Shown here: positions 1 through 64,000 of the stretch, in pieces
Numbering within the stretch: position 1 is the first letter of the stretch
How the letters are laid out: each line of letters starts with the position of its first letter
Assembly: GCA_036501845.1 (NCBI GenBank)
Contig: DASXZO010000036.1
Coordinates: 90,318 to 154,317 of the forward strand
DNA from: Acidimicrobiia bacterium
GTDB lineage: Bacteria > Actinomycetota > Acidimicrobiia > IMCC26256 > PALSA-610
Reading direction: 5' to 3'
Length of the DNA stretch: 64,000 bases
Position numbers and translations under genes: made by a program
The notes under the pieces: model-generated
Databases searched by the model: none
Seen by the model: only the letters and a program-made list of their open reading frames with translations
What the model was told of the DNA's origin: nothing

Positions 1-444
1 GATGCGCACCCGCAGGAAAGCGTCGGTTTTGAGGCTCGCCTTGATCGAACGCAGCCCGTTGTTACCCGCCAGCCCGCCGCCGGCCTTGAGCCGCAATGCC
101 GCGAGGGGCAGGTCGAGCTCGTCGTGCACGATCAGCAACTGTTCGGCCTCGACGCCGGCGCGACGCATCAACGGCGCGACCGCGGCGCCCGACTCGTTCA
201 TGTAGGTGGTGGGGATCGCGAGGAGCATGCGCCGCCCGCCGACGGCAACGGTGTCGTGCACCGAGTGCGTGCGCTTGTCGGCCTTCAGCCGCGCGTGGTG
301 ACGGCGCGCCAAGATGTCGACGACGTCGGCGCCGACGTTGTGCCGAGTGTGACGGAACTCGTCGCCGGGATTGCCGAGCCCCACCACGAGAAGGTCGGCG
401 GGCGTGCCGGTTCGTTCGGCGCGCTCGCCGCGGCCGCGCAGCAT
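1..444 (-). CDS. pth: peptidyl-tRNA hydrolase (3' end runs off the window)
   Basis: The reverse frame ending at base 1 reads MLRGRGERAERTGTPADLLVVGLGNPGDEFRHTRHNVGADVVDILARRHHARLKADKRTH...MNESGAAVAPL.... LVVGLGNPG and TRHN.G are Pth signatures. It lies directly downstream of rplY. It is absent from the ORF track because no stop falls in the window. ATG at 444. Confidence 0.85.
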   Translation of the reverse strand, partial: MLRGRGERAERTGTPADLLVVGLGNPGDEFRHTRHNVGADVVDILARRHHARLKADKRTHSVHDTVAVGGRRMLLAIPTTYMNESGAAVAPLMRRAGVEAEQLLIVHDELDLPLAALRLKAGGGLAGNNGLRSIKASLKTDAFLRVRI

Positions 445-485
445 GTGGATGATCGCGACACCGCGCGCCGGTGGGCGCGAGCGCG

Positions 486-1157
486 CTACTCGCTCTCGCC
501 CGAAGCCTCGGCCGCAGCGCCACCCTCGGCCGCTGTGCCTTCGCCCTCGGCACCTTCGCCCTCGGCGCCTTCGCCCGCTTCTTCTTCGGCGAGACCGCGC
601 GGCACCGACACTTGGGCAACGAGGTCGTCGGGATCGTTCGTGATCTCCACCCCAGGCGGCACCGTGATGTCGCGCACGTGCACCTGGTCGCCGAGCTCGA
701 GCGCGCTCACGTCGTACTCGAGCCCGGTGGGCACGTCGGCCGGCCGAGCCGACACTGCGATGCTGAACAGCATCTGCTCGAGCAGGCCACCACCGCGCAC
801 GCCTTCTGGCTCACCCACGAGTGCGAGTTGCACTTCTGCGGTGATCGCGACGTCGGCACGCACGCGGATGAAGTCGACGTGCGTGAGCGAACCCTTCACC
901 GGGTTGCGCTGGATCTGGCGGGTGAGCACGAGCTGGTCCTTGCCGCCGTCGACGTTGAGTGTGATCACCGAGTTCACACCGCTCACGCTGTGCAGGATCT
1001 TGTCGAGATCGTGGGCATTCACCGCCACGGCCTCGTTGTCGACACCGAGGCCGTACACAACCGCGGGAACCTGCCCGAGCGCTCGGACCCTGCGGCCCGG
1101 GCCGTTGCCGCGTCCTTCGCGCACGGTCGCTACGAGCTTCGTCTCAATGGTGGCCAT
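486..1157 (-). CDS. rplY: 50S ribosomal protein L25 / general stress protein Ctc
   Basis: Track ORF 486..1157. The N-terminus MATIETKLVATVREGRGNGPGRRVRALGQVPAVVYG is typical of L25/Ctc. The acidic GEGAEGEG tail is encoded by short tandem repeats around 535-580. Confidence 0.9.
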   Translation of the reverse strand: MATIETKLVATVREGRGNGPGRRVRALGQVPAVVYGLGVDNEAVAVNAHDLDKILHSVSGVNSVITLNVDGGKDQLVLTRQIQRNPVKGSLTHVDFIRVRADVAITAEVQLALVGEPEGVRGGGLLEQMLFSIAVSARPADVPTGLEYDVSALELGDQVHVRDITVPPGVEITNDPDDLVAQVSVPRGLAEEEAGEGAEGEGAEGEGTAAEGGAAAEASGESE

Positions 1158-1244
1158 GGCGCGTGTGTACCTCGGGTTCCGGGGCGTGGGACCGAACAGT
1201 CTCGCGCGAACGGCTTCACTCCTGACAACCGGCGAGGATGGCTC

Positions 1245-1589
1245 GTGCGTCGTAAGGGTGTGGAAGGGTTCGACGACTTCTATCGCCAGGACTACGCCAA
1301 GCTTGTGGCCGCCGTCTCCCTCGTGTGCGGCGACGCCGAGCGGGGCCGGGACGCGGTGGACGAGGCAGTCGCCCGGGCCGTGGAACAGGACCGGCGGGGC
1401 CTGGTCATCGAGTCGCTTCCTGCGTGGGTGCGCGTGGTCGCACTGAACGTGGCCCGCTCAGGAGGACGGCGGCGCAGTGCCGAGAGCCGCGCCCACGACC
1501 GCTTGCTGGCCGCGGTGCACGACCGCATCGACGGCGACGATCTCGAGCGCGCGATCGATGTGGGGCGCGCGCGTCCGCTGATGCATTGA
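1245..1589 (+). CDS. ECF sigma-70 region-2-only protein (truncated sigma-like; start uncertain)
   Basis: This is the C-terminal part of track ORF 471..1589. FDDFYRQDYAKLVAAVSLVCGDAERGRDAVDEAVARAV...LPAWVRVVALNVARSGGRRR matches sigma-70 regions 2.1-2.4. No region 4 follows; only about 37 aa remain. GTG starts are possible at 1245 or 1260. Confidence 0.45.
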   Translation: MRRKGVEGFDDFYRQDYAKLVAAVSLVCGDAERGRDAVDEAVARAVEQDRRGLVIESLPAWVRVVALNVARSGGRRRSAESRAHDRLLAAVHDRIDGDDLERAIDVGRARPLMH

Positions 1590-1635
1590 TTCTGGGTGCA
1601 ACACCTCCGCCCCAGCGGGTTGTTTGCACCAGGAA
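1590..1635. repeat. 46-nt palindromic intergenic repeat, copy A (degenerate); terminator-like between convergent genes
   Basis: TTCTGGGTGCAACACCTCCGCCCCAGCGGGTTGTTTGCACCAGGAA. It has the same length and architecture as copies at 46849 and 60639: outer arms TTCTGGGTGCA / TGCACC.GGAA and an inner CCGC/GCGG stem. Confidence 0.6.
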
Positions 1636-1656
1636 CGCATTGAAAAGTGGGGCGGG

Positions 1657-2649
1657 TTAGAAGTTGTCGCCGCCGAAGAGGCCGCTGACTGATTGGTCGC
1701 TGAACACGGCGTCGATCGCCGAACCCAGCAGCGGCGCGATCGACAGCACCCTGAGGGTGTCGAACTGCTTGTCGTCGCTGATCGGCACGGTGTTGGTGAC
1801 GATCACTTCGCGGATCGGGCCGTTCTTGAGGCGGTCGACCGCGGGGCCCGACAACAGGCCGTGGGTGGCCGCGATGATCACCTCGTCGGCGCCGCGCGAC
1901 ATCAGCAGTTCGGCGGCCGACACCACGGTGCCGGCGGTGTCGATCATGTCGTCGACGAGGATGCACGTGCGGCCCGCGACCTCACCCACCACCTCGGTGG
2001 CCACCGCGACGTTGTGCGTGCCCTTGGGTCGCCGCTTGTCGATGAACGCAAGGTCGACGCCGAGACCGTGCTGGTCTTCGAGCTTCGTGGCGTAGCGGCG
2101 CGCCAGCTTGCCGCCGCCGGCGTCGGGCGACACGACGGTGACTTCGCCTTGCAGCGTGGGGCCGAGGTAGTCGGTGATCACCGGCACCGCGGTGAGGTGG
2201 TCGACCGGGAAGTCGAAGAAGCCTTGGATCTGTCCGGTGTGCAGGTCGACGCTCACCACACGATCGGCGCCGGCCGCGGTGATCATGTCAGCCACCACGC
2301 GCGCCGAGATCGGTTCGCGTCCTTCGGCCTTGCGGTCCTGCCGTGAATACCCGTAGTAGGGGCACACCGCGGTGATGCGCTTGGCCGACGCGCGCTTGGC
2401 CGCGTCGATGAGCAGGAGTTGCTCCATGATGCGGTCGTTGATCGGGTCGCAGTGGCTCTGGAACACGAACACGTCGCAGCCGCGCACGTTCTCGCCGAGC
2501 CGGCAATAGATCTCGCCGTTGGCGAACGTGGAGACCATCACGTTGGCGAGCGGGATGTCGAGCCGCTCGCCCACCTCTTCGGCGAGCTCCCGATGGCCGC
2601 GGCCCGCCACGAGCACAAGATGCTTGCGGGTGACGAGCTCGCGCTCCAT
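1657..2649 (-). CDS. prs: ribose-phosphate pyrophosphokinase
   Basis: Track ORF of 330 aa. MERELVTRKHLVLVAGRGHRELAEEVGERLDIPL...; the DLHTGQIQGFF and PRPP-binding loop VDDMIDTAGT motifs are present. Confidence 0.95.
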   Translation of the reverse strand: MERELVTRKHLVLVAGRGHRELAEEVGERLDIPLANVMVSTFANGEIYCRLGENVRGCDVFVFQSHCDPINDRIMEQLLLIDAAKRASAKRITAVCPYYGYSRQDRKAEGREPISARVVADMITAAGADRVVSVDLHTGQIQGFFDFPVDHLTAVPVITDYLGPTLQGEVTVVSPDAGGGKLARRYATKLEDQHGLGVDLAFIDKRRPKGTHNVAVATEVVGEVAGRTCILVDDMIDTAGTVVSAAELLMSRGADEVIIAATHGLLSGPAVDRLKNGPIREVIVTNTVPISDDKQFDTLRVLSIAPLLGSAIDAVFSDQSVSGLFGGDNF

Positions 2650-2672
2650 GGCTTCTCCTCATGCTGGTCTGG

Positions 2673-4115
2673 CTACTCGTCCGGGCTGGTGGGTGGTACG
2701 GACGGATCGGACTGCTTCGCCGGACGTACATACTGCTCGCGCGCGACCCGTGCAGGCACGCCTCGCACGAGCGCGCCGGGCGGCACGTCGCCCGTGACCA
2801 CCGCGCCGGCCGCGGTGGTGGCGTCGTCGCCGATCTTCACGGGCGCCACGATCGTGGAGTTCGAGCCGGTAAACACCCGGTCGCCGACGGTGGTGTGGTG
2901 CTTGTTGGCACCGTCATAATTCGCAAAGACGGTGCCCGCACCGATGTTCGACCCGGCGCCGATCGTCACGTCGCCGAGGTAGGCGAGATGGTTCGCCTTG
3001 GCGCCCTCGCCGAGCTCGGCGTTCTTGGTCTCGACGAAATCGCCGAGGTGCACACCCGCACCGAGGCGGGTGCCGGCGCGCAGGTGGGCGAAGGGCCCGA
3101 CGAGGCACTCGTCGCCGACCTCGGCCTCACGCACCACCGAGCTCTGGATCACCACGTCGCAGCCGACCACAGAATCGACGATCCGCGTGTACGGCCCGAT
3201 CACCGAGCCCGCCCCCACACGCGTGCGGCCTTCGAGCATCGTGCCGGGGAGCAATCGCACGTCGGCCTCGAGCTCCACCGTGGCATCGACGTAGGTGGAC
3301 GCGGGATCGACGATCGACACGCCCTCGCGCATCCAGCGCAGGTTGATGCGCTCGCGCAACACCGCCTCGGCCGACGCGAGCTGCGCGTGGTCGTTGACGC
3401 CAAGCGCCTCGGTGGCCACCGACGCCACGCTGGCGACCACGCGGTGACCGGCGCCGCGCAACACCTCGATGGCATCGGTGAGGTAGTACTCGCCTTGCGC
3501 GTTCGACGACGTGATGCGGCGCAGCGCGGGCGCCAGCAAATTGCGCTTGAAGCAGTAGATCGACGTGTTGATCTCGTTGATCGCGAGTTCTTCTGGCGTG
3601 GCGTCGGCGTCTTCGACGATTCGGGCCACGTGGCCGTCGCGGTCGCGCACCACGCGCCCCAACCCGGTGGGGTCGTCGAGCTCGGCGGTGAGAATTGCCG
3701 CAGCCGCGTCCTCGTCACGCTGGGCTCGAGCGAGCGCGGCGAGCGTCTCGGGGAGGAGCAGCGGCTGGTCGCCGGCGAGCACGATCACGTCGTCTTCGCG
3801 GTCGGGGTCGTCGAAGTGCGCCGCGGTGAGGGCCACGGTGACCGCGTCGCCGGTGCCGCGCGGCACGGTCTGTTCGATGAACTCCACCGGCATCGAGTCG
3901 GGGAGCTGCGGTGCCAGCGCGCTGCGCACCGCGTCGGCGCCGCGACCGACGACCACGATCACGCGCTCGAGCGGCAGCGCCGATAGCGAGTCGACCACGT
4001 GGAGCACCATCGGCTTGCCACACAGCGTGTGCAGCACCTTCGGTGTGCGCGACCGCATGCGCGTGCCGTCGCCCGCGGCGAGCACGATCGCCGAGATCGG
4101 GCGGTACGGGCTCAC
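2673..4115 (-). CDS. glmU: bifunctional UDP-N-acetylglucosamine pyrophosphorylase / GlcN-1-P acetyltransferase
   Basis: Track ORF 2673..4208. AIVLAAGDGTRMRS is the nucleotidyltransferase motif, and hexapeptide repeats fill the C-terminal half. I place the start at GTG 4115, preceded by GGGAGGAA. ATG 4208 would sit 10 nt from the tRNA and adds an implausible N-terminus. Confidence 0.9.
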   Translation of the reverse strand: MSPYRPISAIVLAAGDGTRMRSRTPKVLHTLCGKPMVLHVVDSLSALPLERVIVVVGRGADAVRSALAPQLPDSMPVEFIEQTVPRGTGDAVTVALTAAHFDDPDREDDVIVLAGDQPLLLPETLAALARAQRDEDAAAAILTAELDDPTGLGRVVRDRDGHVARIVEDADATPEELAINEINTSIYCFKRNLLAPALRRITSSNAQGEYYLTDAIEVLRGAGHRVVASVASVATEALGVNDHAQLASAEAVLRERINLRWMREGVSIVDPASTYVDATVELEADVRLLPGTMLEGRTRVGAGSVIGPYTRIVDSVVGCDVVIQSSVVREAEVGDECLVGPFAHLRAGTRLGAGVHLGDFVETKNAELGEGAKANHLAYLGDVTIGAGSNIGAGTVFANYDGANKHHTTVGDRVFTGSNSTIVAPVKIGDDATTAAGAVVTGDVPPGALVRGVPARVAREQYVRPAKQSDPSVPPTSPDE

Positions 4116-4218
4116 GGCATTCCTCCCGTGGACGTGCCGATAGCTGCGCCAAACGGCGGGCCAAAGGCTGTGAACGTGCGGTGCGTTTGGTGGCGAGGCG
4201 GCGCGCACGCGCCCCGCG

Positions 4219-4290
4219 CTCGGGGGCAGGGATTCGAACCCCGACCTGCGGGTACCAAAAACCCGTGTGCTGCCGTTACACCACCCCCGA
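4219..4290 (-). tRNA. tRNA-Gln (anticodon UUG)
   Basis: Reverse strand: TCGGGGGTGGTGTAACGGCAGCACACGGGTTTTTGGTACCCGCAGGTCGGGGTTCGAATCCCTGCCCCCGAG. Acceptor stem is TCGGGGG/CCCCCGA. Anticodon stem is CGGGT/ACCCG with loop TTTTGGT (anticodon TTG). The T-loop is TTCGAAT. CCA is not encoded. Confidence 0.9.
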
Positions 4291-4378
4291 ATAGAACGGC
4301 TCCACCGTAGTTGAGCGAGTCACGCCCGGAGCGCGGATTCGCCGCCCTCACGAGTGCTCCGGTACCGTCGCTGGCGCC

Positions 4379-4480
4379 ATGGGAAGTCTGATCAAAAAGC
4401 GCCGCAAGCGCATGCGCAAGAAGAAGCACAAGAAGCTTCTCAAGAAGACGCGCTGGCAGCGTCGCACCCAGGGCAAGTAG
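4379..4480 (+). CDS. small basic ribosomal protein bS22 (AURKAIP1/COX24-like), 33 aa
   Basis: ATG GGA AGT CTG ... TAG translates to MGSLIKKRRKRMRKKKHKKLLKKTRWQRRTQGK. This closely resembles mycobacterial bS22 (MGSVIKKRRKRM.KKKH.KLL..TR.QRR..GK). It is too short for the ORF track. Confidence 0.8.
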   Translation: MGSLIKKRRKRMRKKKHKKLLKKTRWQRRTQGK

Positions 4481-4495
4481 CTCCCAGCCGCACCC

Positions 4496-5428
4496 CTACT
4501 CCGCTTCGAGTGGGAGCGGGGCGTTGTCGGTGCTGTGGTGGCCCGCGAGCACCATCGCGATCGCGCACAGCACCAGCGCGCCGCCGCCGAGCTGCGCCGC
4601 GCTCACGGTTTGGTGGAACCACCAGAACGCGCCCACGGTGGACACCACCGGCCCGGCGAGCGTCATCAACGACGTCACGTTGACGTTGATGTAGCGCGTC
4701 GCCCAGGTCATGGAGCCGTGGCCGATCGCTCCCGGCCCGAGGATCAGGCAGAACAGCCAGAGCCAGTCGGTGCCGTGGAACGCGGTGACGGGGTCGGCTG
4801 CAAACAGCGCGTACGGCGTGATGGCCACGGCGGCGGTGGCGACGACCGCGGTCATGAACGCGAACGCGGGCACTCCGTCGACGCGGCTGCGCTTCACGTA
4901 GAGGAAGTAGGCGGTCCATGCGAGCAGGCTTCCGGCCGCGAGCGCGTCGCCGAAGAACGAGTTCGAGCCACCGCCGCTCCCGGCGAGCACCACGATGGCC
5001 GTGCCGGCGAGCGCCAGCGCGAACCACAGGAAGTCGATGCGGCGGAGGTGGTCGCCGAACATGCGGCCCGCGAACAGCAGCACGAGCACGGGCGTGAGCG
5101 CGCCGATGAGCGTGGCGTTGGCAATGCTCGTGTGGTTGAACGACGAGAAGCCGAGCCCGATGTCGACGGCGAACAGCGCGCCGGCGGGAGCGGCAACCTT
5201 GATGATCGGCCACGTGAGCCGGCCACCACCGATGCGCAGGATCACGTACATCACGGGGATCGCGAACCACAGCCGATAGGTGGCCACGGTGATGCCGGGC
5301 AGTCCGGTGGCCTTCACGAACAGCGGCCCGACGCCCCAGATCAGCACGGCCACCGACGCGGCCACGAGTGGCAACGCGGCCGCCGGCTGCTCCGTCGACG
5401 CTGAGGGATGTGCGGCCGCAGTGGTCAC
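4496..5428 (-). CDS. EamA/DMT-family transporter (10-TM)
   Basis: This is the C-terminal 310 aa of track ORF 4496..6040. It shows two EamA-like halves (LPLVAASVAVLIWGVGPLF... and ...AWTAYFLYVKR...). GTG 5428 overlaps the ispE stop (GTGA). An alternative ATG lies at 5452. Confidence 0.8.
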   Translation of the reverse strand: MTTAAAHPSASTEQPAAALPLVAASVAVLIWGVGPLFVKATGLPGITVATYRLWFAIPVMYVILRIGGGRLTWPIIKVAAPAGALFAVDIGLGFSSFNHTSIANATLIGALTPVLVLLFAGRMFGDHLRRIDFLWFALALAGTAIVVLAGSGGGSNSFFGDALAAGSLLAWTAYFLYVKRSRVDGVPAFAFMTAVVATAAVAITPYALFAADPVTAFHGTDWLWLFCLILGPGAIGHGSMTWATRYINVNVTSLMTLAGPVVSTVGAFWWFHQTVSAAQLGGGALVLCAIAMVLAGHHSTDNAPLPLEAE

Positions 5429-6252
5429 GACACCGTCGCGATCGCGACGCATCGCGTCTCGAGCTCGGCGCGTACCTCGTGTGCGAGCTGCTCCGCGCCC
5501 GCGCGGTCGGGTGCGAGTGCGTAGTACGTGGAGCCGCTCCCGCACAGCGTCGGCAGCGTGCGCGCGAGCTCGCCGAACGCGTTGCGAAAGTCGACGAGGC
5601 GGGGCTCCACTGCGATCGCCGCGGGTGCGAGATCGTTCTGCCAGCTGGCTCCCCCCACTTGCGCCCATGCCGGCGGTGGTTCCACGAACTCGTACGCGTG
5701 CGGGCCACCCAACGCGTCCCACGCGCGGTACACCTCGGCCGTGTTGCAACCGAACGTCGGCGTAGCGAGCACGAGGAAGAGCGCCTCGCCGGCCGGCGCC
5801 GAGCGGTGGATACCGTCGCCGACCCCGGTCATGTGCACGACCTCGCCGCCGAAGCACACGGGCACGTCGGCGCCGAGCGACGCCGCGATCTCGTGCAGCT
5901 CGGCGTCGCTCTGGGTGGTGCGGAGCAGGCGGAGCGCCGCCGCAGCATCGGCGGAGCCCCCGCCCAGACCCGCCTCGGTAGGGATTTGCTTGCGGAGCCG
6001 CAGCCCAGCCGTGGAGCCGAGCGCGGCCCGGGCCTGCCACACGAGATTGTCCTCACCGGCGGGCGCGACACCCTCGGGCTCGATCACCAGCTCTGAATCG
6101 TGATGGCCCTCGAGGATCGAGAGCTCGTCGTGGGGTTCGTCGACGATGGCGACGAACGCGCGGAGCTCGTGATAGCCGTCGGGCCGGCGACCGAGCACGC
6201 GCAGCGACAACGTGACCTTGGCGCCGGCGCGCTCGGTGACCGCGCCGTTCAC
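5425..6252 (-). CDS. ispE: 4-diphosphocytidyl-2-C-methyl-D-erythritol kinase
   Basis: Track ORF 5425..6564. KVTLSLRVLGRRPDGYHEL and the GHMP kinase motif PTEAGLGGGSADAAA are present. GTG 6252 overlaps the rsmA stop (GTGA). Confidence 0.9.
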   Translation of the reverse strand: MNGAVTERAGAKVTLSLRVLGRRPDGYHELRAFVAIVDEPHDELSILEGHHDSELVIEPEGVAPAGEDNLVWQARAALGSTAGLRLRKQIPTEAGLGGGSADAAAALRLLRTTQSDAELHEIAASLGADVPVCFGGEVVHMTGVGDGIHRSAPAGEALFLVLATPTFGCNTAEVYRAWDALGGPHAYEFVEPPPAWAQVGGASWQNDLAPAAIAVEPRLVDFRNAFGELARTLPTLCGSGSTYYALAPDRAGAEQLAHEVRAELETRCVAIATVS

Positions 6253-7100
6253 GGCACTTCGGCGTCGGCCCGCGCGAGCGCGGCCCACCCGTCGAGGCCC
6301 AACATCTCGGCGCGCGTCAATGGTTCGATGCCAGCAGTGGCAAGCACCGCGTCGGTGCGCTCGCCGAGCGCGCGACGCAACGACTGGCGCAACGACTTGC
6401 GGCGCGTCGCGAAACCCGCGCGCACGAGCACGAACATGCGCGCCGGATCGTCGACGTGCACGGGAGGTTGCGCGCGGCGGCGCATGCGCACGAGCACGCT
6501 CTCCACCTTCGGCCGCGGCATGAACACGGTTGCCGGCACCGAACCTACGAGCTCCGCCTCGCACGCGTACGCAACGTTCACCGACACCGAACCGTAGACG
6601 CGCGAACCCGGCGCGGCCGCAAGCCGTTCACCAACTTCGCGTTGCACCATCACGAGGAAGTCGTCGATCATCGGCGCGTCGCTGAGCGCGCGCAACAGCA
6701 CGGGCACCGCAACGTTGTACGGAAGATTCGCGACCATCGACCACGTGCGCGTGCCACCGAGTAGTTGCGACCAGTCGACCGACAGCGCGTTGCCGTGCAC
6801 CACGCGCACATCAAGACCGGAGGTCACCTCGGCGAGAACCGGAACGAGGTGTTGGTCGAGTTCGAGCGCCACCACGCGCGCGCCGGCGTCGGCGAGCGCG
6901 AGCGTGAGCGAGCCGAGGCCGGGGCCGACTTCGACGACCGACCGGCCCGCCAACGCGCGTTCACCCCCGCCGGCGAGGCGCACGATGCGGCGGGCGGTAT
7001 TGGGATCGACCAGGAAGTTCTGGCCAAGCGCGCGGCTCGGCTTCAGACCGTGGGCATCGAGCAGCGCGCGGACCGTTGCCGGCGTGAGGAGTTGGCCCAC
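6249..7100 (-). CDS. rsmA: 16S rRNA (adenine1518/1519-N6)-dimethyltransferase
   Basis: Track ORF of 283 aa. HGLKPSRALGQNFLVD and VVEVGPGLGSLT (SAM motif) are present. It lies upstream of ispE, as in other Actinobacteria. Confidence 0.95.
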   Translation of the reverse strand: MGQLLTPATVRALLDAHGLKPSRALGQNFLVDPNTARRIVRLAGGGERALAGRSVVEVGPGLGSLTLALADAGARVVALELDQHLVPVLAEVTSGLDVRVVHGNALSVDWSQLLGGTRTWSMVANLPYNVAVPVLLRALSDAPMIDDFLVMVQREVGERLAAAPGSRVYGSVSVNVAYACEAELVGSVPATVFMPRPKVESVLVRMRRRAQPPVHVDDPARMFVLVRAGFATRRKSLRQSLRRALGERTDAVLATAGIEPLTRAEMLGLDGWAALARADAEVP

Positions 7101-7112
7101 CCCGGGCTCAGC

Positions 7113-7802
7113 TCAGGTACCGGCGCAGCGGCCCTGCCAGTGGCTGGCACCTTGCCACCGGTAGAGGTAGAGCGCGAGGAAGTCTTGGTACTTGTGCGCC
7201 GCGTACGCGGGGTTCACGCCCACCAGCGACGTGAAGCCGGTGACGCGGGCCACGTTGTTCCACGTCGAGCGAAGGAATTGATACGCACCGAAGTGCTCGT
7301 ACGCGGGATCGATCGCGGTGTAGCCGCCGGCCGTATCGGACTCGAAATGGCGCGTGCACACGAGGAATGCAGTGTTCGGCGGTGCCGGATACGGCACGAA
7401 CCAACGACCGCTGATGCCGTTCACCCACAACCCTCGGAACGTCGAGGTTTTCGGCGCAACCGTGAGCGGCGTGACGACCGCGGGAGCAGTGTGGCTCTTC
7501 GTCGCACGATGCACCGCAGTTGCGGCCGCGGCGGCGGTGCGATCGACGTTGCGCGTGCCGTTCGCAACGCGCGCGTTCGCGCTGTTCGTAGCCGACGCAA
7601 TCACCGGCGTTGCCGCGACGACACCGGCGATCAAGATTCCGTACGCAAGTTGACGCGTGAGATACCAACGACGCCACCAACGTCGCGCGCGCAGATAGCC
7701 CGCCGCGGAATCACCGAAACTTCGCAGCGAAGGATGCACCACATCGCGATCCGGTGGCGCGATCGCAGCGAGCGCTTCGATGCCGTTGCCGACGCGCGGC
7801 AT
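7113..7802 (-). CDS. membrane-anchored transglycosylase-like (Rpf/SLT-type) domain protein; start uncertain
   Basis: The C-terminus VCTRHFESDTAGGYTAIDPAYEHFGAYQFLRSTWNNVA...HKYQDFLALYLYRWQGASHW fits the C.ES.G.Y.A....GAYQF...TW transglycosylase-like pattern. One TM segment (LAYGILIAGVVAATPVIASA) is present. The position upstream of rsmA parallels rpfB-ksgA in mycobacteria. First ATG after the long leader is at 7802. Confidence 0.6.
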   Translation of the reverse strand: MPRVGNGIEALAAIAPPDRDVVHPSLRSFGDSAAGYLRARRWWRRWYLTRQLAYGILIAGVVAATPVIASATNSANARVANGTRNVDRTAAAAATAVHRATKSHTAPAVVTPLTVAPKTSTFRGLWVNGISGRWFVPYPAPPNTAFLVCTRHFESDTAGGYTAIDPAYEHFGAYQFLRSTWNNVARVTGFTSLVGVNPAYAAHKYQDFLALYLYRWQGASHWQGRCAGT

Positions 7803-8043
7803 GACCGCGCTGATCGGATGCACGCGCACCGGCGCTTCGTCGTGTTCGCTCGGCGCGGTGGCGAGGCCGAGCCAGAGAAGGTCGCCGAGATCGATCTGCA
7901 GCTCGCTGGTTGTCCCGAGCGCGGCGCGTGTGGCCGGTGAGAGGTGCCGGCGATGGACGCGCCGGGTCGCCGACGCGGGCCCGTGGGCGCGCGAAACCGA
8001 CCGAGGCGGCGTGCGAAGCAACAGTTGGTCGGAAATGGCTGGT

Positions 8044-8175
8044 GCGTCTCCTGCGTGTGCCCGTGGCTGGGGCGGGTCGTGGGATGGATTGCACCCGCTG
8101 GTGGGCCGCGCAGGATCAAGGTTGCGGCCCACTCCGCCCGCAGATGGCATTCACGGTAATTCCCGCTCGCTCCGG
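8044..8175 (-). promoter_or_regulatory. candidate structured leader RNA, loosely ydaO/c-di-AMP-riboswitch-like (low confidence)
   Basis: The reverse strand carries AGCGGGAAUUACC, GUGAAUGCC and a 9-bp hairpin GUGGGCCGC/GCGGCCCAC. It also carries a long-range helix CUG(C)GGGCGG/CCGCCCCAG, then AGCGGGUGCAAUCC, then CCCACGACCCGCCCCAGCCAC..CGCAGG. The block order resembles the ydaO consensus, but key blocks are imperfect. Confidence 0.3.
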
Positions 8176-8211
8176 CCGCCAATCTCGACCGTGTGGGAAC
8201 GTCGGACCGGG

Positions 8212-8994
8212 TCAGGGACCCAAGAACGTGGCCGCGGCATTGTGCGCGGTGATGCGGGCGGTGTCGGCAACTGCCTCGCCGCGCGCTGCCGCCAGGGCCG
8301 CCCCCACATCGACCACGTAGGCCGGCTGGTTGGCCTTGCCGCGGTGCGGCACCGGCGCGAGATACGGCGCGTCGGTCTCCACGAGCACGCGGTCGGCTGG
8401 CGTGCGCGCCGCGGCCGCGCGCAACTCGTCAGCGGCCTTGAACGACACGATGCCCGAGAATGACAACGAGCATCCGAGCTCGAGTGCGAGATCGGCTTCA
8501 GCCGGTCCACCGCTGAAGCAGTGCACCACGGTGCCGCGCGGCACACCGTGCTCACGCAGTGTCGCGAACGTCGCGTCCCACGCGTCGCGCGTGTGGATCA
8601 CGAGCGGAAGGTCGAGCTCGTGCGCGAGCGCGATTTGGCGCGCGAACGCGTCGGTCTGCGCGTCGAGCGGCGAGTGCTCGTAGTAGAGATCGAAACCGGC
8701 TTCACCTATCCCGACGATGCGCGCATCGCGACCACCACGCGCGAGCGCGACGAGCTCGTCCCACTCCTCGTCGAGCTGGCTCGCCTCGTGTGGATGCAAA
8801 CCGACAGTGGCGTACACGTCGTCGTAACGCGACGCGAGCGCGACCGCTTCACGCGATGTCGCGAGATCGGTACCGACACACACCATCCAGTCGACTCCCG
8901 CGTCGCGCGCGGCCGCGACGAGCACGTCGGGATCGACACTCTCGCCGTGACGGCTCGGCTCGAGTTGCAGATGGCAGTGCGCGTCGACCCACAT
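8212..8994 (-). CDS. tatD: TatD-family metal-dependent hydrolase
   Basis: This is the C-terminal 260 aa of track ORF 8212..9444. MWVDAHCHLQ..., GLHPHEA, IGEAGFDLYY, VIHTRDA and VETDAPYLAP are TatD motifs. Confidence 0.9.
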   Translation of the reverse strand: MWVDAHCHLQLEPSRHGESVDPDVLVAAARDAGVDWMVCVGTDLATSREAVALASRYDDVYATVGLHPHEASQLDEEWDELVALARGGRDARIVGIGEAGFDLYYEHSPLDAQTDAFARQIALAHELDLPLVIHTRDAWDATFATLREHGVPRGTVVHCFSGGPAEADLALELGCSLSFSGIVSFKAADELRAAAARTPADRVLVETDAPYLAPVPHRGKANQPAYVVDVGAALAAARGEAVADTARITAHNAAATFLGP

Positions 8995-9010
8995 CCGATG
9001 ACCGGCGCGG

Positions 9011-10546
9011 TCAGGCCGGCGCGTCCGCGCCGGCGTTGTCGAAACGCGGGAACAGTGCGGCACCCTTGGTGACCGTGGCGCCGTCGCGCAGCCGGCCCCA
9101 CGACGCCGCCTCCGGGAGGAGCTGATCGCGCACGCTGCCGGTCTGGCCCAGGCGCGTCCAGAGCTCCTCGGTGGCCCGAGGAATCGCGAACGCCGCCAGC
9201 ACCGTGGCCACCCGCAGCGCCTCCAGGCAGTCGCCCAAGACGCCGCGAACGGCCTGGTCACCGGCCTTGTGGAGCTTCCAGGGCTCCGAGGCCTCGATGT
9301 AGGCGTTGGCCTCCCGGAGCACGTCCCACACCGCACCGAGACCGCCCGAGAAGTCGAGCTGATCCATGGCCGCGGCACAGCGCTCGTAGGCCGCGTCAAC
9401 CGCGGCCCGCAGCGGTCCGTTGGCCCGTTCGATCGGCACCACACCGTCGCAGTAGTTGGTGACCATGTTGAGCACGCGGCTCGCGAGGTTTCCGTAGTTG
9501 TTCGCGAGGTCGGCGTTGTAGCGCGCGGCCATCGCCTCGTAGCTGAAGTCGCCGTCGGGGCCGAACCGCTGGTCGGCGAGGAAGTGATACCGGTAACCGT
9601 CGACGCCGAAGTCGGCCACGAGATCGGCCGGGAAGATCTGGTTGGCCTTCGTCTTGCTCATCTTCGCGCCGCCGACGAGCAGCCAGCCGTGAGCGAACAC
9701 GTGCTGCGGCGGGTCGATACCGGCGGCCATCAACATCGCCGGCCAGAAGACCGCGTGGAAGCGCAGGATGTCCTTGCCCACGAGGTGGTAGTTCACCGGC
9801 CAGTAGCGCGCGAAACGTTCGGGATCGGTGCCGAGCCCCACCGCGGTGCAGTAGTTGATGAGCGCGTCGAACCACACATAGGTGACGTGCGCGTCGTCCC
9901 ACGGCACCGGCACACCCCACGTGATCGACGTGCGGCTCATCGAGAAGTCGCGCAGGCCTTGGCGGATGAAGCCCTTCACCTCGTTCATGCGCGAGTCGGG
10001 CTGCACCGCATCGGGATGCGCGTCGTAGTAGTCGAGGAGGCGCTCACCGAAACGCGACAGCCGGAAGAAGTAGTTCTCCTCCACCACATGTTCCACCGGC
10101 CGCTCGTGGATCGGGCAGAGGCCGTCGACGAGTTCGTCCTCGGTGTAATAGGCCTCACACGACACGCAGTAGAGGCCTTCGTAGGTGTCGAGCTCGATGT
10201 AGCCGTTGTCGCGAATACGGGTGAGGAGCTCCTGCACGGCCCGGTAGTGGCGGGGCTCGGTGGTGCGGATGAAGTCGTCGTAGGAGATGTCGAGCAGCTC
10301 CCACACCTCGCGAAAGCGAGCCGAGGTGCGGTCGGCCCACTCGAGCGGCGTGACCCCCTGGGCCTCGGCGGCCCGCTGGATCTTGAGCCCGTGCTCGTCG
10401 GTGCCGGTGAGGAAGAACACGTCGTCGCCGTGCTGGCGGCGCCACCGGGCCAGCGCGTCGGCCGCGATCGTGGTGTACGCCGTGCCGATGTGGGGCACGT
10501 CGTTCACGTAGTAGATCGGCGTCGTCACGAAGAAGGGCTGGGCCAC
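9011..10546 (-). CDS. metG: methionyl-tRNA synthetase
   Basis: Track ORF 9011..10774. VAQPFFVTTPIYYVNDVPHIGTAYT carries the HIGH motif, and KMSKTK is the KMSKS motif. GTG 10546 is the first start downstream of the rsmI stop (10570). Confidence 0.9.
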   Translation of the reverse strand: MAQPFFVTTPIYYVNDVPHIGTAYTTIAADALARWRRQHGDDVFFLTGTDEHGLKIQRAAEAQGVTPLEWADRTSARFREVWELLDISYDDFIRTTEPRHYRAVQELLTRIRDNGYIELDTYEGLYCVSCEAYYTEDELVDGLCPIHERPVEHVVEENYFFRLSRFGERLLDYYDAHPDAVQPDSRMNEVKGFIRQGLRDFSMSRTSITWGVPVPWDDAHVTYVWFDALINYCTAVGLGTDPERFARYWPVNYHLVGKDILRFHAVFWPAMLMAAGIDPPQHVFAHGWLLVGGAKMSKTKANQIFPADLVADFGVDGYRYHFLADQRFGPDGDFSYEAMAARYNADLANNYGNLASRVLNMVTNYCDGVVPIERANGPLRAAVDAAYERCAAAMDQLDFSGGLGAVWDVLREANAYIEASEPWKLHKAGDQAVRGVLGDCLEALRVATVLAAFAIPRATEELWTRLGQTGSVRDQLLPEAASWGRLRDGATVTKGAALFPRFDNAGADAPA

Positions 10547-10569
10547 AGGATCATTCTCGCGTGCCGCGA

Positions 10570-11514
10570 TCAGCGGGCCGGTCTGCGTTTCGACATGGCC
10601 ACCGCGCGGTCGTAGGCGGCGCGCCGGTCGAGCCCGAATTCCACGTGCACGGCATCGGCCACATCCCGCACTCGGAGGCCGGCCGCCACCAGCTCCGCAA
10701 TCCGGGCATCGACGGTTGCCTCGTCGGCCACGACGGCTTCGGCGTCGCTTCGCCCGCCGACCACCACCACGCATTCGCCTCGGGTTTCGATCACGGCCGA
10801 CTCCATCATCGCGATCAGCTCGTCGACGCTGCCGCGATACGCCGACTCGTGCAGCTTCGTGAGCTCGCGCAGCACCGCGGCCGGCCGCTCCCCACCGACT
10901 ACGTCGCGTAGGTCGGCGAGCGTGGCCGCGAGCCGGTTCGCGGTCTCGAACAGCACGGTCGTGTGCCCGGCGTCGGCGACCGATTGGAGCTGCTCACGGC
11001 GGGCCCGGCCCTTGCGTTCGAGAAAGCCGAGGAAGGTGAACGGCTGGGTCGGCAGCGCCGAGAGCACAAGCGCGGTGACCACGGCGCTGGGCCCGGGAAC
11101 GCACTCCACCGTCACGCCTGCGTCGGCACACGCGCGCACGATTCGTTCGCCGGGGTCACTGATGCCCGGCATGCCTGCGTCGCTCACGTAGGCAACGCGC
11201 GCGCCACTGGCGATCTGCTCGACCACCGCCGCCGACAACTCCGCCTCGTTGTGCCGGTGCAACGTGCGGAGGCGATCGCGCGCCGGGATGTCGCAATGCG
11301 AAAGGAGCGCGCGAGTACGCCGTGTGTCCTCGGCGTAGATGACGTCGGCGTCGCGCAACGCCTCGACCGCGCGTGGGCTGAGATCGCCGAGATTGCCAAT
11401 CGGCGTGCCTACGAGGACGAGCGCTCCGCTGTCGCTGAGCTCGTCCTCGCACGGCCGTTCTTCACCCCCGCTCGCCTTCGGCTCGCGCCCCGAAGGGCTC
11501 CTGGGGCTAGGCAC
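10570..11514 (-). CDS. rsmI: 16S rRNA (cytidine1402-2'-O)-methyltransferase
   Basis: Track ORF of 314 aa. LVLVGTPIGNLGDLSPRAVEALRDADVIYAEDTR and YVSDAGMPGISDPG are typical of RsmI. It overlaps the upstream gene by 8 nt. Confidence 0.9.
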   Translation of the reverse strand: MPSPRSPSGREPKASGGEERPCEDELSDSGALVLVGTPIGNLGDLSPRAVEALRDADVIYAEDTRRTRALLSHCDIPARDRLRTLHRHNEAELSAAVVEQIASGARVAYVSDAGMPGISDPGERIVRACADAGVTVECVPGPSAVVTALVLSALPTQPFTFLGFLERKGRARREQLQSVADAGHTTVLFETANRLAATLADLRDVVGGERPAAVLRELTKLHESAYRGSVDELIAMMESAVIETRGECVVVVGGRSDAEAVVADEATVDARIAELVAAGLRVRDVADAVHVEFGLDRRAAYDRAVAMSKRRPAR

Positions 11515-11869
11515 GCACCTCGACCTCGTCCCCCACGCGCAGACCCCAGCGGTCGAGACAACCCGCTTGGCCCTCGATCACGAACGCCGCGCGGCGCACC
11601 ACCTTCGACACCCGGCGGGGGCGCAGCGTGGCCGTGTACACCACTCGGCCCGACCGGTCGCAGAACGCCACGTCGATCGGGAAGCGCATGCCGAACGTGT
11701 GCACACTGCGGCAGCCCTGCAACACGAAGGCGCCCTCCACCGCGTCGCGTCCGGTCAGTCCGCGGCGCTTGGCGCGGCGCGATCGAGCGAGCTCGGCCGC
11801 CGCCAACACGTCGTCACCTCGAACAAGCCATGCCACCGGAGCGAGCTCCCATCGACTGCCGCTCGGCAA
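11507..11869 (-). CDS. DUF192 (COG1430) domain protein; start uncertain
   Basis: RRGLTGRDAVEGAFVLQGCRSVHTFGMRFPIDVAFCDRSGRVV...AAFVIEGQAG fits the DUF192 pattern. The track start ATG 12010 would overlap the upstream CoA-transferase by 116 nt and gives an Arg-rich N-terminus. I prefer TTG 11869 or GTG 11836. Confidence 0.6.
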   Translation of the reverse strand: MPSGSRWELAPVAWLVRGDDVLAAAELARSRRAKRRGLTGRDAVEGAFVLQGCRSVHTFGMRFPIDVAFCDRSGRVVYTATLRPRRVSKVVRRAAFVIEGQAGCLDRWGLRVGDEVEVRA

Positions 11870-11894
11870 CGTAGCGAAGAGCGCGCGGTCGCTT

Positions 11895-13037
11895 TCAGTC
11901 GTCGCCAGGGTTGTCCGCGCCGAGTGCCGGTGGCCGGCGACGCACGGTCGCAGGCGTGCGCGCGAGGCGCAGCGGCGAGCGGATCGACGGGAACACGCCC
12001 GCGTCGTCATGCAGCTCCACCACCGGCTCGACGCCGAGCGCGGTGGCGAGTTCCACCGCCTCGGCGACGCTGTTGATCCCGCCGGCAGGCACTCCGGCTC
12101 GCGTCAGCTCGGGTACCCAGTGCGCGCGAGGTCGGGCCACGAACGCGGCGCGCAGCACCGGGTCGAGCTCGTCACGGTGCGCCACCCGCGCGCCGTTGGT
12201 GGCGAAGCGATCATCGGCCGCGAGGTCAGGTCGTTCGAGCACGCTGGCGATCGCCGCGAATTGGCGGTCGTTGCCGCACGCCACGATGAAGTCGCCGTCG
12301 GCAGCCGGGTACACGCCATAGGGAACGATCGACGGATGATCGTTGCCGAGGCGCGTCGGGTTCTGGCCGGCGAGGAGATAGCCGCTCATCTGGTTCACGA
12401 GCGCGGCGAGCGCGCAGTCGAGCAGCGACACCTCGAGGTGCTGCCCGCGACCGCTGCGCTCACGCTCCTGCAACGCGGCGAGCACACCAATGGTGACGTA
12501 CAGCGAGCAGAGCACGTCGACCGCGGCGACACCGACCTTGGTGGGTGGGCCGTCGGCGTCGCCGGTGATACTCATCAAGCCGCTCGCGCCTTGCACGAGC
12601 AGGTCGTAGCCGGGCAGCTCCCGCGCCGCCGGCGTGGAGCCGAAGCCAGTGATCGTGCACACCACGAGACGCGGGTGGCGCGCCACGAGGTCGGCGGGAT
12701 CCATCCCCCAACGCGCCATCGTTCCAGGCTTGAAGTTCTCGACGAGCACGTCGGCGCCGTCGAGCATCGCAAGGATCGGCGCGCGGCCTTCGGGCGTCGT
12801 GAGGTCGGCAGTGATGGATCGCTTGTTGCGGTTCGTCGCCTGGAAGTAGGTGCTGGTGCCGTCCACGAACGGCGGTCCCCAGGTGCGCGTGTCGTCACCG
12901 ACGTGAGGACGCTCGATCTTGACGACGTCGGCTCCAAGATCGCCGAGGATCATCGTGGCGTGCGGGCCGGCGAGCACTCGTGACAGATCGACCACGGTGA
13001 TGCCATCCAGCGCACCAGGAGTGGGCGCCTCGGCCAT
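11895..13037 (-). CDS. family III CoA-transferase (CaiB/BaiF)
   Basis: Track ORF of 380 aa. LDGITVVDLSRVLAGPHATMILGDLGADVVKIERP...GDDTR.WGPP is the classic N-terminal signature. Confidence 0.9.
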   Translation of the reverse strand: MAEAPTPGALDGITVVDLSRVLAGPHATMILGDLGADVVKIERPHVGDDTRTWGPPFVDGTSTYFQATNRNKRSITADLTTPEGRAPILAMLDGADVLVENFKPGTMARWGMDPADLVARHPRLVVCTITGFGSTPAARELPGYDLLVQGASGLMSITGDADGPPTKVGVAAVDVLCSLYVTIGVLAALQERERSGRGQHLEVSLLDCALAALVNQMSGYLLAGQNPTRLGNDHPSIVPYGVYPAADGDFIVACGNDRQFAAIASVLERPDLAADDRFATNGARVAHRDELDPVLRAAFVARPRAHWVPELTRAGVPAGGINSVAEAVELATALGVEPVVELHDDAGVFPSIRSPLRLARTPATVRRRPPALGADNPGDD

Positions 13038-13299
13038 CGCGGTAGTTCAGCATGCGAGCCGACGTGCTGCGGGCTCCTCGCCCAGGAGGCCCGCAGCCGC
13101 GTCGTTCAACTCGAGCTTGGCCCCACGCTGCGACGCGATGCGGGGGGAGACGCCGCGATGCGCAGGGCCATGCGGAGATCTTGCCCCGGGCACGTAACGG
13201 GTGCGTGACCTGGCGGCGAACAACACGTGTCGCTCACACGACGTCTCGACCGCGCCGTGTGGCTCGGCGCGAGACTCGCTGAGACGAGTGTTGTGGAAG

Positions 13300-13386
13300 G
13301 GGCGCGGCGAGCGGAGCAGCCCGGGAGCGACGAAGGAGTGACCCGGGTGCGCAGTGAGCTCGCCGCCGAGCGCAGCGAGGCAAATG
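13300..13386 (+). repeat. 87-nt conserved leader element, copy 1 (ends at the surE start codon)
   Basis: GGGCGCGGCGAGCGGAGCAGCCCGGGAGCGACGAAGGAGTGACCCGGGTGCGCAGTGAGCTCGCCGCCGAGCGCAGCGAGGCAAATG. It is 80/87 identical to 27161..27247. Predicted helices are GCGGCGAGC/GCUCGCCGC and GCA(G)CCCGGG/CCCGGGUGC. Confidence 0.85.
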
Positions 13387-14259
13387 GACATGCGCATTTT
13401 GATCACCAATGACGACGGGATCGAGTCGGAGGGGCTGCACGTGTTGGCCCGCGCGATCGCCAAGGCCGGGCACGACACGGTGGTCGTGGCACCCAACTCC
13501 GACCGCAGCGGGGTGGGCGCAGCGCTCGGTCTCGTACACGCTGACCAGCACCTCGACGCCCGTCGGGTGGAGGTCGTCGATCTCGACGTGCCCGCCTACG
13601 CGCTCGACGGTCCTCCGGGAATGTGTGTGGTTGCCGCCCGCCTCGGGGCGTTCGGCGATCCGCCCGAGCTCGTCGTGTCGGGCATCAATGCCGGCCTCAA
13701 CACCGGACGGTCGATCCTGCACTCCGGAACGGTGGGTGCCTGCCTCACCGCGCAGAACTTCGGCATCTCCGGGCTCGCGGTGAGCGTCGACGCCGATCGC
13801 GAGACCGGGCAGTGGCCGTGGACGATCGCGGCCGACCTCGCGGTGGATGTGCTCGATCGTTTCGCCGACGCACCGCCGCGCACGGTGATCAATCTCAACG
13901 TGCCCGGGCGCGCGCCGGTGCTCGGCGTGCGCTGGGCGCGCCTCGCCGCGTTCGGCGCGGCGCGCGCCGCAGTCGCCGAGACTCTTGACGGACGGCTGCA
14001 ATTCGAGTTGCAGGCCACCGGCGCCACGCCCGCGCCCGACTCCGACCAGGGAGTGGTGGAAGCCGGCTACGCGTCGATCACCACGATCATCGGCATCGCC
14101 GAGGCCTGGCCACCCGAGCTCGAAGGACCGACCACTGTGGAGGCACGCGTCGTGCCCGGCGCGCCGTTCGAAGCCGTGCACACCCTCCCCGACGCCTCAC
14201 TCCCCCGCTGGCTCCACCGCCCCCTCGCCGCCGCGAACCCGGTGGTCCCATCAGAATGA
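13384..14259 (+). CDS. surE: 5'/3'-nucleotidase SurE
   Basis: MDMRILITNDDGIESEGLHVLARAI...SGINAGLN are SurE signatures. ATG at 13384 or 13390. The track's GTG 13354 lies inside the repeat element. Confidence 0.9.
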   Translation: MDMRILITNDDGIESEGLHVLARAIAKAGHDTVVVAPNSDRSGVGAALGLVHADQHLDARRVEVVDLDVPAYALDGPPGMCVVAARLGAFGDPPELVVSGINAGLNTGRSILHSGTVGACLTAQNFGISGLAVSVDADRETGQWPWTIAADLAVDVLDRFADAPPRTVINLNVPGRAPVLGVRWARLAAFGAARAAVAETLDGRLQFELQATGATPAPDSDQGVVEAGYASITTIIGIAEAWPPELEGPTTVEARVVPGAPFEAVHTLPDASLPRWLHRPLAAANPVVPSE

Positions 14260-14313
14260 CGATTTCGTCATCGTGATGGGACCACCGAGCGCTCGGCTCG
14301 CGGTGCGGGCGCG

Positions 14314-15012
14314 TCAGCCGAGACCGGCGGAGAGGAAGCGGTAGCCCATCCCGGGCTCGGTCACGAAGTACTTGGGGCGTGACGGCTCCGGTTCGAGCTT
14401 GCGGCGCAACGCGGCGAGGTACACGCGCAGATACTCGGTCTGGGTCTCGTAGCCAGGGCCCCATACCTCCTGCAGCAGCATCTTCTGGCTGACGAGGCGG
14501 CCCTCGTTGCGCACGAGCACCTCGAGCACGTGCCACTCGGTGGGCGTGAGGCGCACCGCCGCGCCGTCGCCGCGCTGCACCTGTTTTGCTGCGAGGTCCA
14601 CGACGAAATCCGCGGTGGCGATCGTCGGTTCGTCGTGACCGTCACTCGCCCGCCGCAACGCCGCCCGCACGCGCGCGAGGAGCTCGTCCATGCCGAACGG
14701 CTTGGTCACGTAGTCGTCGGCGCCGAGGTCGAGCGCCGCCACCTTCACGCGTTCCTCGTCGCGCGCCGACAGCACCACCACCGGCACCTTGCTCCAGCCC
14801 CGCAATGCTTCGAGCACGCGCACACCGTCGAGATCGGGAAGGCCGAGATCGAGCACGACGAGATCAGGGTGGGCACGCGCGGCCTGTTCGAGCCCCTTCG
14901 CACCGTCGGCCGCCACCACCACCTCGTAGCCGCGCGCTTCCAGGCTGATGCCGAGCGCGCGTGCGAAACGCTCCTCGTCGTCGACCACGAGGATCTTGGT
15001 GGTCACCTCCAC
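14314..15012 (-). CDS. kdpE: OmpR-family response regulator KdpE
   Basis: Track ORF of 232 aa. It has a receiver domain (ILVVDDE...DLGLPDLDG...KP) and a winged-helix output (GYRF). It lies immediately downstream of kdpD. Confidence 0.9.
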   Translation of the reverse strand: MEVTTKILVVDDEERFARALGISLEARGYEVVVAADGAKGLEQAARAHPDLVVLDLGLPDLDGVRVLEALRGWSKVPVVVLSARDEERVKVAALDLGADDYVTKPFGMDELLARVRAALRRASDGHDEPTIATADFVVDLAAKQVQRGDGAAVRLTPTEWHVLEVLVRNEGRLVSQKMLLQEVWGPGYETQTEYLRVYLAALRRKLEPEPSRPKYFVTEPGMGYRFLSAGLG

Positions 15013-15028
15013 CCCCGCTCGCAGGGAC

Positions 15029-17671
15029 TCACGCGCTCGCCTCGTGCGGCTCCGGGTGCACGGGCTCGGGCGGCTCGACGGGTTCGGGAACGGTCACCGG
15101 CGCGCCGATGGGCACGACCACCACCATCGTGGCCCCGCCACCTGGCGTGTCCTCGATACGCAGCTCACCGCCCATCGCCTCGATGAAGCCCTTGGCGACG
15201 GCGAGTCCGAGCCCCACGCCGAGGCCCGATGGCTGATCGCCGAGGCGCTGGAACGGGAGCACCACGCGCTCGCGCTCGCTCACCGGGATGCCGGGGCCAC
15301 GGTCGACGATCCGCAGATGCATGCGATCGCTGAGGGCCGCGACCTCGATGCGCACGGGCACACCCGGGGGCGTCCACCGCAGCGCGTTGCCGATCAGATT
15401 GGCGAGCACCCGCTCCAACAGCGCGGCGTCGATCGTCATCAACGGCAGACCTTCGGCGACGTCGACCGCCACCGCGTCCTGTGCCGGCCGCAGCGACGCC
15501 AGCGCCGAGCCCACGATCTCTTCCACGTCGACGATCTGGGGCCGCGTCGCGACCTCGCCCGAGCGCAGACGGCTCATGTCGAGCAGATTGCCGACGAGAT
15601 CGTTGAGCCGCGCGGCCTCGTCGTCGATCGTGCGCAGCAACTCCTCACGCGCGTCCTCGGGCCATTCCACGTCGGTGGCGAGCAGGCTCGTGGCCGCAGC
15701 GCGGATCGACGCGAGCGGGGTGCGCAGGTCGTGGCTCACCGCCGCGAGCAGCGCGTTGCGGAGCTCGTTGGCGCGGGCCTGCGCGATCGCCTGTTCGGCT
15801 TCGCGCTGCAACAGCCGGCGGTGGCGCGCGAGCGCGATCTGCGTGGTGAACGACGCGAGCACCTCGCGTTCCTCAGCCGTGAGGCCGCGGCCCGACCAGG
15901 CAAGGCATGCATCGCCCGGCACGTTGACGGCGAGCTCGGGATCGAACGAGGCGTCATCCAGCGCGTTGCCAGCCCCGTCGGCCGCGTCGCCGGCGATCGT
16001 GCTCGGCTCGCCGCCCGGAGCGCGGGCTTCCACGTGCCACGCGCCGTCGTCGCCGCGAGCGAGCACCCGCACGTTGTCGAACGCGAATGTCGAGCCGATC
16101 TGCTCGAGCAGGCGCGGCAGCGGATCGGGATCGTCCACGGTGATGCCGGCCATCGTCGCCAGCATGCGCGCCTCGGCACGCGCCTGGTAAGCCTCGGCGC
16201 GACGCCCGGCCGCAAGGTCGACGAGCACGCTCACCACGCCACCGATCACCAGGAAGGCAACGAGCGCGAGCACGTCACGACCGTTCGAGATCGTGAACGT
16301 GTGGATTGGTGGCGCGAAGTAGTAGTTGAGCAAGAGGAAGCCGAACACCGACGCAACGAGCGCCGGCAGCACACCGCCGATCGTCGCGATCAATACGACC
16401 GCGAGCAGGTAGCACAGGATCGCGTTCTGGAAACCGAGCGAGTGCCGCGCCGGGATGAGGCAGAGCGTGAGGAGGGGCAGGCCGACGACCGCCAGCACGA
16501 ACCCGGCGATGCGCCGTTTCCGGCCCACCGACACGAAGCGAGGCAGGCGGGTGAACGTGCGCACCTGCGCACCACCTTCGTCGGCGAGACTCGGGCTCGA
16601 GATCACGTGCACGTCGAGCCGCCCCCGCGCGTTACGGAGCAGCTTGCGCACCACCGAGCCGCGCCACATTTCAGTGACACGCGATTCGCGGCTCGCACCG
16701 AGCACCACCTGCGTGGCGTTCTCCGCAGTGGCGACATGCAGCAATGCATCGGCCACGTCGGTGCCCGTCACCTCCACGTAGCGGCCGCCCACCTCTTCGA
16801 GCAACGACACCCGCTGCGCGATTGTTTCCGCGTCACCGGCGTGGCCGGCCCGAAGGCCGTCGCTGCGCACCACGTGCACGCCGATGAGCTCGCCGTGGGC
16901 GCGGCGCGCCATGCGCGCAGCCCGGCGGATCAGGTCGTCGCCGCCCGGCGCGCCCGTAAGCGCAACCACCACGCGCTCCTTCGTCTCCCACGCGGTGTCG
17001 ATGTCGTGGCGCTCGCGGTAGTCGAGCAACGACGCGTCGACCTTGTCGGCGAGCCACAGGAGCGCGAGCTCGCGCAACGCGGTGAGGTTGCCGACGCGGA
17101 AGTAGTTGCCGAGCGCGGCGTCCACCTTGTCGGAGGCGTAGATGTTGCCGTGTGCCATGCGCCGACGCAGCGCCTCCGGCGTCTGGTCGATGAGCTCCAC
17201 CTGGTCGGCGCTCCGCACCACGCCGTCAGGCACCGTCTCCTGCTGATCGATGCCAGTGATCTGCTCGACCACGTCGTGGAGCGACTCGAGATGCTGGATG
17301 TTCACGGTGGAGATCACGTCGATGCCCGCGTCGAGCACCTCCACCACATCCTGCCAACGCTTCTCGTTGCGCGAGCCGGGCACGTTGGTGTGGGCGAGCT
17401 CGTCGATGAGCGCCACTGCGGGCTTGCGGGCGATCAGCGCGTCGACGTCCATCTCGTCGAACGACGTGCCGCGATACTCGAACCGTCGCCGCGGGACCAC
17501 GTCGAGCTCGCCGACCTGCGCGGCGGTGTTCGGCCGCGCGTGCGTCTCGACGTAGCCGACGACCACGTCGGTGCCGCGCGCGGCGCGCCGGCGACCTTCG
17601 TTGAGCATCGCGAACGTCTTGCCGACGCCGGGCGAGGCACCGAGATAGACGCGCAAGTGCCCTCGGGCCAC
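15029..17671 (-). CDS. kdpD: sensor histidine kinase KdpD
   Basis: Track ORF of 880 aa. It contains the N-terminal KdpD domain with P-loop GASPGVGKT, a Usp-like region, a DUF4118 TM block, a GAF-like region, the HisKA H-box (SHDLRTPL) and an HATPase domain. Confidence 0.95.
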   Translation of the reverse strand: MARGHLRVYLGASPGVGKTFAMLNEGRRRAARGTDVVVGYVETHARPNTAAQVGELDVVPRRRFEYRGTSFDEMDVDALIARKPAVALIDELAHTNVPGSRNEKRWQDVVEVLDAGIDVISTVNIQHLESLHDVVEQITGIDQQETVPDGVVRSADQVELIDQTPEALRRRMAHGNIYASDKVDAALGNYFRVGNLTALRELALLWLADKVDASLLDYRERHDIDTAWETKERVVVALTGAPGGDDLIRRAARMARRAHGELIGVHVVRSDGLRAGHAGDAETIAQRVSLLEEVGGRYVEVTGTDVADALLHVATAENATQVVLGASRESRVTEMWRGSVVRKLLRNARGRLDVHVISSPSLADEGGAQVRTFTRLPRFVSVGRKRRIAGFVLAVVGLPLLTLCLIPARHSLGFQNAILCYLLAVVLIATIGGVLPALVASVFGFLLLNYYFAPPIHTFTISNGRDVLALVAFLVIGGVVSVLVDLAAGRRAEAYQARAEARMLATMAGITVDDPDPLPRLLEQIGSTFAFDNVRVLARGDDGAWHVEARAPGGEPSTIAGDAADGAGNALDDASFDPELAVNVPGDACLAWSGRGLTAEEREVLASFTTQIALARHRRLLQREAEQAIAQARANELRNALLAAVSHDLRTPLASIRAAATSLLATDVEWPEDAREELLRTIDDEAARLNDLVGNLLDMSRLRSGEVATRPQIVDVEEIVGSALASLRPAQDAVAVDVAEGLPLMTIDAALLERVLANLIGNALRWTPPGVPVRIEVAALSDRMHLRIVDRGPGIPVSERERVVLPFQRLGDQPSGLGVGLGLAVAKGFIEAMGGELRIEDTPGGGATMVVVVPIGAPVTVPEPVEPPEPVHPEPHEASA

Positions 17672-17675
17672 GCTG

Positions 17676-18272
17676 CTATCCGAGCTTGTCGAGCGCGAGG
17701 TTCACATCGAGCACGTTGACAACCGGTTCGCCGATGAACCCGAGCGCACGATCAGACGTGTGCTGGTGGACGATTCCCATCACCTGCGCAAGCGTAAGGC
17801 CACGCGCCTTGGCCACCCGCGCTGCTTGGAGCCGGGCGTTTGCGGGCGAGATGTCGGGGTCGAGACCCGAGCCCGACGAGGTCACGGCGTCGACCGGCAC
17901 GGCGTAGTTCGCCGGCAGTCCGTTGAAGGCGCGGTACGCCTTGGCGTCGGCCTCCACCGCGGCCAGGAGCTTGGGGTTCGACGGCCCGAGGTTCGACGCG
18001 GCACTGCCGTTGGCGTTGTACGGCGAATCGAGCGAGTCGGATGGGCGCGGCTGGAAGTAGCGGGGTTCGGGGTTGCCCTTGGCGTCGACGAACTGCTGGC
18101 CGATGAGCGACGAGCCAACGACCGTGCCCGCCTTGTCCTTCACGAGCGAGCCGTTCGCCTCGTGGTTGAACAGCAGTTCGGACGCGCCCGTGACTGCGAG
18201 CGGATAGACGAGACCGAGCAAGACCGTGAGCGCGATCGTCATCAGCAGCCCGGTGACGAGCTGGCGTTGCAT
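17676..18272 (-). CDS. kdpC: K+-transporting ATPase subunit C
   Basis: Track ORF of 198 aa. It has an N-terminal TM segment and the SGSGLDP.ISP motif. It abuts the kdpB stop. Confidence 0.9.
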   Translation of the reverse strand: MQRQLVTGLLMTIALTVLLGLVYPLAVTGASELLFNHEANGSLVKDKAGTVVGSSLIGQQFVDAKGNPEPRYFQPRPSDSLDSPYNANGSAASNLGPSNPKLLAAVEADAKAYRAFNGLPANYAVPVDAVTSSGSGLDPDISPANARLQAARVAKARGLTLAQVMGIVHQHTSDRALGFIGEPVVNVLDVNLALDKLG

Positions 18273-20393
18273 CTACTTCACCCCCATCGCGCTGATGATG
18301 AGGTCGATCAGCTTGATGCCGACGAACGGGGCGACGATCCCGCCGGCGCCGTAGATCAGCAGGTTGCGCCGCAGGATCGCGGCCGCGCCCATCGCTCGGT
18401 ACTTCACGCCACGGAGCGCGAGTGGGATCAGCATCACGATGATCAGCGCGTTGAAGATGACCGCCGACAGGATCGCCGAGTGCGGGTTGTTGAGCCGCAT
18501 GATGTTGAGCGTCTTCAACTGCGGAAACACGCCCTGGAACATCGCCGGGATGATGGCGAAGTACTTGGCGATGTCGTTCGAGATCGAGAACGTGGTGAGC
18601 GACCCCCGTGTGATCAGCAACTGCTTGCCGATTTCGACGATCTCGATGAGTTTCGTGGGATTCGAGTCGAGGTCGACCATGTTGCCGGCCTCTTTGGCGG
18701 CCTGCGTGCCGGTGTTCATGGCCACGCCCACATCGGCTTGCGCGAGCGCGGGCGCGTCGTTCGTGCCGTCGCCGGTCATGGCCACGAGGAAGCCGCCCTG
18801 TTGCTCCTTCTTGATCAGGGCCATCTTGTCTTCGGGGGTGGCCTCCGCAAGGAAGTCGTCGACGCCGGCCTCGTCGGCGATTGCGCGCGCGGTGAGCGGG
18901 TTGTCGCCGGTGATCATGATCGTGCGGATGCCCATGCGGCGCATCTCGTCGAAGCGCTCGCGCATGCCCTGCTTCACCGTGTCCTTGAGGTGAATCACAC
19001 CGAGCACACGCGTACTGCCGTCGCGACCCTCGGCAACCGTCAGCGGCGTGCCGCCGTTCGTGGCAATGCCCTCCACGATCGGCGCGAGGTCGGGCGGCAC
19101 GTGGCCGCTCTGCTCCTCCACCCAGCGCTGTACTGAATCGGCCGCCCCCTTGCGAATCTCGCGATGTCCCACACCTGGGTCGTCGAAGTCGATGCCCGAC
19201 ATCCGGGTCTGCGCGGTGAACGCCACGAGCTCGGCGCCTTCGATCTCCTGGGACTGCAGGCCGTAACGCTCCTCGGCGAGCGTCACGATCGAACGGCCCT
19301 CGGGGGTTTCGTCGGCGAGGCTCGACAGCAACACGGTCTCGGCGAGCTCCTGCTCGCTCACGCCACCCACGGGGATGAACTCCGCAGCCATGCGGTTGCC
19401 GTAGGTGATCGTGCCGGTCTTGTCGAGCAGCAGCGTGCTGCAGTCGCCTGCAGCCTCGACCGCGCGACCGCTCATGGCGAGCACGTTGCGCTGCACGAGC
19501 CGGTCCATTCCGGCAATGCCGATCGCCGACAGGAGCGCACCGATCGTGGTGGGGATCAGGCACACGAGCAACGCGACCAGCACCGTGATCGATTGCTGCG
19601 CGTGCGAATAGATCGCGAAGGGCTGCAGCGTCACCACCGCGAGCAGGAAGATGATCGTGAGCCCCGCGAGCAAGATGTTGAGCGCGATCTCGTTCGGTGT
19701 CTTCTGCCGGCTCGCGCCCTCGACCAACGCGATCATGCGATCGAGGAAGGTCTCGCCCGGCTTCGAGCTCACCTGCACCACGATCTGGTCCGACAGCACC
19801 CGCGTGCCACCGGTGACCGAGCAGCGGTCACCGCCCGACTCGCGAATCACCGGCGCCGATTCACCGGTGATGGCCGACTCGTCGACCGACGCGATCCCTT
19901 CCACGATGTCGCCGTCGCCCGGGATGAGCTGGCCCGCGTCGACCACGCAGAGATCGCCCACCTGGAGCTGGGTCGACGGCGTCGCCTTCACCGACCCGTC
20001 GCTCTGACGTACGTAGGCAACGGTCTCCGAACGCGTCTTGCGCAGCGTGTCGGCCTGGGCCTTGCCGCGACCTTCGGCGACCGCCTCGGCAAAGTTGGCG
20101 AACAGCACGGTGAACCACAGCCATACCGCGACGAGTGCGGCAAAGCCGTCGGTGTCGCGAATCGCGAGAAACGTGGTGAGCACACTGCCGATCTCGACGA
20201 CGAACATCACCGGATTGCGCGCCATCTGACGCGGATCGAGCTTGATCAACGCGTCGATCACGGCGCGCCGCACGATCTTCGGCTCGAACATCGACGCCGA
20301 CTTGCGCTTCGAATGCGAGCCGATTGCCGCCTGGTCGGCAGCCGGCGCTTCGGGGACCTCTTCGAGTGTGGTCTCGGTTGCCATCTCGCTCAC
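18273..20393 (-). CDS. kdpB: K+-transporting P-type ATPase subunit B
   Basis: Track ORF of 706 aa. The phosphorylation site DKTGTIT, MITGDN and [12 protein letters not shown] motifs are present. Confidence 0.95.
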
Positions 20394-20399
20394 CGACTC

Positions 20400-22112
20400 C
20401 TAGAACTTTCCGACGAGGTGCTCGACGATCGGCCCCAGCGCGACCACCGGGAAGAACGTGAGCCCCACCACAACGATCACCACGCCCACGAGGAGGGCGC
20501 TGAACAGGGCGGTGCCAGTGGGGAACGTGCCCGCCGAAGCCGGCACCGGTTGCTTGCGGCCCAGTGAGCCGGCGATCGCGAGCACGGGGATCATCAACAG
20601 GTAGCGACCCACGAGCATGCAGATGCCGAGCGTGGTGTTGAACCATTGCGTGTTGCCGTTGAGGCCACCGAACGCGGACCCGTTGTTGTTCGACGCGCTC
20701 GTGAACGCGTACGTCATCTCGGTGAGGCCGTGCGGTCCGGTATTGCCGAGTGACGACGTGGCGGTTTTGAGCACGATCGAGATGCCGGCGAACACGAGGA
20801 TCGCGAGCGGCACCACGAGGATGTAGAGCACGACAAGCTTCATCTCGGCGGCTTGGATCTTCTTGCCGAGATACTCCGGTGTGCGGCCGACCATCAGGCC
20901 CGCGATGAACACGCTCAGCAGCGCGAAGATCAGCATGCCGTAGAGCCCCGACCCGGTGCCGCCGGGGTCGACCTCGCCGAACATCATGTTCACGAGCGCG
21001 GTACCGCCGCCGAGTGGGGTGAGGCTGTCGTGCGCGCAGTTGACCGCGCCGGTCGAAGTGCCTGTCGTGCTGGCGACGAACACACCGCAGCCCTGCGAAC
21101 CGAGCCGGGTCTCCTTGCCCTCCATGTTGCCGCCGCCCGAGTTCGCGCTCGTGGTCGACTGGGTGACCTGCGCGCTCGCGATCTTCGGGCTGCCGCGGCT
21201 CTCGAACGTCATCACCAGCGCCGCCGACGCGATCCAGAGCAGGAACATCGCTGCCAGCACCACCCAGCCCTGGCGCATGTCGCCCACGAGCTTGCCGAAC
21301 ATGAACGGGAACGAGAACGGGATGGCGAGCAGCAGCCAGATCTCGAGCACGTTGGTGAGGCCGTTCGGGTTCTCGTAGGGATGTGCCGAGTTGGCGTTGA
21401 GCGGGCCGCCGCCGTTCTCGCCGATCTCCTTGATGGCTTCCTGACTCGCGATCGGTCCCTGGGTGATTGTTTGGGTCTGGCCCGTGACCGTGTTGACCTT
21501 CTGCGGCGAGTGGAAGTTCTGGATCGCGCCCTGGCTGACGAGCACCAGCGCGAACACGAATGCCAGCGGCAGCAGCACTCGCGTGCACGTGCACACCAAG
21601 TCGACCCAGAAGTTGCCGATCGTGTTCGAACGCGTGCGGACGAGTCCGCGAATGAGCGCCACCGCGACCGCGGCGCCGGCCGCCGCCGACACGAAGTTGT
21701 GGAACGCGAGCCCGGCCATTTGCGTGAGATGGCTCACCGTGAGCTCGGGCACGTAGTTCTGCCAGTTCGTGTTCGTGAGGAAGCTCACCGCGGTGTTGAA
21801 CGACAGTCCGGCGGGCACCGCGCTCTGGTTCGCCGGGTTCAACGGCAGAAGGTTCTGCACACGCAACTGCGCGTAGAGGATCAGCACCGACACCGCGCTG
21901 AACGCAAGCAGCGAGAGCGCGTACACGTTCCAGCGCTGCTCCCGCTCCGCATCGACACCAGTGACGCGATAGATCGCGCGGTCGATGGGGCCGAACACCC
22001 GGTCGCCGGGCGCAGGACCGTTGGCGTACACCTTGGCGAGATACGTGCCGAGCAGCGGCGTCGACACTGCAAGCAGCGCGACGATCAGCAGCAGCTGGAG
22101 CCAACCACTCAT
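20400..22112 (-). CDS. kdpA: K+-transporting ATPase subunit A
   Basis: Track ORF 20400..22247. The KdpA N-terminus MSGWLQLLLIVALLAVSTPLLGTYLAKVY begins at ATG 22112, which overlaps the kdpF stop (ATGA). Confidence 0.9.
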   Translation of the reverse strand: MSGWLQLLLIVALLAVSTPLLGTYLAKVYANGPAPGDRVFGPIDRAIYRVTGVDAEREQRWNVYALSLLAFSAVSVLILYAQLRVQNLLPLNPANQSAVPAGLSFNTAVSFLTNTNWQNYVPELTVSHLTQMAGLAFHNFVSAAAGAAVAVALIRGLVRTRSNTIGNFWVDLVCTCTRVLLPLAFVFALVLVSQGAIQNFHSPQKVNTVTGQTQTITQGPIASQEAIKEIGENGGGPLNANSAHPYENPNGLTNVLEIWLLLAIPFSFPFMFGKLVGDMRQGWVVLAAMFLLWIASAALVMTFESRGSPKIASAQVTQSTTSANSGGGNMEGKETRLGSQGCGVFVASTTGTSTGAVNCAHDSLTPLGGGTALVNMMFGEVDPGGTGSGLYGMLIFALLSVFIAGLMVGRTPEYLGKKIQAAEMKLVVLYILVVPLAILVFAGISIVLKTATSSLGNTGPHGLTEMTYAFTSASNNNGSAFGGLNGNTQWFNTTLGICMLVGRYLLMIPVLAIAGSLGRKQPVPASAGTFPTGTALFSALLVGVVIVVVGLTFFPVVALGPIVEHLVGKF

Positions 22113-22201
22113 CAGAGCTTCTCTGGCGCGATCAGCGCGAACACGAGGTACGCGGCCACGAGGATCGACAGGATCAGTCCGAGCGCGTTGTCGTAACTCA
22201 T
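22112..22201 (-). CDS. kdpF: K+-transporting ATPase subunit F (29 aa)
   Basis: MSYDNALGLILSILVAAYLVFALIAPEKL is a single TM helix with the typical KdpF ending (..L..PEK.). It is embedded in a spurious longer track ORF (22112..22411). Confidence 0.8.
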   Translation of the reverse strand: MSYDNALGLILSILVAAYLVFALIAPEKL

Positions 22202-22395
22202 GACCCCGCCCCGACCACGACGGGGTCGCTGCCGTTGCCGTGGCCATCCGACTCCGCGGGCACCGCGTCGGGCTCGCGCCCGCTCACCACCGTGGCGGTT
22301 TCGTCGGGTCCGATGATCTTGTCGCACGCATGCACAAACAAGGTGGCGAGCGCGAAGAACGCCACGATGATCGCTACGTACACGATGTCGGCCAC
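22198..22395 (-). CDS. 65-aa single-TM protein translationally coupled to kdpF
   Basis: Track ORF reading (GTG)ADIVYVAIIVAFFALATLFVHACDKIIGPDETATVVSGREPDAVPAESDGHGNGSDPVVVGAGS. Third codon positions are GC-rich. GAAAGGGG lies upstream of the GTG. Its stop overlaps the kdpF ATG (ATGA). Confidence 0.55.
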   Translation of the reverse strand: MADIVYVAIIVAFFALATLFVHACDKIIGPDETATVVSGREPDAVPAESDGHGNGSDPVVVGAGS

Positions 22396-22407
22396 AAGAG
22401 GCCCCTT

Positions 22408-23148
22408 TCACCTGTCGTTCGATTGGCCCGCGAGCACGATTCCGAGCTCGTCGGCAAGCGTCACTGCCACGCGGCGCTGCTCCGCGGACGCGTGCGACTC
22501 GTCGCCGGGCTGCAACAGGAGCCGGCCGAGCTCGCGGCCACCTCCGAACACCGGGAGGGCCAGGCCGTTGCGGGGCAGCGCGAAGCCGTCGCCGTCGAAG
22601 CGCAGCACTGTTCCGGTGAGCGCGCCGCGCCGGCCGAGCTGGGCCGTCGTGAGTTCAGACGACCACGACGTTCGGTCGTCGCCGTCGTTGGGCGCGGCCA
22701 CGAACACGCAATCGTCGAGTGCGAGCATGCCGATGAGCTCGGCGCGCACCGCCGACACGATGTCTTCGCGCTCGGCACCTTGCGCGGCCAGCTCGGCCAC
22801 GCGGAAGAGCCGCTGCAGCTCGTTGCGCGCCGCTCGCGCGTTCCGTTCGACGCGGCGCGATCTGAGCCCGACCTCGGCGGTGATCAACGCGACCACCACG
22901 AAGAGCACGAGCGTGACCACGTCGGAGCCACTGTTGATCTTCAGCGACTGGTACGGGATGGTGAAGAAGAAGTCGAACACCATCGCCGCGATCACTGCGC
23001 CCGCCGCTCCGGCCCACCTTCCGCCGATCACGGCGGCTGCGAGCACGGGCAGCACCAACACGAGCGCCACGTTGGCGTTGTGGATGTGATCGCGGAACGG
23101 CACGAGGGCGACCGCCACCAAGAAGGCACCCGCGGCGCCGGCGGTCAC
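22408..23148 (-). CDS. kinase-less KdpD-like sensor core (DUF4118 TM block + GAF-like domain); start uncertain
   Basis: This is part of track ORF 22408..23409. VIGGRWAGAAGAVIAAMVFDFFFTIPYQSLKI is the DUF4118 hallmark. It is followed by a coiled region and a GAF-like segment collinear with the middle of KdpD (15029..17671). HisKA and HATPase domains are absent. GTG starts are possible at 23148 (GAGG upstream) or 23196. Confidence 0.7.
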   Translation of the reverse strand: MTAGAAGAFLVAVALVPFRDHIHNANVALVLVLPVLAAAVIGGRWAGAAGAVIAAMVFDFFFTIPYQSLKINSGSDVVTLVLFVVVALITAEVGLRSRRVERNARAARNELQRLFRVAELAAQGAEREDIVSAVRAELIGMLALDDCVFVAAPNDGDDRTSWSSELTTAQLGRRGALTGTVLRFDGDGFALPRNGLALPVFGGGRELGRLLLQPGDESHASAEQRRVAVTLADELGIVLAGQSNDR

Positions 23149-23312
23149 ACCGGCTACCTCACGACCGACGCTCTCCGCACGTCGCCACGTAGTCACGATT
23201 CGGTTGTACGACGCGCTCAGCCGTTTTCCATCCGGCTTTACGGCGAATTGACGGCGCCGAACGGCGTTTTTGCGCGACCTACACGCGCGTCGCGCCGCGA
23301 CAGGCCGTGGGG

Positions 23313-24347
23313 CTACACGTTGAAGCGGATCTCGAGCGTGTCGCCGTCGAGCACTTCGTATTCCTTGCCCTCGAGGCGGATCTTGCCCTGTTCCTTGGCC
23401 TTGGCCCACGAGCCGATCGTGAGCAGCTCGTCCCAGCGGATCACTTCGGCGCGGATGAATCCGCGCTGCAGGTCGCTATGGATCACGCCGGCGCATTCGG
23501 GCGCCTTGGCGCCGGCGCGGAAGGTCCACGCGCGCGATTCCTTGTCGCCGGTGGTGAGGAACGTGCGCCGTCCGAGCGCGTGGTAGGCCGCGCGAGCCAG
23601 GCGCGGGAGCACGCTCTCACCGATGCCGAATGTCTCGAGCATCTCGGGTCGGTCTTCGGGCGCGCACGACGCGATCTCGGCTTCGATCTCGATCGCCACC
23701 GCCAGCGCGTCGGCGCCGAACGGCGCCGCGATCGCGTCGGCGTCGCCGAGCTGCGACTCGTCGATTCCGAGCACCAGGAGCATCGACTTGTTCGTGAGCA
23801 GGAAGCACGGCACGAGCTGCGCGCGCACGTCGGCATCGAGGTCGCTCCGGAAGATCGGCACGCCGTCGCCAAGCGCGGCGTGGGCGCGCTCGAGCGCCGC
23901 CACTTCGGCCACGATCGCCTTGTCGCCGCTCTTGGCGGCGCGCCGCTGCTTGTCGAGCCGCTGTTCGACGGTCGCGAGGTCGGCCACCACCAGCTCGAGC
24001 TCGAGGCCTTCGAGATCGCCGCGCGGGTCGGCCGGACCGATCGCGCCGTCGTGGGCCCGCACCACGAAGCAGATCGCGTCGCAGTTCCGCAGTTCGCCGA
24101 GGAACTTCGCACCGAGGCCCTCCCCCGGCTTCGAACCCGGCGGGAGCGCGATATGGGCAAGCTGGAACCCGGTCGGCACCACTTTCTTCGATGCCGACAT
24201 CACCGCGAGCTGCGCGAGCCGCTCGTCGGCCACGTGCGCGATGCCCAGCGCCTTTTCGAACACGCCCGGGTCGGGCAGCCCGGTGAGCGCGCTGAACAAC
24301 AGGTTCGATCCCGCGTCCGACCAGCCGACGAGTCCGACGTTCTCCAT
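23313..24347 (-). CDS. YchF/OLA1-like protein with degenerate nucleotide-binding motifs
   Basis: Track ORF of 344 aa. The C-terminal TGS-type region is well conserved (RAWTFRAGAKAPECAGVIHSDLQRGFIRAEV...EGKEYEVLDGDTLEIRFNV). The N-terminal G-motifs differ from canonical YchF, e.g. GLVGWSDAGSNLLFSALT versus G.VGLPNVGKSTLFNALT. Confidence 0.8.
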   Translation of the reverse strand: MENVGLVGWSDAGSNLLFSALTGLPDPGVFEKALGIAHVADERLAQLAVMSASKKVVPTGFQLAHIALPPGSKPGEGLGAKFLGELRNCDAICFVVRAHDGAIGPADPRGDLEGLELELVVADLATVEQRLDKQRRAAKSGDKAIVAEVAALERAHAALGDGVPIFRSDLDADVRAQLVPCFLLTNKSMLLVLGIDESQLGDADAIAAPFGADALAVAIEIEAEIASCAPEDRPEMLETFGIGESVLPRLARAAYHALGRRTFLTTGDKESRAWTFRAGAKAPECAGVIHSDLQRGFIRAEVIRWDELLTIGSWAKAKEQGKIRLEGKEYEVLDGDTLEIRFNV

Positions 24348-24384
24348 CGCCTTCTACCGTAGGGCGGTTCTACGGTCGCGTCCG

Positions 24385-24683
24385 ATGCCACGACATCGGT
24401 CGTTCGGCGTCGCCACAGCCATCGTTGCGCCGATCGCCGTCTCGCTGATCGGCGGCCGCACCTCGGGGCTCGCGGCCGCGGCGTCGGCGGCGCTCCGTTC
24501 GACTTCTTCTTCACGAAGCCCTACTACTCGCTGTCGATCGCTTGCGGCACGGCGCTGCAAGGACGGTTCGTGATCGAGCTGGTCGGCGGAATGTCCGGGC
24601 TCGCGATCGACCCCGACCGCCGGGCCCAAGCCCTCGCGCTGGCCGACCAACCCGGCACCGCCCTCGCCGCACCTCCGAGCTGA
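24385..24683 (+). pseudogene. frameshifted DUF4118 remnant
   Basis: The frame starting at ATG 24385 reads MPRHRSFGVATAIVAPIAVSLIGGRTSGLAAAASAAL and then degenerates. A second frame from about 24492 reads APFDFFFTKPYYSLSIACGTALQGRFVIELVGGMSGL...* with stop at 24681-83. Joined, the two match the paralogue VIGGRWAGAAGAVIAAMVFDFFFTIPYQSLKI. A 1-nt indel is implied near 24485-24497. Confidence 0.55.
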
Positions 24684-24691
24684 CGCTCCGG

Positions 24692-24738
24692 CCGTTTGGC
24701 AATTTCGTTGGGAACGTGGCTGCGAAATTGCCAAACGG
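24692..24738. repeat. perfect 16-bp inverted repeat with 15-nt spacer
   Basis: CCGTTTGGCAATTTCG (24692-24707), spacer ttgggaacgtggctg, then CGAAATTGCCAAACGG (24723-24738). It is AT-rich relative to its context. It starts 9 nt after the pseudogene stop and ends about 45 nt before the bL37 ORF. Confidence 0.8.
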
Positions 24739-24783
24739 ATTCGGTTCGGAGGCGGAGGGGGTCAGCGGGTAGCGTGCTCGGCC

Positions 24784-24873
24784 GTGAGCAAGAAGTCGAA
24801 GATGCGCCGCCTCAACGCCAAGCGTAAGAAGGCGAACCACGGCAAGCGTCCGCTGGCCGGCAAGCGCTCCTGA
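24784..24873 (+). CDS. small basic ribosomal protein bL37-like (23-29 aa)
   Basis: (GTG)SKKSKMRRLNAKRKKANHGKRPLAGKRS*. The KKANHGKRP core matches actinobacterial bL37. An alternative start ATG 24802 gives 23 aa. It is too short for the ORF track. Confidence 0.6.
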   Translation: MSKKSKMRRLNAKRKKANHGKRPLAGKRS

Positions 24874-24927
24874 ATCTCCGCCTGCGCTCACTGTCCCTCT
24901 CGCGCCGATCTTCACCGGGTGCCACCC

Positions 24928-25434
24928 ATGGCTGACGTCGACGACGTCCACATACTCCCCGATCCCACGACGCACGAGCTGCTCCGCACGACGCTCGAGC
25001 GCGCCAACAAGGTGAGCAACCTGGCGCGCGCCGAGGCGCTGCGCCGCAACGTGTTCGCCGGGCGCGAGCTGCGCGAGCTGGTGAAGGACGTGGTGGAGAA
25101 GAACAAGCTGCACGACGCCTTCGTCACGCCGATCACCGAGCGCGTCGAGCAGTCACTCGAACGCCGCGCCGGCAAGCAGCCGAAGTTCTCCACCTACCAG
25201 TCGCTCACGCTTCCCGCCGGCGCGTTCAAGTGGAGCTCCGACGGCAAGGTCGCGCTCCCGACTGCGAAGGGCCGCCGCACGATCGCGGTGCGCGTCGACA
25301 CGGCACGTGGTGGTCTGCGACCGCCGCTCGAAGGTCGTCCGGCGATGATCGTGTTCCGCAACGGCCAGTTCGACCTGCTCGCGGCCGACGTCGATCGCAA
25401 CGTCTACGACGACGACGAAGACGACGAGGACTGA
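24928..25434 (+). CDS. 168-aa protein resembling the N-terminal (WED/REC) part of TnpB, with an acidic tail; no RuvC or Zn-finger region
   Basis: Track ORF 24919..25434, with ATG at 24928. VHILPDPTTHELLRTTLERANKVSN..., ...GKQPKFSTYQSLTLPAGAFKWSSDGKVALPTAKGRRTIAVRV... and ...GRPAMIVFRNGQFDLLAADV follow the TnpB N-terminal pattern from memory. It ends in NVYDDDEDDED. Confidence 0.4.
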   Translation: MADVDDVHILPDPTTHELLRTTLERANKVSNLARAEALRRNVFAGRELRELVKDVVEKNKLHDAFVTPITERVEQSLERRAGKQPKFSTYQSLTLPAGAFKWSSDGKVALPTAKGRRTIAVRVDTARGGLRPPLEGRPAMIVFRNGQFDLLAADVDRNVYDDDEDDED

Positions 25435-26294
25435 GCCTCGCGGCGCTCACGCGCCTCTCTCGCTTCACGTTCACGCGCCACCCACGGACCGGCTTCGATC
25501 AGCACGAGCGCCTGTGCGCTCCTGCCGATCGGACCCTCACGATCGTGGATCACGGCCTCGCTCAGCCCACCGCCCTCGCCGTGCGCCCATGCGCGCGCGT
25601 CGAGGCCGATCCACTCCCCGATCGCCGGCCGGTGCACGTGCACCGAGAGCTCCGCGTTGATGGTGCCGGCATCGGCCATGCGCACCGGATTGCCCACACC
25701 GCTCGCGAAGTCGGCCGCGGCCACCACGCGTTCGATCGCGGTGGGCTCTTCGCCGGCAACCACCGGCACGTGCAGGCGCAGCCACCCGCTGCCCGGTCCG
25801 GCGCGCTCCCAGTCACCCGTGGCGATACGCACCTCGGTGGCGCTCCAGAAACCGACAAGACCAGTGAGACCCAACGGCGCCGGCGGGAGATCGTCGGGGC
25901 TGCAGGGCATGGTCACGCCCGGCGGTTCCGCGCTCGGGCCGACGTCGTAACGCGCGGTTTCGGTGCGCTCGACGCGTAACGCGTGCACGCCCGCCACAAC
26001 TGGGCCATCGTGATCGCCGGCGCGCATCGTGACGTCGATCCATTGCACGCGCCGGCCGGGCCGCACCGTCGTCGCGTCGAGCACGAGCCGTCCCATCGGC
26101 ACCGGCCGGTACAACTCCACGGTGAGGCGCGTCACGAAATGCGCGGGACCGGAGTCGTGGCGCTCGGCCGCGCGCGCGAGCAATGCCGCAACTGGGCCGC
26201 CGTGCAACGCGTTCGGATCCCACGGGCCGCGGGCGAGTTCGGTGGCGACGAAGCCGTCGCCATCGGGCATGAACAGGGCTTCGGGGTCGGCCAC
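25404..26294 (-). CDS. acyl-CoA thioesterase (double hot-dog, TesB-like)
   Basis: This is the C-terminal part of track ORF 25404..27341. (V)ADPEALFMPDGDGFVATELARGPWDPNALHGGPVAALLARA... is followed by a second hot-dog half. Start is GTG 26294 or ATG 26270. The poly-Ser tail overlaps the convergent ORF. Confidence 0.75.
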   Translation of the reverse strand: MADPEALFMPDGDGFVATELARGPWDPNALHGGPVAALLARAAERHDSGPAHFVTRLTVELYRPVPMGRLVLDATTVRPGRRVQWIDVTMRAGDHDGPVVAGVHALRVERTETARYDVGPSAEPPGVTMPCSPDDLPPAPLGLTGLVGFWSATEVRIATGDWERAGPGSGWLRLHVPVVAGEEPTAIERVVAAADFASGVGNPVRMADAGTINAELSVHVHRPAIGEWIGLDARAWAHGEGGGLSEAVIHDREGPIGRSAQALVLIEAGPWVAREREAREARERREAQSSSSSSSS

Positions 26295-26351
26295 GGCGCC
26301 ACACTGTAGGAAGTTGACACGCGTGTCAGCTCTGCCTACGTTCCACGGCCG

Positions 26352-27125
26352 ATGCCCGACGAACGCTGGCTCGACGGCAAGGTGGCGTTGATCACCGGTT
26401 CGGGGTCCGGCCAGGGCCGCGCTGCGGCGGTGCTGTTCGCACGGCACGGCGCACGCGTCGCGGTGATCGACATCAACGACGAAGGCGCGTCCGAGACCGT
26501 CAAGATGGTCGAATCGGCGGGCGGCGAGTCGTTCGCGATGCATGCCGACGTGTCGGAGCGCGACGAGTGCAACCGCATGGTCGCCACCACGATGGAGCGC
26601 CTCGGCCGGCTCGACGTGATCTACAACAACGCCGCGGTGCAGATGTCGGGGCGGCTCGTCGAATGCAGCGAAGCCGATTGGGATCTCACGATCGCCACGA
26701 ACCTCTCGGCCATCTTCTGGGCATGCCGGGCCGCGATCCCGGCGATGCTCGAGGGTGACGGCGGCTCGATCATCAACACTGCGTCCACCCTCGGACTGAT
26801 CGGCAGCGAGGGCTACGCCGCGTACGGCGCGGCCAAGGCCGGTCTGGTGGCGCTCACGAAACAGATCGCCACCGAGTACGGCCCGACGATCCGCGCCAAC
26901 GTGATCGCGCCTGGATCGATCGACACACCGCGTTTTCGCAAGGTGCTCACGGGGATCGACAACGTCGACGAGTTCCTCACGATGCTCACGTCGAACATGC
27001 CGATGCGGAGGCTCGGCACGGCCGACGACATTGCGAACGCAGCACTGTTCCTCGCGAGCGACCGCTCGGCCTACACGAGCGGTGCCATCGTGCCGGTCGA
27101 CGGCGGACTGAGCGCATTGAGATGA
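26352..27125 (+). CDS. SDR-family oxidoreductase
   Basis: Track ORF of 257 aa. The cofactor motif is LITGSGSGQGRA, followed by NNAA, with catalytic Y..AYGAAK. Confidence 0.9.
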   Translation: MPDERWLDGKVALITGSGSGQGRAAAVLFARHGARVAVIDINDEGASETVKMVESAGGESFAMHADVSERDECNRMVATTMERLGRLDVIYNNAAVQMSGRLVECSEADWDLTIATNLSAIFWACRAAIPAMLEGDGGSIINTASTLGLIGSEGYAAYGAAKAGLVALTKQIATEYGPTIRANVIAPGSIDTPRFRKVLTGIDNVDEFLTMLTSNMPMRRLGTADDIANAALFLASDRSAYTSGAIVPVDGGLSALR

Positions 27126-27160
27126 ACCGCTCATTCGGCACAGCTCGATTGCTCCCGTTC

Positions 27161-27247
27161 GGGCGCGGCGATCGGAGCAGCACGGGAGCGACGGAGGAGC
27201 GACACGTGTGCGCAGTGAGCTCGCCGCCGAGCGCAGCGAGGCCAATG
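27161..27247 (+). repeat. 87-nt conserved leader element, copy 2 (ends at the SDR start codon)
   Basis: GGGCGCGGCGATCGGAGCAGCACGGGAGCGACGGAGGAGCGACACGTGTGCGCAGTGAGCTCGCCGCCGAGCGCAGCGAGGCCAATG differs from copy 1 at 7 positions. Positions 22 and 47 covary (C-G becomes A-U) within the predicted inner helix. Confidence 0.85.
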
Positions 27248-27999
27248 TGATTGCGATTGTGACGGGTGGCGCGTCGGGGTTGGGCGAGGCGGTTGCTCGG
27301 CGGCTCGCGAGCGACGGTGCCACGGTGGTGGTGGCCGACATCGACGAGCGCGCCGGTCAGCAGGTGGCCGACAACCTCAAGGCCGCGGGCTTCGCGGTGG
27401 AGGCCGAGACCGTCGACGTCACCGACGAAGGCGAGGTCGCGGCGATGGTGGATGCGGTCGTCGAGCGCCACGGCCGCGTCGACGTGCTCGTGTGCAGCGC
27501 CGCGATCGAGGTGCGCGCGTCGGTGGTCGAATGCAGCGACGACGACTGGCAGCGCGTCATCGACGTGAACCTCAAGGGTCCGTTCCTCTGCATGAAGCAC
27601 GCCATCCCGCACATCGCCGCGGCCGGTGGCGGTTCGGTAGTGATCATGAGCTCCGTGCTCGGCGCGATCGGCTCGCCCGGATACGCGGCCTACTGCGCGT
27701 CGAAGGGCGCGCTCAACAACCTCGCCAAGCAGGCCGCGATCGAGCACGCGCCCGAAGGCGTGCGGGTGAACGTGATCTCGCCGTCGGCCACCGACACCGG
27801 TCTATTCATGAAGATGGCCGAGAGCACCGGCGACCCGAAGCGCATCATCGACATGGTCACGCGCAACTCTCCGATGCGGCGGCTCGGCACCGGCGCCGAG
27901 GTTGCCGACACCGTGGCGTTCCTGTGCTCGCCGGGCGCGGCATACATCTCGGGCACGATCATCCCGCTCGACGGCGGCCTCGCAGCCCGCCGCCCGTGA
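27247..27999 (+). CDS. SDR-family oxidoreductase
   Basis: (GTG)IAIVTGGASGLGEAVARRL..., with catalytic YAAYCASK. The track start GTG 27208 would add 13 codons taken from the repeat element. Confidence 0.85.
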   Translation: MIAIVTGGASGLGEAVARRLASDGATVVVADIDERAGQQVADNLKAAGFAVEAETVDVTDEGEVAAMVDAVVERHGRVDVLVCSAAIEVRASVVECSDDDWQRVIDVNLKGPFLCMKHAIPHIAAAGGGSVVIMSSVLGAIGSPGYAAYCASKGALNNLAKQAAIEHAPEGVRVNVISPSATDTGLFMKMAESTGDPKRIIDMVTRNSPMRRLGTGAEVADTVAFLCSPGAAYISGTIIPLDGGLAARRP

Positions 28000-29078
28000 C
28001 CGTCACACGCGACTCGCGCACACCCAATTACGTCGTCGACGGCGACGGGCATGTGATCGAGCCCGGCGGCATCTTCGGCTCGGCGCAGCGGGCCGACCGC
28101 AACCCGATCAACGTGTCGCCGAACACGCCGTTCGAGATGTGCGGGGGCGCCGATCTCTCCGAACAGTTCGAGAGCGGCTGGAGCGCGGAGTCGTACCTGC
28201 ATGCGATGGACGCGCAGGGCATCGATGCCGCGGTGCTCTACCCGTCGGTCGGGTTGTTTGTGCCCTACCAGGACGGCATCACCACCGACGAGCACCTCAG
28301 CGCGTGCGCGGGTTACGACGACTGGATCGCGCAGTACTGCGCGCACGCGCCGAACCGGCTCGCGGGCGTCGGGATCGCGCCCGTGCTGGGCGAAGGGGCC
28401 GTGGCGGCACGTGAAGCGGAACGGGCGAAGGGCCTCGGCCTCGTGGCGATGATGGTGCGGCCGAACTTCGTCTTCGGTCGCAACCTCGGTGACCGCGGCT
28501 TCGATCCCCTCTACGACGCGCTCGAGGCCAACGGTCTCGTGCTCGCGGTGCACGAGGGCTTCGGCGTGCAGTCGGGCCCCACGATCGGTGCCGACCGTTT
28601 TCCCGGCTTCACGGCGCGCCACCTCTGCTCGCATCCGATGGAACAGATGGCCGCGATGGCGAGCCTGATGCTCGATGGCGCGCTCGAACGGCACCCGCAG
28701 CTGCGCGTCGCGTTTCTCGAGTCGGGCACCGGCTGGCTCCCCTACTGGCTGGCGCGGCTCGACGACCACATCGAGTGGATGCACGACACCGAGACCAAGC
28801 AGCTCTCACTGTCGGCCACCGAATACTTCGCGCGCCAGTGCGTGATCTCGTGCGACCCCGAAGACACGTTGGTGGCGCGCACGGTGGAGACGGTCGGCGC
28901 CGACCATGTGATCTGGGCGAGCGACTTCCCGCACCCCGACGCCGCGTACCCCGATGCGGTCGAGGAGTTCTTGGAGGAGAACCCCACGCTCGACCGCCCG
29001 ACGCTCGAGTCCGTGCTGTCGCGCACACCAGCCGAGTTCTACGACCTCACCGACCGCTTCACTCCCCGGGCGTCGTAA
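27996..29078 (+). CDS. amidohydrolase-2 family (ACMSD-like) metal-dependent hydrolase/decarboxylase
   Basis: This is the C-terminal 360 aa of track ORF 27492..29078. DGDGHVIEP, HEGFG, FLESGTGWLPYWL and WASDFPHPD are typical Amidohydro_2 motifs. GTG 27996 overlaps the SDR stop (GTGA). Confidence 0.85.
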   Translation: MTVTRDSRTPNYVVDGDGHVIEPGGIFGSAQRADRNPINVSPNTPFEMCGGADLSEQFESGWSAESYLHAMDAQGIDAAVLYPSVGLFVPYQDGITTDEHLSACAGYDDWIAQYCAHAPNRLAGVGIAPVLGEGAVAAREAERAKGLGLVAMMVRPNFVFGRNLGDRGFDPLYDALEANGLVLAVHEGFGVQSGPTIGADRFPGFTARHLCSHPMEQMAAMASLMLDGALERHPQLRVAFLESGTGWLPYWLARLDDHIEWMHDTETKQLSLSATEYFARQCVISCDPEDTLVARTVETVGADHVIWASDFPHPDAAYPDAVEEFLEENPTLDRPTLESVLSRTPAEFYDLTDRFTPRAS

Positions 29079-29111
29079 AGCGTCGAATAGCGACGCTCTA
29101 CGACGCCCGGG
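29065..29111. terminator. long hairpin between convergent genes (bidirectional terminator candidate)
   Basis: CCCGGGCGTCGTA (29065-77) pairs perfectly with TACGACGCCCGGG (29099-111). An inner stem AGCGTCG/CGACGCT is also present. The hairpin includes the amidohydrolase TAA stop. Confidence 0.6.
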
Positions 29112-29448
29112 TGGTCGAGCGTTCTTCGTGCTCGCGGGCGCCGAGGGTTGCGGCGCGGCCGAGTACGGCGGCCACCCCGAGCGCGGCCACGAGCACGAGC
29201 TTCCAGCCGATCGCCGCGCACAACACGCCGACGATCACGATCACGACGATGTTCGCGCGCTGCGACGCCTTGCGGTGGCCACGCGTTCCGAAGCCGTGCG
29301 CGCGCACGAGCCGGCGGACGAAATACGCCGCGAACGTTGCAACAACGACCGCCACACCCACGAGCAACCACATCCACGCCGGCGTCGAGTGATGCGCGCC
29401 GCAGCCGCACACTGCCTTCAATTTCTCGGTGAGGCCCGCGATCACCAT
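29098..29448 (-). CDS. hypothetical membrane protein (3 TM), CGCGAHH motif
   Basis: Track ORF of 116 aa with hydrophobic segments WMWLLVGVAVVVATFAAYF and IVVIVIVGVLCAAIGWKLVLVAALGVAAVL. It overlaps the upstream hydrolase stop by 7 nt. Confidence 0.5.
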   Translation of the reverse strand: MVIAGLTEKLKAVCGCGAHHSTPAWMWLLVGVAVVVATFAAYFVRRLVRAHGFGTRGHRKASQRANIVVIVIVGVLCAAIGWKLVLVAALGVAAVLGRAATLGAREHEERSTTRAS

Positions 29449-30323
29449 CGGTCGAGCGACGCCAGGTACTCGCGCATCGCCGCAGTCGTTTCGGCGGGCC
29501 GCTCCTGTTGCGTCCAGTGCCCGCAGTCGTCGATGACCACTCTCGTGAGGTTCGGCACGCGCTCTTCCATGCCGATGGTCATCGCCGGCGTGAGCACCGG
29601 GTCATCGGCGCCGGAGATCATCAAGCACGGCACGTCGATGTTGCGCGCGGCCCACGATTCGGAGAGCTCCCAGTTGCGATCCATGTTGCGGTAGTACTCG
29701 ATCGGCGGCGTGAGCGCGCCAGCCGGCCGGAAGGCGCGCTTGTACACGTCGAGCACGTCGGGCGGGAAAGCATCGCGGTTGCGCAACATCTCGTTGAGGA
29801 AGATCATCTCGACGAAGTCGTCGGCGCCGCGACCCCAAGAGAACACCCATTCGGCGAGGCCCGGTTCCTGGAACTGGATGATGTAGATCGGCGTGTCGAC
29901 GAAGATCGAGCGCAAGAGCTGCACAGTGGGCACCGGCGTGCGGGGCAGATCGGGCGTGTTCACACCGATCACACCGGCGGTGATGTCGGGGAACATCCGC
30001 GCGAACTGCCACACGAGAATGCCGCCCCAATCGTGGCCGGCGATCACCACGTGGTGGTGTCCGAGCGCGCGCACGAGCGCGGCGAGTGTGCCGTTGAGGA
30101 ACACCACGTCGTAGACCACGTCGGGCTTGTCGGTGCGGCCGTAACCCGGCATGTCGGGCGCGACCACGTGGTAGCCGTCGGCCGCGAGCGCGTCGATCTG
30201 GTGCCGCCACGAGAACGCCAGCTCGGGGAAGCCGTGACAGAGCAGCACGAGCGGATCGCTCGGATCACCCGCCTCGAGGCAGAACACGCGCAACCCGTCG
30301 GCCACTACATAGCGCTCACGCAT
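29442..30323 (-). CDS. alpha/beta hydrolase (epoxide hydrolase-like)
   Basis: Track ORF of 293 aa. HGFPELAFSWRHQI and the nucleophile elbow GHDWGG are present. Confidence 0.85.
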   Translation of the reverse strand: MRERYVVADGLRVFCLEAGDPSDPLVLLCHGFPELAFSWRHQIDALAADGYHVVAPDMPGYGRTDKPDVVYDVVFLNGTLAALVRALGHHHVVIAGHDWGGILVWQFARMFPDITAGVIGVNTPDLPRTPVPTVQLLRSIFVDTPIYIIQFQEPGLAEWVFSWGRGADDFVEMIFLNEMLRNRDAFPPDVLDVYKRAFRPAGALTPPIEYYRNMDRNWELSESWAARNIDVPCLMISGADDPVLTPAMTIGMEERVPNLTRVVIDDCGHWTQQERPAETTAAMREYLASLDRW

Positions 30324-30403
30324 CGAGGTTTGACGTTACGACGGCGCGAACCGATCGGCGGCTCCGAACGTCGAAGAGCACAGCTTCGACCAGGAGGTCT
30401 CCC

Positions 30404-31183
30404 GTGCTTTCGCCGTCAATCGTGACATTTCGTCACACCGCCATCGCGTGTATCGGTGCCGGAGCGCTTGCGCTCGGCGCGTGTTCGTCGAGCAGCCATC
30501 CCGCGGCTGCACCAGTTGCTCGTCCCGCCGTGTTACCGATCGCGAGCCGCAGCACCTCCACCCCAGGCCAGATCAGCGTGTCGGGCCACGGTGTGGTGGA
30601 GGGCGAGCCCGACACACTCACGCTGTCGCTCGGTGTCAGCGTGCAGCGCCCCACCGCGAGCGCCGCGATCTCCGACATGGAGTCGAGTGCGCAGGCGCTG
30701 ATCAACCAACTCGTCGCGTCGGGCGTCGACAAGTCCGACATCCAGACCACGCAGCTCTCGGTGAACCCCACCTACGACAACCACTCGCATCTCACCGGCT
30801 TCAACGCCTCGAACCAGGTGAGCGCCGACCTGCACCAGATGTCACGCGCCGGCGCGGTGATCGATGCCGCGGCTCGTGCCGCAGGGAGCGCGATCTCTCT
30901 CGGCGGCGTGTCGTTCTCGATCCAGAATTCCAGTCACCTCGTGCGCGCCGCACGCAAGCAGGCCGTGCAGGCCGCGGCCGATCAGGCTCGCCAGCTCGCG
31001 GCCGCAGCGGGCGTGAAGCTCGCGGCCGTGAAGTCCATCACCGAGACCAACGAGAACTCGCCGGTTCCCGAGAGCTTCGCGGTCGACTCCGCCGGACTCG
31101 CGGCACGGGCCTCGGTGCCGATCGAGCCGGGCAAGCAGTCGCTGAGCATCGACGTCACCGTGGTGTACGCGATCAACCAGTGA
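30404..31183 (+). CDS. SIMPL/DUF541-family lipoprotein
   Basis: Track ORF of 259 aa. The signal peptide carries a lipobox (ALALGAC). The ISVSGHGVVEGEPDTLTLSLGV... pattern fits SIMPL. AGGAGG lies upstream of the GTG start. Confidence 0.75.
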   Translation: MLSPSIVTFRHTAIACIGAGALALGACSSSSHPAAAPVARPAVLPIASRSTSTPGQISVSGHGVVEGEPDTLTLSLGVSVQRPTASAAISDMESSAQALINQLVASGVDKSDIQTTQLSVNPTYDNHSHLTGFNASNQVSADLHQMSRAGAVIDAAARAAGSAISLGGVSFSIQNSSHLVRAARKQAVQAAADQARQLAAAAGVKLAAVKSITETNENSPVPESFAVDSAGLAARASVPIEPGKQSLSIDVTVVYAINQ

Positions 31184-31201
31184 CCGCCGCCAGCGCTCGC
31201 G

Positions 31202-31375
31202 CTAGTCGTCGACCTTGTTGACGTGCGCCTCGTGCGTCTTGATCTCCTTGCCGTGCTTCTCGAGGGCCACGGTGAGACCGTCACCCACGAGGTGCTTGTC
31301 GGTGATCGCTCCGAACTCACCCTTGAAGTCGCCTTCGGTGATGATCACCCGGTCGCCAACCTTGAAATGCGTCAT
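31202..31375 (-). CDS. small hypothetical protein (57 aa) with KOW/SH3-like motif
   Basis: MTHFKVGDRVIITEGDFKGEFGAITDKHLVGDGLTVALEKHGKEIKTHEAHVNKVDD. The track ORF starts 6 codons earlier. Confidence 0.45.
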   Translation of the reverse strand: MTHFKVGDRVIITEGDFKGEFGAITDKHLVGDGLTVALEKHGKEIKTHEAHVNKVDD

Positions 31376-31448
31376 GCCCTGAGCCTCGCGCACGCGCGCG
31401 GTGCAATTTGTGGACGGTGCGGATGGACGAGCCCATTACCGTCCGACC

Positions 31449-32027
31449 ATGCCCGAGACCGCCGCGGCAGGTCGGGGCCACGGCCCCACGATGTTCGTGA
31501 TGGTCGGCCTCCCCGCAGCGGGCAAGACGAGTCGCGCCCGTGAGCTCGCATCGGAGTGGGGCGCTCTGCGCCTGACCCCCGACGAGTGGATGATCCCGCT
31601 CTTCGGACAGGTGCAGCCCGAGGGCAAGCGCAACGTGGTCGAAGGCCGCTTGATCTGGATCGCGCTGCGCGCGCTGCAGATCGGGGTGAACGTCGTGCTC
31701 GACTTCGGCGTATGGGGCAAGGACGAACGTTCGGCACTACGCGCCTTGGCGGCTTCCGTAGGAGCAACCAGTGAGCTCGTGTATCTCGATGTCGACGAGG
31801 CCGAACAATGGCGCCGTGTGCACGCTCGCTCCTCCACCGACGCGGCGACGACCTTCGAGATGACCAAAACCGATCTCGCAGGCTGGCGGCAAGGCTTTCA
31901 ACCGCCCGATGTGAACGAGCTCGAGTCGCAACACATTGACCCTCCACCGGCGGGCTTCGACTCTTGGGAAGCCTGGGCGGCTCAGTGGTGGCCGACATCC
32001 ATCGAGGCCGGCTTTTCGAGGTCGTAG
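31449..32027 (+). CDS. P-loop kinase/ATPase (AAA_33-like)
   Basis: Walker A motif MFVMVGLPAAGKTS, then VVLDFG. Track ORF 31401..32027; ATG at 31449 or 31491. Confidence 0.7.
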   Translation: MPETAAAGRGHGPTMFVMVGLPAAGKTSRARELASEWGALRLTPDEWMIPLFGQVQPEGKRNVVEGRLIWIALRALQIGVNVVLDFGVWGKDERSALRALAASVGATSELVYLDVDEAEQWRRVHARSSTDAATTFEMTKTDLAGWRQGFQPPDVNELESQHIDPPPAGFDSWEAWAAQWWPTSIEAGFSRS

Positions 32028-32407
32028 ACGGTGAAGATCGGGACGCGGCGCATGTCCTCGTTTTCGGGATATCGCGAGAGTTGCTCCTCGTTCGGCACGG
32101 GCTCGTGCAGCCGCCGGAGCACGAAGCCGGCGTCGAGGAAGTCGTTGACAGTGGTGCTCAGCATTCGGTGAAAGTTCGTGATCTCGTGCCCCGAACGCCA
32201 CGCAACGCGCCGCGGGCCTTCGTTGGTGTAGTCGTCGAGCACGAAGTGCAGGTGTGTGCCACTCTCGTCGCTGCTCCTCTTGTCCGCGTAGGCAACGAAT
32301 GCGGGCTGGAGATCGACGCCGAGTGTCTTCGCCCCGCGATCGGCAAGCATCCGGCAGAACCGTCCTTCGCCGCAGCCCAGGTCGATGATCTCGAGCCCGC
32401 CAAGCCT
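31982..32407 (-). pseudogene. 5'-truncated class I SAM-dependent methyltransferase
   Basis: The reading frame opens only 5 codons before motif I (..LGGLEIIDLGCGEGRFCRMLADRGA). An in-frame TGA sits at 32408-10, just 5 nt after the qor stop. No canonical start precedes motif I. The first ATG (32350) lies after motif I. Confidence 0.5.
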
Positions 32408-32415
32408 TCATCCGG

Positions 32416-33474
32416 CTATCGCGCGACGACGACGCGACCGATTGTGGTTCGTGACTCCATGGCTTCGAGCGCCTGCGGCAGTTCTTCGAAACCGATTGTG
32501 CGCCCGACGATGGGCCGGATCGCGCCGGCATCGAGCAACTCCAGGAGATGCGCCTGCACGCGCGCGCCGATTTCCGTGGTCGGCGGGTTGAACACGGGCA
32601 CGGGCACGGGCACCGGCGCGTACTGATGCACGAGGTGCTCGATCTCAGGATCGACGTAGGTGAGGATGACGCCAATCAGGTCGAAGTTGCCGAAGCACAG
32701 CGCGCGCCCGGACACCATCGGCACCTCTTCCGCCTCGATGCCACTCGCGAAGCCGATCACAAGATGACGGCCACCGCGCCGCAGACACGCGAGCGATTGC
32801 AGCGTCACGGCACCGCCGACACCGTCGAAGCACACGTCGACGCCTCGACCATCCGTGGCCTCGCGCACCTGGTCGACCAGATCACCGGTCCGGTAGTTCA
32901 CGACGACATCGGCGCCGAGCTCGCGAGCGATTCTGGCTTTGTCGTCCTGACCCACAGTCGCAAGCACGCGGGCACCGCACGCCGCCGCGAGCTGCACCGC
33001 AGCGGAGCCGACGCCGCCTGCCGCGGCGTGCACGAGCACGGTTTCGCCCGCGGCAAGGCGACCGCGTTCGAACAGGCCGAGGTGCGCGAGGTGGAACGGA
33101 TAGAAGAACGCGGCCGCCTCGAAGTCGGTGAGCGCGGCGGGCGCGTCGAAAGCCATTGCCGTCGGGCCGACCACGAGTTCGGCGTGGGCACCGATGGCGC
33201 CACGCCCAGTCGCGGTGACGCGCCGCCCGATCCATGCTTGCGCGCCTGGTCCCGCGGCGATCACGTCACCGACGCATTCCATTCCGAGCGTGTACGGCAG
33301 CGGCGGGTCGATCGTGAGATAGCGGCCCCAACACCCGTCGACCTCGTTGTAGTTGAGCACGCTCGCCGTGGTGCGGATCAGGATCTCACCAGCACCAGGC
33401 TCCGGCGACGGCACGTCCAACAGCTCGAGCGCGTCAACCGGCGAGCCGTGCTTCGTCACTTGCCAAGCGCGCAC
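32416..33474 (-). CDS. zinc-type alcohol dehydrogenase / NADPH:quinone oxidoreductase family (MDR)
   Basis: Track ORF of 352 aa. MRAWQV... is followed by the cofactor motif VLVHAAAGGVGSAAVQLA. Confidence 0.85.
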   Translation of the reverse strand: MRAWQVTKHGSPVDALELLDVPSPEPGAGEILIRTTASVLNYNEVDGCWGRYLTIDPPLPYTLGMECVGDVIAAGPGAQAWIGRRVTATGRGAIGAHAELVVGPTAMAFDAPAALTDFEAAAFFYPFHLAHLGLFERGRLAAGETVLVHAAAGGVGSAAVQLAAACGARVLATVGQDDKARIARELGADVVVNYRTGDLVDQVREATDGRGVDVCFDGVGGAVTLQSLACLRRGGRHLVIGFASGIEAEEVPMVSGRALCFGNFDLIGVILTYVDPEIEHLVHQYAPVPVPVPVFNPPTTEIGARVQAHLLELLDAGAIRPIVGRTIGFEELPQALEAMESRTTIGRVVVAR

Positions 33475-33516
33475 GCCTAGTGGCTTACCCGAGCGATCAC
33501 GACTTTCCGGTGATTG

Positions 33517-34149
33517 TCACGAAGGGCGCGTCGTGGTGGTGAAGCGACCCAGGTCGCCCGTCGCATTGAGCGCCTTATCGGCATTGGGCTCGACGCCGCG
33601 ACCACAGTGGCCGAGTAGCAGTTGTTGCGCGACCGTGAGCTCGTCGTAGCCGTTCCCCGCCTGGCTGAGGGCGTCGTATTGGCGCGGCGTCGTCGCGTGG
33701 TCGAGCTGGACGAGGCCTGCAGCGATCGCGTGTTCGGCCTTGACGAGAAGCGTGCGCAAGGGGCCGTGAGCGCGCGCGATCGCGCCACGCAGATCGATGT
33801 CGTACACGTACAACACATGCAAGAGCCGCGCGCGGTACGCGCCGAAGTGCGCGTTCGGGTCGGCGAAGTTCAACTCGCCCGCGGTGGTCCCCGCGTCGCC
33901 GACTCGTTGGTAGGCCACGCAGTCGGCGTGGGTGGGCGGCACCGTGGTCGCGGCCTCGGCGAGCTCGGCCTTGGTTGCTTTGGGCATGAAATCGGGCACA
34001 TGCAACTGGAGGTTGAGATGGATGCCACTGCCGAGCGTCAGATTGCTCAGGTCGAAGGTCCCGGCTCTCGCGATCAGCGCCGCGCACCCTCCACCCACGA
34101 GCGTGATCGCACCGGCGAAGACGATCGCGAACACCTTCCAGGGCGCCAT
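33517..34149 (-). CDS. hypothetical membrane-anchored protein
   Basis: Track ORF 33517..34218. MAPWKVFAIVFAGAITLVGGGCAALIA provides an N-terminal anchor from ATG 34149. No recognisable domain. Confidence 0.5.
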   Translation of the reverse strand: MAPWKVFAIVFAGAITLVGGGCAALIARAGTFDLSNLTLGSGIHLNLQLHVPDFMPKATKAELAEAATTVPPTHADCVAYQRVGDAGTTAGELNFADPNAHFGAYRARLLHVLYVYDIDLRGAIARAHGPLRTLLVKAEHAIAAGLVQLDHATTPRQYDALSQAGNGYDELTVAQQLLLGHCGRGVEPNADKALNATGDLGRFTTTTRPS

Positions 34150-34286
34150 CGGTGGACGTTCCCCACGAGCCACGAAGAAAAGTGTAACGACGACCCATCT
34201 CGAAGGGACCGCGACCACGAATCAATATCCGTGGATAGCGTGAAGTGGTGAGCGACATCGGCCCAGGACGCCAATTCGACCTGCAT

Positions 34287-35666
34287 ATGAGCGACTCCGA
34301 CGCGCTCATGTGGAACATCGAAAAGGACCCGGTGCTGCGCTCCACCATCGTGGCGGTGGCGATCCTCGAGGCCCCGCCCGACTTCGAACGCCTGCGTCGG
34401 CGCTACGAGCAAGCGAGCCACACGATTCCCCGGTTGCGCCAGCGGGTGCTCACGCCGCCCATGCGAATCGGTCCCCCACGCTGGGCCGACGACCCGCATT
34501 TCGATCTCGATTTCCATCTCCGCCGGATCGTGGTGCCGCCTCCCGGCAACCAACGCCGGCTCCTCGACTTCGTCGGCCCGATCGCGCAGACGAGCTTCGA
34601 CCGCGCCCGTCCGCTGTGGGAGACCACCGTGGTCGAGGGTCTCGACGATGGACGGGCCGCGGTGGTGATGAAGGTGCACCACTCCGTCACCGATGGCGTC
34701 GGCGGTGTCGAACTGCTCGCGCAACTCGTCGACCTCGACCCAGGTGGCGGCAACACGATCTCCGTGCACGAGCGCGACCACGGTCAGGCGCCCACCGAGG
34801 CGCTCGAGGGCGGTGCGCTCGTGCGCGACTCGATCGCGCACACCACGCGCCGCTTCATGGGCATCGCCCGCCGGGTGCCCACCATCGCGCTCGACACGGT
34901 CACCAGCGCAGCGCGCGATCCGTTCGGGAGCGCGGTGCGCGCAGTCGACACGGCGCGTTCGGTGGGCCGCGCGGTCGCCCCGGCAAGTTCGCCGATGTCG
35001 CCACTGATGACCCGTCGTGGCCTCGGCCGTCGTCTCGACGCGTTCGACGTGTCGCTCGACGATCTACGCCGCGCCGCCAAGCGCGCTGAGTGCAGCCTCA
35101 ACGATGCTTTCGTTGCCGCGGTGATCGGTGGCCTCGCGCAGTACCACGGAGCTCGGGGTACCGAGGTCGACGAGCTGCGCATGACGATCCCGATCAACAT
35201 CCGTCACGAAGGCAGCAGCGCGGCGGGCAATCACTTCGCCCCGGCGCGGTTCGCGGTGCCGACCGCCATCGTCGACCCGGTGGAGCGCATGCACGCCGTC
35301 GGCGCGCTGGTTCGTGCCTGGCGGCAAGAGCCGGCGCTGGCGCTCACCGACACGCTCGCCGGCGTGCTGAACCGTCTGCCCACCTCTACCACCACCGCGC
35401 TCTTCGGCGGAATGCTGAAATGCGTCGACTTCGTGACGTCGAACGTGCCGGGCGCGCCGATGCCCGTGTACCTCGGCGGCGCCGAGGTGGAGCGGCTCTA
35501 CGCGTTCGGCCCGCCCTCAGGTGCCGCGGTGAACGTCACACTGCTCTCGCACGTAGATACATGTTGCATCGGTGTGGTGAGCGACACCACCGCAGTTCCC
35601 GATGGTTCCGCGCTGCTCGGCGAGCTGCAACGCGGCTTCGACGAGGTGCTCGCCGCACAGGCATGA
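34287..35666 (+). CDS. wax ester synthase / diacylglycerol acyltransferase (WS/DGAT)
   Basis: MSDSDALMWNIEKDP... with the catalytic HHSVTDGVG (HHxxxDG) motif. Track ORF 34245..35666. Confidence 0.85.
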   Translation: MSDSDALMWNIEKDPVLRSTIVAVAILEAPPDFERLRRRYEQASHTIPRLRQRVLTPPMRIGPPRWADDPHFDLDFHLRRIVVPPPGNQRRLLDFVGPIAQTSFDRARPLWETTVVEGLDDGRAAVVMKVHHSVTDGVGGVELLAQLVDLDPGGGNTISVHERDHGQAPTEALEGGALVRDSIAHTTRRFMGIARRVPTIALDTVTSAARDPFGSAVRAVDTARSVGRAVAPASSPMSPLMTRRGLGRRLDAFDVSLDDLRRAAKRAECSLNDAFVAAVIGGLAQYHGARGTEVDELRMTIPINIRHEGSSAAGNHFAPARFAVPTAIVDPVERMHAVGALVRAWRQEPALALTDTLAGVLNRLPTSTTTALFGGMLKCVDFVTSNVPGAPMPVYLGGAEVERLYAFGPPSGAAVNVTLLSHVDTCCIGVVSDTTAVPDGSALLGELQRGFDEVLAAQA

Positions 35667-36424
35667 CCGAGCAGAAGGCCCCGAAGGCAAAGACTGCGCC
35701 GCTCGAACCCGAAGGATCCGTACCGAGCAAGCCCGTAGGGCGTCGCGTGTTCATCGGTCTCGCGGGAGCCGGCGTCGCGGGAATCGCCATCGGCAGTCAT
35801 CTTCAAAACGCGGTGAACACGGTCACCGACAAGCTCTCGTCGATCGACCCGAGCGGCATCGTCGGTGGCATCGTGCCCCACGACCAGTGGACGATCTACA
35901 CGATCACCGACGGGTATCCGAAGGAAACCGAAGCGCAATACACGCTGCGGGTGAGTGGCCTCGTCGATCGGCCGATGACGCTGCGCTACGAAGACTTGGT
36001 GCGCAAGACGCCGACGCACATCACGAGCGACTTCCAATGCGTCACCGGATGGCGCGTGCACGGCGTGCATTGGACCGGCGTGCGCCTCAGTGACCTGCTC
36101 GACGAGGCAGGTGTGCACAAGTCGGCGCGCGCACTGCGCTTCACGAGCTTCGACGGCGTGTACACCGAGAGCCTCACCCTCGGCCAGGCCCGGCGGCCCG
36201 ACGTGATCGTGGCATACCAGATGGATCAGAAGCCGGTCTCGAGGGAACACGGTGGGCCGGTTCGCCTGTATGTGGCGCCGATGTACGGCTACAAGTCGAT
36301 CAAATGGCTGAACGGCATTCAAGTGGTCGACCGCGTGGAGCCCGGCTACTGGGAAGGCTTCGGCTACGACGTCGACGGGTGGGTGGGAAAGAGCAATGGT
36401 CGCAACGACGACCCCACGAGCTGA
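35663..36424 (+). CDS. Tat-exported molybdopterin-dependent oxidoreductase (sulfite oxidase / YedY-MsrP-like fold)
   Basis: Twin-arginine motif GRRVFIGLAGAG, then FQCVTGWRVHGVHWTGVRLSDLL and GGPVRLYVP.MYGYKSIKW. Its ATG overlaps the WS/DGAT stop (ATGA). Confidence 0.8.
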   Translation: MTEQKAPKAKTAPLEPEGSVPSKPVGRRVFIGLAGAGVAGIAIGSHLQNAVNTVTDKLSSIDPSGIVGGIVPHDQWTIYTITDGYPKETEAQYTLRVSGLVDRPMTLRYEDLVRKTPTHITSDFQCVTGWRVHGVHWTGVRLSDLLDEAGVHKSARALRFTSFDGVYTESLTLGQARRPDVIVAYQMDQKPVSREHGGPVRLYVAPMYGYKSIKWLNGIQVVDRVEPGYWEGFGYDVDGWVGKSNGRNDDPTS

Positions 36425-37058
36425 CGCGCCTGGGCCTGGGCCCGCGCCCGAGCAGCTGCTCTCGCGCTTCGACCGCGTGGAGCGCGCCGTGCACTGGACG
36501 AACGGCGCGCTGTTCCTGTTCCTCCTCGCGACGGGCTACACGCTCGCCGGTGCGCCGGGGACCGGCTGGATCGGCAACAAGCGCAGCGTCGAAGAGCTGC
36601 ACACCTACGTGGGCTACGCGCTGCCCTTCCCCGTACTGCTCGGCATCGCCACGCACATCGGCCGCCAATTGCGTGAAGATCTCCACCGCATCTCGCGCTG
36701 GACGGCCGACGACGCGCGCTGGTGGCGAAAGTCGACTCGCCGCTCGGCGCGCGTCGGCAAGTTCAACCCGGGCCAGAAGCTCAACGCCGTGTTCGTCGGC
36801 GCGTGTCTCTTCGTGATGCCGGCGACGGGCACCTTCCTGCGCTGGCCGGCCTACTTCTCGCACTCGTTCGTCGCCGGCGCCGACTTCACCCACCGTTGGT
36901 TCGCGTTGGCGATCTTGATCGTGACGATCGGCCACATCGCGATGGCGCTCTCGCGCCCGTCGTCGATGCGCGGGATGTTCACCGGGAAAGTGCCCGACAA
37001 TTGGGCTCGCCACGAGCACCCGCGCTGGCACGCGGAGATGACGTCGAAATCCGATTAG
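36396..37058 (+). CDS. b-type cytochrome membrane subunit (FdnI / Ni_hydr_CYTB-like)
   Basis: Track ORF of 220 aa. RFDRVERAVHWTNG, KFNPGQKLN and four TM segments with conserved His are present. It overlaps the Moco gene by 29 nt. Confidence 0.75.
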   Translation: MVATTTPRADAPGPGPAPEQLLSRFDRVERAVHWTNGALFLFLLATGYTLAGAPGTGWIGNKRSVEELHTYVGYALPFPVLLGIATHIGRQLREDLHRISRWTADDARWWRKSTRRSARVGKFNPGQKLNAVFVGACLFVMPATGTFLRWPAYFSHSFVAGADFTHRWFALAILIVTIGHIAMALSRPSSMRGMFTGKVPDNWARHEHPRWHAEMTSKSD

Positions 37059-37067
37059 GTTCGCACC

Positions 37068-39338
37068 GTGCCGGCGGGCGTGGAAGATCGGGTCGACGGG
37101 CTGCTCGCGCAACTGTCGCTGCGCGAGAAGCTCGCCCAGCTCGGCGGCGCGTGGATCACCGACCTCGTTGACGCCGACGCGTTCTCCGCCCAGCGAGCGG
37201 CGCGCGTGCTCGCCAACGGCATCGGCACCGTCACCCGCATCGGCGCCACCACGGGGTTGCGGCCGACCGCTCGTGCCGAGTTGGCGAATGCCATTCAGCG
37301 TCACCTCGTGGAGCACACCAATGCGGGCATCCCCGCAGTGATCCACGAGGAGAGCACCGCCGGCTTCTGCGCGCGCGACGCCACGCAGTTCCCGCAAGCG
37401 ATCGGGCTCGCCGCCACGTGGGATCCCGAGTTGATCAACGCGATGGCGCGCGTGATCCGCGAGCAGATGACCGCGGTCGGCGCTCGCCACACCCTCGCGC
37501 CGGTGCTCGACATCGCTCGCGATCCCCGGTGGGGCCGTACCGAGGAGACCTACGGCGAGTCGCGCCACCTCACCAGCCGCATGGGCGTCGCGTATGTGCG
37601 GGGGATGCAGACCGACGACCTGCGCGGCGGCGTGGCATGCACCGGCAAGCACTTCCTCGGCTACGGATTGTCGGAAGGCGGCATGAACCATGCGCCCGTG
37701 CACCTCGGCGGGCGCGAGCTACGCGAAGTGTTCGCAGAGCCATTCCGCGCCACGATCGCCGAGGCGAACCTCGCCACAGTGATGAACTCGTACGCCTCGG
37801 TCGACGGGCTTCCATGCGGCGGGTCCTACGCGATCCTCACCGCGCTGTTGCGTGACGAGCTCGGTTTCGATGGCGTGGTGGTGGCCGACTACTTCACCAT
37901 CGGCCTGCTGCTCGGTCACCACCGCATCGCACCCAATCTCGGGCGCGCGGGAGAGGTCGCGCTCCGTGCCGGCCTCGACATGGAGCTGCCGAACACGGTC
38001 GCGTACGGCGACCCCCTGCACACGCTCATCGAACGCGGCGACGTGGAAGTGGCGCTGGTCGACCGGTCGGTGCGCCGCGTGCTCGCACTCAAGTTGAAGC
38101 TCGGTCTCTTCGAACAGCCCTACGTGGACGACGCGATCGCGGCCCGCGTGTACGACACGCCCGAACAGCGCGCGCTGGCGCGCGAGCTCGCTGCCGCGTC
38201 GGTGGTGGTGTGCACGAACGACGGCGTGCTCCCGATCGACGCGAGCAGCAACGAGCCGATCGCGGTGATCGGCCCGTGCGCCGACGACGTGCGCCTCTTG
38301 CAAGGCGACTACTCGTACCCGGCCCATGCCGAGATCGGCTTCCTCACCGACCAAGCCGAGGACCGTGGCATCCTGCCGAGCACTGTCGCCGAAGGAACCA
38401 TGGCCGCAGGCCCGTACTACCCACCGTCGGTCACGCCGCTCGCCGCGCTGCGCGAGCTGTTCGCCGATGTGCGGTACGAGCGCGGCTGCGCCCTCGACGG
38501 CCACGACACGAGCGGCGTGGCCGCGGCCGTCGAGGCGGCACGCGCCTCACGCGTCGCGGTGGTGTGCGTAGGCGGCCGCAGCGGCTTGACCCACGACTCG
38601 ACCACCGGCGAGTTCCGCGACGCGACATCGTTGGGATTGACCGGCCCGCAGCAAGGGCTTGTCGACGCGGTGCTCGCCACCGGCACACCAACCGTCGTCG
38701 TGCTCGTGAGCGGCCGCGTGCACGCGCTGGCGCAGGTGGCCGAACGCGCGAGCGCCTTGGTGGTGGCGTGGTGCCCGGGCGAGGAGGGCGGTCACGGGCT
38801 CGCCGACGTGCTCTGCGGTCACCGCGACGCCAGCGGGCGGCTGCCGATCACCGTGCCGCGCTCGGCCGGCCAGGTGCCCATCCATCACGATCACCGCGCG
38901 GGAGGCGGGCGCAGCATGATGCTCGGTGACTACACCGACGCGCCGAGCGCGCCGCTGTTCCCGTTCGGACACGGCCTGTCGTACACATCGTTCGAGTACG
39001 ACCGGCTGAAACTCGGCGGCCGAAGGCTCGACGACGGCATCCAGGTGCGCTGCCGCGTCAAGAACACCGGCCGCCGGGCCGGCATCGAGACCGTGCAGAT
39101 CTATCTGCGCGACGACATTGCGAGCCTCGCTCGCCCCGACCGCGAGCTGTGCGCATTCACGAAGGTGGCGCTCGAACCCGGCGCCTCACAGGTAGTGGAG
39201 CTCGCGATTGCACCGCGGCAGCTCGCGTTCTACGACGAGGCGATGCACTTCGCCGCCGAACCCGGCTCGTTCACGGTGATGGTGGGATCGTCGGCCACCG
39301 ACGTGCGGCTCGAAGGAACGATCAAGCTCGTGGCGTAG
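37068..39338 (+). CDS. glycoside hydrolase family 3 (beta-glucosidase/xylosidase-like)
   Basis: Track ORF of 756 aa. SLREKLAQL, GKHFLGYG, GFDGVVVADY (nucleophile region) and a C-terminal Fn3-like domain are present. Confidence 0.9.
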   Translation: MPAGVEDRVDGLLAQLSLREKLAQLGGAWITDLVDADAFSAQRAARVLANGIGTVTRIGATTGLRPTARAELANAIQRHLVEHTNAGIPAVIHEESTAGFCARDATQFPQAIGLAATWDPELINAMARVIREQMTAVGARHTLAPVLDIARDPRWGRTEETYGESRHLTSRMGVAYVRGMQTDDLRGGVACTGKHFLGYGLSEGGMNHAPVHLGGRELREVFAEPFRATIAEANLATVMNSYASVDGLPCGGSYAILTALLRDELGFDGVVVADYFTIGLLLGHHRIAPNLGRAGEVALRAGLDMELPNTVAYGDPLHTLIERGDVEVALVDRSVRRVLALKLKLGLFEQPYVDDAIAARVYDTPEQRALARELAAASVVVCTNDGVLPIDASSNEPIAVIGPCADDVRLLQGDYSYPAHAEIGFLTDQAEDRGILPSTVAEGTMAAGPYYPPSVTPLAALRELFADVRYERGCALDGHDTSGVAAAVEAARASRVAVVCVGGRSGLTHDSTTGEFRDATSLGLTGPQQGLVDAVLATGTPTVVVLVSGRVHALAQVAERASALVVAWCPGEEGGHGLADVLCGHRDASGRLPITVPRSAGQVPIHHDHRAGGGRSMMLGDYTDAPSAPLFPFGHGLSYTSFEYDRLKLGGRRLDDGIQVRCRVKNTGRRAGIETVQIYLRDDIASLARPDRELCAFTKVALEPGASQVVELAIAPRQLAFYDEAMHFAAEPGSFTVMVGSSATDVRLEGTIKLVA

Positions 39339-39409
39339 CCGCGCCTCGCCGATTTCCGGCCGCGCGATTCCGCTCGTGGTCGGCGCGGCGTGCCTCATAG
39401 CCTTGGGCG

Positions 39410-40540
39410 GTGGCCGAGATCGTGATCCCCGACACGCTGCGCCCGCACGACGGACGCTTCGGCTCCGGCCCGTCGAAGGTGCGGCCCGAAGCCGTGCTCG
39501 CGCTGGCCGACACGTCGGCGGCCTTCCTCGGCACGAGCCATCGCCGTCCCACGGTGCGCGCGGTGGTGGGGCGCGTGCGCGACGGCATGCGCGAGCTCTT
39601 CTCGCTGCCCGACGGCTACGAGGTGCTGCTCGGCAACGGTGGCACCACTGCGTTCTGGGACGCGGCGAGCTTCGGACTCATCGAACGGCGCAGCCAGCAC
39701 GTGACGATCGGCGAGTTCTCGTCGAAGTTTGCCGCCGTCACCAAGAAAGCTCCACACCTCGACGACCCCGAGATCATCGACACCGCGCCCGGCCTGGTGC
39801 CGGCACCGTGTCGCGCCGCGGACGGCATCGACGCCTACTGCTTCCCGCACAACGAGACATCCACCGGAGCGACGTGCGAGGTGCGGCGGCCCGCAGGCAC
39901 CACTGGAGACGACGCGCTGGTACTGGTCGACGCCACGTCGGCAGCGGGTGGCCTGCGCGTCGACCCCAAAGAGTTCGACGTGTACTACTTCGCGCCGCAG
40001 AAATGCTTCGGCGGCGACGGCGGCCTCTGGCTCGCGCTCTGCTCGCCCGCGGCGGTCACGCGCATCGAGAAGATCACGGCGGGCGACCGCTGGCGCCCGG
40101 CATCGCTCGACCTCGGCATCGCACTCGAGCAGTCGCGGCTCGACCAGACCTACAACACACCCGCGCTCGCCACGCTCTTCCTGATCGCGCACACCGTCGA
40201 ATGGATGCTGGCCATCGGCGGCCTGGAAGGCTGCGCGCAGCGCTGTGACGAGTCGGCCGGCATCGTGTACGGCTGGGCGGAGGCGAACCCGCACGCCACG
40301 CCGTTCGTGGCCGACGCGGCTCGCAGCAACGTGACTGCCACCATCGACTTCGACGAGTCGATCGACGCCGAGCGCGTCGTGGCCGCATTGCGGGCCAACG
40401 GCATCCTCGACGTCGACCCCTACCGCAAGCTCGGCCGCAACCAGCTGCGGATCGCGCTCTTCCCCGCCATCGACCCCGACGACGTCGCCCGCCTCACGAG
40501 CTGCATCGACTACGTGATCGAGCACCTCGACGCGTCGTAG
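39410..40540 (+). CDS. serC: phosphoserine aminotransferase (actinobacterial type)
   Basis: Track ORF of 376 aa. DGRFGSGPSKVR... and ..HNETSTG..; APQKCFG carries the PLP lysine. Confidence 0.85.
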   Translation: MAEIVIPDTLRPHDGRFGSGPSKVRPEAVLALADTSAAFLGTSHRRPTVRAVVGRVRDGMRELFSLPDGYEVLLGNGGTTAFWDAASFGLIERRSQHVTIGEFSSKFAAVTKKAPHLDDPEIIDTAPGLVPAPCRAADGIDAYCFPHNETSTGATCEVRRPAGTTGDDALVLVDATSAAGGLRVDPKEFDVYYFAPQKCFGGDGGLWLALCSPAAVTRIEKITAGDRWRPASLDLGIALEQSRLDQTYNTPALATLFLIAHTVEWMLAIGGLEGCAQRCDESAGIVYGWAEANPHATPFVADAARSNVTATIDFDESIDAERVVAALRANGILDVDPYRKLGRNQLRIALFPAIDPDDVARLTSCIDYVIEHLDAS

Positions 40541-40550
40541 TGTTCGCCGC

Positions 40551-42017
40551 GTGCCGGGCACGCCTGACGTTCTGGCCGATCTGCCCGACGGTCTGATCGC
40601 AGTCGTCAAACGCGACTGCCCCACGTGCACGATGGTTGCGCCGGTGCTGCGTGGGCTCGCCGATGCCGGCGCGCTCGTGGCCGTGTTCAGCCAGGACGAC
40701 CCGGAGTTTCCCGAGGAACTCGGTGCCATCTCTGCGCGCGACGACCGTGAGCTCGACGTGTCGTTCGCGCTCGACATCGACACCGTGCCCACGTTGCTGT
40801 TGTGGTCGGCGGGCATCGAGGTGGCGCGCACCGTCGGCTGGTCGCGTTCGCAATGGGAAGCGGTCGCGGGTGTCGACGGGCTCGGTGCCGATCTCCCCGA
40901 CCTTCGGCCGGGCTGTGGCTCCCGCACGCACGACCCCGAGATCGCCGACCAGCGCGCGGTCGCACAGATGCTTCCGAAGCTGCAAAGCCGCAGGCTCGAT
41001 CTCGGCGCCGGCGAAGACGAGATGGAAGCCCTGTTCGAGCGCGGCTTCACCGACGGGCTGCCGGTGGTGCCGCCCACGCCGGAGCGCGTCGCGCGCATGC
41101 TCGGTGGCACGACGCGCGATCCGCACGAGATCGTTGCGACGGTGCCGCCCGATCTCGTGGAATGCACGGTGGAGAAGGTGGCGGTGAACGCGGTGATGGC
41201 CGGCTGCCGTCCCGAGTATTTGCCGGTAGTGCTCACCGCGGTGGAAGCCGCGTGCACCGACGAGTTCAACGCGCACGGGCTGCTCTGCACCACATGGTTC
41301 TCGGGCCCGCTCGTGCTCGTGAACGGTCCTCTTGCGCGCGCGATTGGCATGAACAGCGGCGTCAACGCGCTCGGGCAGGGCAATCGGGCCAACGCGACGA
41401 TTGGCCGCGCGCTCCAACTCGTGATCCGCAACGTGGGCGGCGGCCGCCCCGGCGAGATCGACCGGGCCGCGCTCGGCAACCCGGGCAAGTACACGTTCTG
41501 CTTCGCCGAGCGTGAGCACGATTCGCCGTGGGAACCGCTGCATGTGGAACGGGCCGGACTGGCGCGCGACGCCAGCGCCATCACGCTGTTCGCGGCGTCG
41601 GGCGTGCAGGGACTTGCCGATCAGCTCAGCCGCACACCCGAGTCGTTGAGCCGCACTTTCGCGGCATGCCTGCGGACGGTCGGCCATCCGAAGGCCGTGA
41701 TCGCGTGGGACGCCATGCTCGTGGTGGGGCCCGAGCACGCGCGCGTGTACCGCGAGGCGGGCTGGTCGAAGGCGCGCGTGCGCGACGAGATCATGGCGCA
41801 GCTCCAGATCCCAGGATCGGAGCTGGTGCGCGGCGCGGGCGGGATCGCCGAGGGCCTGCCCGCGGCGTTCGAGTCGTCGGTGATGCCGAAGTTCCGCGAC
41901 GGCGGACTCGTCATCGTTCACGCCGGCGGCGAGGCCGGTATGTTCTCCGCGGTCATCGGCGGCTGGGCCAGCGGCGCGATCGGCAGTGAGATCGTCACGA
42001 AGGAAGTGGTGGCATGA
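40551..42017 (+). CDS. thioredoxin-fold (CPTC) domain fused to a ~370-aa uncharacterised domain
   Basis: Track ORF of 488 aa. The N-terminal Trx-like fold has VVKRDCPTCTMVAPVL and cis-Pro TVPTLLLW. The remainder (GFTDGLPVVPPT...VNAVMAGCRPEYLPVV...GNRANATIGRALQLV...GNPGKYTFCFAE) matches no family I can name. Confidence 0.7.
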   Translation: MPGTPDVLADLPDGLIAVVKRDCPTCTMVAPVLRGLADAGALVAVFSQDDPEFPEELGAISARDDRELDVSFALDIDTVPTLLLWSAGIEVARTVGWSRSQWEAVAGVDGLGADLPDLRPGCGSRTHDPEIADQRAVAQMLPKLQSRRLDLGAGEDEMEALFERGFTDGLPVVPPTPERVARMLGGTTRDPHEIVATVPPDLVECTVEKVAVNAVMAGCRPEYLPVVLTAVEAACTDEFNAHGLLCTTWFSGPLVLVNGPLARAIGMNSGVNALGQGNRANATIGRALQLVIRNVGGGRPGEIDRAALGNPGKYTFCFAEREHDSPWEPLHVERAGLARDASAITLFAASGVQGLADQLSRTPESLSRTFAACLRTVGHPKAVIAWDAMLVVGPEHARVYREAGWSKARVRDEIMAQLQIPGSELVRGAGGIAEGLPAAFESSVMPKFRDGGLVIVHAGGEAGMFSAVIGGWASGAIGSEIVTKEVVA

Positions 42018-42538
42018 CCGGGCACGAGCTCCTCGATCCCACCGGCGAGCTGGTATCGGCGACCACACGGCCGCGAGCATTGCGACCCGAGTCTCTGCGC
42101 GGCGCGCGCGTGGGGCTGCTCGACATCCGCAAGCCGCGCGGCGACGTGTTCCTCGACCGGCTCGAGACGTTGCTCACGGATCACGGTTGCGACGTCGAAC
42201 GCTTCGCCAAACCGACATTCACCAAGCCGGCCCCGATCGATCTGCGCCACGAGATCGCCGCCAAATGCGACGTGGTGATCGAGGCACTGGCCGACTGAGG
42301 CTCGTGCACGTCGTGCAGTGTGCACGACACCGTGAACCTCGAATCCGTCGGCGTGCCCGCGGTGTTCGTGGCGTCGAGCGAGTTCGTGAGTGCGGCGGCC
42401 GCGCAGGCCGAAGCACTCGGCGCCGACCCGGCGCGCGTATTCGTGGCGCACCCGATCCAGGATCGCACCGACGCCGAGCTGCAAACGCTCGCCGACCGCG
42501 CGTTCGGCCAGCTCGTCGAGGCGCTCACAAGCAACTGA
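42014..42538 (+). CDS. UGSC-motif selenoprotein (GrdB/PrdB-like UxxCxxC site); TGA 42296-42298 read as selenocysteine
   Basis: Track ORFs 42014..42298 and 42320..42538 share a frame. Read-through gives ...AAKCDVVIEALAD-U-GSCTSCSVHDTVNLESVGVPAVFVASSEF... (174 aa). A SECIS-like hairpin lies 11 nt downstream of the TGA. The ATG overlaps the upstream gene's stop (ATGA). Confidence 0.7.
42310..42328 (+). promoter_or_regulatory. SECIS-like stem-loop
   Basis: GUCGUGCA-GUG-UGCACGAC forms a perfect 8-bp stem beginning at +15 relative to the U of UGA. Loop G and U fall at +23/+24. A lower stem CAC(42307-09)/GUG(42332-34) is possible, leaving a 3-nt internal loop. Confidence 0.6.
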
Positions 42539-42606
42539 TCGCGGCTCGGTTCGGCTCAGCGCGCCGCTTTGGCCTCACCGCCGATTGCCGTGCGACACTG
42601 CGCGTC

Positions 42607-43308
42607 ATGCTGCTGCTCCACGAGGTCCACCAACTCGTCGGCGGTCAAGACGACGAGTTCGAGCTCCATGTGCGCGACGGATGGATGGCCGCGCTCGCCA
42701 AGAGCGACGACGCCCGTCTCGGCTGGCATCTCAAGCTCGCGTTCGGCACGAACCGCGCGTACCTGCACGTGACCGTCACGCTCCTGGCCGACGGCAACGC
42801 CTACGAGCGACTCGCCCGGCGCGTGCAGGACGGCGATCTGCGGTCGTGGGCCGCGCACGCCGACACGCTGCGCCACGAAGTGCGCGGCAAGTTGTTGCTC
42901 CCGGCCACGTGGTCGCCGCCGCTGCCCGAACTCGACCAGGTACCCACCGACGGCGCCGAGCGCGCCGCGCAACTGTTCATGGAAGACAGCGCCTGGCCGC
43001 ACGAGGCCATGCTCGACGACTACCTCGAGAAGGCGCGCACGCACTACGCGCCAAGCCTCCAGGAGCGCACCGAACGATCGCTGCTCGAGCTCGCCGCGGT
43101 GTTCCAGGCCGCACTCGGCGCGCCGCGCCGGCGCGAGGTGGTGCTGTGGCAGCGCGTGCTCTACCCGGAGCGCTTGACCGCGCTGTTCACTCGCGACCTA
43201 CCGCCCGAAGTGAAGGCGCCGGGAACGTGGATGAACGACGCGCTGCAGGTGCGCGACGACTGGGAAAGCCGCTTGCTGCGCACCAGCCGCTACTCGCCGC
43301 TGCAGTAA
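42607..43308 (+). CDS. hypothetical protein, possibly NIPSNAP-like tandem alpha+beta barrel
   Basis: This is the C-terminal 233 aa of track ORF 41986..43308, starting at ATG 42607 (MLLLHEVHQLVGGQDDEFELHVRDGW...). It shows two similar halves. The family assignment is tentative. Confidence 0.5.
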   Translation: MLLLHEVHQLVGGQDDEFELHVRDGWMAALAKSDDARLGWHLKLAFGTNRAYLHVTVTLLADGNAYERLARRVQDGDLRSWAAHADTLRHEVRGKLLLPATWSPPLPELDQVPTDGAERAAQLFMEDSAWPHEAMLDDYLEKARTHYAPSLQERTERSLLELAAVFQAALGAPRRREVVLWQRVLYPERLTALFTRDLPPEVKAPGTWMNDALQVRDDWESRLLRTSRYSPLQ

Positions 43309-43324
43309 CCAGTAACCCCAGGGG

Positions 43325-44218
43325 TTATTTGATCGGGCTCGAGGCGGTGCCGCCGGTGGTGCCGCCGAGCGCCGGGCACTCACCCGCGAACACACCCCAG
43401 CTGCACTTCCACGCCGGCACGACCCACGCGTGCACCATCCACGCGTTGGCCATCAGCTTGGCCGACTTCTGGCCGCCGATCAGCTCGCACGTCTTCGGGC
43501 TCATCGCCTCGCCGCCGACCACCGAGCCACCGCGCAAGCACAACCCGCCGTTGGCGTTGTGTTGGTGCCACACGTCGTTCGGGCCTGCGAAGCCCCGCGG
43601 CGGACCATCTGGGTGCCACACGAGGTAGCTCAGTCCGACGATGTGCGAATCCGGCTTGGTGCCGTCGTAGAGGAGCTCCGACGGCCTGGCCGGATCGAAC
43701 TGGTCGACGAGGCCGAGGTTCGTGAAGTGCGCGCCGATGCACGGCACGTACACCGTCGACTCCAGGTAACCGGCCTTCTCGGCCGACGCGACTGTCGGGT
43801 ACTCCGCAACCACCGACTTGGCCGCAGCCATCTGCTCGGTGAGCACCTTTTGGTCGGCCGCGGACACGGGCAGTTGCTGGAGTTCCCCCCGCGGGCCGTG
43901 CGAGTCGGGGTCGTCGTTGCTCGACGAACCGCCGCTGCCATTGCCCACCTCGCCCGGCGACGCCGGCGTGGGCGACGCCTTTTCGCACGGCGACTTCCCG
44001 GTTGCGGTCTGGGTGAGCACCTTGCGGCCATAGAAGGTGGACGAGTTCGCCGTGACCGCAGCCTTTGGCTTCGCCGTGGCCGCAGAAGGGTTGGTCGTCG
44101 AGCCCCCAGACGACGCACCCGACGACTTGCTCGCCGACGACGAGCAACCGGCGATCAGCGCAACGGCGAACGCCAGCACCGTGACGCTGCGCAAGCTGAG
44201 CGAGCTGCGTGGATTCAT
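43325..44218 (-). CDS. hypothetical lipoprotein
   Basis: MNPRSSLSLRSVTVLAFAVALIAGCSS has a lipobox. It is followed by a Ser/Gly/Ala-rich linker and a Cys-containing globular domain. Track ORF 43325..44251. Confidence 0.65.
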   Translation of the reverse strand: MNPRSSLSLRSVTVLAFAVALIAGCSSSASKSSGASSGGSTTNPSAATAKPKAAVTANSSTFYGRKVLTQTATGKSPCEKASPTPASPGEVGNGSGGSSSNDDPDSHGPRGELQQLPVSAADQKVLTEQMAAAKSVVAEYPTVASAEKAGYLESTVYVPCIGAHFTNLGLVDQFDPARPSELLYDGTKPDSHIVGLSYLVWHPDGPPRGFAGPNDVWHQHNANGGLCLRGGSVVGGEAMSPKTCELIGGQKSAKLMANAWMVHAWVVPAWKCSWGVFAGECPALGGTTGGTASSPIK

Positions 44219-44289
44219 GCGTCCCCCCGGGAGCGTGCACGACGAATGCAAACAGTACAGCCGGGCCGCGAGGGCGCGGGAGGCGAGCG

Positions 44290-45285
44290 CTACGCGAACC
44301 GCAGTGTGCGGCGCACTCGGTACGGGCGGCCGCGGGCGTCTTTTCTCAGCAAATCGGGGATCTCGGCCCGCGGTGCACGCCGCCCGCCGAGCCCTCCGGC
44401 CGCGAGCGCGAGGCGAACGACACGGTGGCGATGGGGGCGGAACGGCTCGAGCAGCTCGAGCATCCGCGCGTCGGCCTCGTGCCGGGGCACCCGTTCGCCC
44501 GTGAGCCCAGCCACGACGGCGCGCGGAATGTGCCAGTCACCCACAGGTACGGCGTCGGCGTCGCCGAGCACAGCCGCTCGCACCGCGGCCGACGTCCAGT
44601 GGCCCACGCCGGGGATCGCGCGCAAGCGACGGTCGAGCGCCGCTGGTCCGAGCGCAGCGGCGCGATCGAGCCCGCGCGCGTCGGCCGCGACTGCGCTGAG
44701 CGCTACGCCGCGCCGCATTTCGAGGTCGAGCGCGCGGCGCGCGCCGTCGCCGAGCTGCGCGACCACGTCGGGCGCGGGGAACTGGCGCAGACCGTTTGGT
44801 TGCGCGCCGGCAGGGCCGGGTGCGGGCGCGCCGTACCGCCGCACCAGCGCGTACCACGTGCGTCGCGCCTCCACTCCGGTGACGCGCTGTTCGATTACCG
44901 CCGCGGTCGCAACGTCGTACGCCGCCACAGTGCGGCCGAGCCGTACCGATCCGTGTTCGTCGACCAGCGCGCGCACGAGCGGGTCACGCGGGCAGAAGGC
45001 ATCGGGATCGTCGGCCATCCCCACGAGATCGGGCGCCTGCGCTACCGACCACTCCGCTCCGGAACCCCAAGCGACTGCGTCGATGGTGCAACGGTCGCTG
45101 CCCACGTGGAGATGCAAGGTCGCGGGACCGCACGGTGTGTGTTGCACGCGCCAGGCGTCGCGCGCTGCGAGCCGGAACGCGGGGTTGCGCGTGCCGTGCG
45201 CGAGCGGGCCGAGCGTGGCGAGCGTGGCGCCGAGATCGATGTGGAACGGTGCGACGAACGTGCGCCGGTGCGCCTTCGTGGTCAA
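44290..45285 (-). CDS. HhH-GPD DNA glycosylase (AlkA-like 3-methyladenine glycosylase II)
   Basis: Track ORF 44290..45498. LRAIPGVGHWTSAAV (HhH) and DADAVPVGDWHI are present. TTG 45285 overlaps the upstream stop (TTGA). Confidence 0.7.
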   Translation of the reverse strand: MTTKAHRRTFVAPFHIDLGATLATLGPLAHGTRNPAFRLAARDAWRVQHTPCGPATLHLHVGSDRCTIDAVAWGSGAEWSVAQAPDLVGMADDPDAFCPRDPLVRALVDEHGSVRLGRTVAAYDVATAAVIEQRVTGVEARRTWYALVRRYGAPAPGPAGAQPNGLRQFPAPDVVAQLGDGARRALDLEMRRGVALSAVAADARGLDRAAALGPAALDRRLRAIPGVGHWTSAAVRAAVLGDADAVPVGDWHIPRAVVAGLTGERVPRHEADARMLELLEPFRPHRHRVVRLALAAGGLGGRRAPRAEIPDLLRKDARGRPYRVRRTLRFA

Positions 45286-46820
45286 TTGACCAGTCGCTCC
45301 CGGCCTTCCCAATAGGGCGCACGAAGCTTGAACTTCTGGAGCTTGCCGGTTGCCGTGCGGGCAAGCTCGTCGCGAAACTCCACCTTCGTGGGGCACTTGT
45401 AGTGCGCCAGGCGTTCGCGGCAATGCGCCATGATGTCGTCCTCGGTCACAGCCGATCCCGGCGCGCACACCACGAGCGCGATCACCGTCTCGCCCCATTT
45501 CTCGTGGGGGATACCGATCACCGCCACTTCCGCCACCTCGGGATGCGAGAACACGCAGTCCTCGACCTCGATCGACGACACGTTCTCACCGCCCGAGATG
45601 ATCACGTCCTTCTTGCGGTCGAGGATCGACAAGTAGTACTCGTCGTCGATCGCACCGCCGTCGCCGGTGTGGAAGTAGCCGTCGACGATGGCGTCGGCCG
45701 TCGCCTCGGGTTGCTCCCAGTAACCGGCCATCACCACGTTCGAGCGCGCGAGCACTTCGCCCTGCGCGTCGATCTGCAGCGTCACGCCGAGCGCGGGCGC
45801 GCCGGCGCGTCCGAGCTTGGCCGCCCGTTCCGACGGCGAGAGGTCGTCGTACTCGGCGCGGCGACGGTTCATGGTGAGCAACGGCGCGGTTTCGGTGAGC
45901 CCGTAGATCTGGATGAACTCCCACCCGAGCTCTGTCTCCACCCGCTCGATCGTGCGGGTGGGCGGCGGTGCTCCGGCCACGACGATTCGCGTGCGACCCG
46001 CGCCCGGAATCGGCCCGTCCCACTGCGCAGCGGCATCGAGCACCGCGGCCACCACGGCCGGCGCGCCGTTGAGCAACGTGACGCCGTACGCGTCGATGCG
46101 GCGCAGGATCTCCACGCCGTCGATCTTGCGCAACACCACGTGGGTGCCGCCCATGCCGGTCACCGCGTACGGCATGCCCCAGCCGTTGCAGTGGAACATC
46201 GGCAGCGTGTGCAGATACACATCGCGATCGTTCACACCGGTTTGCCAGCCGAAAGTGGTGGCGTTCACCCACGCGTTGCGGTGCGTGATCTGCACGCCTT
46301 TCGGTCGCGCTGTGGTGCCGCTCGTGTAGTTGATCGTGGCCGTTGCGTCCTCGTCGGGGTCGCGCCACGCCCGAGGCTCGCGGTCGTATGCATACAGCGC
46401 CTCGTCGGATTCGGCGCCGAGCACGAAACGGTGCTTGGCGTCGACGCCCGCGAGGCTCTCGTCGAGTTCGGGGTCGACGAGCAACATCGACGCGCCGCTG
46501 TGCTCCACGATGTAGGCAATCTCGTCGGCGTTCAGACGGAAGTTGATCGGCACGAGCACGCGGCCGAACCCACTCACGCCGAAGAACGACGTCATCATTC
46601 GCGCGGCGTTGTGCGACACGATCGCGACGCGTTCACCCTCGCCGATGCCGAGCGCGTCGAGCCCTGCTGCCTGGGCGCGGGCCCGTGCTGCAACGTCGCG
46701 CCAGGTGAGCGTCCCCCAGCTCGGCGCCGGCTGATCGGGCTCGTCGACGATGCCGACGCGGGCGCCGTACACCCGCTCGGCTCGGTCGATGAAATCGTTG
46801 AGAGTGAGCGGCACGCGCAT
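45282..46820 (-). CDS. AMP-dependent acyl-CoA synthetase/ligase
   Basis: Track ORF of 512 aa. The AMP-binding motif is YTSGTTARPKGV; GYWE...TGD and a C-terminal ...GK..K motif are also present. Confidence 0.9.
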   Translation of the reverse strand: MRVPLTLNDFIDRAERVYGARVGIVDEPDQPAPSWGTLTWRDVAARARAQAAGLDALGIGEGERVAIVSHNAARMMTSFFGVSGFGRVLVPINFRLNADEIAYIVEHSGASMLLVDPELDESLAGVDAKHRFVLGAESDEALYAYDREPRAWRDPDEDATATINYTSGTTARPKGVQITHRNAWVNATTFGWQTGVNDRDVYLHTLPMFHCNGWGMPYAVTGMGGTHVVLRKIDGVEILRRIDAYGVTLLNGAPAVVAAVLDAAAQWDGPIPGAGRTRIVVAGAPPPTRTIERVETELGWEFIQIYGLTETAPLLTMNRRRAEYDDLSPSERAAKLGRAGAPALGVTLQIDAQGEVLARSNVVMAGYWEQPEATADAIVDGYFHTGDGGAIDDEYYLSILDRKKDVIISGGENVSSIEVEDCVFSHPEVAEVAVIGIPHEKWGETVIALVVCAPGSAVTEDDIMAHCRERLAHYKCPTKVEFRDELARTATGKLQKFKLRAPYWEGRERLVN

Positions 46821-46848
46821 GCCGCGCAGCGTAACGAAGTTCCGCGCT

Positions 46849-46894
46849 TCTGGGTGCAGAAGACCCGCCGAAGCGGGGCTGCTGCACCCGGGAC
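46849..46894. repeat. 46-nt palindromic intergenic repeat, copy B
   Basis: TTCTGGGTGCAGAAGACCCGCCGAAGCGGGGCTGCTGCACCCGGGA. It is about 85% identical to copy C and has the same length and arm structure. Confidence 0.8.
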
Positions 46895-46898
46895 GCGA

Positions 46899-48041
46899 TT
46901 AGGTGGCCGCGCAGGCTGCGGCGCGGCTGGCGATCGCGGTGGTGCGGCGCCCTTCCACGAGGATGTTCTGCTCGAGGCCGTTGGTGAGGAACACGAACGA
47001 GATGCCGGTGTCGGGGTCGGCGAACGCGATCTGACCGCCGGCGCCGTTGTGCCCGAATGCGCGCGGCGACACCGTGCGGCCCATCCCGCGCAGCTGTGAA
47101 CGGCCATCGTCGCCGGCCACCACGAGCCCGAGCGTGCGGTTCGCGGACGTGCCCATGTAGTCCTTCAGGTGATTGCGCACATGCACGGTGAACTCGTAGA
47201 GCGCGTTGGCCGAGAGCAGCGGCGGCGAACCCGCGAGCAGCGCTTGGTAGAAGCAGGCCAGGTCGGTGGCATTCGACACGCCGCCGCCGCCGGGCACGCC
47301 GAGGGCACGCGCTTCAGGTCGGTTGAACTGCAGCAACGCCTCGGCGGTCACGTCGGTGACCGGCAGCGAGCGGATCCCGATCGCCTTTTCGAGCTCGTCG
47401 GCGCTCACCAATTCACCCACCTTCTCCAGCTCGCAGATGTCGGCCTGCTCATCGAGCGGCACACCGAGCTGGAAGCGCTCGAGCCCGATCGGCGCCAGCA
47501 CGCGCTCGGCGACGAACGAGGTGTAGGGCACACCCGAGGTGCGCTCGATCAGCTCGGCGAGCACCCAATGCGCCGACGTCGGGTGGTACTCGTAGTGGGT
47601 TCCGGGCTCCCAGTTGAGGCGCCAGCGCGCGAACGCTTCCAACCGGCCTTCGCGCGTGTCCCAGCGCGGCGGACCGAGCGGTGCACGCGGAAAGCCCGAC
47701 GTGTGCAACATCACCTGCTCCACGGTGATCGCGTCTTTGCCGTTCGCGCCGAACTCCGGGATGTAGTGCGCCACCGTCTCGTCGATCTTCACCGCGCCCT
47801 CGTCGAGCACGATCCACATCGCCGTCGCCACGATTGCTTTGGTGGCCGAGAAGATCACATAGCGCGACGTGGCCGGCGCGCCGATCGTGGTGACCGCGCC
47901 CACCACTCCGTTGCGCGCCAGCGCGAGTTGGCACGACGGCAAACGGCCCTCGTCGACCTCGCGTTGGGCCCGGTCGACGAGGTCCTCCACCTTGGCCCGG
48001 TCGAGTCCGGCGGCCTGGATGTCATCGATCTCGAGCTGCAT
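46899..48041 (-). CDS. serine hydrolase (beta-lactamase / class C esterase family)
   Basis: Track ORF of 380 aa with the SxxK motif in YVIFSATKAIVATAMW. Confidence 0.85.
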   Translation of the reverse strand: MQLEIDDIQAAGLDRAKVEDLVDRAQREVDEGRLPSCQLALARNGVVGAVTTIGAPATSRYVIFSATKAIVATAMWIVLDEGAVKIDETVAHYIPEFGANGKDAITVEQVMLHTSGFPRAPLGPPRWDTREGRLEAFARWRLNWEPGTHYEYHPTSAHWVLAELIERTSGVPYTSFVAERVLAPIGLERFQLGVPLDEQADICELEKVGELVSADELEKAIGIRSLPVTDVTAEALLQFNRPEARALGVPGGGGVSNATDLACFYQALLAGSPPLLSANALYEFTVHVRNHLKDYMGTSANRTLGLVVAGDDGRSQLRGMGRTVSPRAFGHNGAGGQIAFADPDTGISFVFLTNGLEQNILVEGRRTTAIASRAAACAAT

Positions 48042-48068
48042 GAGCCCGGACGGTACTGCTCGCCGGGT

Positions 48069-49307
48069 CTACGCGCCTCGGCCCGCGAACGACGACGCCA
48101 TCTCGCGCCGGTACCAGTCGTAGAAGTGCGCCGTGCCCGCCTCGGGCGCGAGGCCGGTGAGATTCGTGTGGTAGGGCACCACGTCGAGGTCGAGGTTTCG
48201 CGCGGTGCACACGCCTTCGTAGCGGCTCTCGATGAGCACGCCATCCTCGGCACCGGTCTCGTCGAACGCGGTCTTCATCGCCGCGGGCAAGCCAGGAACC
48301 AGCATCTCCATGTCGGTGGGCACGCAGTAATGCGCTCGGTTCACGTGCGTGTCGGGCCCCGTGGGGATCACGATCGACAGCACGCGCAGGCCTTGGTAGA
48401 GCTCGATCATGATGTTCGGGTAGAGGCCGACCCACGCCACCGCAAAGTCGCCCATCGCCTCGCCCCGTGCCGCGTGGTAGCGCTCGAGGCCCTGGTGCCA
48501 CTGCGTGTACATGGCCGAGCCGCTGCCGCGGTCGGCGTGCATATCGAGGAACTGCACGTGGAAGTTCGGGCCGAACGTCCAGTCGAGCGTGGCGCAATCG
48601 GTGAACGACGCCAGGCCTTCGTGGTACGGCGGCACGTGGTAGCAGTCGCCGAACACTTCGAGGAAGGTCTTCCAGTCGGCGTGGTACTCGGCATCGTCGG
48701 TGGCGTACACGCTCCATCCGTCGAAGTCGAGGTGCTCCGACAGCCCGCGCTCCGCGAAGTCGGCATCGATGCGCGCAAGGTCGGCCTCGTACTCGGCGCG
48801 CCGGGCCGCGTCGATCGCGAAGTGGAAGCCGTGCCACGACACGACCTCGAAGCGCGAAAGGCTGAGCTGCTCCTTGAGCGCGTCGGCCTCGGCACCGTTG
48901 CCGAACGTGATGTCGCGGCCGCCGATCAGTGAACCGTCCTTGCGGAACGACCACTGGTGGAACGGGCACGTGATGCACGACTTGTCGCGCAGTTCGTCGT
49001 CGCCCACGAGCGGCCGCAGCGAATGGGTGCAGAGGTTCGCGACCGCGCCCACATCGCCGCACTCGTCGCGCGTCAGCACCACACGCGGGTCGCCGTCGGC
49101 GCGCCGGTAGCCCTTGCCCGGCAGTAATACGTCGTGACCCACGTAGAGCATGCCGCCACCGGGCCGCAACACCGAGCGCTGCTCGCGCGCGAACCACTCG
49201 GGATCACCGAATGTGTCGATCGGCAGCGGCGCGACGTCATCGGCCCGGAAGCTGTAGCCGGGGCGATCCCAGACGCTGGTCAAGGGCACCACGCTAGGAC
49301 CGGCCAC
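48069..49307 (-). CDS. Rieske [2Fe-2S] non-haem-iron oxygenase, alpha-subunit type
   Basis: Track ORF of 412 aa. The Rieske motif is CTHSLRPL...CPFHQW. The mononuclear iron site is FGDCYHVPPYH. Confidence 0.85.
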   Translation of the reverse strand: MAGPSVVPLTSVWDRPGYSFRADDVAPLPIDTFGDPEWFAREQRSVLRPGGGMLYVGHDVLLPGKGYRRADGDPRVVLTRDECGDVGAVANLCTHSLRPLVGDDELRDKSCITCPFHQWSFRKDGSLIGGRDITFGNGAEADALKEQLSLSRFEVVSWHGFHFAIDAARRAEYEADLARIDADFAERGLSEHLDFDGWSVYATDDAEYHADWKTFLEVFGDCYHVPPYHEGLASFTDCATLDWTFGPNFHVQFLDMHADRGSGSAMYTQWHQGLERYHAARGEAMGDFAVAWVGLYPNIMIELYQGLRVLSIVIPTGPDTHVNRAHYCVPTDMEMLVPGLPAAMKTAFDETGAEDGVLIESRYEGVCTARNLDLDVVPYHTNLTGLAPEAGTAHFYDWYRREMASSFAGRGA

Positions 49308-49427
49308 TCCCTCTACTACGACAGGGCAACCGTTGAGATTCGCCGAGGATGCGAAGATTTGGTGATCAACACCGGTTGCCGGCGCTGTGACCGGCCGCTT
49401 CGCAAGATTCCGGGTGATCAGAATTGT

Positions 49428-51023
49428 TCACACGTTCGGCGCGTGCCAGCCCGGTGGCGGGATCGTCGACACCAGCACGTAGTGCTCGCCCGACCACCAC
49501 GCCTCGTACGTGACCACACCACTGCGCCATTTGGTGGCGCGCACGAGCTTGCCGCGGGGGTCGTAGGTGAGGTCGCGCTCACGCACTCGCGTGGTCGTGA
49601 GGATCGCCGGCGCGGCCTGCCCCGGCCGCAGGGCCACCGACACCACGAGGCGTTCGGCGTCGTAGTCGGCAACGGTGAGCGATGTGTTGCGGTGACCGTT
49701 GATCTCGGTGAGCAGCGATTGCAGATGCGACCGATCGGCCGACTCGATGGCGAGCGCCACCGACCTCGTACGTTCGGCCTCCTCCTGGATCACGAAGTCG
49801 TCGGCCACGTCATGCGCGATCGCCCGGGCCGTGCCCGCGTCGATCTGCTCGGACAATTGGTCGTGCACCACGCTCACTGTGGGCATGTGCGGGATGCGCA
49901 CGAGGCCGGGCCGGGCGTGGGAGCCCGCGACCTGGTCCGGCAACCCCGTGTGGGTATGGCCAGGCGTATCAGCGCCGTACGCACCGGCGGCGACGACACC
50001 TACCGACGCCAGGCCAGCCACCACGATCACCCCCAGACGGCGCGACGGGCGCCGTTTGGGGGCCGTAGAGGGGACCGAAACGACGCCCCGGGCGGTGCGG
50101 CGGCGGGCGATCAACCACTCGATCACCGGACGCGCCGCACACACGATCACGAGCGACCCGAGCACCGCCACCTTCGAGGCGTACTCGGTGCGTTGCGGCG
50201 CCACGAGCAATGCGGCGAGCACGCCGATCGCCACGCCGTAGACGACGCGCGCGGTACTCGTGGTGGGCGCGGTCTTCGGGTCGGTGATCATGAAGCAGGC
50301 GAACACGAACACCTCGGGTGAGGTGACGAGCACCCACCAAAACGCCGCGCCGCCCATCGGACCGACGTGCCAGTGCGCGGTCATGTCGTGGCCGAGCGCC
50401 GCAACCATCGCGAGCACGATCGCGAACGGCACGATGAACGCGAGGGCGACGCGCAGCATGCCCAGCCGCGACAGGATCACCACCGCGCCGACGACGATCA
50501 CGCACAGCGCCAGCATCACCCCCCACGACACCGGGCCCCACCAGAAGTCGAGCGGTTCCACGTGCTTCGGTCCGAGCACGAGGAACACGATCACCAGCGC
50601 GATGTTCGACGGGTTGAAGATGTGCGAGCCGTGCACACGCACGAGATACTTCGACAACATCGCGATCAGGCCGGTGCCGGCAAAGATCCACGCACCGCGC
50701 ATGCTCCACCAGTCGCCGTGCTGGGTTCCCGGCACTCGCAACACGAAAGCGATGCCGTTGCCGGTGAGCATGGCGCTCGCCGGCCAGATGAGCGCATGCC
50801 GCCGCACGAACGTGACGACCACTTCGATGAGCGCGCACGTGAGGATCGATACGAGGATCTGCGCGATCGACACGTCGAAGTGCAGCAGCGTCTGACCCAG
50901 CACCTGCAACGTGATCACCACGCTCGCGATCCACAGCCGCGGGTCGTGGACCGATGGCCCGGCAACGGTGATCGGCCGACGGGGCGCGGCCACCGCTTCG
51001 GGCGGAGCCTGCACCGCGGTCAC
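49428..51023 (-). CDS. orphan RnfD/NqrB-like polytopic membrane protein with ~190-aa C-terminal soluble extension
   Basis: Track ORF of 531 aa. HIFNPSNIALV and CFMITDPKTAPTTSTARVVYGVAIGVL match the NQR2/RnfD/RnfE family blocks (..FNPA.. and FF.ATDP.T.P.T). I did not find the FMN-attachment S/TGAT motif. Confidence 0.6.
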   Translation of the reverse strand: MTAVQAPPEAVAAPRRPITVAGPSVHDPRLWIASVVITLQVLGQTLLHFDVSIAQILVSILTCALIEVVVTFVRRHALIWPASAMLTGNGIAFVLRVPGTQHGDWWSMRGAWIFAGTGLIAMLSKYLVRVHGSHIFNPSNIALVIVFLVLGPKHVEPLDFWWGPVSWGVMLALCVIVVGAVVILSRLGMLRVALAFIVPFAIVLAMVAALGHDMTAHWHVGPMGGAAFWWVLVTSPEVFVFACFMITDPKTAPTTSTARVVYGVAIGVLAALLVAPQRTEYASKVAVLGSLVIVCAARPVIEWLIARRRTARGVVSVPSTAPKRRPSRRLGVIVVAGLASVGVVAAGAYGADTPGHTHTGLPDQVAGSHARPGLVRIPHMPTVSVVHDQLSEQIDAGTARAIAHDVADDFVIQEEAERTRSVALAIESADRSHLQSLLTEINGHRNTSLTVADYDAERLVVSVALRPGQAAPAILTTTRVRERDLTYDPRGKLVRATKWRSGVVTYEAWWSGEHYVLVSTIPPPGWHAPNV

Positions 51024-51094
51024 ACACCATTATCGCGGCCGGCCCGAGCCGAGTTCATGCGGATGGACGATCAGGACGGCCGCCGCGCCAGCCG

Positions 51095-52429
51095 ATGTCG
51101 CATGCCAACGAGGTGGGGGAACCAATGCAGACAGACCTTCGATTGGCACGCAGCGAGGCCGGCCCGCGCGATCCGCTGACCGGCCTCGCGAGCCGGGGCG
51201 CGCTGGAGCGCAGTATCGACGGCCACCTGGCACACGGCACGCGGCTCGCTGTGCTGCTCCTCGACCTCGATCGATTCAAGGAGGTGAACGACACGCTCGG
51301 TCACCTCGCGGGCGACGCGCTGTTGCGCGAACTGGCGGCCCGGCTCGAGCGCTCGCTCGACCCCACTGACACGAGTGCCCGGTTCGGCGGCGACGAGTTC
51401 GCAGTGGTGCTCCCGGGTGTGCGCGACAGCGAGGAGGCGTACGAGCGAGCCACGACCATCCGGCGTGAACTCGCCCGGCCAGTTCGGCTCGGCGACGTGC
51501 GCGTCGAGATCGAGGCAAGTATCGGCATGGCCATCGCGCCCGACGACGGCGACGAGACCGCCGCGCTCTTGCACCGCGCCGACGTGGCGATGTACGAGGC
51601 GAAGCGGGCGCGCCGCGGCGTGGCGCGTTACGACGTCGCCCACGACCCACGGTCCGACGCGCATCTCGCCTTCGCGAGCGCGTTACACGAGGCGCTCACC
51701 AGCGGCGCGATCGTGGTGCACTACCAGCCGATCGCGCGCTTCGACGGCACGGTGGTGCGCGTGGAAGCGCTCGCGCGCTGGCATCACGCCCAGCTCGGCA
51801 TGATCGAACCGTCGAGGTTCATCCTCGGCGCGGAGCAGAGCGGCTTGATCGGCCGGCTCACCGACTACGTGCTCGATCAGGCCTTGCACGACGCGCGCCG
51901 CTGGCGCGCACATGGCCACGCGCGTGTCGGCGTTGCGGTGAACGTGGCGGCGGCCAACCTCGTGGACGGCCGCTTCCCTGCTCGCGTCGCTGCGTTGCTC
52001 GCAGCGCGACGGCTGCCGGCCGCCAAGGTGACGCTCGAGCTGCGGGAGGCGAGCGTGCCGACGCTCGATCGTGCGCGCGTCGTGCTCGACGATCTCGCCG
52101 GGCTCGGCGTGCGTCTCTCGGTCGATGACTTCGGCCGAGCACCGTCGTCGCTCACCATGCTCCCGGGGCTGCGCGCCCACGAGGTGAAGCTCGATCGCGC
52201 CGTCGTGCAGGGGTTGCTCAACCACAGCGGCGGTTCCCGGCGTCTCGCCGCGGCGATCATCGCGGCGTCACACGCGCTCGGGCTCACTGTGGTTGCGAAG
52301 GGCGTCGAGGCCGCGCCGGTGTGGGACGGCCTTGCCGATCTGCAGTGCGACGCGGCCCAGGGCTTTCATCTCTGCCGCCCGCTCCCGGCGGACGACCTCC
52401 TGCAATGGCTTCGCCGCCGCGCCATGTGA
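51095..52429 (+). CDS. GGDEF-EAL protein (diguanylate cyclase/phosphodiesterase), no sensor domain
   Basis: Track ORF of 444 aa. RFGGDEFAV, the EAL motif (VEALARW) and DDFGRAPSSL are present. An alternative ATG lies at 51125. Confidence 0.85.
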   Translation: MSHANEVGEPMQTDLRLARSEAGPRDPLTGLASRGALERSIDGHLAHGTRLAVLLLDLDRFKEVNDTLGHLAGDALLRELAARLERSLDPTDTSARFGGDEFAVVLPGVRDSEEAYERATTIRRELARPVRLGDVRVEIEASIGMAIAPDDGDETAALLHRADVAMYEAKRARRGVARYDVAHDPRSDAHLAFASALHEALTSGAIVVHYQPIARFDGTVVRVEALARWHHAQLGMIEPSRFILGAEQSGLIGRLTDYVLDQALHDARRWRAHGHARVGVAVNVAAANLVDGRFPARVAALLAARRLPAAKVTLELREASVPTLDRARVVLDDLAGLGVRLSVDDFGRAPSSLTMLPGLRAHEVKLDRAVVQGLLNHSGGSRRLAAAIIAASHALGLTVVAKGVEAAPVWDGLADLQCDAAQGFHLCRPLPADDLLQWLRRRAM

Positions 52430-52466
52430 TGGGCTGAGCGCCACACTGAACCGAGGAGACCGGGCG

Positions 52467-53282
52467 ATGGACGACGTATTGGGCTACGCGGGCAAGCAGG
52501 TGATCGTCACCGGCGCCGCATCGGGCATGGGCGCGGCCACTGCGGCGCTGCTCGTGAGAGTCGGGGCCGAGGTGACGGCCTTCGACGTGAAGCCCACGGA
52601 GCTCGAAGGCGTGACCTCGCGGCTGATCGATCTGCGCGACGCGACATCGATCGACGCGGCGGTTGCCGCGATCGACCATCCCGTCGACGCGGTGTTCAGT
52701 GTGGCGGGCCTCCCCGGCGCGCCGTTCTCCGACGTCGACACCGTGACCGTGAACTACATCGGCGCGCGCCGCCTCATCGAGGGCCTCGTGCCGAAGATGT
52801 CACACGGCGCGGCTGCGGCGTGCGTGGCGTCGAACGCCGGCCTCGGCTGGCAGCAGGAGCTCGAGACGCTGATTCCGTTCGTCGCGATCGACGATTTCGA
52901 CGACGCCAAGAAGTGGGTCGAGGAAAATCCGAAGAAGGTTCTCCAGGGATATCTGTTCTCCAAAAAGGCGATCAATGCATGGGTCGCGTGGCGGGCCGGA
53001 GCACTGATGAAGCTCGGCGTTCGTTTGAACTGCACGAATCCTGGTCCGACCGAGACGGCGATGATGCCGTTCTTCGAAGATCAGAACGGCAAGGACCTCA
53101 TCGACGCGTTCGTGGGGCCCGCGGGCCGGCGCTCGACGGCCGAGGAGCAGGCCTGGCCACTGCTGTTCCTCAACAGCCCGCATTCGAGCTACGTCGCCGG
53201 CGAGGCGATCCACGTGGACGGCGGGTTCCTCGGTGCGATGACGACCGGACAGCTCGAGGTGAACCTGCCCGACATGGGGTGA
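52467..53282 (+). CDS. SDR-family oxidoreductase
   Basis: MDDVLGYAGKQVIVTGAASGMGAATA.... GAGGAG lies 9 nt upstream of ATG 52467. This is the C-terminal part of track ORF 52293..53282. Confidence 0.8.
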   Translation: MDDVLGYAGKQVIVTGAASGMGAATAALLVRVGAEVTAFDVKPTELEGVTSRLIDLRDATSIDAAVAAIDHPVDAVFSVAGLPGAPFSDVDTVTVNYIGARRLIEGLVPKMSHGAAAACVASNAGLGWQQELETLIPFVAIDDFDDAKKWVEENPKKVLQGYLFSKKAINAWVAWRAGALMKLGVRLNCTNPGPTETAMMPFFEDQNGKDLIDAFVGPAGRRSTAEEQAWPLLFLNSPHSSYVAGEAIHVDGGFLGAMTTGQLEVNLPDMG

Positions 53283-53355
53283 TCGCCAGGATTCTGAACC
53301 TTTCGGGCAGCCCTTCCGTATCGACGGGCGACAGCAGTCCGGAGGGAGAGTCCAT

Positions 53356-53880
53356 ATGCGTGTCCGTCATGTCGGTGTGATCGCGTTTCTCGTGGTGGCC
53401 GGTGCGGCCTGCGGGAGCAGTAGCTCGAAGGCAAGCAACACCACGAGCGCCGCGGCGAGCAGTTCGAACTCGACAACCGCTTCGACAAGCGCCTCGAATC
53501 CGTATGGCGGCAACCCCGCGCCCGCCACCACCGTTGCACCGGCAACCACGGCCGCACTGGTCACCGTGCACGGCGACAACCTCGTCAGCGCGAAGGGTTT
53601 CACGCTCTACGCGTTCAGCCCGGACACGGCAACCACCAGTGCGTGCGCCACGGGGTGCGACTCCGTGTGGCCGCCTGTGGCGGTCGCCGGTGCGCTTCCC
53701 ACGATGTCGGGCCTGACGTTCACCACGCTGACGCGCAGTGACGGCACGAAGCAACTCGTCGTCAACGGCCACCCGGTGTACACGTACTCCGGTGACACCA
53801 AGGCCGGCCAGGAGAACGGTCAAGGTATCGGCGGCAAGTGGTACTACGTCAGCGACGAGGGCCAGCCCGACAAGAGCTGA
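53356..53880 (+). CDS. secreted lipoprotein with Y-x-[FY]-x-x-D repeats (COG4315 / Lipoprotein_15-like)
   Basis: Track ORF of 174 aa. It has a lipobox (VVAGAAC) and a Ser/Thr/Ala linker. The repeats are LYAFSPD, VYTYSGD and WYYVSDEG. Confidence 0.75.
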   Translation: MRVRHVGVIAFLVVAGAACGSSSSKASNTTSAAASSSNSTTASTSASNPYGGNPAPATTVAPATTAALVTVHGDNLVSAKGFTLYAFSPDTATTSACATGCDSVWPPVAVAGALPTMSGLTFTTLTRSDGTKQLVVNGHPVYTYSGDTKAGQENGQGIGGKWYYVSDEGQPDKS

Positions 53881-53921
53881 CGCCCCACACAACAGATCTG
53901 AGCTCTATGAGATCTGGCGCA

Positions 53922-53966
53922 TGGGACCGCGAGCAGGAGCGCCGCCAATGCCGGCTCGCGGTCCCA
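53922..53966. terminator. hairpin between convergent genes
   Basis: GGGACCGCGAGC (53923-34) and GCTCGCGGTCCC (53954-65) form a 12-bp perfect stem with a 19-nt loop. A smaller CAGATCT/AGATCTG hairpin lies at 53893-53916. Confidence 0.45.
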
Positions 53967-53972
53967 CGACCA

Positions 53973-54380
53973 TCACATGGAGCGTGTGATCCCTGCACGT
54001 TGCAGTACGTCGGCCGACACACCGACACTGCGGAACGTGGCGTAGTTGATTCCCTTGGCTTCGGCGTACGCCTTGCCGTGCTTGACGAAGCCCTTCTCGT
54101 ACGAGCTGAGGTCGACAGCCTCGCTGAGGTTCTCGAGCTCGTATTCGAGGTCGGTGCGTTCCTGCGTGAGCAAGAGTCGTTGCAACGCCGATGCGTCGGG
54201 AAGTGAACCCTCGATAGTGGTCAAACGCTTCTTGATCGACGCGGGAGTGCGCTTGCGACCTCGCCGCGGCTTGGCCGCTTCGATGGCTTCGAGATAGTCA
54301 CGCACAGCGCGACTCTGTTCTCGACCGGCCGCGAGCGCAGCTTTGTGCGCGTCGGTCATCTTGGTGCTCTTGCGGGGCAT
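53973..54380 (-). CDS. hypothetical basic protein (135 aa)
   Basis: MPRKSTKMTDAHKAALAAGREQSRAVRDYLEAIEAAKPRRGRKRT...GINYATFRSVGVSADVLQRAGITRSM. AAGAGG lies 7 nt upstream of ATG 54380. Local GC is lower than the flanks. Confidence 0.55.
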   Translation of the reverse strand: MPRKSTKMTDAHKAALAAGREQSRAVRDYLEAIEAAKPRRGRKRTPASIKKRLTTIEGSLPDASALQRLLLTQERTDLEYELENLSEAVDLSSYEKGFVKHGKAYAEAKGINYATFRSVGVSADVLQRAGITRSM

Positions 54381-54473
54381 CGACACCTCTTTCAAGAGTG
54401 GATAGGAGTCCCCACATGGGCTACGCAGGCTAGCAACGATACGGTGATTCTCAGGCCACTCACATAGGTGCTT

Positions 54474-55424
54474 TCACTCCCCTTTCAAGCGGGCAACCAC
54501 CGGAGCGAATTCCTCGATTTTGTCGTGCGGGATGACGTGGTACGAGTAACCCCATCGGTCGCGACGCTCGTGCAGACGGTCGATGATCTCGTCCGTCGAG
54601 CCGATCAAGGTGAGTGGCGACGCGAGCACTTCGTCGGGAGTGGACGCGAACACCTGGGCGAGAGTTTCGCCAAGGTCACCAGCCCGATCGGTGACCGAGG
54701 CGACCGACAGCCAGGCATTCAACTCGATGCTATCGAAGCGATTCCCGGCCGCGTCGCGCACCCATTGCATCTTCTCGTCGATGCTCTGCGGCAAGGCGTC
54801 GTGGGCTGCGGCCGTGTCGATTTCGCCGGAATGGATCGACGCGTTCACGCCCACAATGTCGGCCTCGCGGGCCGCGAAGCGCAACAAACGGCGCGCGCCG
54901 CCACCAATGAGGAACGGCGGCCCACCGGGGTGATACGGCTTCGGCGTGCCGTCGAGATCGGTGATTCTGTAGTGCTCACCAGTGAACGTGCACGGCTCCG
55001 CGCCGAACAGCGCCCGCAGCACGCGCGTGTGCTCGATCATCCGGTCGACCCGCACTTTTGGTGCATCCATCGCGATGCCCGACCGCTCGTAGTCGAGCCG
55101 TTTCCAACCGGCGCCGAGCCCCACTTCGAGCCGGCCTTCGGAGAGCAGGTCGATGGTGGCCAGCTCGCGTGCGAGCACCGCGGGATGGCGAAAGTCGCAG
55201 TCGAGCACCAGCGCGCCGATGTGCAGCGTGCTCGTCACCACCGCGGCCGCCGTCATGGCCGCGATCGGGCCGAGACCCTCGTCGAAGTGGTCGGGAACGA
55301 ACAACGTGGAGTAGCCGAGGTCCTCGACGAGACGCGCCGAATCGGTCCATGAGCGGCCGGGAATCGGCTGCTGCATGTCGGCACCGAAACGGAACGGGTG
55401 GGTCGCCACGGTGCCGGCCTTCAC
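54474..55424 (-). CDS. LLM-class (luciferase-like) flavin/F420-dependent oxidoreductase
   Basis: (GTG)KAGTVATHPFRFGADMQQP...LGYSTLFVPDHF...GRLEVGLGAGW.... GTG 55424 overlaps the SDR stop (GTGA). Confidence 0.8.
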   Translation of the reverse strand: MKAGTVATHPFRFGADMQQPIPGRSWTDSARLVEDLGYSTLFVPDHFDEGLGPIAAMTAAAVVTSTLHIGALVLDCDFRHPAVLARELATIDLLSEGRLEVGLGAGWKRLDYERSGIAMDAPKVRVDRMIEHTRVLRALFGAEPCTFTGEHYRITDLDGTPKPYHPGGPPFLIGGGARRLLRFAAREADIVGVNASIHSGEIDTAAAHDALPQSIDEKMQWVRDAAGNRFDSIELNAWLSVASVTDRAGDLGETLAQVFASTPDEVLASPLTLIGSTDEIIDRLHERRDRWGYSYHVIPHDKIEEFAPVVARLKGE

Positions 55425-56185
55425 ACCTTGCGGGCGACGCCGCCGTCGACGCGGAGGATCGAGCCGGTGGTGTAGCTCGCCGCGTCGCTCGCGAGGTAGA
55501 GCGCCGCGCCGACGATCTCGTCGGGCTCGCCGAGCCGGCCCAGCGGCACGAACTTGCCGTCGCGCATCTCGGGCGTCCAGGCCTTGGTGATGTCGGTGGC
55601 GAACGCACCCGGCAGGATCGCGTTCACGCGCACCGTGGGCGCGAACGCCTCCGCGAGCCCGACGGTGAGGGCATTGAGCCCGGCCTTCGCGCACGCGTAC
55701 GGCAGCTCGTTCGGGCTCGCGATCAACGAGCCGATCGTGCCGACGTTGATTATCGATCCACCACCTGCCTCGCGCATGTGCGTAGCCGCAAGCGTGGCCA
55801 GACGGAACGGGCCCTTCAAATTCACCGCGAGCGTCTTGTCGTAGAGATCCTCGGTGACCGCAGCCAGGTCGGTGTAGAGCGGCGACATTCCGGCGTTGTT
55901 CACGAACACGTCGATGCGGCCGAATTGCTCGAGCGTCGTCGCAACGAGCGCGTCACACTCGTCCCACTTGCCCACGTGGCAACCCACGCCGAGCGCGCGC
56001 CGCCCCGTGGCCTCGGCAATTTCGGCGGCGAGCGCCTCGCACGCTTCAGCCTTGCGCGACGCCACCACTACGTCGGCCCCGGCTTCGGCAAAGCCGCGCA
56101 CCATCGAGCGCCCGAGGCCACGGCTGCCGCCGGTGACCACTGCCACCTTGCCCGACAGATCGAAGCGCGGCGCGGCGCTTGTCAC
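55421..56185 (-). CDS. SDR-family oxidoreductase
   Basis: (GTG)TSAAPRFDLSGKVAVVTGGSRGLGRSM...NNAG...YACAKAG. GTG 56185 overlaps the ligase stop (GTGA). Confidence 0.85.
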   Translation of the reverse strand: MTSAAPRFDLSGKVAVVTGGSRGLGRSMVRGFAEAGADVVVASRKAEACEALAAEIAEATGRRALGVGCHVGKWDECDALVATTLEQFGRIDVFVNNAGMSPLYTDLAAVTEDLYDKTLAVNLKGPFRLATLAATHMREAGGGSIINVGTIGSLIASPNELPYACAKAGLNALTVGLAEAFAPTVRVNAILPGAFATDITKAWTPEMRDGKFVPLGRLGEPDEIVGAALYLASDAASYTTGSILRVDGGVARKV

Positions 56186-57687
56186 GGTGTGTTCCGAACC
56201 TGCGCGGCGAGCTCCTCGCGCAGCACACGGCGCAAGAGCTTGCCCGTCTCGTTGTAGGGCAGCTCGGCGCGCATCTCCACGAATGCCGGCGCGCGCGACG
56301 AACGCAGATGCGTGCGCACCCATTCCTGGAGCTCGGCTTCGCTCACGTCGGCGCCCGGCTCCAGTACCACGACGGCCGCGACCACCTCGCCCCATTCGTC
56401 GTCGGGCACACCGGTGACCGCCACGTCGGACACGGCCGGATGCTGCAGTAACACGTCTTCGATCTCACCCGGCGACATGTTCTCGCCGCCGCGCACGATC
56501 ACGTCGTCGAGCCGGCCCTCCACATACAGAAAGCCTTCGACGTCGAGACGCCCACCGTCGTTCGTAGGGAACCAACCGTCGTCGGTGAGCGCGCTACGGC
56601 CGTCGTACTCGCCGGCGATCTGGTCACCGCGCACGTAGATCTCACCCGTCTCGCCGACCGCGACGAGCTTCCCGTGTGGATCGCGGATCTCGAGCTCGAG
56701 CGTTGGCAGCGGCCGCCCGACGGACCCAAGACGGGCGCGTACGTGCTCTTCGTCGCTCGCGAACGCGACGCGGTGATCGTCGGGTCCGAGCACCGCGATC
56801 GTGGAGCTCGTCTCGGTGAGGCCGTACGCGTTGACGAACCCGCAATGCGGCAGCAGATCCATCGCTCGCTCGATGACCGGCACCGGCATGCGCCCGCCGC
56901 CGTACGAGAGGTGGCGCAGCGCCGGCAGTGTGGTGCCGCGTGCGGCCATGGCGTCGAGAATGCGGCCGAGCATCGTGGGCACAACCATCGCGTGCGTGAC
57001 CGCTTCGCGTTCGGCGAGCGCCACCCACTCGTCGGCATCGAACTGCGGCACGTACACGATGCGGCGGCCCGCGTACGTGTTCGACAGGATCGTGGCCATG
57101 CCGGCGATGTGATACGGCGGCACGCTCACGAGCGTTGCCTCGTCGGGATCGGCCGCCATGAACTCCACGGTCGACAGCACGTACGACACGAGATGCCGGT
57201 GGCGCAGCAACGCGGCCTTCGGCGCGCCCGTGGTGCCACTCGTGAACAACCACACCGCCACTTGATCGGGGTCGGTGTGCGCGTCGGGCTTGGGATCGGC
57301 GTCGGCAATCGACGCCACGAAGTCGGCGCTCGTCTGCAGACCGACGAGCTCGATGCCCGACAGTCGTTCCGTGCACTCGTCGGCGCACATCACCATCGCG
57401 GGCGCGAGCCGACCGACCACTTCGCGCAGGCGATCGTCGGCCAGGCGGTAGTTCACCGGCGCGAACGGCACGCCCGCGATCGCGGCCGCGTACAGAAGTG
57501 TGGGCACGACGTGTGAGTTGACGTCGACGAGGCCGAGCCGCTCGGCGTGCGACGCGTTCACCACCGCGGCGGCGCGGCGCGCCCGGTCGAGCAAGTCGGC
57601 GTAGGTGAGTCCGCCTTCGTGCGTGCCCACCGCAACCCGATCGCCCATGGCGTCGGACGCCATCTCGAGCAGCATCACGATGTTCAC
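56182..57687 (-). CDS. AMP-dependent acyl-CoA synthetase/ligase
   Basis: Track ORF of 501 aa. The AMP-binding motif is LFTSGTTGAPKAA; YGLTET is also present. Confidence 0.9.
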   Translation of the reverse strand: MNIVMLLEMASDAMGDRVAVGTHEGGLTYADLLDRARRAAAVVNASHAERLGLVDVNSHVVPTLLYAAAIAGVPFAPVNYRLADDRLREVVGRLAPAMVMCADECTERLSGIELVGLQTSADFVASIADADPKPDAHTDPDQVAVWLFTSGTTGAPKAALLRHRHLVSYVLSTVEFMAADPDEATLVSVPPYHIAGMATILSNTYAGRRIVYVPQFDADEWVALAEREAVTHAMVVPTMLGRILDAMAARGTTLPALRHLSYGGGRMPVPVIERAMDLLPHCGFVNAYGLTETSSTIAVLGPDDHRVAFASDEEHVRARLGSVGRPLPTLELEIRDPHGKLVAVGETGEIYVRGDQIAGEYDGRSALTDDGWFPTNDGGRLDVEGFLYVEGRLDDVIVRGGENMSPGEIEDVLLQHPAVSDVAVTGVPDDEWGEVVAAVVVLEPGADVSEAELQEWVRTHLRSSRAPAFVEMRAELPYNETGKLLRRVLREELAAQVRNTP

Positions 57688-57717
57688 GGCGCGCTCCGCA
57701 ACGCTTCTCGAACGCCG

Positions 57718-57909
57718 CTAGTTCTCGAGCGACACGGCGCGCTCGGGGCAGTTCGCCGCCGCGGCCCGCGCCTGGTCCTCGAGTTCGGGCGGCACGTCGG
57801 CGCGGCTCACCACGCCACGACCGCGGTCGTCGGGTTCACACAAGTCGGGCGCGAGCACGTAGCAGCGCCCGTGCCCGGTACAGACGTCGGCGTCGATGGT
57901 GATCCGCAT
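57718..57909 (-). CDS. small ferredoxin (3Fe-4S/4Fe-4S single-cluster type)
   Basis: MRITIDADVCTGHGRCYVLAPDLCEPDD...ANCPERAVSLEN shows the C..G.G.C ... CP ligand pattern. Confidence 0.85.
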   Translation of the reverse strand: MRITIDADVCTGHGRCYVLAPDLCEPDDRGRGVVSRADVPPELEDQARAAAANCPERAVSLEN

Positions 57910-57945
57910 AGCCCGCCGACTCTACCGAGGAACCTGACGTCGCCG

Positions 57946-58260
57946 TCAGTCCGAAGACGGGAGTGGCTTGGCTTCCTTCAACCCGAGGGGCTCGCCGCCG
58001 ATCGACAACGATCCTGCACCCGGCTTGGTGACGAGCACCTCGATGCCGAGCTCCTCGTCGGCGTAGCGCTTACCGGCCTGCGTGCCGTTCGAGTGCGCCG
58101 GGTCGAGCGACGCGCCGGCCGGCGCATCGGCATCGATCGGGAGCGCGCTGTGGCCGCCGATCTCGAGCTCCACGGGGTCGGCGGGCGCGCGCACGACCAC
58201 CACTTGGGTGTCGCACACCCCGCTCTTGAATCGGTCGCCCGCCTTGAGCTGCACCGCCAT
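57946..58260 (-). CDS. hypothetical 104-aa protein upstream of the ferredoxin
   Basis: MAVQLKAGDRFKSGVCDTQVVVVRAPADPVELEIGGHSALP.... GAGGAG lies 6 nt upstream of ATG 58260. The rest of track ORF 57946..58575 looks non-coding. Confidence 0.55.
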   Translation of the reverse strand: MAVQLKAGDRFKSGVCDTQVVVVRAPADPVELEIGGHSALPIDADAPAGASLDPAHSNGTQAGKRYADEELGIEVLVTKPGAGSLSIGGEPLGLKEAKPLPSSD

Positions 58261-58390
58261 GGGTCTCCTCGCGTGGTCGGTTTGGCCGTCGCCGACATAC
58301 TCGCTCCCCACGTCGAGTTCTGTCACACTCTGGCCCAGCGTTTTCGACGGGTTTCGGGGTTTTGGGTTCGGTGGACAAGGGAGTCGGGGC

Positions 58391-60214
58391 ATGAGGATTC
58401 GGGCCAGAGTGCTCGTGGCCGCATGTGCGGCGATCGGCATGGCGAACGTGTTCGCGGCGGGCACGTCGACGGCCCACGCGGCCGTGCCGCGCACCCACAC
58501 CGGCGTGGTGCCCAACGACCCCCCGCTCACCGACGGCACCCGCTTCCACGAGAACGGCGGCAGCGCCGAGTACATCTCGTGGTTCGGTGCCTCGCTCCCC
58601 CTCTCGTCGGGCGACGCCCGCGCCTACAGCGCCGAGGGCAACAAGGCCGTCTCCACAGTCGCCGCCGGCTACGTGGCCGCCCACCCCGCCAGCGACTTCC
58701 CGGCGCACAAGGCGTTCCGCATCGTCGGTTCGCTGTCGGAGTACGTGTACGACGGCGAGGAGATCCTGCCGTTGAGCCCGGGCGACACGACGAGTTGCCT
58801 CGGCAACCTCGGGCAGTCGCGGCTCGCGATCACCCCCGAGCTCTGGGCGCGGCCGTTCCCACTCGGTCCCGCCACCACGTGCGACAAGCCCAAGGCGCTC
58901 GGACCGTTCTCGCTCGTGCAGACCTACTCGCCGCCCGAGGACCCGCTCGGGCTGTTCGACGCAGCGGCGGCGCACCCGGCCGAAGCGAGACCATTCGACA
59001 CGTCGCTCAACATTGACGAGGAGGCGTTCGAAATAGGCAGCACGCTGGTCGGCGACTTCAACGGCGACGGTCGCGCCGATCAGCTCATTTACGGCGAGGG
59101 CGACGGTCCCGACGCGATCTGGTACGGCACGGCCAACGCCTTCGAGCTCGGTCCGGCCATCACCGTGAACGGTGACTACGAACCGGTGGTCGGCGACTTC
59201 AACGGCGACGGCCGCGCCGATGTGCTGTGGTACGCCCCGGACGGCTCGGTCGGTGGCTTCTCGTCGAGTGTGTGGTACGGGCGTCCCGGGAACGCCGGCT
59301 TCCTCGGCGGCCCGACGATCCCGACACCGCCGCAGTCGACCATCTCGATCGAGCCGCCGTTCCACATCGAGATCACGCAGTACCTACCGCTGGTCGGCGA
59401 CTTCAACGGTGACGGCCGCGCCGATGTGTACTTCTCGTTGCTCGAGACGACGCAACAGTCGCGTCCACCAAACGTCGTGTGGTACGGCAAAGTGACCGGA
59501 TTCAATGTCGGCACCAAGTCGACGGCGCCGTTCGTCGACGATTCGAGCCCGTTCCCGCTCGAACGCAATCGGCTCGAACGTGTTGCGCAGTTCGCGCGCA
59601 ACAAGTTGGCAGTGACGCCGTCCCATCCGACGCGCATCTACCTCATCGAACCGCCATCCATCGGCGACTTCAACGGCGACGGCAAGGACGACCTTCTCTG
59701 GTATGCGCCCGGCCACACGAAGCTCTGGCACGGTGCGGGGCCTGCGGCCGGCTTCACCAACGCCACCGTTGCGACCGTGTATGGCGCGTACGAACCCGTC
59801 GTTGGTGACTTTGACGGCGACGGCAGCGCCGACATCTTCTGGTACGCGCCAGGTCCGGGTGGCGACGCGCTTTGGCGCGGTACGGGGTCAGGCTTCGTGC
59901 ACGGTGCCGCCGTCAGTGTCAGCGGCGAGTACTTCCCGGTCGCTGCCGACTACAACGGCGACGGCAAAACGGACATCTTCTGGTACGACGGCGAAACCGG
60001 GCACCACCACACCTGGTTCGGCCGCGCATCGGGCTTCACCCACGCCGCCGACAGCGTCACAGCTGCCGACTCGGAAGACGACTTCGTGCTCCCGACCGCC
60101 GCCGATTTCAACGGCGACGGGCATGCCGATCTGCTGCTCTATCGGGATCACCTCGTCGAGACACCGAACACGTTCTCGGACAGTGTCACCGAGACGCTTT
60201 GGCACGCGCACTGA
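58391..60214 (+). CDS. secreted FG-GAP/VCBS-repeat beta-propeller protein
   Basis: Signal peptide MRIRARVLVAACAAIGMANVFAAGTSTAHA. About 7 repeats match GDFNGDG(R/K/S/H)AD..(W)Y. This is the C-terminal 607 aa of track ORF 58082..60214. Confidence 0.85.
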   Translation: MRIRARVLVAACAAIGMANVFAAGTSTAHAAVPRTHTGVVPNDPPLTDGTRFHENGGSAEYISWFGASLPLSSGDARAYSAEGNKAVSTVAAGYVAAHPASDFPAHKAFRIVGSLSEYVYDGEEILPLSPGDTTSCLGNLGQSRLAITPELWARPFPLGPATTCDKPKALGPFSLVQTYSPPEDPLGLFDAAAAHPAEARPFDTSLNIDEEAFEIGSTLVGDFNGDGRADQLIYGEGDGPDAIWYGTANAFELGPAITVNGDYEPVVGDFNGDGRADVLWYAPDGSVGGFSSSVWYGRPGNAGFLGGPTIPTPPQSTISIEPPFHIEITQYLPLVGDFNGDGRADVYFSLLETTQQSRPPNVVWYGKVTGFNVGTKSTAPFVDDSSPFPLERNRLERVAQFARNKLAVTPSHPTRIYLIEPPSIGDFNGDGKDDLLWYAPGHTKLWHGAGPAAGFTNATVATVYGAYEPVVGDFDGDGSADIFWYAPGPGGDALWRGTGSGFVHGAAVSVSGEYFPVAADYNGDGKTDIFWYDGETGHHHTWFGRASGFTHAADSVTAADSEDDFVLPTAADFNGDGHADLLLYRDHLVETPNTFSDSVTETLWHAH

Positions 60215-60236
60215 CGGGGCCGCCAGACTGGCGGGC

Positions 60237-60629
60237 ATGACCGACGCCCGCACACCAACCGACACGGTCCGCGACTTCTGCGCGGCATGGACGCGCCTCG
60301 ACATCGACGAGTTGCTCGGTTACTTCACGCCCGACGCGGTGTACCACAACATCCCGGTGGATCCGGTGGTGGGTGTCGACGCGATCCGAGCGATGATGTC
60401 GATGTTCACCACGGGCGTCGAGCGAATCGAGTTTCGCGTCAAGAACCTTGCCACTACAGGCAACGTGGTGATGACCGAACGCGTCGACGTGTTCGTGCAA
60501 CCCGACCGCACGATCGAGTTGCCGGTGATGGGCACGTTCGAAGTGGTCGACGGCAAGATCGCGGCGTGGCGCGACTACTTCGACCTCAATCAGTACATGA
60601 CCCAAGCAGGACTCGCGGGCGCGGGCTGA
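60237..60629 (+). CDS. SnoaL-like / limonene-1,2-epoxide hydrolase family protein
   Basis: MTDARTPTDTVRDFCAAWTRLDIDELLGYFTPDAVYHNIP...GKIAAWRDYFD. This is the C-terminal part of track ORF 59703..60629. Confidence 0.75.
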   Translation: MTDARTPTDTVRDFCAAWTRLDIDELLGYFTPDAVYHNIPVDPVVGVDAIRAMMSMFTTGVERIEFRVKNLATTGNVVMTERVDVFVQPDRTIELPVMGTFEVVDGKIAAWRDYFDLNQYMTQAGLAGAG

Positions 60630-60638
60630 CAACGCGGC

Positions 60639-60684
60639 TTCTGGGTGCAGTCACCCCGCCAGAGCGGGGCTGCTGCACCCAGAA
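60639..60684. repeat. 46-nt palindromic intergenic repeat, copy C (best palindrome)
   Basis: TTCTGGGTGCAGTCACCCCGCCAGAGCGGGGCTGCTGCACCCAGAA. The outer 12-bp arms are perfectly complementary. The inner stem is CCCCGC/GCGGGG. It lies between convergent genes. Confidence 0.85.
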
Positions 60685-60711
60685 GCATGTAAAAGGGCCT
60701 GCAACGACTGC

Positions 60712-62765
<2,054 letters not shown>

Positions 62766-62879
62766 GGACCCTCCCCTGCATGCCCCGACCGATCGCGGTC
62801 GTGTGCGTTCGTTGCAAGGTAAGAGTCATGTGTTTCGGGCGCGAGCCCACTATGTGAACGGCGCGTTACGCGACCGCTC

Positions 62880-62915
62880 AGCAGGCCGTCATGCTGAGCG
62901 GTCGCGATGCGCTTC
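62880..62915. terminator. 14-bp perfect hairpin downstream of the second glnK
   Basis: GCGACCGCTCAGCA (62880-93), loop ggccgtca, then TGCTGAGCGGTCGC (62902-15). No U-tract follows. It lies between the glnK-2 stop and the amt-1 upstream region. Confidence 0.5.
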
Positions 62916-62929
62916 ACGGGCTGATCAGG

Positions 62930-63271
62930 TCACAAGGCGTCACCGTCGCGCTCGCCGGTGCGGATGCGCATGACCCGGGCCAGATCGACGGCCCAGATCT
63001 TGCCGTCGCCGATCTTTCCGGTGCGGGCGTGCGCAGCGATGATGTCGATCACCTTGTCGGCGTCGCCGGTCTCACAGAGCACCTCGATCTTCACCTTCGG
63101 GACGAAATCGACCTTGTACTCGGTGCCGCGCCACGTCTCGCTCTTGCCGCCTTGGCGGCCGTAGCCCTGCACCTCCGAGACCGTGAGCCCGAGGATGCCG
63201 GCGCCTCGAAGTGCCTCTTTCACCTCCTCGAGCTTGAACGGCTTGATGATCCCAGTCACTAAGTACGCCAT
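62930..63271 (-). CDS. glnK: P-II nitrogen regulatory protein (second copy)
   Basis: [52 protein letters not shown].... Its ATG shares one base with the upstream amt stop (TGATG). Confidence 0.9.
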   Translation of the reverse strand: MAYLVTGIIKPFKLEEVKEALRGAGILGLTVSEVQGYGRQGGKSETWRGTEYKVDFVPKVKIEVLCETGDADKVIDIIAAHARTGKIGDGKIWAVDLARVMRIRTGERDGDAL

Positions 63272-64000
63272 CAGACCGGCTCCTCGATCTTGTCGCCCGA
63301 CGGGCTATCGAGACGGATACCGCTCGGTGGCAGACCGCTCGGCGTGCTGTACGACATTCCCTGCCCGAACTCCATGTGGTAGGCGGGCGTGCCGTGCTCG
63401 TGGATGTCGAGCCCTTCGAGCTCACCGTCTTCGGACACTCGCAACGTCCAGCTGCCTCTGATCGCTTTCACGGCATACATGATGATCAGTGATACTCCGA
63501 GTACCACGACCACACAGGTTGCGCTGCCGATGAACTGCGCTTTCAACTGACCCCAGCCACCGCCGTACAACAACCCCTTCACGGTGGTGGTCGTATCGGT
63601 GCCGTCGGCTGTGGGGATGCCATAGGCACCCGTTGCCCATAACCCGAGACTCAACGTGCCCCAGATCCCGGCGAAGCCGTGCACTGCGACTGCACCGATC
63701 GGGTCGTCCCAGCGCATGTACTCCATGAAGTCGACGCCGAGCGGCACGATGATGCCTGCGATCGCGCCGATCCACAGCGCTCCGGCCGGTGACACCCAGT
63801 AACACGGACAGGTGATCGCGACCAGGCCGCCGAGGAAGCCGTTCACCGACATTCCGAGGTCCCAGGTCTTCGATCTCGGATACACGAACAGCACCGCAAC
63901 CAGTCCGGCTGAACACGCCGCGAGTGTGGTGTTCGCCGACACTCGGCCGATGCCTTCCCAGTCCATGGCCGACAGCGTCGAGCCCGGGTTGAAGCCGTAC
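63271..64000 (-). CDS. amt: ammonium transporter, second copy (5' end beyond the window)
   Basis: The frame is open to base 64000 (..YGFNPGSTLSAMDWEGIG...). The Amt C-terminal half shows AVHGFAGIWGTL. A C-terminal tail of about 60 aa follows. Confidence 0.85.
   Translation of the reverse strand, partial: YGFNPGSTLSAMDWEGIGRVSANTTLAACSAGLVAVLFVYPRSKTWDLGMSVNGFLGGLVAITCPCYWVSPAGALWIGAIAGIIVPLGVDFMEYMRWDDPIGAVAVHGFAGIWGTLSLGLWATGAYGIPTADGTDTTTTVKGLLYGGGWGQLKAQFIGSATCVVVVLGVSLIIMYAVKAIRGSWTLRVSEDGELEGLDIHEHGTPAYHMEFGQGMSYSTPSGLPPSGIRLDSPSGDKIEEPV

Follow-up and report, generated by a model that had tools for sequence, protein, structure and literature searches.

A MIRU/REP-like structured intergenic repeat family in uncultured Acidimicrobiia

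The duplicated element and its surroundings

The window (the whole stretch of 64,000 nucleotides that was analysed) contains two copies of a short element, referred to as copies A and B, in different genetic settings (Table 1). Copy A occupies the spacer that separates surE from a divergently oriented family III CoA-transferase gene, and copy B is flanked by two SDR genes of the same direction. The pairwise comparison of positions 13300-13386 and 27161-27247 returned 80/87 identity, with mismatches at element positions 12, 22, 34, 40, 44, 47 and 83, and the sequence 3' of copy A was unrelated to that 3' of copy B. The duplicate with unrelated flanks that had been described in a first-pass annotation of this DNA was therefore recomputed with the same figures. 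Approximately 33-35 nt near the 3' end of the two copies were free of any mismatch, and the 33-mer common to both occurred twice in the window, with zero occurrences expected (100 shuffles). The originally proposed extent of 87 nt was confirmed for the core, except for its 5' edge. The repeat reaches at least approximately 12-17 nt beyond that edge, as the motif ..AACCGGTTC/GGGCGCGG is common to independent sites. The conserved core measures approximately 87-100 nt, or approximately 120-140 nt when the variable 5' leader is included.

Several other features were recorded in the vicinity. A complete kdpFABC-kdpDE potassium-uptake cluster (14314-24000, minus strand) lies directly downstream of surE, and a tRNA gene was found at 4219-4290 (minus strand). 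Within the CoA-transferase/surE spacer, a non-coding block at 13113-13239 (TGGCCCCAC..GCGATGCGGGGGGAGACGCCGC..CGCAGGGCCATG..GTGAC..GAACAACRCGTGTCG) was nearly invariant in six orthologous spacers, in a comparison across which the synonymous sites of surE are near saturation. RNAalifold placed a TGGCCC/GGGCCA stem around a GC hairpin in this block, with almost no covariation, and a comparison of the block with Rfam gave no match. Either of the divergent genes may have its promoter/operator or a leader RNA here. An inverted repeat, GACGTCTCG...CGAGAC(T), occupies 13240-13283, just 5' of copy A, and is conserved in relatives. Since it is kept in the element-free locus L170 as well, it belongs to the flank and not to the repeat.

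Table 1. Features of the two copies and their neighbourhood, and the sites of the repeat family (window positions unless another locus, labelled L, is named)
Feature	Position	Strand	Basis or remark
Family III CoA-transferase gene, upstream, divergent	11895..13037	-	Pfam
Copy A, probable 5' extension, boundary uncertain	13283..13298	+	partial conservation 5' of GGGCGCGG at independent sites; comparison with element-free L170
Copy A, core as modelled	13299..13385	+	covariance model R1, 99.6 bits, E=3.9e-17
P1 5' arm, GCGGCGAGC	13304..13312	+	perfect 9-nt inverted repeat with 13358-13366
P2 5' arm, GCA(G)CCCGGG	13316..13325	+	covariation, 12 copies
Purine-rich loop, 16 nt, GAGCGA-N5-GAGYGA	13326..13341	+	conserved in alignments A2/A3; AAGGAG here, GGAGGAG in most other copies
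P2 3' arm, CCCGGGTGC	13342..13350	+	covariation, 12 copies
P1 3' arm, GCTCGCCGC	13358..13366	+	pairs with 13304-13312
3' tail, CGAGCGCAGCGAGGCAAAT	13367..13385	+	SD-like GCGAGG at 13375-13380
surE (5'/3'-nucleotidase)	13390..14259	+	start conserved in orthologues, 13390; JGI call, 13384
Upstream SDR gene	26352..27125	+	Pfam
Left ATGA, upstream SDR stop codon overlapping an ATG	27122..27125	+	single ATGA in empty L173, L175, L176
Bridging open frame, 42 codons	27122..27250	+	upstream ATGA to downstream GTGA
Copy B 5' leader, fast-evolving, upstream stop codon to core	27126..27159	+	approximately 30% diverged from L177; indels relative to L024
Copy B, core	27160..27246	+	covariance model R1, 107.3 bits, E=1.2e-18
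Right junction, ATGTGA	27245..27250	+	downstream SDR GTG (27247) overlaps bridging-frame TGA; orthologue L024, ATATGA
Downstream SDR gene	27247..27999	+	GTG start at 27247
Site 1	immediately 5' of surE		window, L166, L167/L168, L171, L172
Site 2	SDR-SDR junction		window, L177, L024
Site 3	argR-argG (argR to argG)		L011; Pfam
Site 4	GNAT gene / convergent LysR-type gene		L039; Pfam
Site 5	dienelactone hydrolase (DLH) gene / convergent Crp-type gene		L043; Pfam
Site 6	3' of surE		L170
Site 7	L171 272-359, L172 1209-1297		second copy, CoA-transferase/surE spacer
Site 8, possible, degenerate	after ychF, L174 280-358	-	22.5 bits, borderline

Copies, sites and junctions

The family to which the two copies belong numbers approximately 14 members, spread over 8-9 different intergenic sites and at least seven related Acidimicrobiia genomes or contigs, which answers the suggestion in the first-pass annotation that further copies be sought. 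A search of the GTDB species, each represented by one genome, for the 22-mer GCTCGCCGCCGAGCGCAGCGAG returned 43 loci, 39 of which were chance coding matches. The remaining four were all in the MAG OY970315.1, with similarity spanning the whole element, and this core 22-mer scan of the GTDB species genomes revealed no copy outside OY970315.1. The MAG holds at least four exact-core copies in 4.6 Mb, and the window two copies in 64 kb. Further copies were obtained from the surE and SDR neighbourhoods of relatives (L166, L167/L168, L170, two in L171, two in L172, and L177). The nhmmer profile and covariance model R1 recovered the same set, with copies scoring 52-108 bits under the covariance model compared to at most 31 bits for the best decoy loci, which contain the exact 20-22-mer core. 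When both were applied to approximately 200 kb of DNA from the lineage, a single borderline copy was gained with the covariance model, that of L174, which is degenerate, subfamily-2-like and located 32 nt past the ychF stop codon. A metagenome scan with the 20-mer GAGCTCGCCGCCGAGCGCAG returned at least 120 loci, and all those listed matched coding sequence by chance (LAAERSE-type). Plasmid and phage collections gave no BLASTN match to the element. Neither did Rfam contain a relevant match at the gathering score or at E<=10, in line with the earlier remark that the element was not recognised as a known riboswitch class. As far as we could see, the family is restricted to one clade of uncultured soil Acidimicrobiia. 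SurE homologues assign the window itself to uncultured Acidimicrobiia, its source contig being JGI 3300036780 Ga0376652_0000603.

The copies are found in very short gaps at gene boundaries, and the genes that follow them (surE, SDR, argG) are functionally unrelated. The orientation of the element, wherever informative, was sense with a flanking gene. This applied to every one of the three or four sites with co-directional neighbours, and five sites were outside operons. Two copies (L039 and L043) take up the entire spacer between convergent genes and directly adjoin the stop codon of the convergent gene, which shows that the element does not depend on a start codon after it. The members at sites 6 to 8 make up a second subfamily, marked by another tail, CGCCGGACGAAGTAGGCGCCA, that L172a and L170b (L170 10937-11027) have in common. 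The second spacer copy of L171 and L172 lies approximately 200 nt 5' of the copy next to surE and has no counterpart in the window. At the surE site of GCA_036489985.1 (L166 602-749), the element is interrupted. Its first unit carries an 11-nt core deletion and has its own ..CGAGGCAAAG end, and a partial second unit with a normal tail follows approximately 30 nt further on, giving a 1.5-unit tandem reminiscent of MIRU arrays.

Filled and empty alleles were found at the SDR-SDR junction. It was empty, with the two genes overlapping by 4 nt (ATGA), in L173, L175/L176 and the P0123 contig, in which the downstream SDR is 96%, 89% and 90% identical, respectively; the empty junction of L173 reads ...CTGCGATGAATGGG.... 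Approximately 120 nt were present exactly there in the window, L177 (97% SDR identity) and L024. Copy B of the window has ATGAA at its left and ATGTGA at its right. L024 reads GCGATGAA/.../AAATATGAAC, that is, GCG ATGAA / element / AAAT ATGAA CACC, and the argR-argG insert of L011 is bracketed by ATGA (CTATGA/.../GCATGAAG). An exact ATGA/ATGAA duplication was hence present at two independent sites, SDR-SDR in OY970315.1 and argR-argG, and was not evident at L043. Selection for restored coupling could give the same pattern. The tree of the flanking SDR gene did not sort filled from empty alleles, the empty L173 being closest to the filled L177, which implies repeated insertion at the junction or several losses. 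The surE site of L170 lacks the element and retains a residual AGGCGGCGACGCAC; as this may be a deletion scar, it was not counted as a clean empty site. In L174, a 52-nt spacer between two SDR genes (3949-4000) contains GGGGCGCGAGCCGACGGCGAGCGG, possibly an element remnant. Of the three options left by the first-pass annotation, the evidence favours the genome-specific mobile leader, on account of the filled and empty alleles, the ATGA duplicated at the junctions and the 8-9 unrelated insertion sites.

Synonymous sites diverge much faster than orthologous copies of the element. The copies at the surE site were 79-90% identical, compared to 52-65% for the fourfold-degenerate sites of surE, and the cores at the SDR site were 95-98% identical, compared to 60-67% for fourfold sites. 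The core of copy B matched that of L177 at 85/87 positions and that of L024 at 82/86.

Hairpin, tail and bridging frames

The fold proposed in the first-pass annotation consists of two nested helices, P1 and P2, closing a loop. It is GC-rich and takes up the 5' two-thirds of the element. P1 was verified as a perfect 9-bp inverted repeat, and both helices were supported across the 12 copies aligned. The outer six P1 pairs were invariant. P2 pairs change compensatorily. For one of them, five copies have CG, four GC, two AU and one UA, and none has a mismatch; for a second, six copies have GC, four AU and one GU. The joint change of positions 22 and 47 from C-G to A-U, noted from the two window copies, was seen as well. 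In the 12-copy alignment, paired cells amounted to 84.7% versus 79.3% in column shuffles, and both-side-change cells to 13 versus 4.1; in each case 0/500 shuffles reached the observed value. When the 3' partner was slid by 1-3 columns, the pairing fell to 15-64%. The arm variants across copies included CCCGGG/CCCGGG, CACG/CGTG, CCGG/CCGG, CTTGG/CCGAG, GCGCA/TGCGT and CCCA/TGGG. The competing, switch-like hairpin (GCUCG-CCGC-CGAGC) that had also been proposed was not supported, as none of its pairs showed a two-sided change and it performed no better than shuffles. Single-sequence folding gave -41.6 kcal/mol for copy A (z = -2.05 versus shuffles) and -32.3 kcal/mol for copy B (z = +0.96). The predicted structure is backed by the comparison of copies, the folding energy being weak. 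G-U and A-C counts (8 versus 5) were uninformative as to the folding strand. No terminal inverted repeats were found; the inverted repeats (P1 and P2) are all internal, with neither end involved. The GGAGG of the loop is lost in three copies (L171b, L166 and L170b). The 8-mers GGAGCAGC, GGAGCGAC and GGAGTGAC recur with an 11-nt period inside the element (13313-13342 and the same positions of copy B), and GAGC-like motifs run on into the tail at roughly 11-nt spacing. This periodicity suggests an origin from a degenerate 11-mer array, or possibly one-face protein binding on the DNA.

The tail CGAGCGCAGCGAGGCAAAT was identical, save 1-2 positions near its 3' end, in 9/9 aligned subfamily-1 copies; L172b has one additional inserted G. 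The SD-like GCGAGG reported earlier was borne out, the tail being at Shine-Dalgarno distance from start codons. Where an abutting co-directional gene follows, GAGG is separated from the conserved start by 5-9 nt. The shortest spacing, 5 nt, is that of window copy B and L024; L011 has 6 nt, and the surE copies have 9 nt, counted to the surE start at 13390. The claim that both copies end exactly at the start codon was correct in part. Copy A does have an ATG (13384) at its end, which is also the surE start called by JGI, whereas the start conserved among surE orthologues (MRILITNDDG) is 6 nt further on (window 13384-13392). Copy B ends at the ATG at 27245, and the SDR gene begins at the overlapping junction with its GTG. 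In P0122, the NCBI annotation opens the SDR at a GTG inside the element (MRSELAAERSEAN...; window 27208-27249), and close orthologues of the downstream SDR differ in N-terminal length by up to approximately 9 codons.

Three of the four operon-internal copies contain an open frame across the element, of 42 codons in window copy B, 41 in L024 and 49 in L011. It starts on an ATG overlapping the upstream stop codon, and its terminal TGA overlaps the downstream start. L011 uses a different frame of the core, so what recurs is an open path and not a peptide. By rough estimates, the chance of such a frame is approximately 0.12 per site and p is approximately 0.02-0.05. As the frame is broken in the close relative L177 and its register relative to the core varies between sites, a bridging (coupling) ORF is suggestive only.

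Interpretation of the repeat

The closest published counterparts are the mycobacterial MIRUs (Supply et al. 1997, summarised in PMC3184786 and PMC12548453). These repeats of 40-100 bp occupy sites that can be filled or empty, come with tetranucleotide direct repeats, and have GC-rich inverted repeats inside them as well as ORFs that overlap the adjacent genes (PMC3184786); they insert at start codons with -4 coupling (PMC12548453). The element described here is likewise a short, GC-rich, intergenic, multi-copy repeat of an actinobacterial genome, and it lies sense with a flanking gene wherever its orientation is informative. It has filled and empty sites among relatives with a tetranucleotide on both sides when filled, GC-rich internal inverted repeats, in three copies a frame whose ends overlap the stop and start of the neighbours (-4 coupling, broken in L177), and occasional tandem or double copies (L166, L171 and L172). 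In contrast to MIRUs, its host belongs to the Acidimicrobiia and not to Mycobacterium, its copies are mostly single and do not form VNTR arrays, many of them are outside operons (divergent or convergent), and the bridging frame is not present in all. A covariation-supported nested hairpin combined with an invariant SD tail was not found stated for MIRUs in PMC3184786 or PMC12548453. Judged by these published descriptions, and not by sequence, the repeat appears to be the same kind of element as the MIRU, and we do not file it as one.

Other repeat systems share part of this architecture. Neisseria REP2 and Borrelia IR-A and IR-B are found upstream of unrelated genes and carry 5' stem-loops and, at the 3' end, a ribosome-binding site, along with a promoter and an ATG (PMC3184786). 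The stem-loops near the 5' end and the RBS at the 3' end beside a start codon are alike, although here the host gene provides the start codon, some copies are followed by no gene and the phyla differ; no sigma-70-like promoter was found on the element. MITEs resemble it in being small, non-coding, multi-copy and insertion-polymorphic with a short junction duplication, and differ from it in that the element lacks terminal inverted repeats. REP/REPIN (RAYT) and IS200/IS605-derived elements are hairpin-dependent extragenic imperfect palindromes with compensatory changes, orthologous persistence and precise empty alleles, as is the case here; the present repeat is set apart from them by a copy number that is low as far as counted and by its long, unpaired, conserved tail. 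A transposase or autonomous partner was not detected; the approximately 35 kb of Pfam-annotated flanks contained no transposase family and no RAYT/TnpA gene, and we know of no related full-length IS.

The element is unlikely to be a riboswitch-like leader. It is probably a small, non-autonomous, interspersed repeat of the MIRU/REP-like kind, located at gene boundaries and equipped with its own hairpin and ribosome-binding site. Such a repeat would spread by transposition into or right beside stop/start junctions and would be co-transcribed with its neighbours. After insertion, it would take over the translation initiation of the downstream gene, its tail serving as the ribosome-binding site, and the host would keep the tail because the downstream gene depends on it. 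The open frame in most operon-internal copies may lead ribosomes on from the upstream stop codon to the next start, which would preserve translational coupling despite the insertion. The hairpin would act either as a recognition feature for the mobilising enzyme or as a structure in the mRNA.

Another of the options in the first-pass annotation was a shared cis-regulatory RNA. Such an RNA would be a riboswitch or a protein- or ribosome-bound leader, in which P1/P2 and the loop would sense a signal and control translation; its copies would be kept or multiplied for wiring unrelated genes into one regulon. We consider this unlikely. The covariation of P2 fits such an RNA, though it is equally expected of hairpin-dependent mobile repeats, and no covariation was seen in the alternative hairpin. 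Conservation extends to the 16-nt loop (GAGCGA-N5-GAGCGA and GGAGG), yet GGAGG is missing from the three copies named above. The tail is at SD distance from five start codons, whereas the two convergent-gene copies abut a stop codon with no downstream start codon, and others are 95-210 nt away from any start codon. Orthologous copies do evolve far more slowly than fourfold sites; however, the downstream genes are unrelated, the SDR junction of close relatives works without the element, and Rfam offered no match even at E<=10.

It is similarly improbable that the element is a REP/REPIN-like extragenic palindrome at RNA 3' ends or in intercistronic positions, acting as a stabiliser, a processing site or a U-tract-less terminator, with the SD-like tail being incidental. 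The nested GC-rich palindrome of approximately 63 nt would suit this function, but the most conserved part of the element is the unpaired tail and not this palindrome. Five sites lie directly after the stop codon of a co-oriented gene, but the surE site has no upstream co-oriented gene to terminate or stabilise, and the element carries no U-tract and no terminator-like match. Long persistence at orthologous sites, which has been reported for REPINs, is shared. REP/REPIN elements are present in tens to hundreds of copies; at least four were counted here in 4.6 Mb by exact 22-mer, and two in the 64 kb of the window.

Since the conservation of the hairpin exceeds purely selfish need, there is room for an RNA-level function. 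We also weighed, as an unlikely reading, a selectively maintained RNA module, in which the hairpin with its GAGCGA-N5-GAGCGA/GGAGG loop and the invariant ribosome-binding tail would be bound by a specific protein or the ribosome and would have spread by transposition before unrelated genes. If true, the module would act as a mobile cassette for translational control, and the genes behind it would form a small Acidimicrobiia regulon.

A short protein-coding gene (a peptide of approximately 40 aa) or an N-terminal extension of the SDR (MRSELAAERSEAN, as annotated by NCBI in P0122) is very improbable and was rejected. Open frames do span the element in window copy B, L024 and L011, and an annotation pipeline did open the SDR at a GTG within it; however, L011 switches to another frame of the core than window copy B and L024, stop codons interrupt the frame in copy A and L177, indels and a 15-nt insertion alter the peptide, orthologous SDRs without the element have ordinary N-termini, and a six-frame peptide query against 5.8 billion proteins returned none at E<=1. 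Recent segmental duplication or chance GC-rich similarity with no family behind it, a scenario the first-pass annotation had allowed for and to which the window with its two copies might by itself have pointed, has a negligible probability and is refuted by the unrelated flanks, the further copies at 8-9 sites in at least seven genomes or contigs and the low scores (at most 31 bits) of decoys sharing an exact 20-22-mer.

What is new is a MIRU/REP-like structured intergenic repeat family in uncultured Acidimicrobiia, for which selective constraint and insertion polymorphism at ATGA junctions are well supported. The element misleads start-codon annotation and can be mistaken for a riboswitch candidate. 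To our knowledge, repeats that insert exactly at stop/start overlaps and keep the downstream translation have essentially been described only for the mycobacterial MIRUs. That this architecture recurs in another, uncultured class of Actinomycetota suggests that the strategy is more general, and the filled and empty junctions are a natural set for studying how coupling is kept or rebuilt after insertion.

Follow-up and report, generated by a model that had tools for sequence, protein, structure and literature searches.

In bacteria, SelB with its bound Sec-tRNA(Sec) is brought to the ribosome by a selenocysteine insertion (SECIS) element; the element of Escherichia coli fdhF has a bulged U17 that is important for SelB binding. 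Among the predicted bacterial selenoproteins is the 'UGSC-containing protein' of Zhang and Gladyshev (PMC1976440, 2007; PMC2398784, 2008), which is also covered in reviews (PMC9312934, PMC13188914) and has ABI76733.1 from Hyphomonas neptunium as its reference accession. The family is abundant in environmental metagenomes and is still without an assigned function nearly twenty years after its first description; no experimental support for selenocysteine (Sec) incorporation or for a function was found in the literature searched. Here we describe a member of this family encoded in a 64-kb window of a metagenome contig, the window being the whole stretch of DNA that was analysed.

Gene structure and family membership

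The gene starts with the ATG at 42014, and the TGA at 42296-98 is codon 95 of its read-through. Seven sense codons (42299-42319) separate this TGA from GTG 42320, where the mechanical list of open reading frames restarts. A reading made from the sequence only had proposed that ORFs 42014-42298 and 42320-42538 share one frame, joined by the TGA, and that Sec is residue 95 of a 174-aa product with a UGSC motif. All of its coordinates and counts were confirmed, and the translation (D-U-G-S-C-T-S-C) places the motif as proposed, within ...EALAD-U-GSCTSC-SVHD... of the 174-aa read-through product. The features of the gene are as follows.

42014..42538, + strand: predicted gene of a UGSC-family selenoprotein, 174 aa when read through, with Sec95, from the translation, family profile matches and coding-type divergence both upstream and downstream of the TGA
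42296..42298, + strand: predicted Sec codon UGA, from the aligned TGA in the window and 160 homologous loci and the Cys codon in full-length homologues
42296..42316, + strand: U-G-S-C-T-S-C redox motif (Sec95, Cys98, Cys101), from the sequence
42536..42538, + strand: TGA stop at which the selenoprotein gene actually ends, from the ORF coordinates and translation

The read-through matches Pfam profile PF24696 with 157.9 bits (cut-off 25, E = 3.6e-46) in a single stretch, residues 5-172 aligning with model positions 1-171/172, and NCBIfam profile NF041046, "UGSC family (seleno)protein", with 155 bits (cut-off 125). A UGSC family model lacking an assigned function had been mentioned in the sequence-only reading; these two profiles are that model, and the search proposed against it gave an end-to-end match above both curated cut-offs. 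Like the known family, the window protein has a size of about 175 aa, U-G-S-C at the conserved Sec/Cys column, and homologues that alternate between TGA and Cys there. By its profile scores it is a member of the catalogued UGSC family, with no defining difference from it, and the finding is in this respect already known, as the family has figured among predicted selenoproteins from 2007-2008 on. What is added here is the linkage to a partner gene, the fusions of the C-domain of that partner, a flavodoxin-like predicted fold, and a weak local similarity to GrdB and PrdB.

The split of this gene into two fragments by gene callers, which had been predicted, is on record: the public gene call of the same DNA (JGI metagenome 3300036780) gives products of 94 aa and 72 aa, both matching PF24696. 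Among the 120 best database matches, stubs of about 95 aa that end exactly at ...EALAD make up about 100. Annotation should give one selenoprotein gene and not two pieces, an error that most public copies share. Five other in-frame TGA candidates in the window are without a redox motif or family support and represent neighbouring same-frame genes or off-frame ORFs.

The partner gene and its fusions

Directly upstream lies a gene whose stop codon overlaps the UGSC start (ATGA), and the UGSC gene is translationally coupled to it. Its features are listed below.

40551..42017, + strand: partner gene, 488 aa, with an N-terminal thioredoxin-like domain containing CPTC and an uncharacterised C-domain of about 350 aa
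40617..40628, + strand: CPTC motif of the partner thioredoxin-like domain (Cys23, Cys26), invariant in 32 homologues
41205..41207, + strand: Cys219 of the partner C-domain, in the motif NAvMAGCrPEY, from alignments of two-gene and fused forms

A homologue of the partner is found immediately upstream and on the same strand at 79/80 genome loci and 65/73 metagenome loci (it is missing upstream in 8/73), and also upstream in all Cys-form loci examined. The gene pair occurs in at least 520 genomes. An NCBI protein with 100% identity to the partner bears the name 'thioredoxin family protein [Acidimicrobiia bacterium]', and Pfam and NCBIfam searches returned no family for the partner beyond faint thioredoxin-like matches. 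The N-terminal domain is confidently modelled, has CPTC just before helix 24-38, and superposes on thioredoxins (TM ~0.6, rmsd ~2.7 A). The model of the C-domain, of moderate confidence (pLDDT 76), is without a convincing structural relative; a PDB sequence search with the UGSC protein and the partner gave nothing relevant. Three C-domain motifs are invariant (DGLPvVPPT, NAvMAGCrPEY and NRANATIGRA), and Cys219 is the sole C-domain cysteine that is invariant in both the two-gene and the fused architectures. The window neighbours (serC, GH3, an MsrP-like pair and others) are not conserved with the UGSC gene, each occurring in at most 8/80 loci.

In P0320, P0321, P0365, P0373 and P0377 the C-domain is fused to UGSC. 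Residues 193-462 of P0321 match residues 151-421 of the partner (40% identity, E = 3e-69), and its N-terminus matches the UGSC protein (E = 2e-20). The fused forms, which occur in other lineages, carry a Cys-form UGSC domain. P0243 (651 aa) was left out of the fusion set for its apparently frameshifted, garbled translation, and apparent partner-UGSC fusions at L063, L070 and L078 were rejected as off-frame readings of the GC-rich partner gene, the UGSC frame being open there for about 580 codons upstream and encoding Arg/Pro/Gly-rich nonsense. No description of a thioredoxin-like partner beside UGSC was found in the UGSC literature searched; the 'UGSC/Unknown_1 fusion' reported in 2008 (PMC2398784) may be the same association.

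The Sec site had been likened to those of GrdB and PrdB, which are listed as UxxC in Table 2 of PMC2398784. What stands of this likeness is the shared U-x-x-C, present here as U-G-S-C, and a weak local similarity over the strand-Sec-helix-strand region that takes in the Sec site (14.7 bits for TIGR01917, where the cut-off is 602; 12.8 bits for GrdF NF040794, where it is 800). Membership does not stand. GrdB/GrdF matches were seen in 3-4/23 UGSC family members only, with a best E of 4.4e-4 and 12-16 bits against cut-offs of 600-800, PF07355 did not match the window protein at E <= 1, and proteins of the GrdB/GrdF/PrdB group (PF07355; TIGR01917, TIGR01918) have about 240-430 aa against 174 aa here. 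Judged by these profiles, the window protein is not a GrdB/PrdB family member. The wider suggestion that UGSC is a divergent member of that group, and its module a substrate-specific Stickland-type reductase with a pyruvoyl partner, draws on the same motif and local matches but is unlikely: the partner resembles neither GrdE/PrdA-type proproteins nor any Pfam family, most hosts are MAGs of Acidimicrobiia and Myxococcota and not amino-acid fermenters, and GrdA, thioredoxin reductase and grd/prd genes are absent nearby, where serC, GH3 and unrelated genes are found.

Decoding of the UGA codon

Tabulation of the aligned codon, a check that the sequence-only reading had called for, gave TGA in 160/160 fetched Sec-form loci and so, with the window, in 161/161 sequences from genomes and metagenomes of several phyla, spanning a contig GC of 0.39-0.72. 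Full-length, uninterrupted homologues, such as the Cys forms L084-L087, have Cys (TGT/TGC) at this column. U/C-G-S-C is kept in all homologues, and the fused forms have Trp in place of the third Cys of U-G-S-C-T-S-C. Divergence at codon positions 1/2/3 is 0.20/0.16/0.47 upstream of the TGA and 0.32/0.28/0.55 downstream, and the 60 codons downstream contain no in-frame stop in 81 close sequences. On this pattern of divergence the downstream frame is under purifying selection; orthologues do not end at this codon with loss of conservation beyond it, the frame there being open and constrained.

The sequence-only reading also described an 8-bp hairpin starting 11 nt past the UGA, with its loop G-U at +23/+24, and was exact in this. 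The hairpin, GUCGUGCA-GUG-UGCACGAC, and the elements derived from it are placed as follows.

42310..42328, + strand: predicted SECIS upper stem-loop, 8 bp and a GUG loop, from the fold, the bSECIS consensus and conservation
42312-42326, + strand: conserved core of the predicted SECIS, 6 bp, loop G 42318 and U 42319, from the 161-sequence alignment
42296..42341, + strand: possible extended lower stem taking in the UGA, MFE structure -20.5 kcal/mol, weakly supported

Alone, the hairpin folds at -10.9 kcal/mol, and with the lower stem at -20.5 kcal/mol. This folding energy is unremarkable in a context of 69% GC (z = -1.4; 17/200 shuffles fold equally well), and the significance of the hairpin comes from comparison. 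Pairing within the core is 99.4% or higher, and G23/U24 is invariant in 161/161 sequences; core and loop are conserved in all 160 homologous loci carrying TGA. The third base of the loop is free to vary, whereas the AGT codon for Ser within the hairpin is essentially invariant. The upper helix is 98.5% paired, compared to 23-49% for slid controls. Third codon positions diverge by 0.049 within the hairpin and by 0.47-0.55 in the coding sequence on either side of it, a suppression of synonymous change of about tenfold. The stem varies so little that covariation is thin: double changes are seen at one pair only, and conserved Cys and His codons force part of the stem. Pair 18-30 is GC in 123 of the 161 sequences, GU in 33, AU in 5 and unpaired in 0. 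In the extended lower stem, pairing reaches only 76% of cells in 77 sequences and is partly dictated by conserved codons. The divergent Cys forms L085 and L086 are without the hairpin, and a 7-bp variant of it still forms in L087, another Cys form.

The bSECIS consensus was taken from Fig. 2A of PMC13188914, which summarises bSECISearch, and the hairpin agrees with it in all four respects. [quoted passage not shown] The pairing, the pair 18-30 changes, the low third-position divergence and the loss in L085 and L086 also show a structure maintained by evolution, with the caveat that one pair only has double changes and that Cys and His codons impose part of the stem. The E. coli-type bacterial geometry named in the sequence-only reading is borne out by this consensus, and the comparisons support the hairpin at 42310-42328 as a predicted bacterial SECIS element. 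An Rfam search found no family covering it, and no SECIS-type hairpin was found 3' of the final stop at 42536-38. The UGA at 42296-98 would be decoded as Sec via the stem-loop starting 11 nt downstream, with the 6-bp conserved core, 8 bp in the window lineage, and the apical loop G-U-N acting as the SECIS. The TGA is very probably a genuine Sec codon with its recoding hairpin, and the near-invariant element (6-bp core, G-U-N loop, AGU serine codon) offers a handy marker of Sec decoding in Acidimicrobiia and Myxococcota MAGs.

The 64-kb window contains no tRNA-Sec (ARAGORN and Rfam give tRNA-Gln only) and no selA or selB (tblastn with SelA and SelB), and selD was not found among the window ORFs tested, which are housekeeping genes. 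In three related Acidimicrobiia genomes (L023, L047 and L075), tRNA-Sec, selA and selB adjoin the UGSC module; the L023 genes score 407 bits (selA, cut-off 268) and 274 bits (selB, cut-off 242). As the window itself has none, we infer Sec machinery and actual Sec insertion in the window organism. The lack of machinery in the window would also suit a UGA read as a standard amino acid (Trp, Cys or Gly), through genome-wide reassignment or near-cognate suppression, as would the TGG of L088 and the W, R and G in database translations of a few homologues. This is very improbable, as TGA ends 20/33 likely window genes as an ordinary stop, the UGSC gene and its partner included, a consensus-type SECIS is conserved just 3' of the UGA, the Sec genes adjoin the gene in three relatives, and the column alternates between TGA and Cys, the signature of Sec/Cys pairs. 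That the 'W' forms are TGA under another genetic code is ruled out by the TGG codon of L088.

A real stop or nonsense mutation, leaving a protein of 94 aa (alone or beside a separate one of 72 aa from GTG 42320), or a pseudogene, is what gene callers annotate and would accord with the window's lack of Sec machinery and with some 100 database entries that are 94-100-aa fragments, but this has hardly any probability left and is effectively refuted by conservation: a nonsense mutation is not expected to be fixed at one codon in 161/161 sequences of several phyla, the 60 downstream codons are open with coding divergence, both halves match one domain model in a single alignment and form one compact predicted fold, and the Cys-form homologues are uninterrupted.

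We conclude that 42014-42538 is very probably one gene, encoding a 174-residue UGSC-family selenoprotein with a SECIS-decoded UGA and a coupled putative redox partner. The conclusion is built on the gene structure, family membership, conservation of the TGA and SECIS, gene linkage and fusions.

Predicted fold and comparison with known selenoproteins

An AF2 model was obtained for the closest natural Cys form, which is 66% identical to the window protein (pLDDT 92.3). It has five parallel strands alternating with helices, the strand-helix order being repeated five times, and residue 95 sits in the loop that joins strand 87-93 to helix 96-111. In the PDB, the model comes closest to lumazine synthase, flavodoxin and RecJ DHH (TM <=0.51), and thioredoxins are absent from these best matches. 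For the UGSC domain, a small alpha/beta fold is predicted that is flavodoxin-like and not thioredoxin-like, whereas a thioredoxin-like fold was guessed for the UGSC protein in PMC2398784.

Sec95 would be located in a loop just ahead of the helix that carries Cys98 and Cys101, a placement typical of a redox-active selenol/thiol pair cycling through a selenenylsulfide. By analogy with GrdB and PrdB, Sec and a resolving Cys could form such a selenenylsulfide, to be re-reduced by a dithiol or thioredoxin. UGSC and its partner may constitute one redox enzyme, in which the partner C-domain would hold the substrate or a second catalytic thiol, Sec95/Cys98 would perform the redox chemistry, and the thioredoxin-like domain would recycle UGSC. 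Complex formation, the direction of electron flow and the substrate, along with Sec insertion in the window organism, are the proposed part of this explanation. We suggest, tentatively and at somewhat less than even chances, that UGSC is the selenium-bearing subunit of an undescribed two-component redox enzyme, comprising a flavodoxin-like Sec/Cys domain, a catalytic domain of about 350 aa and built-in CPTC recycling in Acidimicrobiia and relatives, and present as a single fused Cys-form polypeptide elsewhere. UGSC may be distantly related to the Sec-bearing part of GrdB/PrdB. The operon coupling, the Rosetta-stone fusions, the single invariant C-domain cysteine and the predicted non-thioredoxin fold make this two-protein hypothesis testable and, if true, it would offer a first lead to the function of a selenoprotein family that is among the most abundant in aquatic metagenomes.

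The predicted SECIS resembles that of E. coli fdhF in its place within the coding sequence directly after the UGA, in the 11-nt spacer before the upper stem, and in having G and U as the first two bases of the apical loop at +23/+24. It differs in that the window helix is perfect and has no bulged U. With the thioredoxin-fold CxxU/UxxC selenoproteins (SelW-like, Trx-like and Prx-like), UGSC shares a redox-type U-x-x-C at a strand-to-helix junction, and thiol/selenol oxidoreduction is presumed for both. Unlike in those proteins, the Sec-bearing domain is not a thioredoxin fold in the AF2 prediction, and the thioredoxin-like CxxC domain of the UGSC module is located on the partner protein.

The UGSC gene and its in-frame UGA

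Two ORFs of the same frame are joined by an in-frame TGA, as the sequence-only reading had claimed, and all coordinates proved exact when the sequence was re-checked.

42014-42538 (+): UGSC read-through ORF, ATG at 42014, 174 residues, final TGA at 42536-38
42296-98 (+): in-frame UGA (very probably a Sec codon), codon 95 of the frame opened at 42014

Seven sense codons in the same frame lie between this TGA and the GTG at 42320, from which a mechanical ORF listing resumes, and the read-through around Sec is ...KCDVVIEALAD-U-GSCTSCSVHD.... In the public annotation of this DNA (JGI metagenome 3300036780, 70-kb contig) the gene is fragmented as predicted, into 94-aa and 72-aa products which both match PF24696. 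The annotation needs correcting to one selenoprotein instead of two fragments.

With Sec read as Cys, the protein matches Pfam PF24696 'UGSC family' (157.9 bits, E = 3.6e-46) in a single stretch over residues 5-172, and scores 155 bits (curated cut-off 125 bits) with NCBIfam NF041046 'UGSC family (seleno)protein'. The sequence-only reading had mentioned such a family model, named for the motif and lacking an assigned function. In 2007 Hyphomonas neptunium and a worm symbiont were reported to have a 'UGSC-containing protein' without known function (PMC1976440). The family was still uncharacterised in reviews of 2022 and 2026 (PMC9312934, PMC13188914), and our literature search found no functional study of it. 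The main observation and main interpretation of the sequence-only reading are correct. The selenoprotein is a member of a family curated in Pfam/NCBIfam and described since 2007-2008.

A protein search with UGSC gave 1,683 relatives. Among the top 120, fragments of ~95 aa that all end ...EALAD predominate, and a smaller number are complete, carrying Cys (rarely W/R/G) in the Sec column; the R and G forms are the database proteins P0003 and P0008. DNA was fetched for 80 close loci from species genomes (chiefly Acidimicrobiia MAGs, with some from Myxococcota and other groups, drawn from at least 520 genomes carrying a UGSC relative) and for 80 metagenome loci chosen with a divergent member of the family as anchor (contig GC 0.39-0.72). 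The aligned codon is TGA in 160/160 of these loci and the frame runs on past it. In pairwise comparisons among the window and the 80 close loci, codon positions 1, 2 and 3 diverge by 0.20/0.16/0.47 before the TGA and by 0.32/0.28/0.55 after it, a coding pattern on both sides, and the 60 codons downstream contain no in-frame stop. TGA is also the ordinary stop of 20 of the 33 likely genes in the window. Taken together, these observations make it untenable to read the TGA as reassigned or as a nonsense mutation that became fixed, or the locus as a pseudogene.

The hairpin downstream of the UGA

42310-42328 (+): hairpin GUCGUGCA-GUG-UGCACGAC, starting 11 nt after the UGA, loop G and U at +23/+24

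GC is high in the window (0.65-0.71), and against that background the fold energy at the hairpin is unremarkable (-20.7 kcal/mol, z = -1.4, 17 of 200 shuffles as good), so the case for a SECIS must rest on comparison. Numbering from the UGA, loop bases G23 and U24 are invariant in all 161 sequences (window plus 160 loci) and the base after them is unconstrained (G 112, U 35, A 7, C 7). Each of the six core pairs is at least 99.4% paired in this set; true covariation is confined to a single pair, and the conserved codons for Cys (UGC) and His (CAC/U) fix some of the stem. Pair 18-30 is G-C in 123 sequences, G-U in 33, A-U in 5 and never unpaired, and the Ser codon giving the loop G-U is AGU in 161/161, regardless of GC content. 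Two outer pairs, which make the window stem 8 bp, are 47-75% paired and specific to the TCG-serine lineage. Over 77 distinct close sequences, pairing in the upper helix reaches 98.5%, compared with 23-49% in slid controls, and a putative lower stem including the UGA is only 76% paired. Third-position divergence within the hairpin is 0.049 (window plus 80 close loci).

The bacterial SECIS consensus of PMC13188914 (Fig. 2A) has four criteria: a stem of 4-16 bp capped by a loop of 3-9 nt, G at the first two positions of the loop, a UGA-to-loop distance of 16-37 nt and an MFE of -7.5 kcal/mol or lower. The hairpin agrees with all four, the distance being 19 nt and the 19-nt hairpin folding alone at -10.9 kcal/mol, and the SECIS-like element proposed from the sequence, with its spacing and loop, is borne out and conserved among TGA homologues. 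A well-defined SECIS is one of four useful outcomes of the analysis.

Two divergent Cys forms, L085 (TGT) and L086 (TGC), lack the hairpin entirely, and a third, L087, keeps a 7-bp variant with loop CGC. The closest Cys form (L084:1229-1276, TGT, protein 66% identical) is identical to the window at 21/21 nt of the hairpin region and looks like a recent Sec-to-Cys switch with a 'fossil' SECIS. As a natural control, this comparison of sequences supports a link between hairpin and TGA. A homologue on a 930-nt metagenome contig (L088:603-650) has TGG (Trp) at the Sec position and an intact hairpin; the TGG is a sequencing error or else a point change that is neutral or inactivating.

The partner gene, selenocysteine genes in relatives, and the rest of the window

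40551-42017 (+): partner gene, 488 aa, stop overlapping the UGSC start in ATGA

UGSC is translationally coupled to this thioredoxin-like partner, a homologue of which directly precedes UGSC, in the same orientation, in 79/80 genome loci, lies within 5.5 kb in the 80th, and directly precedes it in 65 of the 73 metagenome loci having enough upstream sequence. Cys-form loci have it immediately upstream too. No other neighbour is conserved, each occurring in at most 8 of the 80 genome loci. Eight TGA-form metagenome loci have no partner upstream (L093, L105, L122, L126, L128, L131, L132, L140) and may represent a second genomic context; translations judged by eye place two ABC-permease-like membrane ORFs upstream of UGSC in L128, and M16-peptidase-like and metallo-beta-lactamase-like ORFs in L122.

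The partner family is large (at least 8,000 matches in a protein search), and Pfam and NCBIfam gave no family model for it, only faint thioredoxin-like matches. A 100% identical protein occurs in an NCBI 'Acidimicrobiia bacterium' MAG. In the AF2 model (mean pLDDT 76) the N-terminal domain is confidently modelled as thioredoxin-like and superposes on thioredoxins (TM ~0.6, rmsd ~2.7 A), and its CPTC is invariant in the homologue alignment. The modelled ~350-aa C-domain found no credible solved structural relative.

Elsewhere UGSC is fused to this C-domain. A profile search across 1.84 billion representatives yielded 2,572 UGSC relatives, some of which (485-574 aa) join a Cys-form UGSC domain (CGSCT[AS]W) to the partner C-domain. 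Residues 193-462 of one, P0321, match partner 151-421 (40% identity, E = 3e-69) and its N-terminus matches UGSC (E = 2e-20); another, P0373, matches the partner C-domain (42% identity, E = 3e-58). Pfam and NCBIfam recognise the UGSC part alone in these proteins. They are probably the 'UGSC/Unknown_1' fusions mentioned in the 2008 literature (PMC2398784). In a 9-sequence alignment of both architectures, partner Cys219 (NAvMAGCrPEY) is the invariant C-domain Cys, and DGLP..PPT and NRANATIGRA are invariant too. The fusions P0309, P0320, P0321, P0365, P0373 and P0377 lack the thioredoxin-like domain, and in them the third Cys of U/CxxCxxC is Trp, so the universal part is the first C/U-x-x-C pair only. 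The partner and fusion evidence makes the unknown function of the family testable.

The window derives from a metagenome contig; its sole tRNA is tRNA-Gln, and selA and selB were absent from the 64 kb by tblastn (prs, glmU, metG, rsmI, kdpA and ychF were the window ORFs tested alongside). A tRNA-Sec (anticodon UCA) directly adjoins the partner-UGSC module in three loci from related Acidimicrobiia/Ilumatobacteraceae genomes.

L023, 5429-8511: Sec genes upstream of partner-UGSC, selA 407 bits (cut-off 268), selB 274 bits (cut-off 242)
L075, 5408-8504: Sec genes upstream of partner-UGSC, arranged as in L023
L047, 10526-13524: tRNA-Sec, selA and selB immediately downstream of partner-UGSC

In L023, selA and selB lie between the tRNA-Sec/module and the preceding genes. 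The lineage therefore has the Sec trait, in places physically linked to UGSC, which suggests that UGSC is a principal client of the Sec machinery in these three genomes. The L047 selA (10736-11939) seems split, one ORF covering only model positions 51-194 and tblastn placing residues 174-429 in a separate stretch (11202-11939), which may reflect a frameshift or a misassembly.

Other features of the window are as follows.

1657-4290 and 9011-11514 (-): housekeeping block, prs, glmU, tRNA-Gln, then metG, rsmI
4218-4290: tRNA-Gln of this block
15029-22247 (-): likely kdp potassium-transport operon, from kdpA and neighbouring ORF sizes
20400-22247 (-): kdpA, confirmed (746 bits)
35663-37058 (+): molybdopterin-oxidoreductase domain gene with weak MsrP/SorA-type matches, then cytochrome-b-type (Ni_hydr_CYTB) gene
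37068-39338: GH3 glycosidase, downstream of the MsrPQ-like pair
39410-40540: serC (TIGR01366, 537 bits), downstream of the MsrPQ-like pair

The housekeeping block is consistent with a chromosomal, not mobile, origin of the window. Same-strand ORFs of 706, 198 and 880 aa adjoining kdpA have sizes that fit kdpB, kdpC and kdpD, and the two genes at 35663-37058 form an MsrPQ-like pair. The same population in another sample's assembly (L081, 99.97% identical) has 62 nt (L081:11298-11359) in place of 10 nt at window 43311-43320, an intergenic site downstream of a 233-aa ORF, where a third assembly, L082, agrees with the window.

Predicted fold, proposed mechanism and comparison with GrdB/PrdB

The 66%-identical Cys form, as modelled with confidence by AF2 (pLDDT 92.3, pTM 0.85), has five strand-helix units, with residue 95 between strand 87-93 and helix 96-111 and with Cys98 and Cys101 on the first turns of that helix. 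Foldseek matched this model in the PDB to generic flavodoxin, lumazine-synthase and DHH-like folds (TM at most 0.51), with no thioredoxins among the matches, so the thioredoxin-like fold proposed for UGSC in a 2008 paper (PMC2398784) is not supported. The predicted fold differs from the one assumed in the literature.

From what is established on Sec insertion in bacteria, SelB loaded with Sec-tRNA(Sec) would bind the hairpin and insert Sec at codon 95. The anatomy of the module suggests that Sec95 and Cys98 would form a redox-active selenol/thiol pair at the helix N-terminus. UGSC may dock on the partner C-domain, which would hold the substrate and/or Cys219, and the CPTC domain would re-reduce the selenenylsulfide.

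The resemblance to GrdB/PrdB drawn in the sequence-only reading holds in part. Both families are listed as UxxC in the same source (PMC2398784), and NCBIfam models give local matches across the Sec region of UGSC. However, these score 12-16 bits against cut-offs of 600-800 and occur in just 3-4 of 23 UGSC family members, and the UGSC partner is not GrdE/PrdA-like.
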